Origin: Isurus oxyrinchus | Lineage: Eukaryota | Direction: 5' to 3' | Assembly (NCBI GenBank): GCA_026770705.1 | Contig: JANJGN010000087.1 | Coordinates: 62,001 to 126,000 of the forward strand | DNA length: 64,000 nt | Part shown: one piece after another, positions 1 through 64,000 of the stretch | How positions within the stretch are numbered: position 1 is the first letter of the stretch | How the letters are laid out: the number at the start of each line of letters is the position of its first letter | Notes under the pieces: generated by a model | What the model was told of the DNA's origin: nothing | The model's input: the letters and a program-made list of their open reading frames with translations, nothing else | Databases searched by the model: none | Program-made: the position numbers and the translations under genes

Positions 1-19
1 GTGTCTCCTATTCCTTGCA

Positions 20-870
20 ACAATGGAAATGTTACAGCACAGAAAGAGGCTATTCTGCCCATCGTATCTGCAAAGTATGAAAATGTATTGCGGTCCATTG
101 TGAAGACAATCAGACATCCTTGCTGGTCAGAGAGCTCCACATGTTGCTCCAGACACTTATTCATTGAGCTGAGCGTTTCTGCCTCAGCCACCAACCAGGA
201 CAGTGAAATCCAGACACCCACCCCCCCTATGGGTGAAAAAATAATAATTCCCCCTGTACCCTCCAATCATTCTACCCATCAACCTCAAGTTATGAACCTG
301 TTAATTGCCCTCTCCGCTGGGGAAACAGCTATTTCCTCTCTACCCTATCTAGGCTCCTTATGATCCTGTACATTTTAATTAGGTCACCTCTCAGCCTCCT
401 CAGTCCCATGGAAAATCACACCAGCCGACCCAGTCTTTCTCAAAACTGCAATTTTCCAGCCCTGGCTACATTCTTGAGAATCTCCTCTGTAATCTCTCAA
501 GAGCAAATATGTCCTTCCCCAAATGTGCTGAACAGAAATATACAAAAGAATCCAGCTGTGGCACAACCAGCGCCTCATTTCCACCGTTCCAGCATTAAGT
601 TCAAGCTATTGTATTCAGTACCTCATCGAATTAAAAACAAAACATTACATTTGCTTTCTTTACTAACTGATCCACCTGTCCAGCCACCTTCAATGGCCTG
701 TTGACATTTGTTCGAAAGTCTCCAACTTCCTCTACCCTTTTCAATGCCCTACAAATATCTGAATTTTCTATTGCTTTGAACATCCTTCCGAAATCCATTC
801 CCTCAGACTTCACTGGACTGAATTCAATTTGCCACATTTCCACCCTCTCATCCAAACCATTGATTTCACT
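20..870 (-). mobile_element. Degenerate CR1-type LINE, 3' RT fragment
   Basis: ORF 631-855(-) reads WQIEFSPVKSEGMDFGR and GQVDQLVKKANVMFCF, matching the CR1 ORF2 motifs WQMEFNxxKCEVMHFGR and QVDRVVKKAxGMLAFI. Confidence 0.75.
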
Positions 871-1639
871 CTTTCCCTCTCATTCGAGGAAAAACCGTCC
901 CATTCAATGCCCTCCACTGCACACCCACTCAGTCCAGTCGCTGTATCTCTAACTTTCTCTCCCTGTTTCAGGGCGAATCTTGAATTAAAAACAGTCGGAA
1001 CAGTTTTTTTTTATCTCACAGTTTAAGTATTGGCACACAAAGCTGTGGCCATGATTTTTATGTAATAATGATTTATGTAGAGAAGTGTAGGGGTGGAGGG
1101 AGATTGCCTGGGGAAATGGAAACAATGCACTGTCAGTCCTAAAGTAAAATTCACTTGGGGCACTGTCGTCACGGTCAAAGAATAAGGGAGGCTGAAGGCA
1201 CAGTGTGCACAGCAAAGTCCCGCAAGCAGCCATTATTCAATAGCTAGGTGTCCTTCCCCCATCATCCCCATAACTCAGAAATTTCTAATTTCCATCTCTA
1301 AAACTAGGTTGGCGGATGAAACGGCAGGATGGTTTCAAAACGACCCTCACATCACACTCCCCACTAAAACATTTCACCTGCTCAATGTGTCAGTGAAACT
1401 AAAACCTGGGAATTATTCGGCGATGACAACAGGAATTTACAGAGCCCCTTCACATTCCAAATTGTATTCCAGGCCCTCGGTAAAACTCCACCATCCATGA
1501 ATTAAAGTGCTTTTCAAGTTGCAATGCAGATAAAGCTGCAGGGAATTATGCAAAGCAAGATCCCACAGCAAGTGCCACCAGGGACATTGGAGCTTTGGAG
1601 AACTTGTCCCTCCCCCCACTCCCAATAGATACATTTTGT

Positions 1640-2110
1640 CCGTTCAGCCTCTCTGTTCCATTTCTTCCTCCCTCTGTCTTCCTCTCTCAGTGTTTCCATC
1701 AATCCCTCTTTTTTAACTTTGTATTTTTATCTCTCTCTCTCTCTCTCTCGATCTGTCGCTATCTGTCTTCCTCTTTCTCACACACTGTATCTTCAATCTT
1801 TGTTTCCATCTCTCTTTCCCTATGTTCCCTCATCCTGACCCTCTCTCAAACTGGCCCTCTCTCACACTGTCCTGCTGTCTCTCTGGCTCCATTGATGTTG
1901 TATTCCTTCCCTTCAAGCGCTACTTTCACCCTGTATCTCCCTCGCTCTCGCTGTTTCCATCAGTTTCTTCCGTCTGTATATCTTCCATTCTCTCTCTGTC
2001 TCTCTCTTCCCCATACCAACCCCACTGACACCCAGGCCATGCTACCAATGGCAAACCCTGCCCCCTTCCCCCCGACTCCACATCTCTCTCCATCTCTCTC
2101 ACAAATATCA
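1640..2110. repeat. (CT)n / pyrimidine-rich low-complexity tract
   Basis: Visible CT dinucleotide runs; the overlapping Ser/Leu-rich ORFs are artefacts. Confidence 0.85.
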
Positions 2111-3479
2111 GTGGTTGGAGATGCAGAAAGGGAGAGAAAGGCAGGTTGGAACAAAATAAAGTGAATTAAAATTTCATTGAAGCCTCAATCCATCGCACTC
2201 TCTAAGATGTCCGCATTATTTCGAAATAAAACATCATCACGTTAACAAATTTAACTTCGAGACCTTCCTGGTGCTTTACACACGATGAATCAACAACTTT
2301 TTATGTGTGATCACTGATGAAATTCATTTTGTCTTGTGCGTGTTTGTGCACAGCGAGATACCGCACCCTGAACGGTGTGAACTGCCAGATATAACTGCCT
2401 TAGCTGAGAATTGATGAAAAGACAGCGTAGGGAAAATGTCTTCATGAACGGAGTAGCACAGCAAGATCCCGGGATTGACCCTCTCCATGTCCGAGTGTGA
2501 TTTATGTAAATGCTCCATTCTTCCGGAAGAATGTGATGAGGGGATTTCCTCCTTAGACTGGGAGATGGGCAGTGACTTCACACTCGGACACTCCAAGTTC
2601 CATGTCTGTCAGCCCCCTCACCACTGCCCCCTCATTAAACTCTCGGTTCTGGACTCTCTTGCTGTTCCCCTCAGTCCCTCAATCCATGGAAGGATGCAGG
2701 CATTTTGTGGTCAGAACAAGATCCCAAAAGCAGAAATATGTTAATCTCCAGGTAAAACTGGTTCAGTGATGTCGATTGAAGGCGTCAATCTTGCCATCAC
2801 AAAACACGGAACAGAAACTGCAGTTTGAAGCATTCTAACCTTCTGAGTCCCAGTCACAGAACCCGCACTAAATCCTCAGGGACCAGAACAGGGGCCAGTC
2901 ACACAGAACAATCCCGTGTAAGTACAGCGCAATCCCAAATCTTCACAGACAGTGCTGGGAGTAGCAGATGGCAAATGGTATCCAGTCCTACCACATCCGA
3001 TGCCAACTGCTCCCATCATATCCTCCACACAATTAAAATAACAATAAATATCATTGGTGGATAAATATTACATATATAAAAATAATAAATATGGAAGAAA
3101 ATAGCTGAACAGAGAGACAGAGAGTGAGAGAGAGAGAATGTGGAGGAGAGAGCGAGAAAGCAAGAGACGTGGAGAAAATAAAAGTGTGTGCACATCAAGA
3201 TCCCACAAGTAACAATGAGTTTCTATTTAGAAAGGACACGGGAAGCCTGTCCACCGCACAGCCCGACCCGCTGGAAACACCTCTCCCCGCTCTATGTGTG
3301 TTCCGCACTTGGGGTTGCCCACACACCGCCTCCTCTCCTGGCTCTACAAATATTAAAACTCTATCTTCAAACTGGAAAGGAAAAAAATGATCACTTTGAA
3401 TTTTTTTTTAAATCAACGACATGTTTTTTTTTGCCAACAACTATTTCAGGAAGGATGTCTTTCTTCAAACACCACCCTC

Positions 3480-3633
3480 CACTCACCACCCCCTCTGTGT
3501 CAACATCATTTTATCCCCTTTCTCCCTTTTGTCCTGTTCCTCGCTCTTCTCCCAGCTTGTTCGCTCAAACCCAGTTTTACCCTCACACTCCCGCTTTGAC
3601 TTACTGTCTCTCTGTTTCTCCACACTCTGCCCC

Positions 3634-3668
<35 letters not shown>

Positions 3669-3710
3669 TCTGTTTTCCCCCTCGCTCTCTTCTTTCTCTC
3701 CCCCTTCCCA
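3480..3710. repeat. (CT)n low-complexity tract
   Basis: Perfect (CT)n run at ~3638-3663 inside a pyrimidine-rich tract. Confidence 0.85.
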
Positions 3711-4144
3711 GTAGTGGAGGCGGACAGAATTACACACGGACATCCACAATCTGAACCACAGCCAACTGGATTCCACGAGTCCCTCTGCATTTTGTTTCTC
3801 CCACTAAATGATCGCTCTGACTAATAAATTTTCTAAAGCATTTGTGCATAGCAGGATCCGAACACTGGCTACAATTTCTGAAGTGATTGTAAAGTATCAC
3901 GTCACTTGCTGCCTGTCAAGTATTAAGTGGCATAACGGAACCTCTGACAAATACGACTTTATCACGACCTGTTCGGGAGGCAGGGATTCTGATTTCTAGT
4001 CATGGTTCAATTATGTAGAAGCTCTAGATTTCTCTGTAAATAAAGTTTACTGTTTCTAATTGAAACCTGTTCGCAATAAGAAGTTATTACACTTTCAATA
4101 TTCATTTTGCTGAGCTTATGATTATGCTTTTTTGACTACCTTCC

Positions 4145-4470
4145 ATGTTCTCTTCCACTCTCTCTTTCTCGCTAAATTTCTCTGCCTCTTTCTCTCTCTG
4201 TGCCTCTCTCTTTCACCCTCTCTCTTTTGGTCTCTCTTTCTTCCTGACTTTCCCACTCTCTGACGCCCTCTCTCTCAGTCTGTGTTTCTCTTTTTCTCTG
4301 TCACATTATCTTTTTTTTCTGTCCCTCTCTCTTAATTTCTGTCCCTCTCCCTCTCTTTCTCTCTCTCCCTGTCTCTCTCTTCCTATTTTGCTGCCCATTC
4401 CCCATCTCACTTCCTTTCACTGCATCTCTCTCTTTTCCTCTCTACTTCTCTCTCTCTCTCTCTCTCTAAT
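4145..4470. repeat. (CT)n low-complexity tract
   Basis: CT-rich tract ending in a perfect (CT)n run. Confidence 0.85.
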
Positions 4471-4544
4471 CAACTCTAATTTTTCAACAAATGACTTTGT
4501 ATCAATGCTACGGATTTACGGGCCTCTCTGCTAAGGTAAATATT

Positions 4545-4915
4545 TACTTCTAATCTAATATATCCAGGGCCCTCAGAATTCTGCTCAACACAATCATATT
4601 TCGCCTCAGTCTTCAACGTACCAGGGAGAAAAAACTCAGACTAAACATTTTTCCTCAATTTTCCGTCACTGGAAAATCATCACATAACTCCACTGTGCAG
4701 TCTCCAGTGCAATTGCATCCTTTCACCAATGAGGTTCCCAGAACTGCAAAAGGCACTGAAGCTACAGGTTAATGGAACATTTATATAGATGCAAAATAAC
4801 CGTTTTGCAATAAAATGCTATGCCTCGGCTAAAATAAATGAAATATTCCATTTGAATTTACACAGATGTTTCCGATTTCCCCTGCTCCCTTCAGGCACCT
4901 GTAAAGATTAGATCC
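4545..4915 (-). mobile_element. Highly degenerate CR1-type LINE fragment
   Basis: Resembles the reverse complement of the CR1 RT C-terminal region also seen at 20-870. Confidence 0.45.
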
Positions 4916-4958
4916 AAGAATGAATTACTTTGTTAGGATAATGAATTTAGAAACATAA

Positions 4959-5105
4959 ACCAGCTAACCAGCTTATATTTCAACTCTTTCTTGGACTCGA
5001 AATCAAGTTCTGTCGAAGGGTCATGAGGACTCGAAATGTCAACTCTTTTCTTCTCCGCCGATGCTGCCAGACCTGCTGAGTTTTTCCAGGTAATTCTGTT
5101 TTTGT
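4959..5105 (+). mobile_element. Short Penelope-like terminal-repeat (pLTR) insert with 13-bp TSD
   Basis: Flanked by TTTAGAAACATAA at 4946-4958 and 5106-5118. Near-identical to the copies at 18538 and 20192, and homologous to the 3' end of the PLE fragment at 19374-20065. Confidence 0.8.
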
Positions 5106-6329
5106 TTTAGAAACATAACTTTAATTTAAAATGACAGATCGCTCGCTGATGGCATGTTCTCCATTATGGGGTTGATGACAGAGAATAAACAGAATTGAAG
5201 AGGTCCGAAACTGAGGAGCGACGATTATTCGAAATAAAAACTGGCTTTGAATTAGAAAGCGAAGGTAGATATTTAGCAGTTTCAAAAATAACATTTAGTC
5301 AGACCAAGAGATCGGTTTAATTGACATTGTTATATTGCAAAGGGCGTGGAGAAAGGGCGAGAGAAAGCAGAAGTGAGAATTTGAGTTTTATGTCATGCAG
5401 AAAACTTAAAGGAAGTTCCTGGCTGATGCTGTGGAGACGGGGTACAGGCAGGAGTGAATACAGGTAATGTGACAAAGTGTCCATGAACTCTGCATACGGA
5501 TCAAGAGTGACGGCAGAACGCCGTTTGGAGATTGGGTTTAGAGGATGGTTTGTGTCTGGAAGATAACCAATGTGTATTCTGTACTGTACTGGATGTTTTT
5601 GGACAGTGGATAGCGTTAGCGTGACAATTAGGTGCGCAAATTATGCTTAAGGTGATAGATAAAGCCAGACTTATTTCAACAGATATCTCACCAAAGAAAG
5701 CCTCATCCTTCATGTTTGTGACGTTCCCTCTGGAGTTTGATTTTGTCAAATTTTCTATATCTCAGAAAACCAGTATTTCAGCTGGCATGCACAATAATGT
5801 CAGGACATCTTGTGTTATTAATCTAGCCTATTGGAGAAGGCTGATTCTAGCTTCTGAGCGCTCAGAAACAATAAAATGCATGACAGGTTTAAGGCACATG
5901 CATTCTTTGGATGTAAATGCTGATGGGCGCTTCACACCGACCTCGCTAAAAATTAAGCACAACGGACACTACTCTGTCCAATCACTATTAGCATCTTGGG
6001 ACTTTACAATTCTGCCTTGAAAAGCTGTAATTATCAATGGAGTGTTAAGTTCTGTCGTCCCCTAACAAAAATATTTATGTTAACTGATCAATATTAGGTC
6101 CGTGTTTTCAATGTGCAGCATCTATTTGGACATGCAGCTGTACAGCCTGAAGACAACGGCGCCCATTTCCATTCTGAATAATACGGTTTACATTAGCACA
6201 CCTCTCGACCATCTATGGGCAGTTACATACCGACCAGTGGCAAGTAAATCTCAATGTCCCAATGCTTACGCCTAGATTAAGAGACAATAAAATGTACTAA
6301 GACCCAGATCAGTCACAGCACATCCGCAA

Positions 6330-9300
6330 ATGTGGCTTTTGGTTGTTTAGTGCACAGTGGAAATTCGGTGCAGAGGGGTAGAGCTGCTCGCTGCATTTTT
6401 TTCTTTGCTATCCAACTTCTGAAATCTTCAGATAGTGGACCTTGCCTGCTGCAGCAGTAGACGTTACAAGGGAGATACTTGACTGGTAAGCAGTGGGTAA
6501 GGCTGGGCAAGTATTTAATACTTTCATTGCTTCTTGTTCAAGTTATTTTGCGTTTTAAAGCTTGTACATTCTGCCGTAACGAGGATCCGGAAAGATGATG
6601 CCTAGAGTAATTAACTTTAGATGTTTAATTTAAAGGCATAAGTCATGGCAGTAAAGCTGAAAGCTGTGGTGTGCTCCTTGTATTGCACGTCGGAAGTCAG
6701 AAACATTTCCAATGACAGGGGAGCATGTTTGCTGGAACTGTGCCCAGCTGCAGCTCCTGGAAGCTTGGGTTTCAGAGCTGGAATGGCGTCTGCGGACACT
6801 ATGGAGCATCTGCGAGCCTGAGAGCATCGTGGATAGCAACGTTAGAGAGGCAGTCACAGTGCGGCTGAAGGACTTCAGAAACGAAGTTAATGGGTGACCA
6901 ACAGGCAGTCCAAAAGCAACAGGCAGGTGATTCCGGATTCGCCCGATGTCCCACTTGCAAATCCTTATTGTATTTGGAAGTCTGATGGGGGCGCTTGTTC
7001 CTCCAGGGAGTGCAGACAGAGCTAAGGTTCTGGCAGCACAAGCAGTTTGTTTGAACAGGAGGGGAGGAGGTGAAGTAGAGCTATAGTAATAAGTGATTCT
7101 ATAGTCAGCTGAGCAGATAGGTGGTACTGTGCATGCCAATGTGACTCCAGGATGGTGTGTTGCCTTTCATGTGCCAGGTTCCTGGAATTTAGTGAACGTT
7201 TGAAGGACATCCTGAAGGTGGCAGGTGATATGGCCGGGGTCATGGTACATGTTAGAACCAATGACATAGTTAGAAAGAGTGATGAGGCCATGCATCAAGG
7301 ATTCAGGGAGTTAGGCAATGGACTGAAAAGGAGGGCCTCTTGTTTTATAATCTCTGGATTGCTCCCAGTGCCACGTGCTAGTCAGCACAGAAATAGGAGA
7401 ATAACGCAGATGAATACATGGCTTTATATTTGATGCATGAGGGTTTTAGATTGCTAGATCACAGGGACCGTTGCTGGGGAAGATGGGGCCTCTACAAGTG
7501 GGACGATTTACTTCTGAATCAACATTGGTTTAATATCCTTGCAGGCGGGATTGTGAGAGCTGTTGGGATCAGTTTTAGCTTATTCGGCAGCGGGAGTGGG
7601 CACCCGTTAGCAGAGTAGGGACACATCATCATTCATCGAAACAATCAAGTCAGAGAGTGTGCAGCTACATTAAGTTTCCAGGTAGTAAGTCAAGGCAAGA
7701 TGCCTTTACTTTAAATATCGGGAGTATTGCAGGTAAAGCGGATGATTTCATGGTGAGGATTAACATGTGGAATTGTGTTAAGGTAGACATCACTGGGCCA
7801 TAGTTGAGGGAGAGGCAAAATTGGCAGCTGAACTTTTCGGGATATGAAATCTTCAGGCAAGTGAGTGAAGGGCGTAAAAGGAGAGGAGGCATTGAATAAA
7901 TTATTAAGGATTCTGTTACTGTCATCAGGAGAGATGATATCTTGGAAGATACAGGTAGAGATTTGGAATTGAAAATGTGCAGCCGCTTTTTTAGGAGTTT
8001 TTTCTAGAAACCCAAATAGTCAGCGGGAAATGCAGGATAAAATAAAGTCACAATTTGGGCATGAGTGTTAAAAAAACACCAAAGCGTAATTGTATTCGGT
8101 GATTTCAACTTTCCCAACATTATTAGCGATAGACTTTGTGTGAAGGGCTTAGATGGAATGCATTTCTTGAAATGTGTACAGGAGAAACATTTAGGGCAAT
8201 ATCTAACATGTCCATCAAGGGACGGGGCATTGCTGGTCTTGATACTGGTGTCTGAAGCCAGGCAAGTGGCTGAGGTTGTAGTGGGGGAGCATTGCCGTGA
8301 CAGCAAACACAACATGGTATAATTTATAGTTGCTATGAACAAATAAATAGACACATTACAAAAAAATGTTCTGGATTGGTGGAGAGAGGATTTCAATAAA
8401 ACAAGGCAGGATCAGGCCAAAGTCGGCTCGGAAGACTTACTGGTTTGGTAATCTACATATGAGTAATGAGAGCATTCAAAACGTAGATGGGGACGGTACA
8501 GACTCAGCATGTTCCCTCTAGAGTGATGGGAAGGAGGAACAATACCAGAGAGCCATGGATGACCAGAATACGACGAAATGGAAAAGAGAGGCCCTTTTGA
8601 GGTACAACAGAAACAAATCAGCCGTTCCATTAGTGGAGTACAGAAAAGGTGGAGCTTAAGAAAACAATTAGGGGAGCAGAGAGGGGATATGAGAAAGCTC
8701 TGGCTGGGAAAAAAAAAGAAAAATCTCAAAAATGCAACAAGTTTATCAATGGGAAGAGGATAACGAGGGATGGTGTTGGGCCCATTAATGATCAAGTTGG
8801 CAATCTATGGGTGGAGCCAGAGGACATCTGTAGAGTGTTGAACGAATACTTCACTTCAGGCTTTCCCCAAGAGAATGAAAATGAAAGTAATGAACTCGGG
8901 GGAGGGACTGCACGATTCCTGATCAAATTGACGGAGGGAGTGATCAGTTATTGCACGTTTTGGCGGGCTTAAATGTGGACAAATCCCCCAGTCCTGATTA
9001 CTTGTGGCCATGAATGCTGAGGTAAGTAAGGGGGGGAGATCGCAGGGGCTGTGACACAAATTTTTAATTTTATTTCGCAACGGAGGAGGTGCCAGTGGAC
9101 TGGAGAACATCTAAAGTAGTTCCACTATTTAATAAGGGCTTCAGCAATGAGCCAAGGACCTAGAGGCGAGTGAGTCTCACGTCAGCGGCACAGAACTTTT
9201 CGAGCAAATACGGAAGGAGAGAATCTATCTCAACTTGCAAAGTCAAGGTTTGGTCAGGGATAGTGAGCATGGCTTCCTGAAGTGAGGTCATAGATAACAA

Positions 9301-10560
9301 ATTTGTTTGAATTTTTTGAGGAGCTGACCAGGTGTGTAGATGGGGGAGTTGCAGTTCGTGTGGTTAGTATAGTTTGCAGCAAAACATTTGACAAGATCCC
9401 ACAAGAGATTCATATAAAGAAGGCAAATGCAGATGGGAAACAAGGTAATTAGACAATGTGGATTCAAAATTGACTTAGTTGTAGGAGACAGAGGGTGATG
9501 ACAAGGAGGCTGCATTAGTGACTGGAAACCCATGAACAGTGACGTACCACAAAAATCTGTGCTTGTTCCGCTATTATTCCTCATTTATATAAATGCCGTG
9601 GAAGACTATGTGGGGGATTGGTTTAGGAATGTTGCGGATGACAAAAAAGATTTGCACGAAGTTTAAGAGTTAGGTCGTGTGTCTTGGGCGAAAAGAAAAA
9701 TAGACAGGATGGTCAAATGGGAATATAAGTGGCAGATGGAATTTAACCTTGAAAAGTGTGAGTTGATACAATTTGCATAATTAATTTGACGAGGCAGTAT
9801 TCAATCAATGGCACATCGCTAGGTTGTTCTGAGGAAAAAAGGGACCTTAGCATGTGCGTCCATGGATCTCTGAAGGTGGAGGGGCAAATTATTTGGGTGG
9901 AGAAAAAGGCATAGAGGACACTTGCCTTTATCAATCGAGGCATAGATTACAAAGGTAGGGAGGTCATTTTGGAATTGTATCGAACCTTGGTGAGGCCACA
10001 GCTGGAGTAATGTGTACAGCTCTGGCAGCCACATTAAATAAATGAGGTGATTGCCCTGAAGGGGGTGCAGAGGGATTATACAGAATTTTGCCTGGGATGA
10101 AACATTCAAGTCATGAAGAGATGTCAGTAGACTTGATTGGTTTTCGATGGAGCAGAGAAGACAGAGGGTCGACCTGATTGCGGTGTGTAAAATTGACAGG
10201 GGCTTTGACAAGATGCATCGGGAGCAGTCGTTCCCCTTAGCTGAAGGGTCAGTCGTGAGGGGCCGAATTCCAATGTGAGGGGCAGGAGGTTTAGGGGTCT
10301 GTGAGGAAAAACGTTTTTACCCAGAGTGTTGTGACCGTCTAGAATGCGCTGCCTGGGAGGTTGGTGGAAACGGGTTGCCTCGCATCCTTTAAAAAAAATG
10401 GATGAGTACTTGGCATGTCCTAACGTTCAAGGTTATGGGCCAAGTGCCGATAAATGGGATTTGGTAGGTAGGTCAGGTGTTTCTCACGTATTGGTACAAA
10501 CTAGAATGGCCGAAGGGCCTCTTCTTCACAATGTGATTCTGTAAAGTTGTGATTCTGTCA
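6330..10560 (+). mobile_element. Near full-length but decayed CR1-type LINE (ORF1 zinc-finger plus SGNH-esterase-like domain; ORF2 APE endonuclease plus RT)
   Basis: ORF1 remnants: HVCWNCAQLQLLEAWVSELE, VCCLSCAR..VMVHVRTNDI, IISGLLPVPRAS. ORF2 remnants: VIVFGDFNFPNI (APE), WQMEFNLEKCE, YRTLVRPQLE. The 3' end has GTGATTCTGT repeats. Many stops and frameshifts. Confidence 0.92.
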
Positions 10561-11433
10561 CCTGTCTACACTTTTCAGCCCCTATCACAGTGGAACTGAT
10601 GTGGAGCTTTGGCGGGGGATTTGACATCGGTTTTGAAGTTCCCATATGGTATCCATCAAAAAGCGGCCTCCATTCTGGTCTATCACCCCCTGACCTTCGT
10701 TCCTGTCTCAACACACCTGCTGCTGAAAGGCTGAAATGATGTCTTCAAAAGTGAATATTTCAGCGTGCCCCCGTATCGCGCCCTATTGTGTAAATTCGAT
10801 AAGTTACAGTATTTCAAAATATATCTAGTGTGACCTGCACGAAGTCTTACTCACAGACAACGATTCTCTCAGTGATCTGCATTGTCTTGCCATTGGAGAA
10901 TATCTAGAGTAGAGCTTCAAATTTGTATAGTCACTTTGAGTTACTTTCATGTCTCCAATCCTTTCACTGAGCCAGCAACAGCCCGAATCAGCTTTTGTTC
11001 TCCGCAGGTCTCCGGAAATGTTAACTGGTATATTACCCAATAACTTGGCCCATCGCTTTCAGCTTGTATTTGACCCGCCTTTGCTGAAAGTTAGTATTTC
11101 TCCCAAGATGTAGCTGCCTGTTCAAATCTAAGAGAGTGTCTTCACATTTATCACTCTGGCCAAGAATGTCGTCTTCTATTCTATGACCTTTTTCAGAACT
11201 TATGTCCTGTTTTCTGACCGACTAAATTGCTGGGTAACTCCTGGGAACTTATTTTCCTTAATCAGTGCAATTATGAAAATACTTCGCTACTCAAAGCTAC
11301 CGGTACTGATCATGCCCTGCGCTCAACTCTTGAGCTGAATCGCTATATGATTGACAGTGATTTGTGTTCCGAATTAACTACGTGGTATAGAAACCTCCCT
11401 TCCTGTTTCTGCCAAAATGAAATGGATATTCAC

Positions 11434-11747
11434 CTGAACACAGAACCCCTACGCCGATTCCCTCAGTGATAGACTGCTTCAATGTGAACGAGCTGCAGTT
11501 CGCAGAATCGAATCGTTTCCTTTGCACTGGAAATTATTCGTGCACACGGCCCATTCACCTTCTCCGTACTTTGAAGAGATATAAGCCGCTATAGCATCGG
11601 CGCAGGACAGCTGACTGCAGACAACATTAGCATCGTTCAGATCCCAGATTCTGTCCTACACTCTGCCCCAGCGGCCGTGACTGTAAATCTCCAATAGCCC
11701 ATCGCAGAGATTTCCGCCGTTTGACAGTCTTAACGAAAAAATATCAG
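11434..11747 (-). pseudogene. SRCR pseudo-exon, paralog of SRCR4 (49887-50201)
   Basis: Translates [47 protein letters not shown]...IGVGVLCS. It has an in-frame TAG and is 314 nt (-1 frameshift); AG and GT are retained. Confidence 0.9.
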
Positions 11748-12813
11748 CTTCAAAACGAAACAGAAAAAAAACTAACGCAAATGATAAAAAAAAAGTTTTT
11801 GGCTGCCACACTTAGAGTATTTCAACGTTCAAATTTAACCTGATGTCTATCCGCTGATGATTGCGCAGATTTGTCCACTCATTACTGATTCTTCAGTGAA
11901 AATATTTCTGTGAGATGTTGAGAAACATTCAGTTTCGTACAGCGAAACTGAAATACAGCCAAAAATGAAAAGATGGGCATCCACCCTTACAGCATTTTTC
12001 AATTTTATGGATTTTAGGCCCACAAAATAATTGAATTGCTACAAGACATTGTTCATGATGCCAACTTAAAAAAATGTAGATTTATTCTTATTCTGAATCA
12101 GGAGATGGTGGGAAGCTTGAAATTATGTCAAGGGTCAGAGAGCCAGCTGTCTTGTAATAAGGAACACAGACCACCCAAGCTATGAGTGACCACTGAATAG
12201 CTTCGTGAAATCAAACGATGGTTAATGATGAAGGCAAATTAATCAAATCATTGCACTGTTCCTGAAGCCAAATTACTCTTTTCACGGATTCTAAGTGGGT
12301 AGTTCGTGAAACTGATTTGGGAAGTCAGTCTCTAATTAATGAAATTGGCATGGTGTTTAAATGCCTGGGATTTGTTAACAGGTTAACGACTATTTGAAAG
12401 TTTTGCTGGTCAGTGATGGTAACATATGTTTAATGATGATAACCCACAGTTAATGAGGTGGTGTGAGATTAATGAACGTGCTATTATAGCTCTTGAAGTG
12501 TGTCTACTGGTCGTGAGGCAGGGTAACACGAGCGAGTTGTTTGACACTGAGTTGTACATGAAACACGAAAATAAACCTATAATCAATGCAGGAGATGTTC
12601 AGACACTCTATCAACACACCTTCAGCTTTTTGTCATTAATTACAATTAATTGGGGATGCTTTCGATGGATAGGCCAGGCGGATATATGAAAGCAACATTG
12701 AACTGCAAAAACGAGTTTAGATAAGACCATCACAGAGTGAAGCTGAAAAGTTGTTTCTTCCAGTCTCCAAATATTTGGGAGGAATTTCTCTGTCAATCCG
12801 TTAGTGTACACAC

Positions 12814-13127
12814 CGGAACCGTTCACACTGACACCATTCCTGAGAGAGTACCCTGTTGATTTACTGGAGAAAGTGTACAGTCCATCAGGCTTGTCTCATT
12901 GCATTTACACTTAAAGCATTCATTCCGTAAAAGCCCATTGCCTTCACCAAAATAAGCTCCTCTCCGTAGGGACGTGGCGAATCCACATTGAAGCTGAGCA
13001 CAGAGCTCAGTGACTGCATTCCAATCCTAGTGAAAGACGTACACTGTTCCCCACTTGATTCCGGAATGTATCGCCACTCTACCCGAGCACTGGCAAGATC
13101 CATACACTAGACTGGGAAAGCTGGGAA
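12814..13127 (-). pseudogene. SRCR pseudo-exon, paralog of SRCR2 (55811-56125)
   Basis: Translates PSFPSLVYGSCQCSGRVAIHSGIKWGTVYVFH*DWNAVTELCAQLQCG...GAYFGEGNG...NETSLMDC. It has an in-frame TAG and is 314 nt. Confidence 0.9.
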
Positions 13128-15299
13128 CTGAGTAACAATAATTGATAATGAAACTGATTATTTTCACCATTGTACACATTTGGTTAATCAGAAACTGTCA
13201 ATGGTTTGTATTGATACTGGTTCCATTCTGAGATAATGCCAATCCTGCTGCTCCCACCTTCCTCCAAAACTTATTGTTATTCTGCATTACTATTGATATA
13301 TTGTCAATTTAGCCAATAGCCCTCAGTTTGATGCTACACACGTGCAGTGCATCAGCAGTGACATATCGACGAAATATCTGCAGATGCAGATGCGGAAATT
13401 CAGGTCAATAAATATCTGCTCTCCCCGCAGCCACATTTGTTCAGACACAAGTCGTTCTCATCCAGATTCTCCTCTAGAAGCCATTGACGGAGACCGAGCC
13501 ACTGAAAAAGCAGCGACAATTTCCCTGCACTGAAAGATGCAAATGAAAAGCTTCCCTTTCCCTCAAATCATTCCACCTGACACCCCAACATACAAGCGCT
13601 CATTGACGATGAGGAGAGAGGTCTTATTAATCAGAATGATCCGGAATACGACTTTAAGCAGCTGGTATTTCATTGTGTCAAACGTCCACAACCAAAGTAC
13701 ATCAGATTGCAATCAAAGTCTCATCACCCCCGCCAGAAGAAATCCCATCACCGAAATGATTTTACATTTCTCTCTAATTGTATTATCTATCGCAAGGTGC
13801 TAAATAGGTTTATTGAAGGAACTATTCTCAAGGTCCAAATGTACAACATTTACTACCTTTGCCAGCTCACTTTTCAACAACCTCACTTGGATTTGTAAGG
13901 CTTACTCTTCACTCTATCGGCGAATATGGATGCCAATGTAGCTTTCTCTCGATACCACTTTCAGGATATAACTGTTGCCTGGCACACGCTGACTTCATCT
14001 ATACGTTGTGCAGAGACCGTGAGGGACTAAAATATCCGTCGCTTCCACCTGGAAACCTGTGTTGTCCTCGGATAATTGTCGTCCACCATTTGATCTGATG
14101 TCTGATTGTGCAACAAACATATTGATGAACAAAGTCACGGTGCAACTTCAGGCATGAAATGATAAATCCGGGAATGCTCCACCTGAAAAGTTCTGAACAT
14201 GGTAATTCCAAAGTAATGTTAACACTTCATCTAACCAGATCAATGAAAGTAATGGCCACACACAATGGAAAAATAAAATGGCTCTTGTTATTTTTGTATT
14301 TGTTTTTATCTAGGCAGCTATCATATAAAGAAGCTTGTTTGGCTGCATATTTAAGGAGCCTCGATGAGAACATAACCGGAATACATGTCCAGTTCTGAGA
14401 AGAAAGCATTAGAAAACGTAAACTCATCGAAAAAGCTTTAGAGCGGGCACACAAGAATTTTTACACCGTCTTCTCAGTGGAAACTTGAGAGGGAAGCGTA
14501 TATGGATTGTTTCATGTTCTCTTCAATTCCCGCAGTTTTAAATTTAAAAGATTCCTGCAGCATTTCCGAGTTTATTTCCTGAGAGGGTTACAAGCGGACT
14601 CGACTGAAACAGCCCGGTGTGGTCATGTAGTTACAGGGTGTTCACATCAGATTCAAAGTAGGATGGAGATATTCCTGCAGACGCTTAATTATATAATCAA
14701 ACACTTCCACCTCTTAATGTAATAATCAACGTGAAAATGACTGGGAAACAGCAGCTATATTCTCTCTCATCCTCACTCCACCCTCTCAACTCGTTTAATC
14801 GGGTCATTGTGAGGCAATGAGAAAGCAACTGCATTACGCCCCTTCCTTGGCAATTACTGACCGGTAACTTTCCATTACGTGACCTGAATTATATTCAATA
14901 ATGTAGTGGAGCAGGGAACAAATAGAAAAAGCCTCAATAAACTAATTTAGTTTTAATCCAGGACATCATTTACACTGTGGGACCCAGGCAACATTTTGGA
15001 TAACAGATTATCAGACCGGTACCTTCCAAAATGGTCACCATTGTTGCTGAAGGAAAGTTTCTGCGATAACAACTGTATCCCCTGAATATCCCTTACGCAG
15101 CTGTAATGCCAAAATTTTATTGGCGTGAAACGTGAACACCACCTCTCCACAGGAACCCCTTAGCCTCATAAGGGTTATTAGCACGTTCTGTTTTTTTTCT
15201 TCTGATTTCCAGGAACCACAGTTATATCATTTTCTTTTAATTTAGCAGTAGCCTTTCTATCCTCTCGTGCACAAGGGAAAAAAAGCCACTACCGTGACA

Positions 15300-16410
15300 A
15301 CCCATATGGAGTTAGGGTACAGGTAGCAGAATCAATTCCAAACTGGTTAGCAAACAGGAAGTATTGATTAGGGGTTGAGGGTAGATATTCAGACCAGCAC
15401 AAAGTTAGTACGTTGTGATCTACAGGTGCCAGGAACAAAATTCCCCACCGAATTATTCACAAGAAACTGTTCCAAATTACTGGATGAAGTGAAATTAGAA
15501 GCACGATTGAAACTCAGGAAAATTGCGGCGAAGTACTGAAGAACAGTAATTACAGTGGCAGAATAAACAGTAATTGCAATAATTTTACAAAATGTGTGAT
15601 CATAATTAAGGGCAATGAATTCATTTTGTTAGGCTTAATTCAGATGTCATGTACTCCTTGAAAAATGAAAGTGCAAATAAGTTAGGTGCAGAATCGGATT
15701 TCGGCGGAGAGATAAACAAATCATCGAAATATAGATCAAGAAAATCCAAACAAAAAGGATAGAAAATACCGGCCTTCATTACTGGATGGACAGAATTGAA
15801 AAGTTTGATAGGTTTTTTTTTTACGTTTCGGTCATCGGACGCTTGCGCCAGCGGGATTTTACTGTGAATCCGAAGTCAATGGACATTTGAATAGGTCGCC
15901 GCCATTTACGCCCCCGCCCCCGCCGCAACGGGGCCGTCAAATTCCAAGAGACAACAGAAAATGTTGAACACTATCTGTAAGGATTGTGACAGTTCTGCGA
16001 GGAGGGCCGAGGGGAAACAATCAATAGCCAGGCTTTATTATGTTTCACTAATGAAGAGAACCCAGGACGTTGGACTATGTCCAAACTAGAAATCTAAAAA
16101 AAACACACAAAACATCCCAACATGTATTCAGAAAAATTGTTATTACGGCATAGATGTTTGAAAGTGGAATTCGTGACCCCAGAAGATCAGGTGGTTGACA
16201 TGGATATATTTAAAGGGGCGATTTATGATCAGGTGTGGGACAAAGTATCCTCAAGTTATACTAATGGCGACAGACGAGGCGGTGTTGTTGGGGCGGGATC
16301 GGGTGAGGGTTGGGGATGGAGAGAGGCTCGATTCGATCATTAACGCCAGGATGGACCAGTTGGCCCACGTGGACAGTAAATTTGTCCTCCAGTTTGTGTA
16401 GTTATGTGTC
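15300..16410 (+). mobile_element. Degenerate CR1-type LINE 3' fragment(s), within a ~2.3-kb block absent from the right-hand paralog
   Basis: RT-region and 3'-UTR-like CR1 remnants. Homology with the paralog breaks at ~15300 and resumes at ~17630. Confidence 0.5.
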
Positions 16411-18302
16411 ATATTCCCAACAATTCCACATTCGTAACCTTGGCTAACAAGGCCTGTATTTATTATTACATCCTTTGTATAATTGAGAAGATTGTTTGGT
16501 GGTTTTTAAAAACAGCTGCATTACGTGCGGAGCAGGGCCACCGGATTTATTGTAAGATGGATAGTTTATTGAATTTGAACTCGCGGAATAAAGGACGTGG
16601 CTTGGAGATACGTTAAACGAATGTTTGGACTGGTGATCCCGTCCTCCCTCTATATAATACAGAATGCAGTCGTCGTGCCCCTTTGAGTGAGAGAATGGAG
16701 GTTGGTGGCGGTGAATGAAATCCCTGCCAAATACAAACTTTGCCTGGGGGTGGCAAGGCTCCCGATTGTTGCTTTAGCAGCGCCTATTCAGGGCAAGTGG
16801 AGTTTGCACGATCTCTAATGAATCGGGACCTAATAAGCTCTGGAGAGCGAGGTGATGATCGAAGTTCACGGCATATTCAGCCTCCAGCCTGCTCAAGTGC
16901 CTAAAGCATTGAAATGAGTCTTGCAATTGCGAATTTAGCCAAAGGCTTTCCCCAAGTTTAAGATGGCGAGGGACTGTTTTATCGCGAAGCAACTGAATGC
17001 CAAGCGGAGGCTTTCATTGTGTTCTTGTCGTTAGCCCCTTGCACATATCCGTGTGGTACAATTCTTACTTATCCCCGAGAATTTGAGGCCTGGGTGTAGT
17101 CCGGGATTTGCACTGTGTGGACTTGGGCTGCTTCCTAATTTGAGGAATTTGTAATGTAGTTGAGCACTGAGCAATCATTAGTGAACAAGTACATTTCTGA
17201 ATATATAACGTTAGAAAGGGCAGTGATGAAGCAATTGAAGATAGTTCGACATTGAGCAGTAACTTAGAAAGTGCAGCTTCCGCTGAAGCCCTATGGACAT
17301 TGGTTTTAATAGACTTGTTCAGTTTTACAATTGCAGCTCTGTACAGCAATATCCACCAATTTTGTTAATTTGGTAATTAATCTTTTCTGATGACGACCAG
17401 GTGAAATTATATGTGTCAGGATTTCCTGCGGTTGGGGATGGGGAACTCTCGGCCTTTCATTGAGTAATATAACGCTCTTAAGTTTATTCACTGCAATTGT
17501 CTCGTGCACAGCACTTGACATATTTTTTGAATTGCTGCACATCGCACGATTTCAATATTGATTCAATCTTGAAATGATTGGGACTGATCAGTTAACATCG
17601 GGATCTTGTGGTGCAGCTTATTCCCGTACTGCCACATGACTCAGGCTCTCTCTGTGCTGAGGAACCTCTCTCCCCAGATCCCGTTTCAAATTCTGTAAAA
17701 ATATCGACTCCAATCTTCCGTAACACGGACTGTCAGACACCAGAGGTAGGACAGAAAGTCGCATCGGAACCCTCTGCAAGTATTGGCGCCTTGTCCTATT
17801 TGCGAGCATCAGTGATCTGATGGAATCACCTGGGTAGCCAGCCAGGACATTTTTACAGAGAGGGAGAAAAAAACAATAATGTAAGAGCTGGGCAAGTGGA
17901 CAACCGGCCGCGCAATTGGCTCTCACTGAACACGCTAAGAACATCCCTAAACACCCGGGCGAGTAGAGAGGAAGAGTGTATTTTGGTCCAGGATTTTCCG
18001 AAAATTACTGCCTCTGCTTGGAAAAGCCGGCTCACCTCACAGCAAGCGGCCTGCAGCGTTATAAAGAGGGGCCTCACGTGCCTTACGGTGTGAGCTCTTT
18101 TTTTGATAAACGCAATTATTTAAAATAATTTATTACATGCATTGATTCTAAATGAATATAGCATAAACTCTCATTATAACATCGGGCCCGAATTCTAATT
18201 TATCACCTTTGCCCTTGGCCATAATAACCTTTCCTCCTTTACGGTCGGGAAAATGGTCAGACACAGAGGGCGAAGAGAGACAGAATTTTTTTTTTCTTTT
18301 TC

Positions 18303-18724
18303 CTGAGCAGATCGTTATGGCAACATGGGTGGGTGCAAGGAATGGTGATCCCAGTCACATCATTCACAACTCCCATCCCCACGCCCAGAGAGTCCGCGTA
18401 ACCTCTGCACTGAACAGTGTGCCTTCCCCACAGTGAGCCCCGCCCGGTGCATCACGCGCAGACCCGTAGTCCAGCTCCCGAAACACCACAGCGGTGTCCT
18501 GCGTGTCCCAGCTGAGACCAAACTGAGTCCCCCACTTCAGTTCTGTTGAAGGGTCATGAGGACTCGAAACCTCAACTCTTTTCTTGTCCGCCGATGCTGC
18601 CAGACCTACTGAGTTTTTCCTGGTAATTCTGTTTGTGTTACAGTCCGCTACTTCCCCATGTAGTGAATCGCCACTCTTCCTGAGCACCTACTGCCCACAT
18701 TCGACCGTCTTAGCTTCACTGTCT
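18303..18724 (-). pseudogene. SRCR pseudo-exon, paralog of SRCR1 (58903-59217), interrupted by a pLTR insert
   Basis: Translates KWGTQFGLSWDTQDTAVVFRELDYGSARDAPGGAHCGEG. Relative to the intact copy the acceptor is AG>GG, the donor is GT>GA and Cys residues are lost. Confidence 0.9.
18538..18641 (+). mobile_element. Short Penelope-like pLTR insert with degenerate ~12-bp TSD
   Basis: Flanks are AGTCCCCCACTT (18526-18537) and AGTCCGCTACTT (18642-18653); the intact paralog has a single ACAGTCCCCCACTG. Confidence 0.82.
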
Positions 18725-19373
18725 CCGTAAAACACCATAATACCGGTAGAATTACAACCTAATAAACATCAGATCCCCAGCAATCGGGTTCGGTCGGTCA
18801 GTGCTCAATAATTTGGAATATTGGTCTGTGCCCAGACTCTCATTCAAAATTGGAATAAGTATAATACGTGTGAAAGATAAAATTCTGATAGTAATAAACC
18901 CTGTGAACGTCTAGGTAATAAGTGGGAAGTTCACAGCACCAGAGATGTCCCCTCAGGGACAGCGTGTCCATAATTTACAATATGTTCCAGCCCCCAGAGA
19001 TCAGAGAGACATTGCTAACTGACTGATTGGACGTGAGAGATCCCAGCCCGAGTGCAAATTGGAAGATATCTAACCCTTCTCCCAGCCCGACCCGGAAATG
19101 GATCATTATGCAATCTCCATGACAAGGATGTTCTAACTCGCGAGGTGGCAGCCCATTTGCATCGGCAGCAGCATCAGTTGTTTTTCACATTCGCCTCTCT
19201 GGTGCCCCAGTCATTTTCGCTCTGCATTGGGCACCAATTCCCTCTCAACATGATTTTAATATGTTCAGAAAGAAAATTCAGGAAAAAACTGCATTCGGCA
19301 CTGGTAGCTATATGGAAACCGAGTTCATCAATGATCAAATAGACACTGCAATTGTCTCCGGTATTTAGTTTGT

Positions 19374-20065
19374 CCTCGAGCATGACCCAGACCTCCCTGT
19401 CGCTTGCCATTTCAATAGTCCGCCCTGTTCTCATGCCCACATGTCCGTCTTTGGCATGCAGCATTGTTCCAGTGATGCTCAACGCAAACTGGAGCAAGAG
19501 CACCTCATCTTCCGAGTAGGCACTTTACAGCCTTCTGGGCAGAATATCCAGTTCAACAATTTCAGGTATTGAACTCTGTCCTCCATCCCCAACCACTTTC
19601 CAATCCCCCTTTTTTCCAAATATTTTTATTTTCCCACCTATTTCCATTACTTTCATTAGTATGTCTGTCCAGTGCTTTATCTCTGCCTTTTAGCCTATTT
19701 CTATCCCATCCCCACACTCCACCCCCATTAGGCCTATCTGTATCTTTATTAGCACATTCCATAGATAATATCACCAGCTTCAACACCTTTTTGTCCTTTT
19801 GTCTGTGACATGTTTTGGCTATCTCCACCTATCTCTGGTCCTCTATCCAGCTCTACCTGTCCCATCCCTCCCCTCTAAACCAACTTATATTTCACCACTT
19901 TTCTACTTTTTCTTAGTTCTGTTGAAGAGTTATACGGACTCGAAACATTAAGTGTGTTCCTCTATGCAGATGCCCTCAGACCCATTTAGTTTTTCCAGGT
20001 ATATTTGTTTTGTTTTGGATTACCAGAATACGCAGGGTTTTTGTTTTGCTTTTATCTTTTATTTT
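19374..20065 (+). mobile_element. 5'-truncated Penelope-like element (GIY-YIG C-terminus, 3' UTR and pLTR)
   Basis: Translates HDPDLPVACHFNSPPCSHAHMSVFGMQHCSSDAQRKLEQEHLIFRVGTLQPSGQNIQFNNF, a typical PLE endonuclease C-terminus. The pLTR is at ~19915-20045, and the paralog has an empty site at ~59870. Confidence 0.85.
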
Positions 20066-20133
20066 GGTTCGTTTTGATTGACGTGGATTAGAGCAGGAAG
20101 TTATCACATAATATGAAAATTGAGACTGATCAC

Positions 20134-20166
20134 CTGATGGATTTTCCTGACTGCTGCCATGTCTGC
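20134..20166 (-). pseudogene. 33-nt micro-exon of the dead SRCR paralog (RHGSSQENPS)
   Basis: tttcag|GCAGACATGGCAGCAGTCAGGAAAATCCATCAG|gtgat; homologous to 59933-59965. Confidence 0.7.
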
Positions 20167-20191
20167 CTGAAATGTAATATTGAGAATTAAC

Positions 20192-20410
20192 AAAACAAAA
20201 ACAGAATTACCTGGAAAAACTCAGCAGGTCTGGCAGCATCGGCGGAGAAGAAAAGAGTTGACGTTTCGAGTCCTCATGACCCTTCGACAGAACCTTCTTT
20301 TCTTCTCTTCTTTTCTTCTCCGCCGATGCTGCCAGACCTGCTGCGTTTTTCCAGGTAATTCTGTTTTTGTTTTGGATTTCCAGCATCTGCAGTTTTTTTG
20401 TTTTTATCTC
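20192..20410. mobile_element. Inverted pair of Penelope-like pLTRs with perfect 14-bp TSD
   Basis: TATTGAGAATTAAC at 20178-20191 and 20411-20424. The arms 20192-20256 and ~20309-20373 are reverse complements with one mismatch. Confidence 0.88.
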
Positions 20411-21299
20411 TATTGAGAATTAACTTTCGCTGGGCGAGGAGATAAATGGACATGCAAGAAATATTATTTCTTAAAAGCAACAACGAGGTTATTTTGTCCT
20501 TCTTTGAACCATAGGGTTGCAAGAACATTATGCTAACAAAATTCGCAAAGGCCAAAGTTCCCATTGTTATCGGAAGGTAGAATCTCTGTCGTTTTTCTGA
20601 AGAAATAATCTCGGAATTTGTGATTTCTCCTGTTCCCCACTCCCAATAAAACAACCGATGCAGCCTCAACATCAAGTTCATCTTGCTAACATGTCAACAT
20701 TTTTGCAGGAGTTCTGGAGAATACGCCATCTGAGAGATCAACTTCTCACTATATATAGCCCCTCCGACATTCTATCGATGGTACGTTGCCCTCATGCCCC
20801 TGTTCGCTCTTGTTGACATTGTGACCTGTCGGTTTCTTTGTCACTTTCGATTTGTTAGTTTCACACCATTGACAGAGCGTTAACCTTTTCCAAAATGTGT
20901 TAGTTCTTTTTTAAATTTTACCTGAATAACCTTCTAGTCTCTCTAAATTCCAAATTTGCTGTTTTGTAGAACATTTGACACTGATTCCAGCCCTCAGATG
21001 GATTGCTGCACCTCCTTGCAAAATTCCCAGTTTTCCTTCTCCCGCTTCAAATGATCCCATTATTCTCTGGCGCTACCGCATTCTGAAAGATTAACCTCAC
21101 GGTTCTGTCAAAGCCTAACACAAGAATGGGGATTTGGGGGGCAATCTTTGCTGTCAGTGTGGAGTTGCTAAGGGCGTGTGAGGCTTTCCTGTAGTTGAAG
21201 TAAGTCACGCACTTTGGGCATTACAGAATGCAGAATGACAGAATGCCAGCCACATTGGTCCTGTTCAATTATCCTGCATGAAATCTTGAACCGCCTTCA

Positions 21300-21400
21300 T
21301 CCAGACCTAAAGAAGGACCATATAGAATCGAAATGTTGACTCTCTCCACAGATGTTCTCGGGTCTGCTGGGTTTTTCCAGCAATTTCTCTTTTGATGTTG
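21300..21400 (+). mobile_element. Old degenerate PLE pLTR copy
   Basis: gaaggaccatatagaatcgaaatgttgactctctccacagatgttctcgggtctgctgggtttttccagc resembles the pLTR family. Confidence 0.5.
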
Positions 21401-21689
21401 CCAAAATCCAACGCCTTCTTTTTATTTTCTCCTTTAGTTTTAAACTACCAGCAAGTACATATCCAACACATCCTGTACAATTTTTTTAATGCTCCATGTT
21501 GATTGACTCTTGCACCGTATCACAACACAGTAGAATTCCATTAATATGTGTCACATATCCATTGTTGAATAAGCTCCCCCAGTAACCTTGTGTCACCTTT
21601 CCAGGAAAAACTGACTAGGCTAAAATATTTCTGCCGAAAGCCTGCGCCTAGTTAGAATGTATAAGTCATGAGTGTGATGCAATAGTTAG

Positions 21690-22170
21690 TAATTGTCTGA
21701 GTAATGGAAGTCGCAACAATGCTCAAGGAATTCCACACAATCTGCGTTACAGGAACGCCCTTGATTGGCTGTCCAAGCATCTCCTATATCAGTCGCTATC
21801 GCATTTACAAGATTCACTGCAACAACATGCCAAGTCTCTTTCAGCAGCTCTTTCCAGACTGGCGAGCGTAAATGCCTCGCTGAACATGAGCAGCAGGCGA
21901 ATGGTAGTACCACAAACTTAAGGTTCCCCCCAACACCCCGCACGCCAAAACTCCACGCCAGTCACGATGCTGACTTGGAACTATATCGATTTTCCTTCAC
22001 TGCATTGGCTTCCCTCCTTAACATTATGATGCGTTTAAGTGAACCTCAGACATTGCTGGGCTTCAAAAAGACGATTTGGAACAGTTTTATCTAGGGAAGC
22101 TGGGGCCGGGCAACAATTGCTGGCAGATCTAATGACTACAGATCCCGGGAGCCACAGAAAAACAAATACA
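21690..22170 (+). mobile_element. 3' fragment of a second non-LTR retrotransposon family (clade uncertain)
   Basis: Homologous to 25070-25590, 38620-39970 and 45020-46200. Its 5' part is shared with the paralog at ~60660-60780, so it predates the duplication. Confidence 0.6.
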
Positions 22171-25069
22171 GGCAAGGATGTCACGGAACATATCCTAAAT
22201 TATGAAAAGATGAGCAGTTCCTTGCACGGGAATTTAACTCCCAGAATGAGACTTAGGGCCACGGATTATTTAGATCGTTAACATTGATTACAGGACTAAT
22301 ATAAGGGTTATAAATCCAGCTAACACAAAATGTTAATTAATGTATTTTTCTCATGAGGGATTATTCGATAGGTAGTGATGAAAACAGTTCCCAAGCTATG
22401 AGGCCTGATTTCAATAGCTGTCACAAACTGCACGGTAGAATTGCGAGCAAAATGAATTAAAAAATAAATTATTCGTGTTATGTTCTCCATTAAGCTCAGG
22501 ACTGATGAGGCTCGCAATCTACTATTGCAAATTTAAAATATATATATATATTTCCCACCCAATGAATTTATGTTGGATTAATAGTTACTAACGTTAGAAA
22601 ACTACTAACCATTTATCCAATACTTACGAAACTGAATAACGTTTTCATGCATTCTAGATACAAATGAGTTTAAAGTCCTGATACAAAGTGACATGGAGTA
22701 TAACGAGATTGAGAATGGAGACCTGATATCTCATTAAATACAAGATGAACCTATGTAAAAAAAATGTTGGGTATATGGAAGAGGCTGACAAGTATTCATG
22801 TTCACGTACATAACATGCATTAATTGCGTGTCTAAGGAAACTTGATTTTAATTTTAGAATCTCCGTAAAAAAAAGTCAAAAAATTTTCATCGGTTAATTC
22901 CTGGGAAGATGTGAGATCTTTCAGTCTCCTCATTTTTCAGCGTGCAGATGGTACTTATTATAACCTTAATTATACTTTCAAAGCCAATATTGATCTATCT
23001 CGTTTTAAGTTAACTTTTTGCCAAATTTACAGGCATTCCCAGAAGTCCAAAGCTGAAAACACGATTTATAGTCTTTCCGCTCATTACAACTCACATTATT
23101 CACACAGCACTATCACTGATGAATATATTTTTGAAAAATGTGTGTGTTATTTCAGTTGGCAGCAACTGCAAAATTAACTTGGTTTCTACAGTCAGTGAGT
23201 GAACTTACATCCCAGAATGTGATACATGCTATTTTAAGAATGATGGCGCTCTGCTTCGAGCACGTTGGGTTTAACAAGATTTGCAATTACATTTTGTTTT
23301 GTCTACAAGAACCGCAGGGGTCAAGATAAGCTAACCCGCTCTTTCCTTGAGTTGGATTCTGTATGAAATTTATATTTGATATGAACATTGTCGTGAAGTC
23401 AAACTTTTTGTTCAGCAGATGCAAGCTACACAATGCACGTCACAATTGTTAATCGAATTGGAGAAAATAATTTTTCTGTTAAAAACCGAATGAACCGAAA
23501 ATAAAACAGACCATAAACTGTCTTCAATTAAATGTCTAGATATTAAATAAGATCTTTCAAATTTTGCTCGCCCTGAGACAACCTATTCCAAAATTGAACA
23601 GAACAGACCTGCTTGTGTAATTTGAACTTGATCTGCATTTGGTCTGTGAAAATTAGTCTGGATAACATAAATCTCCTTTCTACCCTGTGAAGAAAATGGT
23701 CATTAACCAATACAATCAGGGTTTCAGAATTTAGACATTTATTTCTCTATCTTTTATAATTAAACTAAATAGCCAATGAAAATGATTTCTGGTAAATAAA
23801 ATATTTATCTGATAACAGCGCTGGAATGTATTCACTGTCAGTGAAACAAACTTAATTATTGAATCTTCGAACGAGAAAGCAGCAAAAAAATCCTCCATGC
23901 CCCGCTGCAAGGAGATGGAGAAAATGACAATTCCCTTGATCCCCTTAACACTGCACAACTCGATATAAAAGTTATCGGCAATGTGGAAGGAGGAGGAGAA
24001 AAGATGATAGTTTCCTGGATCTGTACATGTAAAATGTATGAAGTCGAATCACCAACTTCACATCAAATCATCCTAATTATGAAGGAAATTGAAGCTAAAC
24101 TAAACACGGCAATTATGTAGAAAAAGAACTAGTTTACCTAGTTAATATTTGGGGATTGCAGTCAGTAATTTTACTGATGATAAATATTATTTGAAGCCAT
24201 ATTGATGCTGAGAATGCTTAATATTTTATCATACTATATTCAAAAATTCTAGCCCGCCTTCTGATGCAGAATAAATTATGTAATTGTTTCTTTGTTTCGC
24301 TGTATGACCAGGAGGGTTGACAACATTTGCATTGAGAAATCTGACTGATAGAAACATCTGCATTGGTTCATTCTCCGGTTGGTACAGCTCTGACTGTTAT
24401 TCTGTACTCCTTGAGTTAATTGTCCTCCAGAATCGGATACTCTCATTTATAACAGGGATGGGTTCGGCTACTTATTTGCTGAATTTAATTAACCAGTTTA
24501 GAATGCAATGTTCACCCTGCTGTTTCTGTACAAGAGCACACAGGTCATGTTAAAAACAAACTGCTGGAAGACTCTACTCCACATTTCACTTAACCTGATT
24601 GGCTTCGGCTCCCTTCTTAGTTATGCATGCATTTACATCTGCCTTAAAAATAAATTGCACAGGCGCCGACGCCTCGTTTAGTTGGGCAAGAGAGATCGAA
24701 ATGCTCATCAAGATCTGATAGAAACATTCGTCACACTTGTGTCTTAAATCTGAGAATCCATGTTCTTTAACTGATCCACCAAGTTCTAGACTCGCCCAAG
24801 AGGACATGAAGGTATTACAGAGGAAGCACAGACTTGGTTCAAAGTGGAGGAATTCAATTATCTGATTAGGTGTGTGAAATTTGATCTGTTCTCCTTGAAG
24901 AGGAGGTGATTAATTGGAGTTATGATATTGGTGTTCATAACAATGTGGATACTGTGCATTCTGTACAGGGAGAAAGTGTTCTCCTTCGCTAAGTTTATGG
25001 ACGCTGGGATTAAAGCAAGGGCGAGCACTTCTGATCTCCAACACAATCCCTGAGATTCAATCTTCTCCA

Positions 25070-25590
25070 AGGAACCAGTCAGGAGTGTGATGGTGTACTC
25101 CGCATTTGTCTGTGAGAGTGTAAGTCCAACAAAATTCGAGAAACTCGCCAACATACAAGACAAAGCAGGCCGCTCTTTGTTTGCCTTTTACACGAACATT
25201 CATTACCTCCACCATCGACGCAAATTGGCAGCAGTGTGTACCATCAATAGCAAAGACTGCAGGCTCCACAACCCTTCTTACACAGCACCTTAGAATCTCA
25301 CGCCCACTACAGCCTCCAAGTGCAAGGGCAGCTGACAGATTGGAAGACCGCCACCTCCACTTTCCCCAGCATGACACACCATAATTACATGGAAATAAAC
25401 GGCCTTTTAATCACTTTCGCTCTGTGAATTCCTGGAATTCTACCTCACCGCACTGTAGGTGTAACTACACAACATGGAATTCAGCGGCTGTGGAAGGCAG
25501 CTCAGCACAAAATTCTCAAGGACAATTAGGAATATCCAATAATTGTTGGCCTTGCCAGCGACGCTCAAAGCCTATGGCTGCATAAATGTT
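25070..25590 (+). mobile_element. 3' fragment of the second non-LTR family
   Basis: Translates KLANIQDKAGRSL..NIHYLHHRRKLAAVCTI, followed by the 3' UTR shared with the other copies. Confidence 0.7.
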
Positions 25591-25889
25591 TAACAGAGAG
25601 CACTGTGGACACAAAGACCCTTACTTCACAGCGTCACCTTTAACATAAATGGAACTGTCCACTCACAGAACAACTCCACTTTCGCACATCACGCCCACGG
25701 CTGACTGAGATGTTCGAGGACCAAGTAGCAACTCAAGCATTACCCACCACCCCCCAAACCTCCTCCCCCACATTCCGATCCATCTTGCTGAGTTTGCTCT
25801 TCTTTGATTATGATTCAGTCAGTCAAAACCATCACTATCATCAGGCTCCAGTATTCTTGGGCGAGGATCTCACAAAGCTAGCTGGCCAT

Positions 25890-26716
25890 CATTCGAATCG
25901 AATCTTTGCCCTTTTTGGATTAAGGTTGAATGGGCGTTTTACATCGTTCACCAACTCCTCTCTGAATTTAATCCGGGTAAGAATGTGAATACATGTGTTG
26001 GTGCAATTATTGTGACGCTGCAGCATTGCTGCTCTGATTTCTGTTATATTAACAGTTTGTGGAAATTCAGATAATTGCTATAAACTAGGTGGAATGCCGT
26101 TAACAGAATTAAATTGCCAGAAATTCTGAACATTAAAATGGTGGACATCCTTCGGCTCAACAGCTCTAGTTCCTAGCGATCCTCTTTCTTATTACAGCCC
26201 TGGAGACTTCATCGGATACTATTGGAAACCACAAGATGTCTGATCATTGGGAGATTGAGAAGCAAAATCAGAAGAGCATCAAATATACGGATGATACGGG
26301 TGAAGTAACAATATATTATCAAGTTTATTTATTGGTTCCCGGATAAAGTACCACGAGATCATAACAAAGCAGCCCACCACGCTCACTGTTCCGAAATCGA
26401 CAGCTTCAGTTTTCTCGGTACAATACTTTGTTCTCAGTTTTTTTGCAACAAATGGCCATGAATCGGTCAAAGTTGAAAGCGACTGTGAAACATATGGAAA
26501 GCGCTGTTGCTTCAAAGGACAAGGTGATAATGAGGTAGCACACAGGAGTAATTTTCAGGAAGTAATCTAGGAAATATAGCGCCCCTATCCATTGCAATAT
26601 CGCTTCAGGTAGAACGACAGGGAGATCGGTCACAGCCTTTCCCCGCTGGTGCCCCGTGATACATTTGGGCAGAACGCATTTTCCTCGGGAAAGGATTGCA
26701 ATCGCCGCCATGTTAA
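25890..26716 (-). pseudogene. GPR139/GPR142-like class A GPCR pseudogene (large coding exon)
   Basis: After the acceptor ctctccaag| it reads NMAAIAILSRGKC..TDLPVV..ITPVC..FTVAFNFDRFMAICC / LRTKYCTEKT..LLILLLN..NCTNTCIHILTRIKFREEL. It has frameshifts, stops and internal deletions. The first exon was not found. Confidence 0.85.
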
Positions 26717-28494
26717 CTTGGAGAGGGGGAAAGATAAAGCATAGAAGTTATTGTTAAGATGTGGGGCCACAGCAGGAGGTGGCACAATCTGTGGTTGATG
26801 TTAGTACTTTACTGGAGCATCATCCGATTCACGCTGTTTTTTTTTTGAACCTTTGATTGGGTTTTATTTTTAAAACCAGCAATGATTCAGGAAATCCTGA
26901 AACAATTTGTATCAATTTTATCGATTCCACAGAAAGGACTGAGTGACTCTGCAGTGCAGTGCCAGCCGAGAGGAGGAAGTCAGTTTACACAGGCGGAATC
27001 CAACGTCTGAAATTGTCATGTGGTCTGCATTCGAACGGGAGGGATTCCTTGTGACAACGTTTACTACAGCTGCTTCGTTCTACTGGTACATGCGAATCAA
27101 TCAGTGGTTTGCCGAAACAGTCTTTAAAATAAAATAAATGAACTCACATCGAATTGAGTTCAAGGTTCTGGATACCATTGGGAGAGTAATTTGGAGGCCT
27201 AGACAATGAATCATATATTTAGGAAGACAGGGGCAATGTCATATCCGAGCTGGAAGGAAGACTGGAGCTGATGGATTTGGCAGTTGGATAAACCGATTAA
27301 AATCAGAGTAGGATTAGATAAAAAGGGATATATTTCAGCAGAGTAATAGTGCAAAAATGTCTTTAACAGTTGAATTAGCACAAGAAAACATCATTACCTG
27401 TGCACATTTGTGTTATGGAACCAGTAAGCTGGGAAGAAATCATGTGTGATCAATTCCCTCAGCACATTTTCGAGCATTAAATTTAAACATGTTCTTGAAA
27501 TCATGTTGTTTTTTCTACTGAATTGTCAGATGGTACTAAAATCACGATAGTGAAGCTGTCAACTGACATCATGGAAATGAAAACATGACGATATTATGCC
27601 TAGTCTGCAGTAAGGAAGGAAAATGAAGCTTCAATAAAAAACTCTCTTGAAGGCTTGACAGTTTTAACTCACACCGAGCAGATCCACCATTACTCTGCAC
27701 TATATGTGGCACCATCGTATGTGCAACTTAAAATCAGTTTTGTCTCAATAATTGTTGTGAGCAAATCAGCTGTCCCACCTTATGCATGATTCACACTGAT
27801 GATAGTTTTACATTATTTTGTTCTCTCCAATGCTCTCCAATCTGTTTTCAACGATGATTTTGGCCATTACATCCTGCTTCTCCATTCTATTAGCCAGCCA
27901 GTTTTCAAACTTTAGTATTCACAATCTGTGCAGTTGTTCAGCCGCGGTGAGCAGTTTAACAATTTGAGCAACAATGCATCTCTCCAACTGTTTGTATCAC
28001 GTACAATGCACAGAAAAAAAAAATCATGCATCTTCCAAGTTGACTTCACAAAAATATAAATAAAATAATTGTCTTGTATTTTTGTAGTAAATTATGCACG
28101 CCTTCCTTACGTTTCAGCTATTGACTGTCTACAATCATGCCTTTTAACGAAGCTTTGCAATAACAAAGTCAACTTGAAGATCCTGCCCTCACATATTCCT
28201 TTATTTGACTTTTAGATCAATATCCCATTGAACAAAAACATGTTGTGAATGAATACTTTTTTTTTGCAATTTATGGTCTCTCTTTCCTAATGGGTAGTTT
28301 GCAACAAAAATATTAATTCTGTCCATTGATTGCACAATACTAGATCTAAAATTGCCAGTTGTCGAGTTGGTTCTTCAAGATGCAAGTTCAGGAAACAATC
28401 TTACATGCACCCCAATATATATACCTACACAACATTAGTACTGATTAGTATTTCCCAGTTTATTGTACCTTGAACATCCTCATGATTACTGATA

Positions 28495-29895
28495 TAAGCC
28501 AGGGAAGAACAGTCCAGTGAGTCTCAGGTCAGTTATAGGGAAAATTAGAAAAAGTTCTGAAGGAGAGTCTCTCTCTCCACTTGGAAAGGCAAGTTTTGCT
28601 CAGTGATAGTCAGCATGACTTTGTCAGAGTGAGGTCATGCCTAACAAGTTTGATTCAGTTTTTTGAGGAGGTGACCAGATGTGTAGATGATGGTGCAGTT
28701 GGCGTAGCTTAAATGGATTTCAGCAAAGCTTGTGACAAGGTCCCACATTGGAGACTTATAAAGAATGCAAATGCACATGGGATTCAGGGTTATTTGATAA
28801 GGTGAATTCAAAATTGCTTAAAGTGAAGGAGGTAGAGCGTGATGACAGAAGGATGCTTTAGTGGCTGGAAACCCGGTCCATCCAGTGGCGTACCAAAGGG
28901 ATCTGTGCTCGGTCCACCATTTTTGTCAATCATATAAATGACATATTTGACTATGCGGGGGTTATGATTAGTAATTTTGCGTATGACACAAAGATTCGCT
29001 GGCTAGTTAGCAGTGAGTTTCAGTGTCTTGTGGATCAGGAAGATATAGATGAGAAGGTCAAGTGGGCAAATAAGAAACAGATGGAATTTAACCATGAAAA
29101 GTGTGAGGTGATATATATTGGAAAGATGACTTTGTCAAGGAAGTATTCAATGAACAGAATGTCACTTGGATGTTCTGAGGAACAAAGGAAACTTGGCGTG
29201 TGTGTCCATAGTTCCCTGGAGGCAGAGGGGCACGTTGGTGGGACTGTGAGAAAGGCTTATTGGAGACTTGCCTTTATAAAACAAGGCACAGATTAGAAAA
29301 GGAGGGAGGACATGTTGGAGCTTTATAGACCATTATTGAGACCACAGCTGGAGTAATGTGTGCAACCCTACTCGCCACATGAAAGGAAGGATGTGTTTGC
29401 ACTGGAGATGGTGCAAAGGGGATTCACCAGGATGTTGCCTGGGATGAAACATTTAAGCTCTGTAGAGAGTTTGAATAGATTGGGTTGTTTTTGTTGGAGC
29501 TGAGAAGACTGAGGGACGACATGATCGAGGTTTACAGGATTATGAGGGACATGGGCAGGTTGGATAGGGAATAGATGTTCCCCATATTTGACCTCTCAAG
29601 GGGGCATACTTTAAGGTGAGGGATAGGAGGTTTAGGGGGGATGTGAGGAAAACTTTTTTTTTTTACCAGAGGCTGGTAACGGTCTGTATTGCACTGTCTG
29701 GAAGGGTGGTGGTGGCATGTTGCCTCACATACTTTAAAAAATACAAGGATGAGCATTTGGCACGTCATAACATTTAAGGCTATGGGCCAAGTTCTGGGAA
29801 ATGGAAATAGGTTGTTAGGTCTGGTTGTAATCTCGTGTCGTTGCAGACTCGATGGGCCGAATGGCCTGTTCTGCGCTGAGATGCTGTGATTCCGA
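28495..29895 (+). mobile_element. 5'-truncated CR1-type LINE (RT region to 3' end)
   Basis: Motifs MDFSKACDKVPH, SGVPKGSVLGP, ISNFAYDTKI and QMEFNHEKCEVI; closely similar to 9150-10560. Confidence 0.9.
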
Positions 29896-30549
29896 TGCCA
29901 TGCTTCCGTGATTATGGTAGTATTATTGTTACAAGCACTAAAATTTTCCTGAATTATTTTATGACTTACTTTGCAGTTGCTGTTTCATGCATTGTTTTTG
30001 GAGCTTGCTGTTTGCTAATTCCACCTAAGTTAATTCCATGCATTTATCTTCGGATCCAAGGTTATCTGTCACTACAGTATCAATACTGTTTTATTAACTG
30101 TGCTATCCACAACATCTGCCTGTTCTACCTGATTGTTCAATGCCATTCAATAATCAGTTCGCAGCATTTCTTTCCTTGTAGCCATGTCACTGCAGATTTT
30201 ATATCGGAGCTGGAAAACGTCAATCACAAACAGGTAGTAGTAGGGAAAGGAAAGAACACATTATAATTACTGTGGCAATGTGGATTACAGATAATGGAAA
30301 CTATTCTATATTTCAGTTTTCCAAAAAAGGATGTAGCTTATAAACAAAATATGCCCCTTGAGTGACTCCTGCAATTTGACATACATAGCAGCTCAGTTCA
30401 ATTTGTTTTAATGCTTTAGCGTGTCTCAGGAACCCTTGCAAGCCAGTTATGTTCATAGTTCTTACTTCATATCAAACATTAGTTTGTACCTTGCAATACA
30501 GCGACCAAGTAGAGGGCACACTAGAACAGAGAACAAGATGCTTCCTTCA

Positions 30550-30735
30550 TTTAAAAAACAGAACATGTTTGAATAGATCCCGTATGCCTGGCAGCATCAG
30601 TTCAGATAATAAGAACTCAGTTTTTTTGGAACTCTGAATTCCAAAGAGGAAACATATTGGACTGGCAAGGTTAACTCTTTTTCTCTCTCCACGGAAGCTG
30701 CCAGTCCTTCTGAGCTTTTCCAGCATGTTGTGTAC
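30550..30735. mobile_element. Degenerate inverted PLE pLTR pair
   Basis: A minus-orientation arm (cctggcagcatcag) is followed by a plus arm (ctctttt..gaagctgccagtccttctgagcttttccagc). Confidence 0.45.
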
Positions 30736-30999
30736 TTATTACAGGCCTCCACTGACTGCACAAAATTGCTTTTAAATTCCATACATAATTTGCCGCGTTG
30801 CTGAGTGACAGATCAGTACAACGTCTAACTTTGATACAAAATGACTCATTAGTGAGTTGTAGCAATATCCGCATGTTCAATGAATCCAGTATAGGAAAGC
30901 AGAAGCAGTACACCAACATGACTAATTCACCAGGATGGATTTGTTGTGGCCCTGAAAAATGACAGACATCAGGGAAAGAGTGCTCTCAATGTAACCTTG

Positions 31000-31570
31000 T
31001 GGATGAAATTTATTATTCCTCTAAGGGGGGCTCTGCCGTTTCGTACAGAAATAAAGCTGATTTCCAGAGGAAAAACGGTCCACGTATGATTAGCGAAAGA
31101 GACCAGGTGACGAAGAAAGTGCATTTGGTGATGTAGTAGGTGCCAATTGCAAACACAGTAAAATAATTGATCTTTAGGTTTGTGGAAAGTAGGTATAGAT
31201 GGGAGTCTAGCATGATGCTGATGCAGAGGAGCAGGTCGAGGGCGGAAGTGCAGGATATTGGACAGTCATGGTCGAGATCCCTGTGTGCCCCAATGAAGCC
31301 GACTTATGGGCAGAGCATGGAGGAAATAATTTCTATAGTAGTGTTGTGGAACGTGGCCCAATTAATACAGATGTGATGAAGGCGGAGGAATATGAAAAAT
31401 CAACTGCGAAATTACAGGAAGCAGAATGGCAGGAATAATGATAAAGATTGGTGTACATGACAGCAGCATTGTTATACGTATTGTAAACAGTCTATCCCCA
31501 CAAATGGAAATAGGAAGTCGAGCGAGGAAGCGGGAGGCCTCACAGATAAGTCATGCATAGGGAGGACAGC
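31000..31570 (-). mobile_element. Degenerate Penelope-like RT/linker fragment
   Basis: The reverse strand resembles the PLE motif GDRL..Y..SSHP.SC...FLRLRRIC...ATFH; heavily decayed. Confidence 0.5.
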
Positions 31571-32234
31571 AATTGAATTATTTTATATAATAGATAGGTG
31601 GTCTATTCCAAGTCAACACCAGTAAACTAAAGGCAGAATAACATAGCAGTTAAAATATCAGAAATAATGTTCCCTTCACATAAACAAAGGGATAGCTAGG
31701 ACTCTTAAGGATTTAATATAATTATTCTGCTTTCATTGGAGAAATGCTGTAGATGCAAAGGTGATTTTTCCAATAAGAGTTAAGCTTCGACAGATGAAGA
31801 TTGTTGCTGTTACAAGGCAATTATTTGGACTGACGTATATGAATGAAAAAGATGGGTCGTTTGGAAAGCGTGGAAGGGGTCAGCGATGAAGCAATCCACA
31901 GAATTCCCAGTAACGTAGGAGGCTAAAAATCCACTTGTAATCTTGGTGAATAATAATTAATAGGGATGAGGGAGAGATCGAGACTACCCATTCTGAGAAG
32001 AGACAGAAGTGGCTTTTCCAAGTATTGTGCTGCACTGGATTTGAACGTAAACCTGAGGGATGGTGGTAGTGGGTGCCATGCCAGGCTGTCCTTAACAGAA
32101 GCTGAGGTGTTAGAATGAATGGATTTCCAACTCAGTGATAGAGTTGTGGAGCGACTTAGTGTATTGGTGAGCGATGAACTTGCAGAAAGATTGGTTGTTC
32201 CGGCGTGGTCTGGAGAGGTAGACGGAATGGATGT

Positions 32235-32625
32235 CATAGTACAAAGAAAAGTACAGCACAGGAACAGGTCCTTCCGGCTCCAAGCCTGCGTCGATCATAT
32301 TGACCATCAACTAAAACATTTTGCACTATCCCTCTATTGCCGTCCTATTCATGTATTTGTCAAGCTGTGTTTTCAACACCTCTATCGTTCTTGATCCTTT
32401 GGAGTTCGCTGCCACATGAATTAGTACAGGCCAAAACATTGCATGTTTTAAAGGAAGACTTGATATAGCTCTTGGGGTGAAATGGTTCAAAGGATGTTGG
32501 AAAAAAGCTGGAGCAGGATATTGAGCTGGATGATCAGCAATGATCATAATGAATGATGGAGCAGGGTCGAAGGGCCCAATGGCCTACCCCTGCTCCAATT
32601 TCTATATTTCTATGTTCCTATGTTT
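32235..32625. mobile_element. Two CR1 3'-end fragments in opposite orientation
   Basis: A minus-strand 3' end at ~32235-32390 and a plus-strand 3' end at ~32420-32625 ending in a TTCTAT(G) microsatellite tail. Confidence 0.65.
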
Positions 32626-32629
32626 CACA

Positions 32630-33140
32630 TAAACTCTCTCCCTATCTCTCTCTCTCACACACAAACACACATGTGCAAAGAAACACTCACTCACGCAAAC
32701 ACACACAGAAATACACACAGACACAACACGCACACACACACAAAAAATCACACAAACGCGCAAATGCGCAGACACACATATGAATACACATAGGCAAACA
32801 AAAAATGATTCACACCTGCTCACATAATTACTGTCACAAGCAGAGATACTCAAGCACACGGACAAAATCTCACAAGCACTCCCTGACACACAAACACACA
32901 GAAAAGCACACGTGCACACACTAACAGCATTACACATATATCAGGTACATAAACACACGGGAGTTTCCACATTCGCAGAAATTTTAAGATAAACACCCGT
33001 TTTCACACACAGAAATATACAGGAATAAACATACACGTCTCTCCCTCTCTCTTACACACACACATTCATGAACACACAAATGAACAGACACACACATGCA
33101 CACACAGGCACATACATACACATTATCTCACACACGCAGC
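32630..33140. repeat. (CA)n-rich low-complexity tract
   Basis: Degenerate CA repeats. Confidence 0.85.
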
Positions 33141-33559
33141 CAATGACTCAGACAAGGACTTTCAGGCACCAATATGCAGGATAATCCCACAATGCACATC
33201 ACCATGTCTATACAATCCACTGGCTCCACGTGCACCTGTCCTCTCCGAGTCCCCCTTCCGGTGACCTCAGCAGCCCCAACTCCACATGCCGAGGAGGGTA
33301 CCTCTTCCACATTTTAGGACCACGAAAGCAGGCTGGGTACCTCCAGAGGCTGCCCGTCAAGGTAAACACAATCAACAGGCTGTGTCCACTTCTGATCTGC
33401 ATTCTGGGGTTCAACAATACGTATGGGCAGAGTTTGGAAGTTTGGGAAATGGACTTGCAGAGCCTGGGCAAGTGTGTTAATCCCTTCTACTTCACTAGTA
33501 TAAATTAACTCCCCAGAATGTGCCTTTCCTGTGTCTCCTTGTTATGATGAGCAGTGTTT

Positions 33560-35090
33560 GTGACACTCGGATATGAAGTTTGATAATCTGTATATTTGCA
33601 GCAATACATCCCCCCTCCTTTACTCGAATCTTCCAGCTATGAAGGCCGACACACCATCCGCCTCCCCCATTGACCACTGCACTAGCATGCTTACCCTCAA
33701 TGGCAGGTGCACAAGGATCCCCATACCTCTTTGCCCACTCCCCTCACTCAATTCAAAGCCATTCAGATAACGATCTGCCCTCCCATCCCTGCGACCAGAG
33801 TGGACAAACTCACATCCGTCCCCAGCACACTGCTTCTGGCATGCAGCAGCCCACCCACTCAACCTGTCCAAATCACACCGAAGCATCTCCGCATCCTCCA
33901 CACAGCTCACCCTCCCAACCAGAACCATGCCATCTGCAAATTCGGAGACACCACACCCAGCTCCCTCGTCCAAACCATCGACACACACCCTGAATAATTT
34001 GGATGTCAGCAACGACCCCCGCAGCACTGCTCTATTCACTGCCTGCCATTCGGTAAAAGACCTGCTCATGACCGCTCCCTAATTCTTGCCTGCCAACCAG
34101 TCTTCTGTCCGTCTCTGACTCTGTCCGATTCTGCCACTGCTTCCCAAGGGCTCACCTACCAAATATTCCAAATTCAACTCCTGAATTCTCCACACCACCG
34201 TTGTCAGCCCGACTGGTCAACAACTCCCTGCCTTCTCTCTAACTCCCCTTCCAAATTTTGCTGTTCCATTAGTTAAACTCCAACCCGCAGGAACTTTACC
34301 CGACTCTACAGAATCTCGGGATATGACCACCAGTGCATCCACCACTTAAAGGGCGACCTCCCCAAGTACACTGGGACGTAGAAAATCAGGCCCCAGGTTT
34401 CCACTGGCCCTCAATCCCATCAATCCCTCCAACACCATTTTTGTGGTCCCTTACAGCTCCTCCCTTACACTCTAGACCCTGCTCTCCAACATTTCTGGCA
34501 CGTCATCCACGTCCTCCTTTGTGAAGTCAGAACAAAAGTATCCATCTGGTTGGTCAGCCACCTCTTCGTTCTCAATCATAAATCACCTGTTTCTGACTCT
34601 AAGAGACCCGCACATGTATCCACCAACCCTTCCCTCCTCACAATCTATAGAAGCGTTAACAGTCAGTTGATATTTTCCCGCAACTCTACTCGCACACTCC
34701 ACCCTCGCCACTTAATCAATCCCCTGGTCTTCCCCTGACGAACTCTAAAGTGCTCCCAATCCTCATGTTTTTCCCTTTTTCCCCTCCAACTTGTCTTCTG
34801 CTTCCTTGGATCCAACACTATCCCCAATTTCCCCTGTAGGCCATGGATCAGACACCATTGCTATCTCCCCCTTGCGCCAGACATGAACAAACAAGTGTTG
34901 AAGCCACAAAGCTCCCCCCAAATATCCGTCACTGCCCATCCACCGTCATCCCTCCAAACAACGTTTCCAAATCCAGCATAGGCAGGCCGCACCCCAAACC
35001 ATCGCAGTCTTCTCCATTATGTTTCAGGACCCTTGTTTCAGAACAAAATACGTCACTCTCTGTCCTCATGAAAAACCATATCATAGTCAC
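33560..35090 (-). mobile_element. CR1-type LINE ORF2 fragment with sense-strand A-to-G hypermutation
   Basis: ORF 33620-34069(-) aligns to CR1 RT, but with IYIND>VCVDG, NISKFADD>GVSEFADG, DKCE>DGCE and KKANGML>GEADGVS. Confidence 0.9.
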
Positions 35091-35099
35091 TTAACATCA

Positions 35100-35850
35100 C
35101 TGGGGAGGGATGAAAGTGTAGAAGGACTGGATGCCCGCGGAGGGAGATGTGTAGAGGTACCGGATGCCAGGGGTGAGTGAGGTGGCCTGGACAAGCTGGA
35201 TGTCTGGCTCAGTAATGGGAATGCAGTCTTACTATGTGCCAGGCTGAGGGATGAATGTGTAGAGGGAAAATGTATGCTGTTGAGTGTCCGATGCGCAGGA
35301 TAACTGCATGCCCTGTGATGGATGCAGGTGAGGAGTGACTGCCAGTCATATTGCGGGATGGAGGTGAAGAGAGATTGCTTTTCCTGGTGAAGATGAAGGG
35401 GTAGAGGGTATGAATACCTTGTTGGTAGACGAAGGTGGAGAGGGATTGAATTTCCTCGTGAGGCATGGAAAGGTGGAAAGATTGTGTGCCCTAGAGAGGA
35501 ATGTAGATGTGGATGCGGCATTTAGGTGAAGAGGAACAAGATATCCATTGAGGGAATGTTATGCAGAGGGACTACAAGATGTGGCGACTGATGGAGTTAA
35601 AGAAGGACTGAATGTCATTGTGAGGGATGTTGGCATAGTGAAACTGGATGTCTTGTTGAACAACATATATTCAGAGGGACCAATTGTATTGCTGAGGTAT
35701 GTGTGTGTAGAAGAACTGGATGCCCTGCTGATGAATGGATTTGCAGGGGGACTGAATGTTGTCGTGATGCATGAGGCTTAGAGGGATTGGGAAACCTGGT
35801 GAAGATAGAGTTCTATGGGGATTGGCTGTTCTGCTGAGGGAAGGATGCAT
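35100..35850. repeat. Degenerate ~35-36-bp purine-rich minisatellite
   Basis: An ACTGGATGYC-like core recurs at ~35126, 35159, 35195, 35231, 35303, 35338 and onward. Confidence 0.55.
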
Positions 35851-36179
35851 CACGTTTTTATTCTTTTGTGGTATGCGGGAGTGGTGGTAAATTCAGATTT
35901 TGTTGCTGATTCCTAATTGCCCTTTAATTATAGAGTTCTAAGGAAGGGAATTCCAGGACCCTAAACCAACAACATGGAAGGAACGGTGATACAGATGTAG
36001 TGCTATGTCCTAGTTGTTGTAGGGGAACTGGATGTCCATTGTGAAGCAGAATTAGTGAAGGCCAGGATACTAGAAATGGTTAAGCATGTTGCATATTGTC
36101 TGAAGAGAATTGTAAATGACTTTCAAAATATTAGTGATAGCAAGAAGTGAGAATGATGTGTCAGACAGCTATACCATTT

Positions 36180-36640
36180 TTATAAAGGAATTTGCGTGAT
36201 GTTGCATCACTTGCTAGGCCACTATACCCTGCCCATTGCCAATTGCCCTGATATTTATGATGGGAGCCAAATTCCTGTGGTGTAGATACATTCTCTGTGC
36301 GGTTCAGTGGGATTTCCAGGAATTTTGTGCATCGGCAGTAAAAGAACGAAAATATACTTCCAAGTCCATACGGTGTGTGAGACTTGGATGGGAAATTGCA
36401 GGTAGCATCGCTTCCATGCGCCTGCTGCCCTTGTCCTTCTATGTAGGAGATCTCGTGTGTGTGGAAGTTTTGCCAAAATAATTTTACGCAGTATTTGCAG
36501 TGTATCTTTGAAATGGTACACACTGCTAGCATTGTCAAAGGGAGAGGGAATGATTTATTTAAGGCCGTAGTTGGCGGGTGGTGCAGCAGTCAAGCAGGCG
36601 ACTTTGTACTGGATGTTCTTGAGTGTCTTGAATGTTATGG
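36180..36640 (-). mobile_element. 3' fragment of the second non-LTR family, minus strand
   Basis: Reverse complement of the 25070-25590 and 45700-46200 type sequence. Confidence 0.7.
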
Positions 36641-37821
36641 GAATTCAGAAGGATGTAGAATATGCTCGAGTAGACTGTGGCGTGAGGGGGAATTAGTTTC
36701 CTGTGTGCATAACTCCAGCATCCATGGTGTCCCGAGAGTGTCTGGGGAAGGATGGCTTGATGTCAACTGTTGGTGTCTCGCTACAGGTGAAGACAGGACA
36801 AAATTCCAAACAGCTGGTGATTTGGTTCCACCAGCTGGAAGATTGGCAACAAACATTAAGCGCGATTACGTCTCCACCAGCCTTTCAGAGAAGGAAGAAT
36901 TTTTTCCCTGAGCGTACATAGCACAGCAGGTTCACAGGGACAGAACACAGAGTGCTAGAGCTGAGCGTTTATTTAATCAATCCGGCCCATGACCCTTTCA
37001 CAGACAGGAAACATGAGCACTGTTTCTCTAACAGTCTATGTTATGTCATTATTTGAACATTTTTACTCTATTTTGTGCTGTATTTGTTATAATGGTGGCC
37101 CTCTGCATGTGGTCATGCCTGATACAATCGCCAACCTCATGGAACTAAAATAAGAGCTGCTGGGGGATAGTGCACGGTGAATTATTTCTCCTGAGTCAGT
37201 TAGATCTGAGCTCCACTGATGGACAACTGAGCAGTTATGTTATAATAGTAAAGTATTGGAGACATATTGAATTCTGAATGTTTTCCTCCCTCCAGACTCG
37301 ATAACCCGACAGTTAGATGTTGTGCTGTCAAGCAACATTGTGCTGTTTTGAGCTGCTATGAGAATGCAGCTCTCTGTGTCCCACGTATGTGGCAGTCTAG
37401 AGAGAAAGTACACTAAATGGAGGTAAAACAAATATTCCATTTATTGCCCTGTTCCAACCCTTCATTTGTAAGGCATTTGGAAAAAAAAACTATTACAAAA
37501 TGGAACTGAAAATAACTTTTAATGATAGTCATCGGTTCTTCAATTCTCTTGATGGGTTGTATTGTCGATACAGCGGAGTGTGCTACAGTTTAATAATATA
37601 CATGAAAATGCTCGAAAAAAATCCATTGTCCTTCAATTCTGATTAGGCAGTATTTATACTTTTTAAGATAATTTATAGATTTAAGAAACGAATCTAGATG
37701 TCTCCACACAAGGTAACGTTTGTTTTTTTTTCTCAAAACATGTTTATGTCGGAAAGTTAAGCATCTTCCAGATGGATATATTTATTGAAAACTTAAGGTC
37801 GTTCCCTCAGATATCACACAG

Positions 37822-37871
37822 TTAGTCACATGCGTGGGACTTCGGATCCTCGATTTGTCGATGTATTTTAC
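37822..37871 (-). CDS. Candidate terminal coding exon of the SRCR receptor (GKIHRQIEDPKSHACD*)
   Basis: Pyrimidine-rich acceptor catctttcag|, phase-1 compatible, stop TAA, and AATAAA on the minus strand at 37786-37781. No homology support. Confidence 0.3.
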
Positions 37872-38619
37872 CTGAAAGATGGGTTAAAATAATATTGCTT
37901 TAGAGAGAGGGTTGCAACTATTTCCGCCATCATCTAAATGAAAGCGATGCATTCATTTTATTCTTCGGACTATTTCCAAATCAAATAGTTTTTTTTTGTT
38001 GTTTGTTGAATTGAAAATAAAAAACATCAAATTATCATTGATAATTTCCGCATCATTAAAAGCATCGGAACAACTCCATGTAATGATATGGTAAAGACCA
38101 GAGAGGGCTTCATAGTCCCTAACTATGCGGAACAAGCTTGTAGCCGGTAATAAAGCATTACTTTCCCAGTTTAATGCATATGTTGTAAAGTTTGAGCAAT
38201 ACCCTCACTGCTTTCTGGGGACAGATTGGGCGGGTTTTTGAATGTTTCACAGAGGACATTGTCATACATATCAGGAATGGGAGGAACCGATAAGGCGTAA
38301 TCAAAAATAACCTGAGTGTTAAGCACTTAGGATGAACATATTATTGGTTAATAATGGGCTGAGAGCGGGTGCATTTCAGGTGCCTGGTGTGTTTGTGCAC
38401 AAGCGAGTAAGCATGTGTGTGGGTGTGGGACAGCACCATGAAGAAGTTAGAATTTATTTATTTATGAATGAAAGAGAAATGATGTTTATTTTTGCCCGGG
38501 CTGCGTTGTGCTGCTGGGAGGCAACAGACGACGTCCTGCAAAGCCTGATGTTTCATGTTGAGCACTCGACGTATTCCTGCTAGGGGTCTGAACAAATGAG
38601 AAAATCACAGCAAACAGCA

Positions 38620-39970
38620 TTAAGTTTATCAATGACTAAAGCCAACCCGATCCCAATCAGTCTACTCTCCATCATCAGTAAAATCAGAAGAGACTCATGC
38701 TTAGCAATCTCCTGCTCAGTGTCGATCAGTATGGGTTCATTATTATTTTCGGCCTTGGCTCAAACATGGACAACAAACCTGAACTGCCAAGGTGAGGGGT
38801 CAGTGACTGCCTTTGACATCAGGGCATTATGTGACCGCAGCGCGGCTTCAAGTAGCCCGAGTGAAACTGGAGTCTTTGGGATCCAAGGGAATGAAAAAAA
38901 AAACTTGCCGTTGCTTGGAGTAACATATACCACACAGGAAAATGGCTGTGGCTTTTGGAGGCCATGGATCTCAGTTATAGGGCACCACTGCAGGAGTTCC
39001 TCGGATTAGTGCCCTCGGCCCAGTCATCTTCAGCTGCTTCATGAATGACCTTCCTTTCATCAGAAGGTGAGAATAGGGAATGTTCGCTGTTGATTGCACC
39101 GTGATCATCACCGTTCACAACAGCTCAGGTTCTGAAATTGTCCTTGACTAAATGCAGCACAATTTTGAAAATATCCACTCTTGTGCTGACATGTGACAAG
39201 TAACATTCACTCCACAAAGGTGCCAGACAATTACCATCTCCCATAAGGGAGAATCTAACCTTGACATTTAATGGCATGGTCATCTCTGAATCCCCCGCTA
39301 TCAAAATCGTGGTGCTTACAATTGACCATCAATTGAACTGGAATAGCCAGGTAAACACTTTGACTACAAGAGCATGTCAGAATCTCGGAACCCTGAGGTG
39401 AGCAGTTCAACTCCTGACTCCACAGAACCTGTACATAGTCGACAAGGCACAAGTCAGGAGCCTAATGGAAAACTCTTCACTTGAGTGGACGATTGCACGA
39501 CTAACAACACCCAAGAAGCTCATCAACATACGGAACTAGGAACTCTGCTTGATTGCTATCCCTTCCACAAACATTCACTCCCATCACATCGAAGAACAGT
39601 AGCATCAATGTGCACCATCTGTAGGAGGTACTGCAGAATCTCACTAACTCCCCTGTGGCAGCACCATCTGAGCGCCGGACCAGGGCCATTTAGTGGGACA
39701 CGGGAATAGCATACATGACATCACCGACATTTGGAATGTCCCTCCAAGCCACAAGCCTTTCTGACTTGGAAATTTATTGCCTTTAATTCAGTGTCACTGG
39801 CTCAGAATGCTGGAAACCTGTGTTCAACAGCTTTGCGCGGGTACTTACAATAGAGGGGCTACAAAGCTACAAGAATGCAGCTCACCACCACCTTTGCAAA
39901 GACAATTGTGCTCGGGCAATAAATTCTGGCCAAGCCAGTGTCGCCCATATCCAACAAATTCAAGAAATAA
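38620..39970 (+). mobile_element. Second non-LTR family, RT region to 3' end
   Basis: PISLLSIISK, VTAFDIRALCD, a degenerate GVPQGSVLGP-like motif and an MFAVDCT remnant, followed by the shared 3' UTR. Confidence 0.8.
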
Positions 39971-40476
39971 GTGGTATCAGCTCAAGAGGAGCATACTCCT
40001 AAAAAAGCTTTGTTCAATCGCCAATATGAATGAATTTTAAAAGAGATCCAGTTCAATCCGCAAATGTGAGCAGGTGTTGGAAGGAATAATCACAAGTAGT
40101 CATCTACTCTGAAGTCAGTGGCGGGAGGTGCAGGAGTCAGATTTTCCCAGAAAGAGGAGGAAAAACAATTCAGGGATGTTTCCAACGCATCCCTGAAGAC
40201 ACTCAGCTAATCCCGCGACTTATCTGAGAACGCGGTTGGCCGCAATCCAGCAAACACAAACGTGCATAAACTAAGTCGAGATGATGGATGGAGCGCACAA
40301 CAGTTCGGACAACCTGTCTACCCAACCATTCAAGCAGCGCATGTGCCGTTAGTGAGAGACTCCGCAGTTCATCCAATGGACTATCAGTCATTTCAGAACC
40401 GATATTAGCAGAGAATAAGAAAGTCACCAACAATACAGAGAGACAGTCTGAGAAGATAAATAAATCTCTGCCTCAC

Positions 40477-40602
40477 CCAGAGTTAAAATATCACCGCCGG
40501 CATTTTCCCGTGTGACGAAATCATCATGAACACGGTCCAGCAGCAAGTGATCGCCCTTAGAATCATTGTCTGTAGTCTCAGCATCGTCGTAATCACGGAA
40601 AG
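40477..40602 (-). CDS. SRCR receptor cytoplasmic exon 3 (AFRDYDDAETTDNDSKGDHLLLDRVHDDFVTRENAGGDILTL)
   Basis: cctcccag|...|gtgagg, 126 nt, phase 1-1, with a DYDDA motif. Confidence 0.75.
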
Positions 40603-41135
40603 CTGGGAGGAACAAACGACTTTCATTGAGATTAATTGCTAACAATGAAGAGTTGGAATAACATTGAGACTTGTCAACAAAACATTCCGAGGAGAGAACA
40701 GTGGTTCTGTTGCACTAACAGGGGAGGGCGTTTAATGTGTGGATAATTTTTGGAACATTTCGCGTCACAGTATTATTATTTTATGTTTTGATGTCACGTG
40801 TCTCACTGACCCAATGATCTGGACAGCCTGCATGCGCATTGCACATTTCGCAGCCTACTGGGCCTTGTCATGAAACTAATAATGTGATATGTACTCTAAG
40901 TTAAAGCATTTCACTCCTTTGTATTATTGAGTACAATCACATGATTTTGATATGATATTGTATCAGCCTGAAAGTATTTCAGAAGCGCTTTTATCTAAAG
41001 TCACTGTAGTAGCTGATATCATCGTCCGTGCAACTTAATGGTGTTTTTGTTCTTTTTAATACTTCACATTCGATTGTTGATATTACTGAGTGCGAAGGAT
41101 GAAAACGAGACGGTCGGAAGTAAAACTTTACCCAC

Positions 41136-41246
41136 CCTGAATACTGGATGAGTTCTCGTCAGGAGTTTGCGATCCAAGACTTTTGAAATCCAAAATGTGG
41201 CTGGTGTAATATTCGATATCATTGAGCGAAACAATGGAAGCAGAAA
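41136..41246 (-). CDS. SRCR receptor cytoplasmic exon 2 (VSASIVSLNDIEYYTSHILDFKSLGSQTPDENSSSIQ)
   Basis: ctttctttaacag|...|gtgggt, 111 nt, phase 1-1, open frame. Confidence 0.75.
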
Positions 41247-41379
41247 CTGTTAAAGAAAGGGGACAAAATAATTTGGTTCTTGGAGCAATTGTTTATATCA
41301 TTATAGTCTCCACACGGTAAAGAAGTGTTCAGACCTTTGGAGTAGAGGTTACAATAAATAATCCCCTGCCCAAAACTCC

Positions 41380-42120
41380 CCTTCCCTCCCATTTTCAGAG
41401 ACGATAATTCCGCACCATTTGACGGAGGAGAAAGGAACTCATGGGCAATGGAACCAAAAAGAGACCAAGAATTTTATGATCCTTATTTTCAGCATTTTTG
41501 GATTCCTTTTGCTCATAACACGGTTTTCGTTCTTGTAAAGTGCTGCGAGCCTCATCAACTACTCCTCTATATCTTATAATAATATGCGGATCAGAACCCT
41601 AAATTATATTCCAAATTCCCTGGAACTAATGTTCGATCGAGGTTCAACAGAGTAATATTGTTATTCAAGGACAAATATCCAGAAATAAATTAGTGTTTGC
41701 TTTGGTTTTTTACAGCCTGATCATTCTGGATCGATTTTCTTTCTTTATTCGTTTCCCTGAACTCCTGCATTCAACGATTTTAGTATTTAATTCCGATTCA
41801 TTGTTACAGATCGAAAATTAATCCTTACTTTTTATACTAGATTGAAATTCCCCATAATTATTATGTAGAGATTCATTTGCCAATCGTATGTTCTTTGTCG
41901 GAAATTTATTAATGTCTGTTTTTAAAATGCTTTCACTGCCCCGAGCCACCACAATTTGGTCACTAGATACATTTAGAAAAATATATCGTTTTCATCCAAA
42001 ATCTAAATCATTCAGATTAATTTATAACAACAGTAATCCCAGCAGTGATGCGTTTTAAATACCCATTCCCACTTTCCTCCCCCTACATAACTACCTTGTA
42101 TAACACTCTGTTTCTTGTCT
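41380..42120 (-). mobile_element. Highly degenerate CR1-type fragment (intronic)
   Basis: Resembles the reverse complement of the CR1 RT 3' region. Confidence 0.4.
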
Positions 42121-42129
42121 TGCAGGCAG

Positions 42130-42605
42130 CAGGCTACTCATTTCCATAGGTGTCACTTGACTCCATGTAAATGTAATGAATAAGAGCAAACAGTGCTTTT
42201 CCTGATCACCATATGTCCAAAGCTGTTTGCAGCTAATGGACACTTGTGACGTATCGTCACTATTGAAATATGGGACAGGTGGCAGACAATTTGTAAACAA
42301 AAATTCTTTCCACGGGCAACCACAACAATGTACTAATTAGCAGATAATCTGACTTTGTGATTTTGTTCAAGATATACATATTTGTCAGTATACCAAGGGT
42401 ATGTCTAAATTCTCCAGGAGAAGATATTTTGGTCACCACTTAAATAATGACTCTGAAAGAGAACACTGCCAAGAGCGCATCAGCTGCTCATTTCTGCACC
42501 ACAGTGTCTCCTTGATATTTCTGAGCAAGTACTGGAGTGGAACTGGATGCCAGAAGATATTGAATGAGAAGCAAATTTGACACCCACTGGGCAACAGCTG
42601 AGATG
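42130..42605 (-). mobile_element. Degenerate tRNA-derived Deu-type SINE (SacSINE1-like)
   Basis: The reverse strand has a B-box-like GTTCCACTCCAGTACTTG head and a cagattatctg..ttgttgtgg body; homologous to 52140-52590. Confidence 0.5.
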
Positions 42606-43966
42606 TAAGCACTTGTATTATCCATCGGTATGTTAAGGGCACAGTTCCAAAAATTATTTTTCAAATCCACAGAATGTATGTCCTCACTGCTAACCTTATC
42701 TATGCTGTTACCTTTTTGAACATTTTGCTGACGTTCCTAAAGTGACAGTTCCCATTATCGAGTGTTTGCTGGCTGCTATTTTAGTCGTTTGATGCTAATT
42801 TGTACCCTTTTCCTCCTTTGTATCAATTGAATAAGTTTTTCTCCAACCAACGTTCAGGCAACGGATCTTTTGTCCCTGGACATTTTTCTTCTCCATATTT
42901 AATTGCACATTTAATTTTAGTTACCTGCCAGGATCGTGGCACTACCACTGCTTGAAATGAATTGTTTGACCACTGTAAATGTGCCTCTGCTATCTTATTT
43001 TCTTTCCGTAATTAATGGATGCAAACTGTTCTGACCAATGATGTTTTTTGGTAAGATATTTTTTTTTACTTTCTTCTTAAATGAATTGTTGTCACTCCTA
43101 ATCTAATTTTCCAAAGTCATGCCCTCTTACCCCTGGTGAATACTAAAATAATGTTGTTAATTAATATTTCATGAATGCCGCTCTTATTCTTTCAGTTCCT
43201 TTTTGGAACACTGACATGCCATATTGACCTACCCTTACTTTGCAACGTTAAATATTCTACTAATTTGCTAGACAATCCACGATCATTTCATTGACTAGTC
43301 ATTATTATCACCATAACTACATTTTTCATCTTTCTTCACGTTCTCCCTTATCCTGCATGCCACCACAATTCTTCCCATCATTGTTATTCTTCCCTAACAT
43401 ATCGTTATTTCTTTTTTTGCCATGTGCTCTTGTTCCCAATGGTTTGGCCCAGTGTTTAGCATATTCTTATTAGTTATTGAAAAATGTTCTCGTGGATTCT
43501 GTTGAATGTAGTTTGAATGTGTTTTTCTTTCCATTATAGATATTCATAATGTTGGATAAATGATACCCGAATATGATTCTCAGCCCCTGAGATCAGCGGC
43601 CCTGTAGGCTATCATAGTTGATGAGAGTGGATTGCATTTTCTGTTTTATAATCCTCTCTTTGCATAATTTTGTCAGTCTGATACCTAACGAATGCAGTGA
43701 GCAGTCCCTTGGGAAGTTGGAAACACTGATCTGATCGCTATTTTCCACCAAACGGCAAAGCACCCTTTAGGTAACACAGAATTTTGGGAAATTTGAGAAG
43801 CTCATTACTCTTCTCACAAAACAAAAGTAAGCGGAGATAGGAAACTTTCACATGAGTAAAGTGAGTGGAATGCCTGTTGGACCCATTCATTGCCCTGACT
43901 TTTAACGGGGGTAAACGGAAATGGAGTTCCCCAGTGCGTATTGGCTTTGCAATGGAAGTTACAAAC

Positions 43967-44074
43967 CTAAGCCACGGGTGAGAGCTGGATCCTTGACAGG
44001 TGGTATATTTTCAATTTCTTCATAAATTGCTTGGTACAAATCAATTGGTGAAGCCCAACTGCCAGTGGCAAAAC
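43967..44074 (-). CDS. SRCR receptor cytoplasmic exon 1 (GFATGSWASPIDLYQAIYEEIENIPPVKDPALTRGL)
   Basis: tctccatcag|...|gtttgt, 108 nt, phase 1-1, with a YEEI motif. Confidence 0.82.
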   Translation of the reverse strand, partial: VLPLAVGLHQLICTKQFMKKLKIYHLSRIQLSPVA

Positions 44075-45019
44075 CTGATGGAGACAATGCGGAGGGATTA
44101 ACATTTTGTTGCATTTTACTTTGCTGAATATTAAAATGTTTTCAAATAATATCACAAAACAGATGGTGAATGTGAATGCAAAAAGTCAGTGAGCTGGTTT
44201 TGAATGATCTTTTGTTAAGTATGTTTTATTTTACAAGAGAGTGCGTATCCAACTGTGTGTGTGAGAGAGATAAAATGAGAGACAGAGAGAGAGACGTTAT
44301 GTACATGGGGCTGTGTCTGTGTGGGCGTGTGCATGTGTGGGTAACCACATGGAAGCATGTTCAACTCCATCAGACTAGGGGAAATTTAATTAAGGTCGGA
44401 AAAGACGAAACAAGGCGTTTCCGGGAGGAATCAATTTCAGCTGAAAACTCTGTCGTGAGACCCAAGGAGATTTTAGCTGAAGAGAAGCAGGGGAAAAATG
44501 ATTGATTCTGCTGAGAGCATCAGGTTGGAAAGACGAGTGAGGAGCTGACCTTTCTTTTAGGTATCGCATCAACATTAAAATTAATTTGCTTTGCACATCG
44601 AACAGGAGTGTGATGGTTGTTCAGATCAGAGTTGTTACTTATGTCATTGTACACAATATTCAAAAATTGGTGCTGAAAATCCCATCGAAGTCTCACATCT
44701 CAAAATTATGGATCGATTCTGGCTATGGAGAATGAGAATGGGCATCAGGGCACGGAAACTCAAGGAGTGGACGGACACTGATTGGATTGACTTCGAATGA
44801 TGGAAACGTCATGACTGGGCACTAAGTCTAAAATGCTTCAAATAACCTTCAGATCTGTGGCTGCAACAATTGATTGACCTTCAGACGCAGTAGCGGTGGA
44901 ATAATTAGGACTGCAAATGTGGACAGTCAAGTGATTCTTCAATTTAAATGACACATTTCACCGTTTGACCAAGTACTTTGAACGAAAATTCTCGTTAAAT
45001 TGCTTAACATAAGTTTCCA

Positions 45020-46200
45020 ACATGACAAGTGACATTCAATGGAAAAGGGCAATAAAGTGAATTCTCGCCAGTGTATGAGGCATGAAGGCCACTGAAAAAA
45101 AAACACTGCAGCCAATAGGATTCAGGGGGAAATTCTTCACTGCGTGAAGTCAGAGTGAGCATAGAACAAGGGAATTGTGGTTGTTGGATGTCAATCATCC
45201 TTCAGTAGTTGGACATTAATGCAGGAGCTCCTCAGCATAGCGTGCTAGGACCAACGATCTTCATGTGTTTCATCAGTGACCATGTCTTCATCTGAAGGTC
45301 ATCAGTGAGGATTTCCACTGATGATGGCACAATGTTTATTACCGGTCCCAAATCCTCAGCTACTGCAGCAGGCCATGCCCACATGCTGTCAGACATGGAC
45401 CATATCCAGGCCTGACATTCATAGTGGAGAGTAAAATTCGTGCCTCACTAGTGCCAGGAAATGACGATCTACAACAAGGTGCAATCCAACTGGCAGCCTT
45501 TGACATTCAGTGGCATTGCCATCACTGATTCCCCCACTAACAACATCCCAGGCATTTCCATTGTCCAGAAACTGAACTGGGCTTGTGATATGAATGATGT
45601 GGTGACAAAAGCAGGTAAGAGACAAGAAACCCTTCTGAGGAACTTAACACCAGACTAGGCAAATCCTTTCCATCGTCTGCAAGGGACAATCAGGAGTGTT
45701 CCTGAATATTATCCACTTGCCTGTTTGAGAGCAGCTACAACAAAATTCTAGAGGTTTGCCGCCATCCAGAATAAAGCTTTCTGCTTTTTTGGCACCATAT
45801 CCACAACCAATCACTCCATTCATCATCCGCTTACAGTGGCAGCAGTGTGTACTGTTTATAAGATGCACTTGAAGAATCCAGTAAGGCTACTGAGGTAGGA
45901 CCTTCCAAAACCACATAAACAACCAAGGAGAATGACAAGCGAAGCAGAGATATGGGAAAACCACTTACTGGAAGTCACCCTCCAAGCCTGTCACTATTTT
46001 TATTTAGATATTTGTCGCCGTTCTGACACAGTCGCTGGGTCAAATCCTTAAACTCCCTCCATAAAAGTACGTTGGTGTACCTATGCAACATGGACTGCAA
46101 CGGTTCAAGAAGTCATCTCATCACCACTTTCTCAAGGGCAACTTTGGATGGCCAATGAATGCAGGACTGCCAGAGAGTCTCAAATATCATTCATAAATTG
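45020..46200 (+). mobile_element. Second non-LTR family, RT region to 3' end (intronic, antisense to the gene)
   Basis: AGAPQHSVLGP and ISTDDGTMF remnants, with the shared 3' UTR ending in an A-rich tail. Confidence 0.8.
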
Positions 46201-46260
46201 AAATAAAAAATAAAGATATCCGAGATTTAATGTGAAGTGAGTGGTAATGTTTGTCCTCAC

Positions 46261-46377
46261 CTTTCCTTGATGATTGCCTCCGCATTACCACAATTAGTAG
46301 GATGAACTCACAGATCAACAGGATACCGATTGTTATACCAATCACAAGAGTGATGGAAGTGATATTGTCTTCATGTC
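46261..46377 (-). CDS. SRCR receptor transmembrane exon (GHEDNITSITLVIGITIGILLICEFILLIVVMRRQSSRK)
   Basis: catttcattaag|...|gtgagg, 117 nt, a hydrophobic helix followed by a basic stop-transfer RRQSSRK. Confidence 0.88.
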
Positions 46378-46562
46378 CTTAATGAAATGTTAAAGAAAGA
46401 TTCAACTAGGACACAGGATGCTTTGTATTGTTAAACGGTCCAACATTCTGAAACACTAAGATTAACCTCAGAATTTCTTTACAAAAACAAGCAAATGCCA
46501 ATTATATCAGATCATTCTGAACATTAACCTTGACAGGAATACTCATTATTCATAAGACCAAC

Positions 46563-46604
46563 CTGCGGGTGTGGATGGAAAAGCAGCCGATGACAACTCT
46601 GGAC
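46563..46604 (-). CDS. SRCR receptor stalk exon (GPELSSAAFPSTPA)
   Basis: cccatag|...|gttggt, 42 nt, phase 1-1, Pro/Ser/Thr-rich. Confidence 0.75.
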
Positions 46605-46752
46605 CTATGGGTTATTAAACAAAAAATATAGAACTTTAACTTAGAAAGTCATCTCTTTTTCATCATTTACAAATTCATGAGATGTATTCAGCAAACAATC
46701 ACCAACCGCCAATCTCCGGGCCCCTACTCGCACCATTCTGCAATACCCTTAC

Positions 46753-47070
46753 CGGAACAAATCACACTGGCGTCCTCCTTGTGATCACAGTCAGTTTGAG
46801 CAGACGCTAAGGAAGGACAATCAGAGAGAAAGGATTCGCTTCCGGTACACCTCACCTCATCAAACCACATGTCACCTTCACCCTGTCCAAAAGTGGCCCC
46901 TGCTGTGGCCAATAGAGCAGAGCCACAATGCAGCTGTCTGCAGACAACACTGGCATCGGCCATATCCCAAGAGTCATCACACACTGTGCTCCAGTTGTTT
47001 TTGCACATTATCTCCACTCGCCCGGAGCAGTTGGTGTTACCTCCAATCAGGCGCAAACCTACATCTGAAT
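46753..47070 (-). CDS. SRCR domain 7 exon (membrane-proximal)
   Basis: [47 protein letters not shown]; AG/GT, 318 nt (an alternative in-frame acceptor exists at 47064). Confidence 0.93.
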
Positions 47071-47298
47071 CTGTCAAAGATAATCAATCACTATTATTTC
47101 TGCACAAAAATACAGGTAGACAACTCAGATAATTGATCTATTAAAGTGGAGCAATCACCTGATTCTCGACCACAATCCTTTTCACTTTTGGGCTGGCCCT
47201 TCGTTATCTTTCTTCCTGTTGAGGAAAGAAACGTGCTGACTCATTTGGACATCAATGAATGAAATAACACTCGCACATTGGAAGGTTTGTTTTGTTAC

Positions 47299-47616
47299 CT
47301 GAACATGAAACGCCTGCATCCTCTTTGTGATTACAGTTGTGTTGTCCCCACGGGTCTGTCTGACACTGCCAGATGGTCGAATCGTGTGAAATACATTCTA
47401 TTTCATCGAGCCAAATAGGTCCGGATCCTTCTCCGAATGACTGAGTGGTATAGTCTATAGAAACCAGGGGGCCACACTGTAACTGTTTACAGATCACCTC
47501 AGCATCATGGCGATCCAGTGCTTCCGAACACACTGTTCCCCAGATTCCATTGTAGAACACTTCCGCCCGCCCCTCACAGCGATGCTTTCCATTCACCAGC
47601 CGCAGCGCTTTGTGTT
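47299..47616 (-). CDS. SRCR domain 6 exon
   Basis: [51 protein letters not shown]; AG/GT, 318 nt. Confidence 0.93.
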
Positions 47617-48606
47617 CTATCAATGAAAGAAGAAATCTCCAGATGTTTCCAGTGATAAATGGAATCATGTCAACAGTGCCCCCTCCACCCAAGTTGTGCC
47701 AGAGGTGTTCACTGAATAGAGATAATTATTCCAGAAATGTAACAGTGATACATGTACAATCCAATTATATAATCAATGATAATCAACACAGATTTCAAAA
47801 GAGCGAACTCTCGATCTTCCAATTCATTGAATTACTTGAGGAAGTTTCAGAAAGATTATGTGGAGATAATAATGTCCATGTAATCCACATGGATTTTGAA
47901 AACAATAACTTTCAAAAAGTTTTCAAACAGCTGCATTAAGGCTGAGAACAGGGAAATGACATTGCCGGCACAGTATTAATAGAAGAGCCAACAAGCGACA
48001 ACGCAGGATTTCATATATAATAGCAGAAGTTGGGGCGTGCTGTACACATGGATTATTGCTGGGGCTCACATCTGTTTCAGATTAACATATTACATTTGGT
48101 ATTTGGAATTGAAGTGAATGTTCAAAATGCACTACGGTTTGCAGTTAATACCAAGACAGGTTCCATTAACTGCAGGAAGACGGTCGGAGACAGCAGGATA
48201 GGCTTGTCAATGCTGAAATTATTTCAATGCTGATTAGAATAAAGTCGTGATTTTTTCGGACAAAGAAACACAAGAGCCAAACAAATTGGGATTTAGGAGA
48301 TTTTCTGTTTCGCTTTCTATTACCCAGATAGAAGGAGAATGTGGAACATGGAACATGTACATTTAGTGGGGGCGAATTGTGGTGATGCCTTGAATGTGAC
48401 GTTTGATAAAGGCACGAGGGGAAAATACAGAGTGCAATACAGCTCAGACCACATGAAATGATGTAAGATTATGAGAAGAATATGCAGCAGTCAGACGCAT
48501 TGAGCAGAATGACCAGTTGATGTACAGTTTCTGGGCCATTCAGTAAAATTCCATCTGTCTGAATCTTCTCGTATGAAGGAAATAAGTGCATTTAAGTCAC
48601 CCTTAC

Positions 48607-48921
48607 CTGAGCACATGATCTTCACATCTTCTTTATGAGAACAGTCGTGGGCACCCCAATATTCAGAAGGACATTGCCAGAGATACGATTCCTCCCCTGA
48701 ACACTCCAAGCCTTCCAACCAAACTGGACCTGAGCCTGCTCCACAAGAGTCAGGAAGTGTCACGTCCAAAGCCTTTCCGCAATGCAGCTGTTTGCAAACG
48801 ACGTCAGCGTCTGTCAGATCCCAGGAATCATCACAAACTGAGCCACAGGTCCCGTTATAGTAAATCTCCACTCGGCCTGCACATGGGCTTCCACCGTCTG
48901 ACAGCCTTAACTGTTTGTGTT
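48607..48921 (-). CDS. SRCR domain 5 exon
   Basis: LRLSDGGSPCAGRVEIYYNGTCGSVCDDSWD..CSHKEDVKIMCS; AG/GT, 315 nt; the conserved W of WGSVC is Cys here. Confidence 0.93.
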
Positions 48922-49886
48922 CTGATCCAAAGAAGACAATCTTTACTAAGAGGATTCGATTACGCATTTATGTCATAACACAAATTGAAACTATTGGACA
49001 TTATCCAGCAAAAGTAATAGAACAAATCACTTGACTATGACAGGTAACTGTTTCTATAGTTGAGACCATGTATTTCTAATTACTTGAAATTTATAATGTG
49101 GAGTGAAAAAGATTTCAAATATTCCTACACCTGATTCCATCGATATTTTGGCTTGCAGTTCACGTATTGTGTGCTCAGTGCTGTGTGCCCTGTTTCAACC
49201 TCAACTGAACTTTTTTGTATTCATCGTTCCACCTAAACTACTTATGAACATCAATTGTACACAGCTTTTTCTCTCCCCTGCACGTATCTCGAAAACTTAT
49301 TTCAGTCGATTTCTGATTATATCGCTTTTTTATTTTGATTATATTGAAAAAAAATGCTGCAATTCCTCAGGGGATCTGGCAGCTTCAGTGGAAAAAAGAA
49401 ACCAAGTGACTTTTAAGAATGACATTTCATAGAAGCTCGGTCTTCTGCTGCTGAAAGACCTGTAAGTGCATCGTTTTTTCATGGATTGAATAATGCAGAA
49501 ATCCCATGAGCGGCCTGTCGCTCTGATGAGTATGAGAACGGCAATTCTATGAAAACGTTGTTAAATTAACACACAATTTCGCACCAAGCTGTAAGGCCCC
49601 TCCCAACACCACACCGCCCCGCCCCTCACAACTCCCCCCGCCCCGCACTAACAGAAGTGCTGTCAGAATTTCCTGTTTGAGAGAAAATTTTGAATTCCGT
49701 CGTTAATAAATGCGGAGCAAAAATGCATGTCCTGCTTGTTGATCAGTTCTGTGCGTGCCGACTCTCCCCACGTTAGCCCTCCAATGCTAAGCAGTTAGGT
49801 TAAAAGAACTCGTGACGTATATTCACACCTCCCTCCTTATTAGATATTTCTATTTATGTTCCGGTAAAATTGAACTATTTATTCAC

Positions 49887-50201
49887 CTGAACACAGAACC
49901 CCGACGCCGACACTTTCATTGAGAGACGAATTCATTGCAAATGAGCTGCAGTTGCGGAGATACAGTTCGTTTCCTCCACACTGGACATCATTCACCCACA
50001 CAGGCCCTTCACTCTCTCCATACATTGCAGAGGTATAAGCGGCAAGTGCGACACCACATCCTAGTTGCTTGCAGACCACGGTAGCATCATTGAGGTCCCA
50101 GAGGCTGTCCTGTACTCTGCCCCAGCGACCGTTGTGGTAAATTTCCACACGACCATCACAGCGGCTTCCCCCATTCGTCAATCTCAGTGACCAACTTTCA
50201 T
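49887..50201 (-). CDS. SRCR domain 4 exon (6-Cys variant)
   Basis: LRLTNGGSRCDGRVEIYHNGRWGRVQDSLWD..VGVGVLCS; AG/GT, 315 nt. Confidence 0.93.
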
Positions 50202-50999
50202 CTAGAAGATGAGAGCAAGGGGTAACATTCAAACAAATCATGCACATCTGACTCAATATAACCGGGGCAATGATTATTCACGTAAATGTTCTGACCCTAG
50301 TGCCAAGGTGAGGCAGATCAGTGGGACCCTGCTGAGCACGCTGATGCGGGAGGGTGAGCAGTCAGCATTCGTGCTCCGTTAGTGGAACAATTTCAGAGGT
50401 AGGAAGAGGGGTGTAGTCCTGCAGATGATTTTTAAGGATGTTGCAAACAATCTAGTAAATTGCCATCAACGGAGTAATATCCTGATAATATTGAAATATC
50501 CCAGCACAACGTACGAGCGATAGAACTAATGAACATGTCGTAAGATAAACGGTGCACGAGAGTCCTAATGAAGCTCATGTGACTTTGTGACCTGTTCTCA
50601 TGCACTCATAGACTCAGTTCTGTGAAGAAAGGACCAATGGATGTTTTCATGTGTTTCACATGAAAAAAAATCCGGCGGCAATGTCCGTCTGGTTTATTGG
50701 TTGGACAGTACAGAATGAATTTGTCAGGGATTTGGGAACGGGCAGATATAGTTAGAGAGAAAAACCAAACTGCACAGAAAAGTAGAAAAGAAAGATTGCA
50801 ATAACGGAGGAAATAATGTGGTGTTATTCATGATAAGCACAACCGGGGTTGTATAATGGCCTCAATTATATTTACTTTTCAGGTATGTGAACGTACATTG
50901 CAATAAATGATGTTCGTGACGTACAGGCTCTGAAAATGACTGAGGAGCAATAATGGAAAATTGACTTAGACAAGTGCAGGACTATGCAAAAGCTCAAAG

Positions 51000-51900
51000 G
51001 CTCCCTGGGTGATTAAAGAGATGGGGATTAAGGTGAAACAGAAATAAATATATATGGATAGGATATTGAATTTGGATAATGCAAGCGAGATCCAAGATGA
51101 ATGTACAATATCCAGACCATATAAGAGACTCCCACTAACATAAAACGGGATCTTACAGTCTTATATAGGCACAAAACAGACACCAAAAAGGAAATCGGCA
51201 TATAAAGGCTGATGTTATGGCTCAGCTGCTGAGTCAGCATTTTGAGTATGTTTTTTAGCCAAGGAAGAAAATGCTCCTCGATGCTGGACAAAGAATAGGC
51301 AGATGAAATAAAATGGAGTGTTTAGATATTTGTAAAGAGGACGAATTGGCTTGGGCAACTGATGTTGAATTTGACGGGACACATGGATTGGATGACGTCT
51401 ATTCGGGGAGCATGACCAATGTCAGAGCCGAAATCGCCAGATAATGGTCATAATGTTCCCATCCTTCTTCAATGCCGATAAATGAAGTTTCCAAATATTA
51501 CACCCTTGTTCAAGAAATGGTGTTAGGATAAATGCTGTAAATTCGGACCAGTAAGTTTAATATTGGCTTTGGGAAAGCTTTGTTTCCTTGGAAAATATAC
51601 ATTGGGGCAGAAGTTAGAGCCAGTTGAAAAATGTAGTTTTGGTAAGAGACAATCGCATTGCACGGACTTGCTAGAGTAATTTAATAAGGTTAGTGAGACT
51701 GTTAATGAGGCTAATGGAGTGGATTGGGCTTTGATGGACTTTGAAATGACCTTTGGCAAAGGGTCACGATAGCTGCTTGGCAGAAATGTTTGGCGCCTGT
51801 GGAATAAAAAAAAATGACTGATTGGAGATGGAATTGCTCTTTGAAAGGGAACAGGACGTCGTGTTCAACGTTTCTTCTTTTCCAGACCAGAGGAACAGGA
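51000..51900 (+). mobile_element. Degenerate CR1-type ORF2 fragment (intronic)
   Basis: Remnants resembling NITPLFKK..DKCCKFGPVSL and MDFEMTFGK (MDFQKAFDK-like). Confidence 0.55.
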
Positions 51901-52139
51901 CATTCCACCTGGCTAGAAACCCTGATTTTCCGTTAATACATGATATCTACCGAGACTTGGTTGTAAGGGGAACAATTTCATTTTTTTTCCTCAAAGAATA
52001 CAGAATTTTTTTAAGTGTTGTAAAATGTTGAAAGATTAAAATTAAATCAGACACCGACAAGCTGTTAGAACGGGCCGGAAAGTTATAGACGAAATTCGGT
52101 TGAGGGAAGCATTGGTTGGCCCATTTTTGTTGGAAGTAA

Positions 52140-52590
52140 AAAAATACGTATTTAAAGTAGATAGGTATTTTTTTCAAAACTCCCGGATGCCTGAGCGCAA
52201 GTTACAGTCATTTATTTGCATTGTGTAATCTCAGCACTGTTGCAATTTAAGGAACGCCGCAGCCATAATGGGCGCAGTAAAATGGCACAAAAATCGTGTG
52301 ATAATGACCAGATGAGCTACATTGTCTGATGTTGATCAAGGGATAACTTTGGATAGACTCCCTAGTTTCCCTCAAAGTAGACCCATGGTAAATATTTTTA
52401 TTAACCTCCACTGATGCAGATATGGCATCGATTAAACCTCTTACCTGGAACAAGCAAAATTATAGAGAACAGCATTCCCACAGCACTGCACTTCATTCAC
52501 AGACTTGACTGCTCTGCTAAATAACTTGAGTCATTCTTAAAACAGGCCTTGTGCTTTAGAAGTGAGTGTTTTTAAGAGAGGTAAGGCTGG
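52140..52590 (-). mobile_element. Degenerate Deu-type SINE (SacSINE1-like)
   Basis: gataatgaccagat..gatgttgatcaagggata..cccatgg..cagcattcccacagcactgcact matches the reverse complement of the shark DeuSINE body as recalled. Confidence 0.55.
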
Positions 52591-52659
52591 CAAACGAAGG
52601 ACTAGGAGAAGGAACAATAAAGAACTGGATCATTTCTGAATGAGTTTCAGAAGCTGACG

Positions 52660-54295
52660 AACCTCGGGTACATTTGTAAGAAACATTGTACTTGACAGCG
52701 CAGGTTGCGAAAAGGCTGCTAAAGTTTGGAGTTCTTTGGTGTATAACTAAGGCACAGAGTACACTGAAGGGAAGATGTTATGATTCATTTCGGCCTCATC
52801 TGGAATAATGCTTCCAATTCTGGGCTAAAAACGTTAGGGAGGGTGTGAAGGCATTAGAAATGATGCAGAAATGCTTCATAAGGTCATTCCGGTGATGACA
52901 AACGTATTTTTTCTACATTGTTTGAGTGAGCTACGAATATTCTACTTGGAGAGGGAATGCTAAAACAACCTTCGGGTTCTGGACATTACGGCACAGAAAA
53001 ATTGTCGCCATTGGCGGAAGGATCAAGAATGATCAGTACAGATTCATGGTGATGGACAAATTGGAAATGGTGACATAAGGATGCTAGTTTTGCATGTTGC
53101 GATTAATTACGTTCTGCAATGCACTGCCTGAGAATGTGGTGGACGAGGATATGCAATGCACTGACTGAAATTGTAGTGAATGATGAAATGCAAAGCACTG
53201 TCTGAGAAAATGCTAGCTTAAGATCTGCAATGCAATGTCTTAGATTGTGATGGATGAGGATCTGTAATGCATTGACAGAGAATGTGGGTGATGAGGACCT
53301 CGGATGCAATGTACCAGAATATGCTGGATGGCAATCTGCAATACACTGTCTGAGAATGTGATGGATGATTGTCTACAATGCACTGGCTGAGAATGGGGGT
53401 AGGTGAGGATCTGCTTCAAGCTATCTGACATGCACATTCTGAGATCGTGGGGGGGGTGAGGATCTGAAGCACACGGTCTGAGATTGTGGGGGATGTGGAT
53501 CTGCAATGCACTGCTTGAGAATGTGGTGGATTTGGATCTGCAATCCACTGCCTGAGAATGTGGGGGAATAAAGATTTGCAATGCACTGTCTGAGAATGTG
53601 GGTGATGAGGGTCTGGAATGCACATGTATGAGAATGTGCTGGATGACGATCTGCAATGCTCTTTCAGATAATTTGGTGAATGAGGACATGGAATGCACCT
53701 TCTGACAAGGTGGTGGATAAAGATCTGAAATATGCTGTCTGAGATTGTGGTGGATGTCGACCTGCAATGCACTGTCTGAAAATGTGGCGTATGTGGATCT
53801 TCACTGCATTTTCTGAAAATGTGAGTGACGAGGATCTGGAATGCATTGTCTGAGAATGTGCTCGATGACGATCTACATTCCACTGTCTAAGATTGTGGTA
53901 TTTGATGATCTGCATTGTACTGTTGGAGAATGTGGATAATGAGGGTCTGCAATGCACTGACTGAGAAAGCGAAGGATGAGGATATGAAATGCACTCTCTG
54001 AAAATGATGGTGATGAGGATCTGCAATTCATTGTTGGAGAATATGGTGCTTGAAGATATGAAAAGCATCGTCTAAGAATGTGGCGGCGAGGATTTGAAAT
54101 GCACTGCCTGAAGATGTGGTGGATGAATATGAATCGTAGATTTTAAAATATATATGGTTAGATAAATGAGTGAAAAACAATGCACAGCTTTTGTAAATTG
54201 CAGGGTTGTGTGAGTGGGTGAGATACTTTCACAGAGAGCCTCCATGGACAGAACATGCTGAAAGGCCCCTTTCAGTGTTGCAGGGAGATTATTTT
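52660..54295 (+). mobile_element. CR1-type LINE 3' fragment split by an internally derived minisatellite
   Basis: An RPHLE*CFQFW-like remnant at ~52790; the 3' UTR resumes at ~54130-54295 after the repeat. Confidence 0.6.
53112..54128. repeat. 37-bp minisatellite, ~27 copies, consensus GATCTGCAATGCACTGTCTGAGAATGTGGTGGATGAG
   Basis: Period read directly (TGCAAT at 53115, 53152 and onward). Confidence 0.92.
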
Positions 54296-54327
54296 AATCC
54301 ATGATTACATTGACTGAGAAGTCTCAC

Positions 54328-54641
54328 CTGAACAGATGACACTGGCGTCATTTCCATGTGAGCAGTTAAAATTTTCCCCGGATGTAACCCGACACTCTGT
54401 CACTCGCGATTCATTCCCGTGGCACCTGTAATTTTCCTTCCACACAGGGCCTGCTCCCTGCCCAAAGGGAGAAACCCTCGGGATTTCCTTTACAGCCCCG
54501 CACTGAAGGTGCTCACACACCACACTGGCGTCTTCTAAACCAAAGTGAATATCACACAGGGTCCCCACTGCTCTCCGTGCAGCACTTCCACCCGGCCGGA
54601 GCACCTGTTCTCACCACCAACCAATCGGGGTCCATGCTTCC
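54328..54641 (-). CDS. SRCR domain 3 exon with a -1 frameshift (314 nt)
   Basis: PRLVGGENRCSGRVEVLHGEQWG / TLCDIHFGLEDASVVCEHLQCG..CSHGNDASVICS is split across two frames at the C run 54563-54566. Confidence 0.85.
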
Positions 54642-55810
54642 CTGTTTTTAATAAAAACAAGGACGAAAATATTTTGTAAATGAACATTTGAATATAGACA
54701 TGGCGAAACAAAGAAAAATGAAGGAATGAAAATTTATAAATACGTGTTGTACTGCACTGTTTATACATCTTACTGTTTGAAACTCACTAGACTGCGATAA
54801 GCCCTTAAACGAACGTGTCTGTTTGCTCAAAGTAGAGGGTTCATCCAGGAAAATGCTAACGGAATTTTGGACTTTGTCTCAACAGCTTTGAAATACCAAA
54901 GAGAGGACGTGACGTTTCAGTCATACCCAGTATTGGCCAGAACCAACCTGTATAACAGCTGTCAGATTTGGACAGGGCACTCCAGAAGAAACTATTCGTC
55001 TTGGAGGGGATGCAACGTATATATAGAAGGATGCTTAATTTACTTAAACATTGTATTGTGATTCCGAATCGAACAAAAATGTCTTGAAGCTATTTACTCT
55101 GGAAGGATTAGGGCTGATTAAACGATGTTAAAAATCTTAAATGGATTTCAAAGATTTGGCAAAGAGTCACGGGTCCAGTAATCCAGAACAAGGTCACTCA
55201 AGGGATGAAGTTGTTGTTGCCGGGGACAGGAATATATTTGAGACGGCCTGCATTTATTCCTGTTTTCTATATTCCCCTGTGGAAGCGATTGAAATTGATT
55301 CTCTTGGACTGTTGACGTAGGCACATAGCACATACAGTTGCAATGCTTCTACGGAGATAATCCCACTATTTTGAGCAAGAAACAAGAAAGGAAATTTTCT
55401 CCTAATTATTTACTTTATTTCGGTCAATTCATTGAAACGCCTCTCTAAAATAATGCAACCACAGTTAAATATTGATTCGCCTACTTTTATAACTAATGAA
55501 GTCATTTCACGTTTGGCAGACAGAAAACGACTTGAGAGTTCAATCGATAATGGGTGTTCTGGCAAATGTCAATGAAAAACCTATGTATGGTGCAAGCATT
55601 AATTTCGCAATAATAATGCGTTATTTTCAGATTACGCAGAAGTTACTGACTTAAACATAATTGCGTTATTCCAGAATCATAAAACGCGACAGTGAACTAT
55701 AAAGAAGTGCTTGGGAATGATCATAATACAAGGAAACAGCAATGGCATTTTCTCCGTTTCTGAAAAGTTCACCAGAAAACCTTTATGTGTTTCGGAATCC
55801 TTCTACTCAC

Positions 55811-56125
55811 CGGAACAGCTCACACCGACATCGTTCATGTGGGTGCACTCGTTTTGATTTACTGGAGAGATAGGGCAGTCTGTCAGGCTTGTCTCATTGC
55901 CTTTACAATCAAATTTATCGCTCCGTAGAATTCCAGTGCCCTTTCCAAAATAAGCCCCTTTTTCCACAGACACAAGGACTCCACACTGAAGCTGATGACA
56001 GACCACACTGGCGTCATTCCAATCCCAGTGAAGATCACACACTGTTCCCCAGGTTGTACCGAACTGTATTTCCAGTCTGCCCGAGCAGTTGGAATCCATG
56101 GATACGAGTCTGGGAAACCTGTGAT
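55811..56125 (-). CDS. SRCR domain 2 exon
   Basis: PRLVSMDSNCSGRLEIQFGTTWGTVCDLHWD..CTHMNDVGVSCS; AG/GT, 315 nt. Confidence 0.93.
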
Positions 56126-58902
56126 CTGAGTAACAACAATTCATGATTGTCCCAATCATTTTCAATTTTGTGCATATCTGTTTAAGCAAAACCTGTGATG
56201 AGGACTTCTGATAAGGATTTCATCCCGGCACAATAGCGATTAAGCTAAACCCCACTATCCTCCAGAAGTTATTGCTTGTAAAGAGGCCACATGCATCCTT
56301 TAACACACTTAGATTTACTGCTACCTCAGTACAGTGTTACAAGCATGCACTATATCTGCAGAGAGAACTTGGCTAAACATCTATTGAGAGAGAAGTGCTC
56401 TTTGACGTCAAACAATCTCTGCACTACCTGCAGCGAAAGTTCTTCATTGCATATTATTCTTATACCGGTTCCCGCCCGGAATCCATAGACTGAAATGCAA
56501 CCATACCATCCTTCACCCCAACACATGTGCACACATTCGAGGTCCGGTCGATAGATCTCATTGATGTAGATCACCAAGAATTCGACTTTTCACAGCTGGT
56601 ATTTCATTGGCACTAATGCCCAAATAGAAACTACATCAAGTTGCATCCAGGCAACATTCCCCCCACCCACGGACACCACCCCCCCCACCTCAACCCCCGC
56701 CAACCCAGCCATCATTGCAGGAAAACATCTGATCAACAAAAAAATTCCCTTTCTCTTACATTCTGTATATTCTATCGAGTTGAATTTAATAGTTTTAAAT
56801 ACATATTTATTCTCAAAGTCCCAATTCATCTACTTTTACTACCTCTGGCCCCTCATTTTTCAATCCCCCCTCTTGAATTATAAGACCCACTGTTCACAAC
56901 ATCTACTTATATGGAAGTCACAGCAGCTTTCTCTTCATGACACTTTCAGGGCGTAACTCTTCCCTGGAACCGGGCGACTGCAACTAGACATATCCTGTGA
57001 CCGGCCAGAAAATTACTCAGATAAATCCAGGAACCCTGACTTGTCCTCGAATCTACCATTTGATCTGCTGGCGTTTGTTCTTTCGTCGATGGAGCATATT
57101 GACGAACACAGACACCAAATAACCTCAAACATAAAATGATTGATCCCACAATACTTTCCCAGTGAAACGTTCCGAACACTGGAAGCACAAAGCGATGTTA
57201 AGTGCCATTTTGAATATGTCAGTAAAATGTAACGGTCACATACAAGGGGCAAAAACAGGCTCGTGTTATTTTAGTATTTTTAAAGTACTGGCAGCTGAAT
57301 CCAAACGAAACAATCACCGGATAACCATGTACAGTTTTGTGAACCAAGCCTTAGTTTTAATACGCTGATCATTTCAGGAGTGCATTTCGGGCTCCCCAGA
57401 ATGTTTCCCGTCTTCCAAGTGCAAATTTGAAAGGACAGCTTATGTCAATTGGTTCATGTTCCCGTACATCGCCTTTTGATTCCCGAAGCTTTAAATTTAA
57501 TAGATCACTGAAGCATTTCATACTTATATATATAATCAATCACATACAAAGGGAGCCTCTTAAGGCCATAATCAATGTGCAATTGAATGGGGAGACAGTG
57601 ATACTCCAACAATATTCTCTCTCTTCCTCACTCAGACCTCACTTCTACTGTAATCAGGTCAGTGAGAGGCCATGAGAAAGCAAACTCATTGCAACCGAAT
57701 AGTCTTCACGGGCCTTGGCAATTAATGTCCGGTAACCTTCCATCTGTAGCCTGAATTGCATCGCATAATATAGGGGTGAATGGATTAAAACAAAAATGAC
57801 CCTCAATAATTATGGGTCATTGGATCCAGGACACCAATTACACTGTCAGATGCATTAAAATATTTGGATGACAGACTATCAGATCGCTGCCTTCTACAAT
57901 GTTTACCAACGTTGTTCATGGATCGTTTGTCCATTAACGAATTTTGTCTCTGAATATCGCTTCCACAGTTGTAGTGCCAAAATCTTACTGGTGTGAAACG
58001 TGAACATTGTCTGTCCACAGGTACCCCTTACCCAAATCAGTGGTTTTAACATCTTCTGTTTTTTTTCTGAAAAAAATAGTTACATCGTTTCCTTTACATT
58101 TCACATTAGATTTTCTGTACTGTCGTGCAGCAGAAAAAAAAAAAAACAGCTAATTCCGTGTGAGAGACGATGTGGAGCTGGCGGTTCCTTCCCAGTTCCA
58201 GATTCACAACCTGTAAAATATCAGACCAATTATTCCGTACTACGGAATCTGGGAAACCTGAGGAACGGCTGCGATGAGCATGCGGAACCTGCGGAAGTAT
58301 TGGCGCCTTGAAGTATGTGTGAACATCCTGGGAAGTTTCAACGTCATCTGGGGAGTTCCCCTGCTCTCTGGGAAACTCCGCAATAGAGCTGAATCAAAGA
58401 CACCTGCATGCTCCGGTGTGCTCCCCAGGGTCGTTAAACCAGAGAATTTATACAGGGAGTGAGAACATAAAACACTGATCTAACAGCTGGGCAACTGAAT
58501 AACCGGACTCTGCAATCGCTCTCACTGATTACCGCAAGAGCATGCCGATCCATCCATGCGAGTGGCGAGGGAGAGGGTATAAAGCTTGCGGGATTTTCCA
58601 AACATTCTTCGCTTTCCATGGATTGTCCGGGTCACCTCACAGGAAGAAGCCAGCAGTGATATAAAGTGGGGTGCAACGTGCCGTTCCGGTGTGAGCTTAA
58701 CTTCATAAATTAACACAATTATTGACATGAATGTATGACACGCAAAGATTCTAATTATTTATAACATTAACTCCAACTAGAATATCCTGCCCTAAGTCTC
58801 ATTCTTCAGCTATCGGCTGTCCCAAAATAACATTTCTGCCTCTATTCCAGGGGAAAGAAATCGGATACGATGGGCGATGCGAAGCAGAAGAAATATTTGT
58901 AC

Positions 58903-59217
58903 CTGAGCAGATCGCGCTGGCATCATTGTTGTGTGAAATGGAATAGTGATCCCAGGAAGCTGATTTACAGTCTCGCAGGGCGGCCTCCTTCCCGCTGCAC
59001 TCAACATTATATGTCACAATGGGTCCGGAGCCTTCCCCAAAGTGAGCCCCGCCCGGTGCAGAGACCGCGGTCCCGCAGCCCAGCTCCCGACACACAACAG
59101 TGGCGTCCTGCAGGTCCCAGCTGATACCAAGCACAGTCCCCCACTGCCCTCTGTAGTGAATCTCCACTCTTCCTGCGCACCGACTGCCCCCATTCGCCAG
59201 TCTCAGTTTCACAGCCT
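58903..59217 (-). CDS. SRCR domain 1 exon (6-Cys variant)
   Basis: LRLANGGSRCAGRVEIHYRGQWGTVLGISWD..SHNNDASAICS; ttttacag|...|gtacaa, 315 nt. Confidence 0.93.
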
Positions 59218-59932
59218 CTGTAAAATACAATAATAAGCATAGAATTACAACCTATTAAAACCACGAGACCCAGCTAACCGGTCTCCACTTTCTGCAGGTC
59301 AGAGAAGAGGAATTTGGCCCAATTTCCCATTGAAACTCGATTTAAATATCAAACCTTTCAAACACAAGGCTATAATTGTATTAAACCCATAAACGAGCTG
59401 GTTATAAATGGGAGAGATGCCCCTTCTGGGACAGTTTGTCGATACGTTCAGAATTTATTCCAGTCCCCGGAGATCAGGAGATGGACGTGACTATAATAGC
59501 GAACCCAGTGATTGGCGGAGACTGAGATCCATTCAGAGTATCAGAGCACAAATTGCAATCTCCTTCTCCCAGCCAGCCCAACCCTCCCCCAACCTCCGGA
59601 ACTGGAATGTCATGTAACCTCTATTCCTGTCTGGATGTAATTCGCGAATTGGCAGCCCAGTTGGGATCGAAAGCAGTATCAGTGTTTATTGACATTCTCC
59701 TCTCCCGGACCCAAGTCATGGTCACTCTGCATTAGACAGCAATTTCCCTCAACAGGGTTTAAGTATGTTCATTATCAGAGTGCAGGAAACATTCCATTCC
59801 TCCCTGACAGGCACATGGAGAGCGAGTTAATCAATGATCAAGTCGGTACCGCAATTGTCTCCAACAGTTAGTTTTAATTCACGTAGAGTGGACAGAAAAA
59901 TTTCAGATAATATGAAAGTTGAGAGTTATTAC

Positions 59933-59965
59933 CTGATGGATCAGCCTGACTGCTCCCAGTTCTGC
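59933..59965 (-). CDS. 33-nt micro-exon preceding SRCR1 (RTGSSQADPS), probably the end of the signal peptide or the mature N-terminus
   Basis: catttcatttcag|...|gtaata, phase 1-1, conserved with its splice sites in the paralog (20134-20166). Confidence 0.7.
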
Positions 59966-62900
59966 CTGAAATGAAATGTTGAAAATTAAAGTTTCTTGGG
60001 GTAAGAGAACGATGAAACGGCCAGAAACGTTGTTTGTTCAAAGCAATTGCGAGAATATTTGGTCATTGTTTGAACATAAGGTTTTCAGGAACTTTATGTT
60101 AAAAAAATTCAACAAACACCCAAGTTTCCATCATTATCTGAAGGTAGATTTCCCGTCGCTTTTCGGAAGAAATAATCCCGCGGTTTGTGATTTCATCTGT
60201 TTTCCACTCCTAATGAAGCATCCAGCACAGCCTCAGTAGCAGGTTCATGTTATTAACTGGTCAACGTTTACCCAGGAGATCCCGAGAATACCCATTACAC
60301 AGAACCCCTCTTCACCATCTAAGGTCCCTCTAGCATACTAAAGATAGTATGTTTACCACACCCACTCTCGGTGCTCGAAGACATGGTGACTGGCCTATTT
60401 TTGGTCACTTTCCATTTGTTGGTTTCACACCATTGATTGTGCGTTAACATTTTCCATAATGGGCTCTGTTTTTTAGTTTAACCAGGAGGATATTCTGGTA
60501 TCTCTATATTCCCTGTTTAAAGTGTTAAAGAACATCTCACATTGACTCCCGCCCTCAGTTGAATTTCTGCAACCCCTTGCATGATTTCTGCCATTCCTGC
60601 ACAAAGCCTGCACCTTCCTAGAATATATTACTCAGGAGTTTATTGGAATTGTCTCTGATTGCCTGGGTAATGTAAGTCGCAACAATACTCAAGAAGCTGC
60701 GCACCAGCTAGTTCATAGCAACCCCCTTGAGCGGCAGTCCAAACAGCTCCACATTAAGCACCTCATGCAAAAGATGCACAAGATATAAATGCGACCTAAA
60801 GCCTGATACAAACCGACACAAAGCAATGCAAGATTGAGAGTTGAGATCTGATATCTCATTAGCTACAATACGATCCTGTTATAAAAACATATGCAGCATG
60901 TGGAAAAAGGTGACAAACATTCAGGTTCACGTAAGTAATATACATATAAAAGTTTTCCTTAGGTAAGTGATTTAATTAAAACAGATTTCAGGCCCCCCAA
61001 AAAGAAACACATAATCAAGCATGTTTACAGGTTAATTGCCTGTGAAATGTGAGATCTTATGCTCTCCTCGCCTATCAGCACACAATTAATACTCAATATA
61101 ACCATAATTATCCAATCACAACCAACATTGTTCGATCGCAATTTACAATTTAAATTTGAAAAAAATATAACAGTCATTGTCCATAATTCCAAAGTTCAAT
61201 TGAAAACACTATTTGAAATCTATCCGCTCATTATAGCACACAACAGTCACAACCCTCTGCCACTGATAAACATCTGTTTTAAAAAATATGCGCACGGGTT
61301 CAGTTGGCAGAAAAGGCAACTTTAACAAGGTTTGTACAGTCGGCCAGTGACCTTACATCGCAGAATGTGATCCACGCTTCTCTTAGAGTAAATGCTCTCT
61401 GCCTCTAGCACTCTGGGATTAAAAACATTTGCAATTGACGCTGCTTTGCCTGTACAAGAGCCGCAGGGGAGAACATAAAACTAACTGACTCGTTTTTGGA
61501 GTTGTATTCTGGATTAAATCGAAATGTGATATGTATTTGGCCACGTATTCAAAGTTTCTGTTAGGCAGATGCAAGTTAATATTTAGATGTCACATTTGTT
61601 AATAGAATTTGATAAATTAATTTCCCTTTTTAATGTCGAATGAACGGAAAATAATGCAGTCCGTAATATGCATTCAATGACATTTCCACAATTTAAATAA
61701 ACAGTTTCAAATCTCTCTCCATTTAATATAAATGTTAACATAGGCCCGCTTTTGGGGATTTAAACCTGATCTGCGCTTGGTTTGTGAAAATGATTCGGGA
61801 TTATGTTAATTTCGTCTTCTGTCTCCTTTCTGCTCTCTGCAGGGAATGTTCATTAAATTAGCGACACAATTAGGATTTTAGAATTAAAACTTTTATTTTT
61901 CATGTTTTGTTTAAAAATAAAGTAAATAGCCAATGTAAATATATTTTGATAAATGAAAAATGTGTCTGATAATTCTCGAATTTATTCCCTGTCAGTAAAA
62001 CACAATTTATTTTTGCGCTTTTCACCGCCAAAGCAGCAAAAAAAATAAAAAATCCTCGCCCCGATGCAAAGTAATTGAAAAAAAAATCCCGAGATCCCTT
62101 TAAGTCCACATAAAAGTTATCGGGAATTTGGAAGGAGGAGGATAAAACTTGATAATTTCCTGAATCTGTACACAGATAATGAGCGAAGCAGAAACTACAA
62201 CTTCATATCAAACAGTCATAATATTGATGCAAGTAAAAGATAAGAAAAATTCTGAGCAAATATGTAAATATAAGAACATTTTTAGCTAAGTAAGTTTTTG
62301 TAGATTGCAGGTAATAATTATACATATAGTAAAACTTAATTCAAGCAATGTTTAAGCTGACAAAAAATAAGATTTTATTCTACACTATTCAAAAATATTA
62401 TCCAACCCTCTACTGCTGAATAAAGCATTTGCATGCTTCTTATTTCACTGTATCACAAGTAGGTTTGACCACATTTCTACTGAGGAAATTCAGTTACTGA
62501 AACATCTGCAATGGTTCATTCACCAGTGAGTGCTTCACTGACCAGGATTTTGTACTCATTGAGATCATTTACATTCCAGAATTTGATCTGTTCCTTTCTC
62601 ACAACGACGGTCTCTGTTCCTTATCCACTGAATTTAAATAACCTGGTTCGAATTGTATGTCTAGTCTGTTGTTTCTGTCCAAGAGGCGCAGAGGTGAAGA
62701 TAAAAGCAAACTGCTGGGAGTGTGATCACTTTCGACCTTTTCACACCCATGTCTCTGTTTCAATTCGAAATAAGTAAAACATGTTAGCCCAGATTACGGC
62801 CACCAAAAGCAATGGTCACATTTGGCCTTTTGAACTTGGCGATTTAAAATGAAACAAATGAGCAAACTGTCTACATTCAGAATTCAACGCAATTAAATTA

Positions 62901-64000
62901 ACTGTTTCAGGATTCACTTAAACAACCCAAATTAATTATGGATTTAAGGAAAGATAATCCAATTTTCCACAAAGAATTTTGTTCATTCCTGTATTTGTGA
63001 AAAGTGCTTTCTGGAGCAATATATAATACATGTTTCTAGCAGTGCTTTTATTTAGAAGACATATTCCTCAAATAAATTACAATGCCTGGCGTTTAGTGTC
63101 AGTCATTTATTTCTAAATAATTGAAACTGATTTAGGGAGCCATATGCCTTTTACTGTGTACCTGACAAGAATGCAGCGAGGTTTCCCTGTCACTAAGGCA
63201 GCATTTCCTATTGTTAATAAGAGATTTATAATTGTAAAAGAAGACACACACTGGAAGCAGCAACAAATCTCAACCACGGCATCGACATAAAACTGAATAA
63301 TAATATCAGGCAGGTGGAAGGAAGTAAAGGCACAAGACTCGATACCTCATTAAACACCGTGAAAAACAATGAGAATTTGGAATAAATGTGAACCAACGTA
63401 ATTATGACATAAACCTGAAAAACAAACAATTCAATGGGAATTTTAACATCCATACAATGTGGTCATACGTGGAAGGTTGTATTAAAAATTAAGCAAGAGC
63501 ATTAATAAGTCTCTTCCCATGAGTTAAAGAAGTTGCAGTAACTATATATTTGGAGAATGCACTTAATCGCCAAAAGAAAACATTATAAAATTAATTGTGC
63601 TCTTTATTCCTATTTCAATATAAACTATTTATCGAACTTGCAAAACACTCTAAAGCAGAACCAACTGTTATAGATGCTGTAGTGTTTGCCCCTATATCAC
63701 ACCGAATTCCCGCGGAACATCGATTGAGAAATACCCCTGACAGTAATATGTTAGGAGGCTCACACCTTTGTAGGTGCAGTTTCATACTCAGTTAGTTGAC
63801 ATGAACAGAGACTGCGCTCCATGATATTCTAACAGTGACGGCTCTCTACGTCGTACCAGCTCTGCTGAAATTGTCTGATCATTGTGCAAATCTTAATAAG
63901 TTGAGCGTGAGGAAGAGTAGCAGGAGACTCAATAAATTCAGCTGCTGTGTTATTTATGTTGTAGTTCGGACTTAAATCGTTCTGACCTAAATATCACATT

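Follow-up and report, generated by a model that had tools for sequence, protein, structure and literature searches.

The window analyzed here, a stretch of 64,000 nucleotides of Isurus oxyrinchus (G000:C87:62001-126000, in a genome of 4.98 Gb), includes a region at 46727-59251 in which four minus-strand open reading frames match Pfam SRCR (four of the seven proteins scanned), and which is for that reason regarded as a scavenger-receptor gene cluster. The SRCR unit on this strand is presumably CD163/DMBT1-like, and a degenerate 37-bp minisatellite of 28 copies sits between its exons (53113-54126). Together with a decayed S/T/P-rich stretch, the unit is present in about 20 duplicates at 91-99% on contigs C87, C62, C47, C114, and C303, while older paralogues are found on C18, C20, C27, C203, and others. 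The window also carries an imperfect palindrome made of two inverted ends of a young repeat (20191-20374, 4966-5111, and 18539-18639; 93-97% among the three). At 28082-28493, an inverted CR1-related fragment directly abuts the 5′ end of a plus-strand CR1 at 28491, a possible 5′ inversion.

A hypermutated fragment of a CR1-type LINE, derived from the reverse transcriptase (RT) region of ORF2 and truncated at both ends as judged by comparison with its family, occupies 33588-35099 on the minus strand. A reading based on sequence only had announced such an element at 33560-35090; it does lie at that place, with the borders given here. The fragment corresponds to family columns about 794-2518, has an internal deletion of ~188 nt at 34115, lacks its 3′ end, and adjoins with its 5′ end the right junction of the insertion described below. 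Family copies match PF00078 (RVT_1 reverse transcriptase, ORF2), and the fragment is 53% identical (E 7e-49) to one of the copies with this match; its own frames gave no match in the Pfam scan. It contains eight stop codons, none of them created by A>G. The placement in the CR1 clade, as opposed to L2 or Rex1, is a putative one that we take from the CR1 motifs and the type of tail.

In a genome search with 33560-35090, the best 40 of 4307 candidates were scored. Five small contigs together account for 20 of these places, at 94-100%, and the remaining matches were at 71-74%. The first group has flanking DNA in common over kilobases, which implies one insertion that was duplicated along with the SRCR cluster. 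The sequence-only reading had considered that many genomic copies with the same G alleles would speak for a genuine G-rich subfamily; 19 other copies do carry these alleles, but since they have the flanks in common as well, they go back to one insertion that was multiplied by segmental duplication. In one duplicate (G000:C114:267135-271274), the edited piece is missing its 5′ part, and at the point of loss lies a CR1 in inverted orientation that belongs to another subfamily (59% identical to the reference).

For the reference, 10 independent copies of the family were taken as the best-scoring ones among the best 40 of the 4307 candidates, and one of them (L028) was left out as partial. The remaining nine are 90-95% alike and their column majority forms an open frame of 868 codons, which is why this majority was used as the reference. 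At non-A columns, the edited copy matches it at about 85%, whereas the 10 outgroups all lie further away (52-71%), and later ordinary mutations affect ~12% of its columns (177/1454). CR1 copies in the duplicated clusters (window 7665-10553, 28491-29892, and 33588-35099; L159-L178) generally show transversions of about 8-9%, compared to 1-3% in the best chromosomal CR1 copies; age, faster local mutation, or top-hit selection may account for this higher load.

Compared to the family majority, and read on the sense strand of the element, the window copy alone shows A>G at 163/502 sites, next to T>C at 19/336, G>A at 23/412, and C>T at 20/207. The state common to the duplicates gives 159/500 for A>G and 17/335 for T>C (Fisher p 3e-23), with C>T at 21/205 and G>A at 21/414, i.e., without the sense-strand G>A clusters that are the sign of DNA editing by APOBEC. 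The bias is present in 20 of 20 duplicates, and after background correction the excess amounts to ~134 sites, or 27% of all As. Other changes at A are low (A>C 2.2% and A>T 5.0%, vs. T>G 3.0% and T>A 3.9%), and so are the other weak-to-strong classes (17 T>C, 11 A>C, and 10 T>G). Strand-specific A-to-G hypermutation, the central claim of the sequence-only reading, is thereby borne out, and the equality of A>G and T>C named beforehand as evidence against it was not found: A>G far exceeds T>C. Most of the motif changes listed at the time hold as well. IYIND>VCVDG at 33988-33974 comprises six A>G and one T>C, DKCE>DGCE two A>G and one T>C, and all changes in SKFADD>SEFADG (2/2) and KKANGM>GEADGV (6/6) are A>G; the change RDLG>RGMG is real but weak as evidence, with one A>G among five changes. 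The CR1 motifs cited for comparison at 9583 and 28931 are present. Seen from the plus strand, Ts before C are spared as proposed: 158 TC steps remain, vs. 168 in the family, whose span is slightly longer. In the same comparison, TA (48 vs. 110) and TT (89 vs. 192) are halved.

The direction of change is from A to G, as distant subfamilies have A at 142 of the 155 scored sites. Among the As that are invariant across the subfamilies compared, 49 of 160 are now G; among the invariant Ts, 7 of 109 are now C. By codon position, A>G is flat (66/185, 51/177, and 42/138), and non-synonymous changes (123/374) occur next to synonymous ones (36/126) at a neutral rate, as is the case for other changes; both observations point to the decay of a dead copy rather than to the divergence of a subfamily. 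The predicted depletion of 5′ G at changed As is evident: A>G affects 46/93 As preceded by T, 66/165 preceded by A, 25/94 preceded by C, and 22/148 preceded by G (chi2 p 1.5e-8), i.e., 49, 40, 27, and 15%, respectively. This order, T>A>C>G, equals that published for human ADAR1 and ADAR2 on long double-stranded RNA, U>A>C>G (PMC3113232). A preference for 3′ G is absent: with stratification by the 5′ base the odds ratio is 0.99, a test over all 3′ neighbours gives p 0.08, and TAG is changed at 9/26 sites, below TAA (19/29). An excess of 3′ G is described for human ultra-edited RNAs (PMC3197674). However, no obvious 3′ preference is reported for Xenopus ADAR1 (PMC3113232, Eggington), and the missing 3′ G preference therefore counts less against an ADAR.

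The burst of A>G changes is a single early event, which is limited to the edited piece and older than the duplications. Within the piece, A>G is evenly distributed (p 0.44), and neither the 420 bp next to it nor the inverted tail nor the right flank shows the burst. Two other CR1 copies of the window, whose transversion load is similar, have balanced changes when compared with their own family (A>G vs. T>C: 14/374 vs. 13/350, and 39/696 vs. 33/581). Changes that followed the duplications are ordinary (16 A>G, 48 G>A, 31 C>T, and 9 T>C). CA>TG exceeds CA>TA (8 vs. 4, small numbers), which fits a putative decay of CpG following editing.

Four older paralogues of the locus (L117, L119, L120, and L122) are empty sites, in which window position 32235 is joined straight to 35100. 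Hence, 32236-35099 was inserted, as a composite insert of 2864 bp; at its clean junctions, the comparison with the four empty paralogues reveals no visible target-site duplication. The halves of the target site, neither of them assigned to a strand, extend over 31043-32235 and 35100-37781, and at the start of the right half, downstream of the SRCR exons, lies a decayed stretch that is S/T/P-rich (mucin-like). The right half is not hypermutated (plus strand, A>G 37/386, T>C 32/445). The G-rich DNA at 35100-35900 was considered as a 5′ part of the element that had been edited and inverted; this was rejected, since the DNA belongs to the target site and its spectrum is symmetric.

Along the minus strand, the insert consists of the edited CR1, donor DNA, the antisense 3′ end of the donor CR1, and the CR1 tail of a third subfamily, in this order. 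The donor-locus DNA (32626-33587, about 960 bp, no strand assigned) begins with a CA-rich tract (about 32626-33165), followed by a flank of about 420 bp; it is 68-73% identical to L148-L158, a multi-copy donor locus, and unedited, with A>G at 4/88 and T>C at 7/73 on the sense strand of the element (33165-33585, scored without the CA-rich tract). The donor flank (L159-L178; window 33165-33587) is a low-copy repeated unit on small contigs (1520 candidates). At one of its copies (L174:5418-6089), a frame of 224 aa has no Pfam match; we take it to resemble a C-terminus of the Harbinger/Myb-SANT type. The 3′ end of the donor-locus CR1 follows at 32392-32625 (234 bp, plus strand), belongs to the family of the edited piece, and is inverted relative to it. 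It carries four of six donor-private variants and is likewise unedited (A>G 5/61, T>C 3/57). The last piece, a 3′ tail of about 150 bp from a third CR1 subfamily (32236-32391, minus strand), has the orientation of the edited piece and ends at the 3′ junction of the insertion. It is 85-88% identical to independent copies, which have RT-type frames upstream, and it is a candidate for the priming end. Classic twin priming was rejected for the insert, as the internal junction joins two 3′ ends. In 17 of the 20 donor loci examined, the donor CR1 spans, in antisense, the whole region that matches the edited piece. These donor copies are unedited, and the antisense arm itself is missing from the insert, in which only the donor CR1 tail is present. 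A descent of the edited piece from the donor CR1 was rejected: the piece has 6/49 donor-private variants, and the sharing of changes other than A>G is at chance. A surviving source locus with either junction was not found among the best 40 of 3110 and the best 40 of 867 candidates.

What is established, namely the strand, the direction, the neighbour order, and the confinement of the changes, their priority to the duplications, the one site with empty paralogues, and the composite insert, bears on several explanations that do not involve the editing of RNA. An error-prone polymerase, of the Pol eta or Pol iota type or the RT of the element under skewed dNTPs, could have placed G opposite T when the second strand was made on the cDNA. 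The mutation motif of Pol eta is WA, and the pattern observed here resembles it: the most mutated As follow T and A (W-A 112/252 vs. S-A 47/242), and the 3′ G preference is lacking. However, Pol eta is expected to leave A transversions at W-A, and these are not raised (20/252, vs. 16/242 at S-A; T transversions 22/335). Moreover, 5′ C (27%) stands above 5′ G (15%), and the adjoining donor pieces, if part of the same insertion, were left untouched. This explanation also needs an error rate of 27% across 1.5 kb, whereas the rates of Pol eta are far below that and Pol iota is distributive, which in sum makes it unlikely. If adenines had been deaminated at the DNA level once the insert was in place, e.g., by an ADAR acting on a hybrid of the sense strand with antisense CR1 RNA, the strand and context would be the same as with the editing of RNA. 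In model substrates, the DNA strand of a hybrid can be a target of ADARs, but according to a review this activity is known from dA-C mismatches or mutant enzymes (PMC12925331), and the CR1 copies of the donor and of the neighbourhood remained untouched although the same RNAs would have reached them. We consider it even less likely than a polymerase. A TpA process that acts on both strands is excluded, as TA>TG occurs at 46/93 sites and TA>CA at the background level (7/95), and AA is changed as well (40%).

The copies reside on small contigs (0.7-5 Mb), which might raise suspicion of an assembly or sequencing artefact. Yet the 20 copies on five contigs and in both orientations differ from each other by 2-6% and agree on G in 98% of copy-by-site calls on average, with independent ordinary mutations superposed on the G alleles, so that an artefact is very improbable. 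Still harder to sustain is a genuine G-rich CR1 subfamily, or the retention of an ancestral G, even though 19 other copies have the same alleles: all of these share the flanks, a 34-base stretch of G alleles (≤3 mismatches) occurs 14 times and only on the duplicated contigs, the outgroup subfamilies have A, non-synonymous changes accumulated at a neutral rate, and the second Asp of the RT motif is altered. This explanation is largely refuted already. A regional bias, i.e., GC-biased gene conversion among the duplicates or a transcription-associated asymmetry of A>G, has location in its favor, as the copy lies on the strand of the SRCR exons and within a duplicated cluster. The low counts in the remaining weak-to-strong classes and the symmetry of neighbours, flanks, and post-duplication changes are controls within the segment itself, by which such a bias is refuted; we grant it the same very small chance as a G-rich subfamily.

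The explanation that we favor, with a probability of roughly 0.8, is that double-stranded CR1 RNA was hyper-edited from A to I by an ADAR, then reverse-transcribed and inserted in the germline, and later duplicated to about 20 copies. Accordingly worded as a sequence of steps, CR1 RNA would have become double-stranded, an ADAR would have edited it, and the reverse transcriptase would have copied inosine as G. Exons with the A_deamin domain (PF02137), which may belong to ADAR, ADAD, or ADAT, are present at several loci in the genome. The sequence-only reading had proposed that an A-to-I edited LINE transcript was retrotransposed; the spectrum supports this, but the template may have been a composite read-through transcript rather than a plain LINE mRNA. 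It had also seen an ADAR-mediated host response in the copy. Edited RNA was probably written into the germline, in one event, while a role in defence exceeds the data.

If editing took place, the antisense RNA of the donor-locus CR1 is a candidate for the partner strand, with slightly better than even chances. It is proposed because the flank and the tail of this CR1 are present in the same insert, an argument from adjacency. A transcript that continues past the donor flank and covers the donor CR1 in antisense could base-pair with the sense piece, and this may have happened in trans or within a hairpin whose source locus is now lost. The donor flank and tail, for which the sense piece as retained offers no complement, are unedited, as expected of a loop. 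Reverse transcription may have been primed at the CR1 tail of the third subfamily (32236), leaving out most of the antisense arm; many LINEs require their own 3′ end (PMC3747384). We hold the figure for the partner close to even because the source junction was not found among the candidates scored and because the pieces were possibly added by nested, stepwise insertions instead of one event. The missing target-site duplication, which leaves the four pieces untied to a single event, likewise counts against the favored explanation. More tentatively, and at somewhat less than even odds, the entire insert might be the fossil of one double-stranded RNA: a read-through transcript with an inverted CR1 pair, in which hyper-editing was confined to the paired arm, a CR1 tail within the other arm served for priming, and the unedited loop entered the germline together with the edited arm.

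A second edited insertion was not found in four scans of the genome with forced-G motifs, which returned 0, 18, 2, and 0 matches. Eleven of the 18 matches were examined, of which eight are unedited CR1 copies and three have no CR1 alignment, and the other seven are the same 26-mer in tandem arrays; the two matches of the third scan are unedited. As the scans are estimated to catch a minority of edited copies and cover two subfamilies only, edited copies appear to be rare in this genome, which does not imply uniqueness. Among 84 same-family segments (redundant, and chosen by similarity or from 20 arbitrary 10-kb stretches), the maximum excess of A>G over T>C is 5.8 points, compared to 26.7 in the edited copy. 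The CR1 at 28491-29659 was tried as a second edited copy (A>G 78/352 vs. T>C 26/281), but the excess is gone when it is compared with its own family. A duplicated 5′ CR1 segment (L053:6624-7422) shows the opposite bias, with T>C at 11/175 and A>G at 2/279 (p 0.0008, uncorrected, in roughly 90 tests), which is possibly due to mild editing of the antisense strand or to chance.

Hypermutation from A to G has been recorded in the proviral DNA of avian retroviruses, i.e., in the U3 region of a Rous-associated virus and in an inverted repeat of avian leukosis virus (Felder 1994; Hajjar and Linial 1995; both as covered in the review PMC12925331). As in the CR1 described here, clusters of ADAR-type changes were fixed in DNA via reverse transcription, and they affected up to nearly 50% of the As, with one case tied to the inverted repeat. 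In contrast to these proviruses, the edited CR1 is a non-LTR element, 1.5 kb long, inherited through the germline, old, and amplified by segmental duplication. Screens for APOBEC “DNA editing” in vertebrate retroelements (Knisbacher and Levanon, PMC4866542; Zaranek et al., PMC2873906) also deal with the strand-specific footprint of one type of deaminase that arises from retrotransposition and is fixed in a genomic copy. According to their accessible text, however, they look at G>A from deamination of cDNA, screen LTR elements, and use A-to-G as a filter, whereas the present case is an A>G footprint with ADAR context in a LINE. The RNAs that Carmi et al. (PMC3197674) describe as ultra-edited at inverted repeats share with the CR1 copy the dense A>G, the depletion of 5′ G, and the duplexes derived from repeats, but they exist as RNA only and are enriched in 3′ G, an enrichment that the genomic copy lacks. 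Chimeric L1 inserts formed by template switching or RNA ligation (10.1101/2025.02.02.635956) resemble the insert in that they, too, are composite: one junction is formed by the 3′ end of a LINE, and further pieces that stem from RNA lie on its 5′ side. The L1 inserts are mammalian, show target duplications, and their main text, as accessible, makes no mention of editing; here, the insert is of the CR1 type, has four pieces of which one is hyper-edited, and shows no visible duplication. Edited genomic LINE copies are not described in the accessible parts of PMC5974252, 10.1101/228734, and PMC13343379, and a search that left most subscription journals outside found no published report of an ADAR-edited genomic LINE copy.

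The edited copy would be a heritable DNA record of RNA editing, which preserves an ancient enzyme preference and, possibly, ancient duplex borders. Its scope is one event in this genome so far. The restriction of L1 by ADAR1 is independent of editing, and a cell assay detected no editing over 2.5 kb of L1 RNA, as reported in PMC5224506, which counts against the favored explanation; in contrast to this work, the copy suggests that a LINE-type reverse transcriptase can accept inosine-rich, hyper-edited RNA as a template and so carry it into the germline. The question is open to a direct test, as the screens published for G-to-A could be applied to A-to-G changes on the sense strand of LINEs. If the insert is indeed the fossil of one double-stranded RNA, the LINE machinery would copy ADAR edits of host transcripts into heritable DNA, giving rise to a class of mutation that introduces more than 130 substitutions at once and is dropped by the filters of the G-to-A screens, and its recurrence across vertebrates would be likely.
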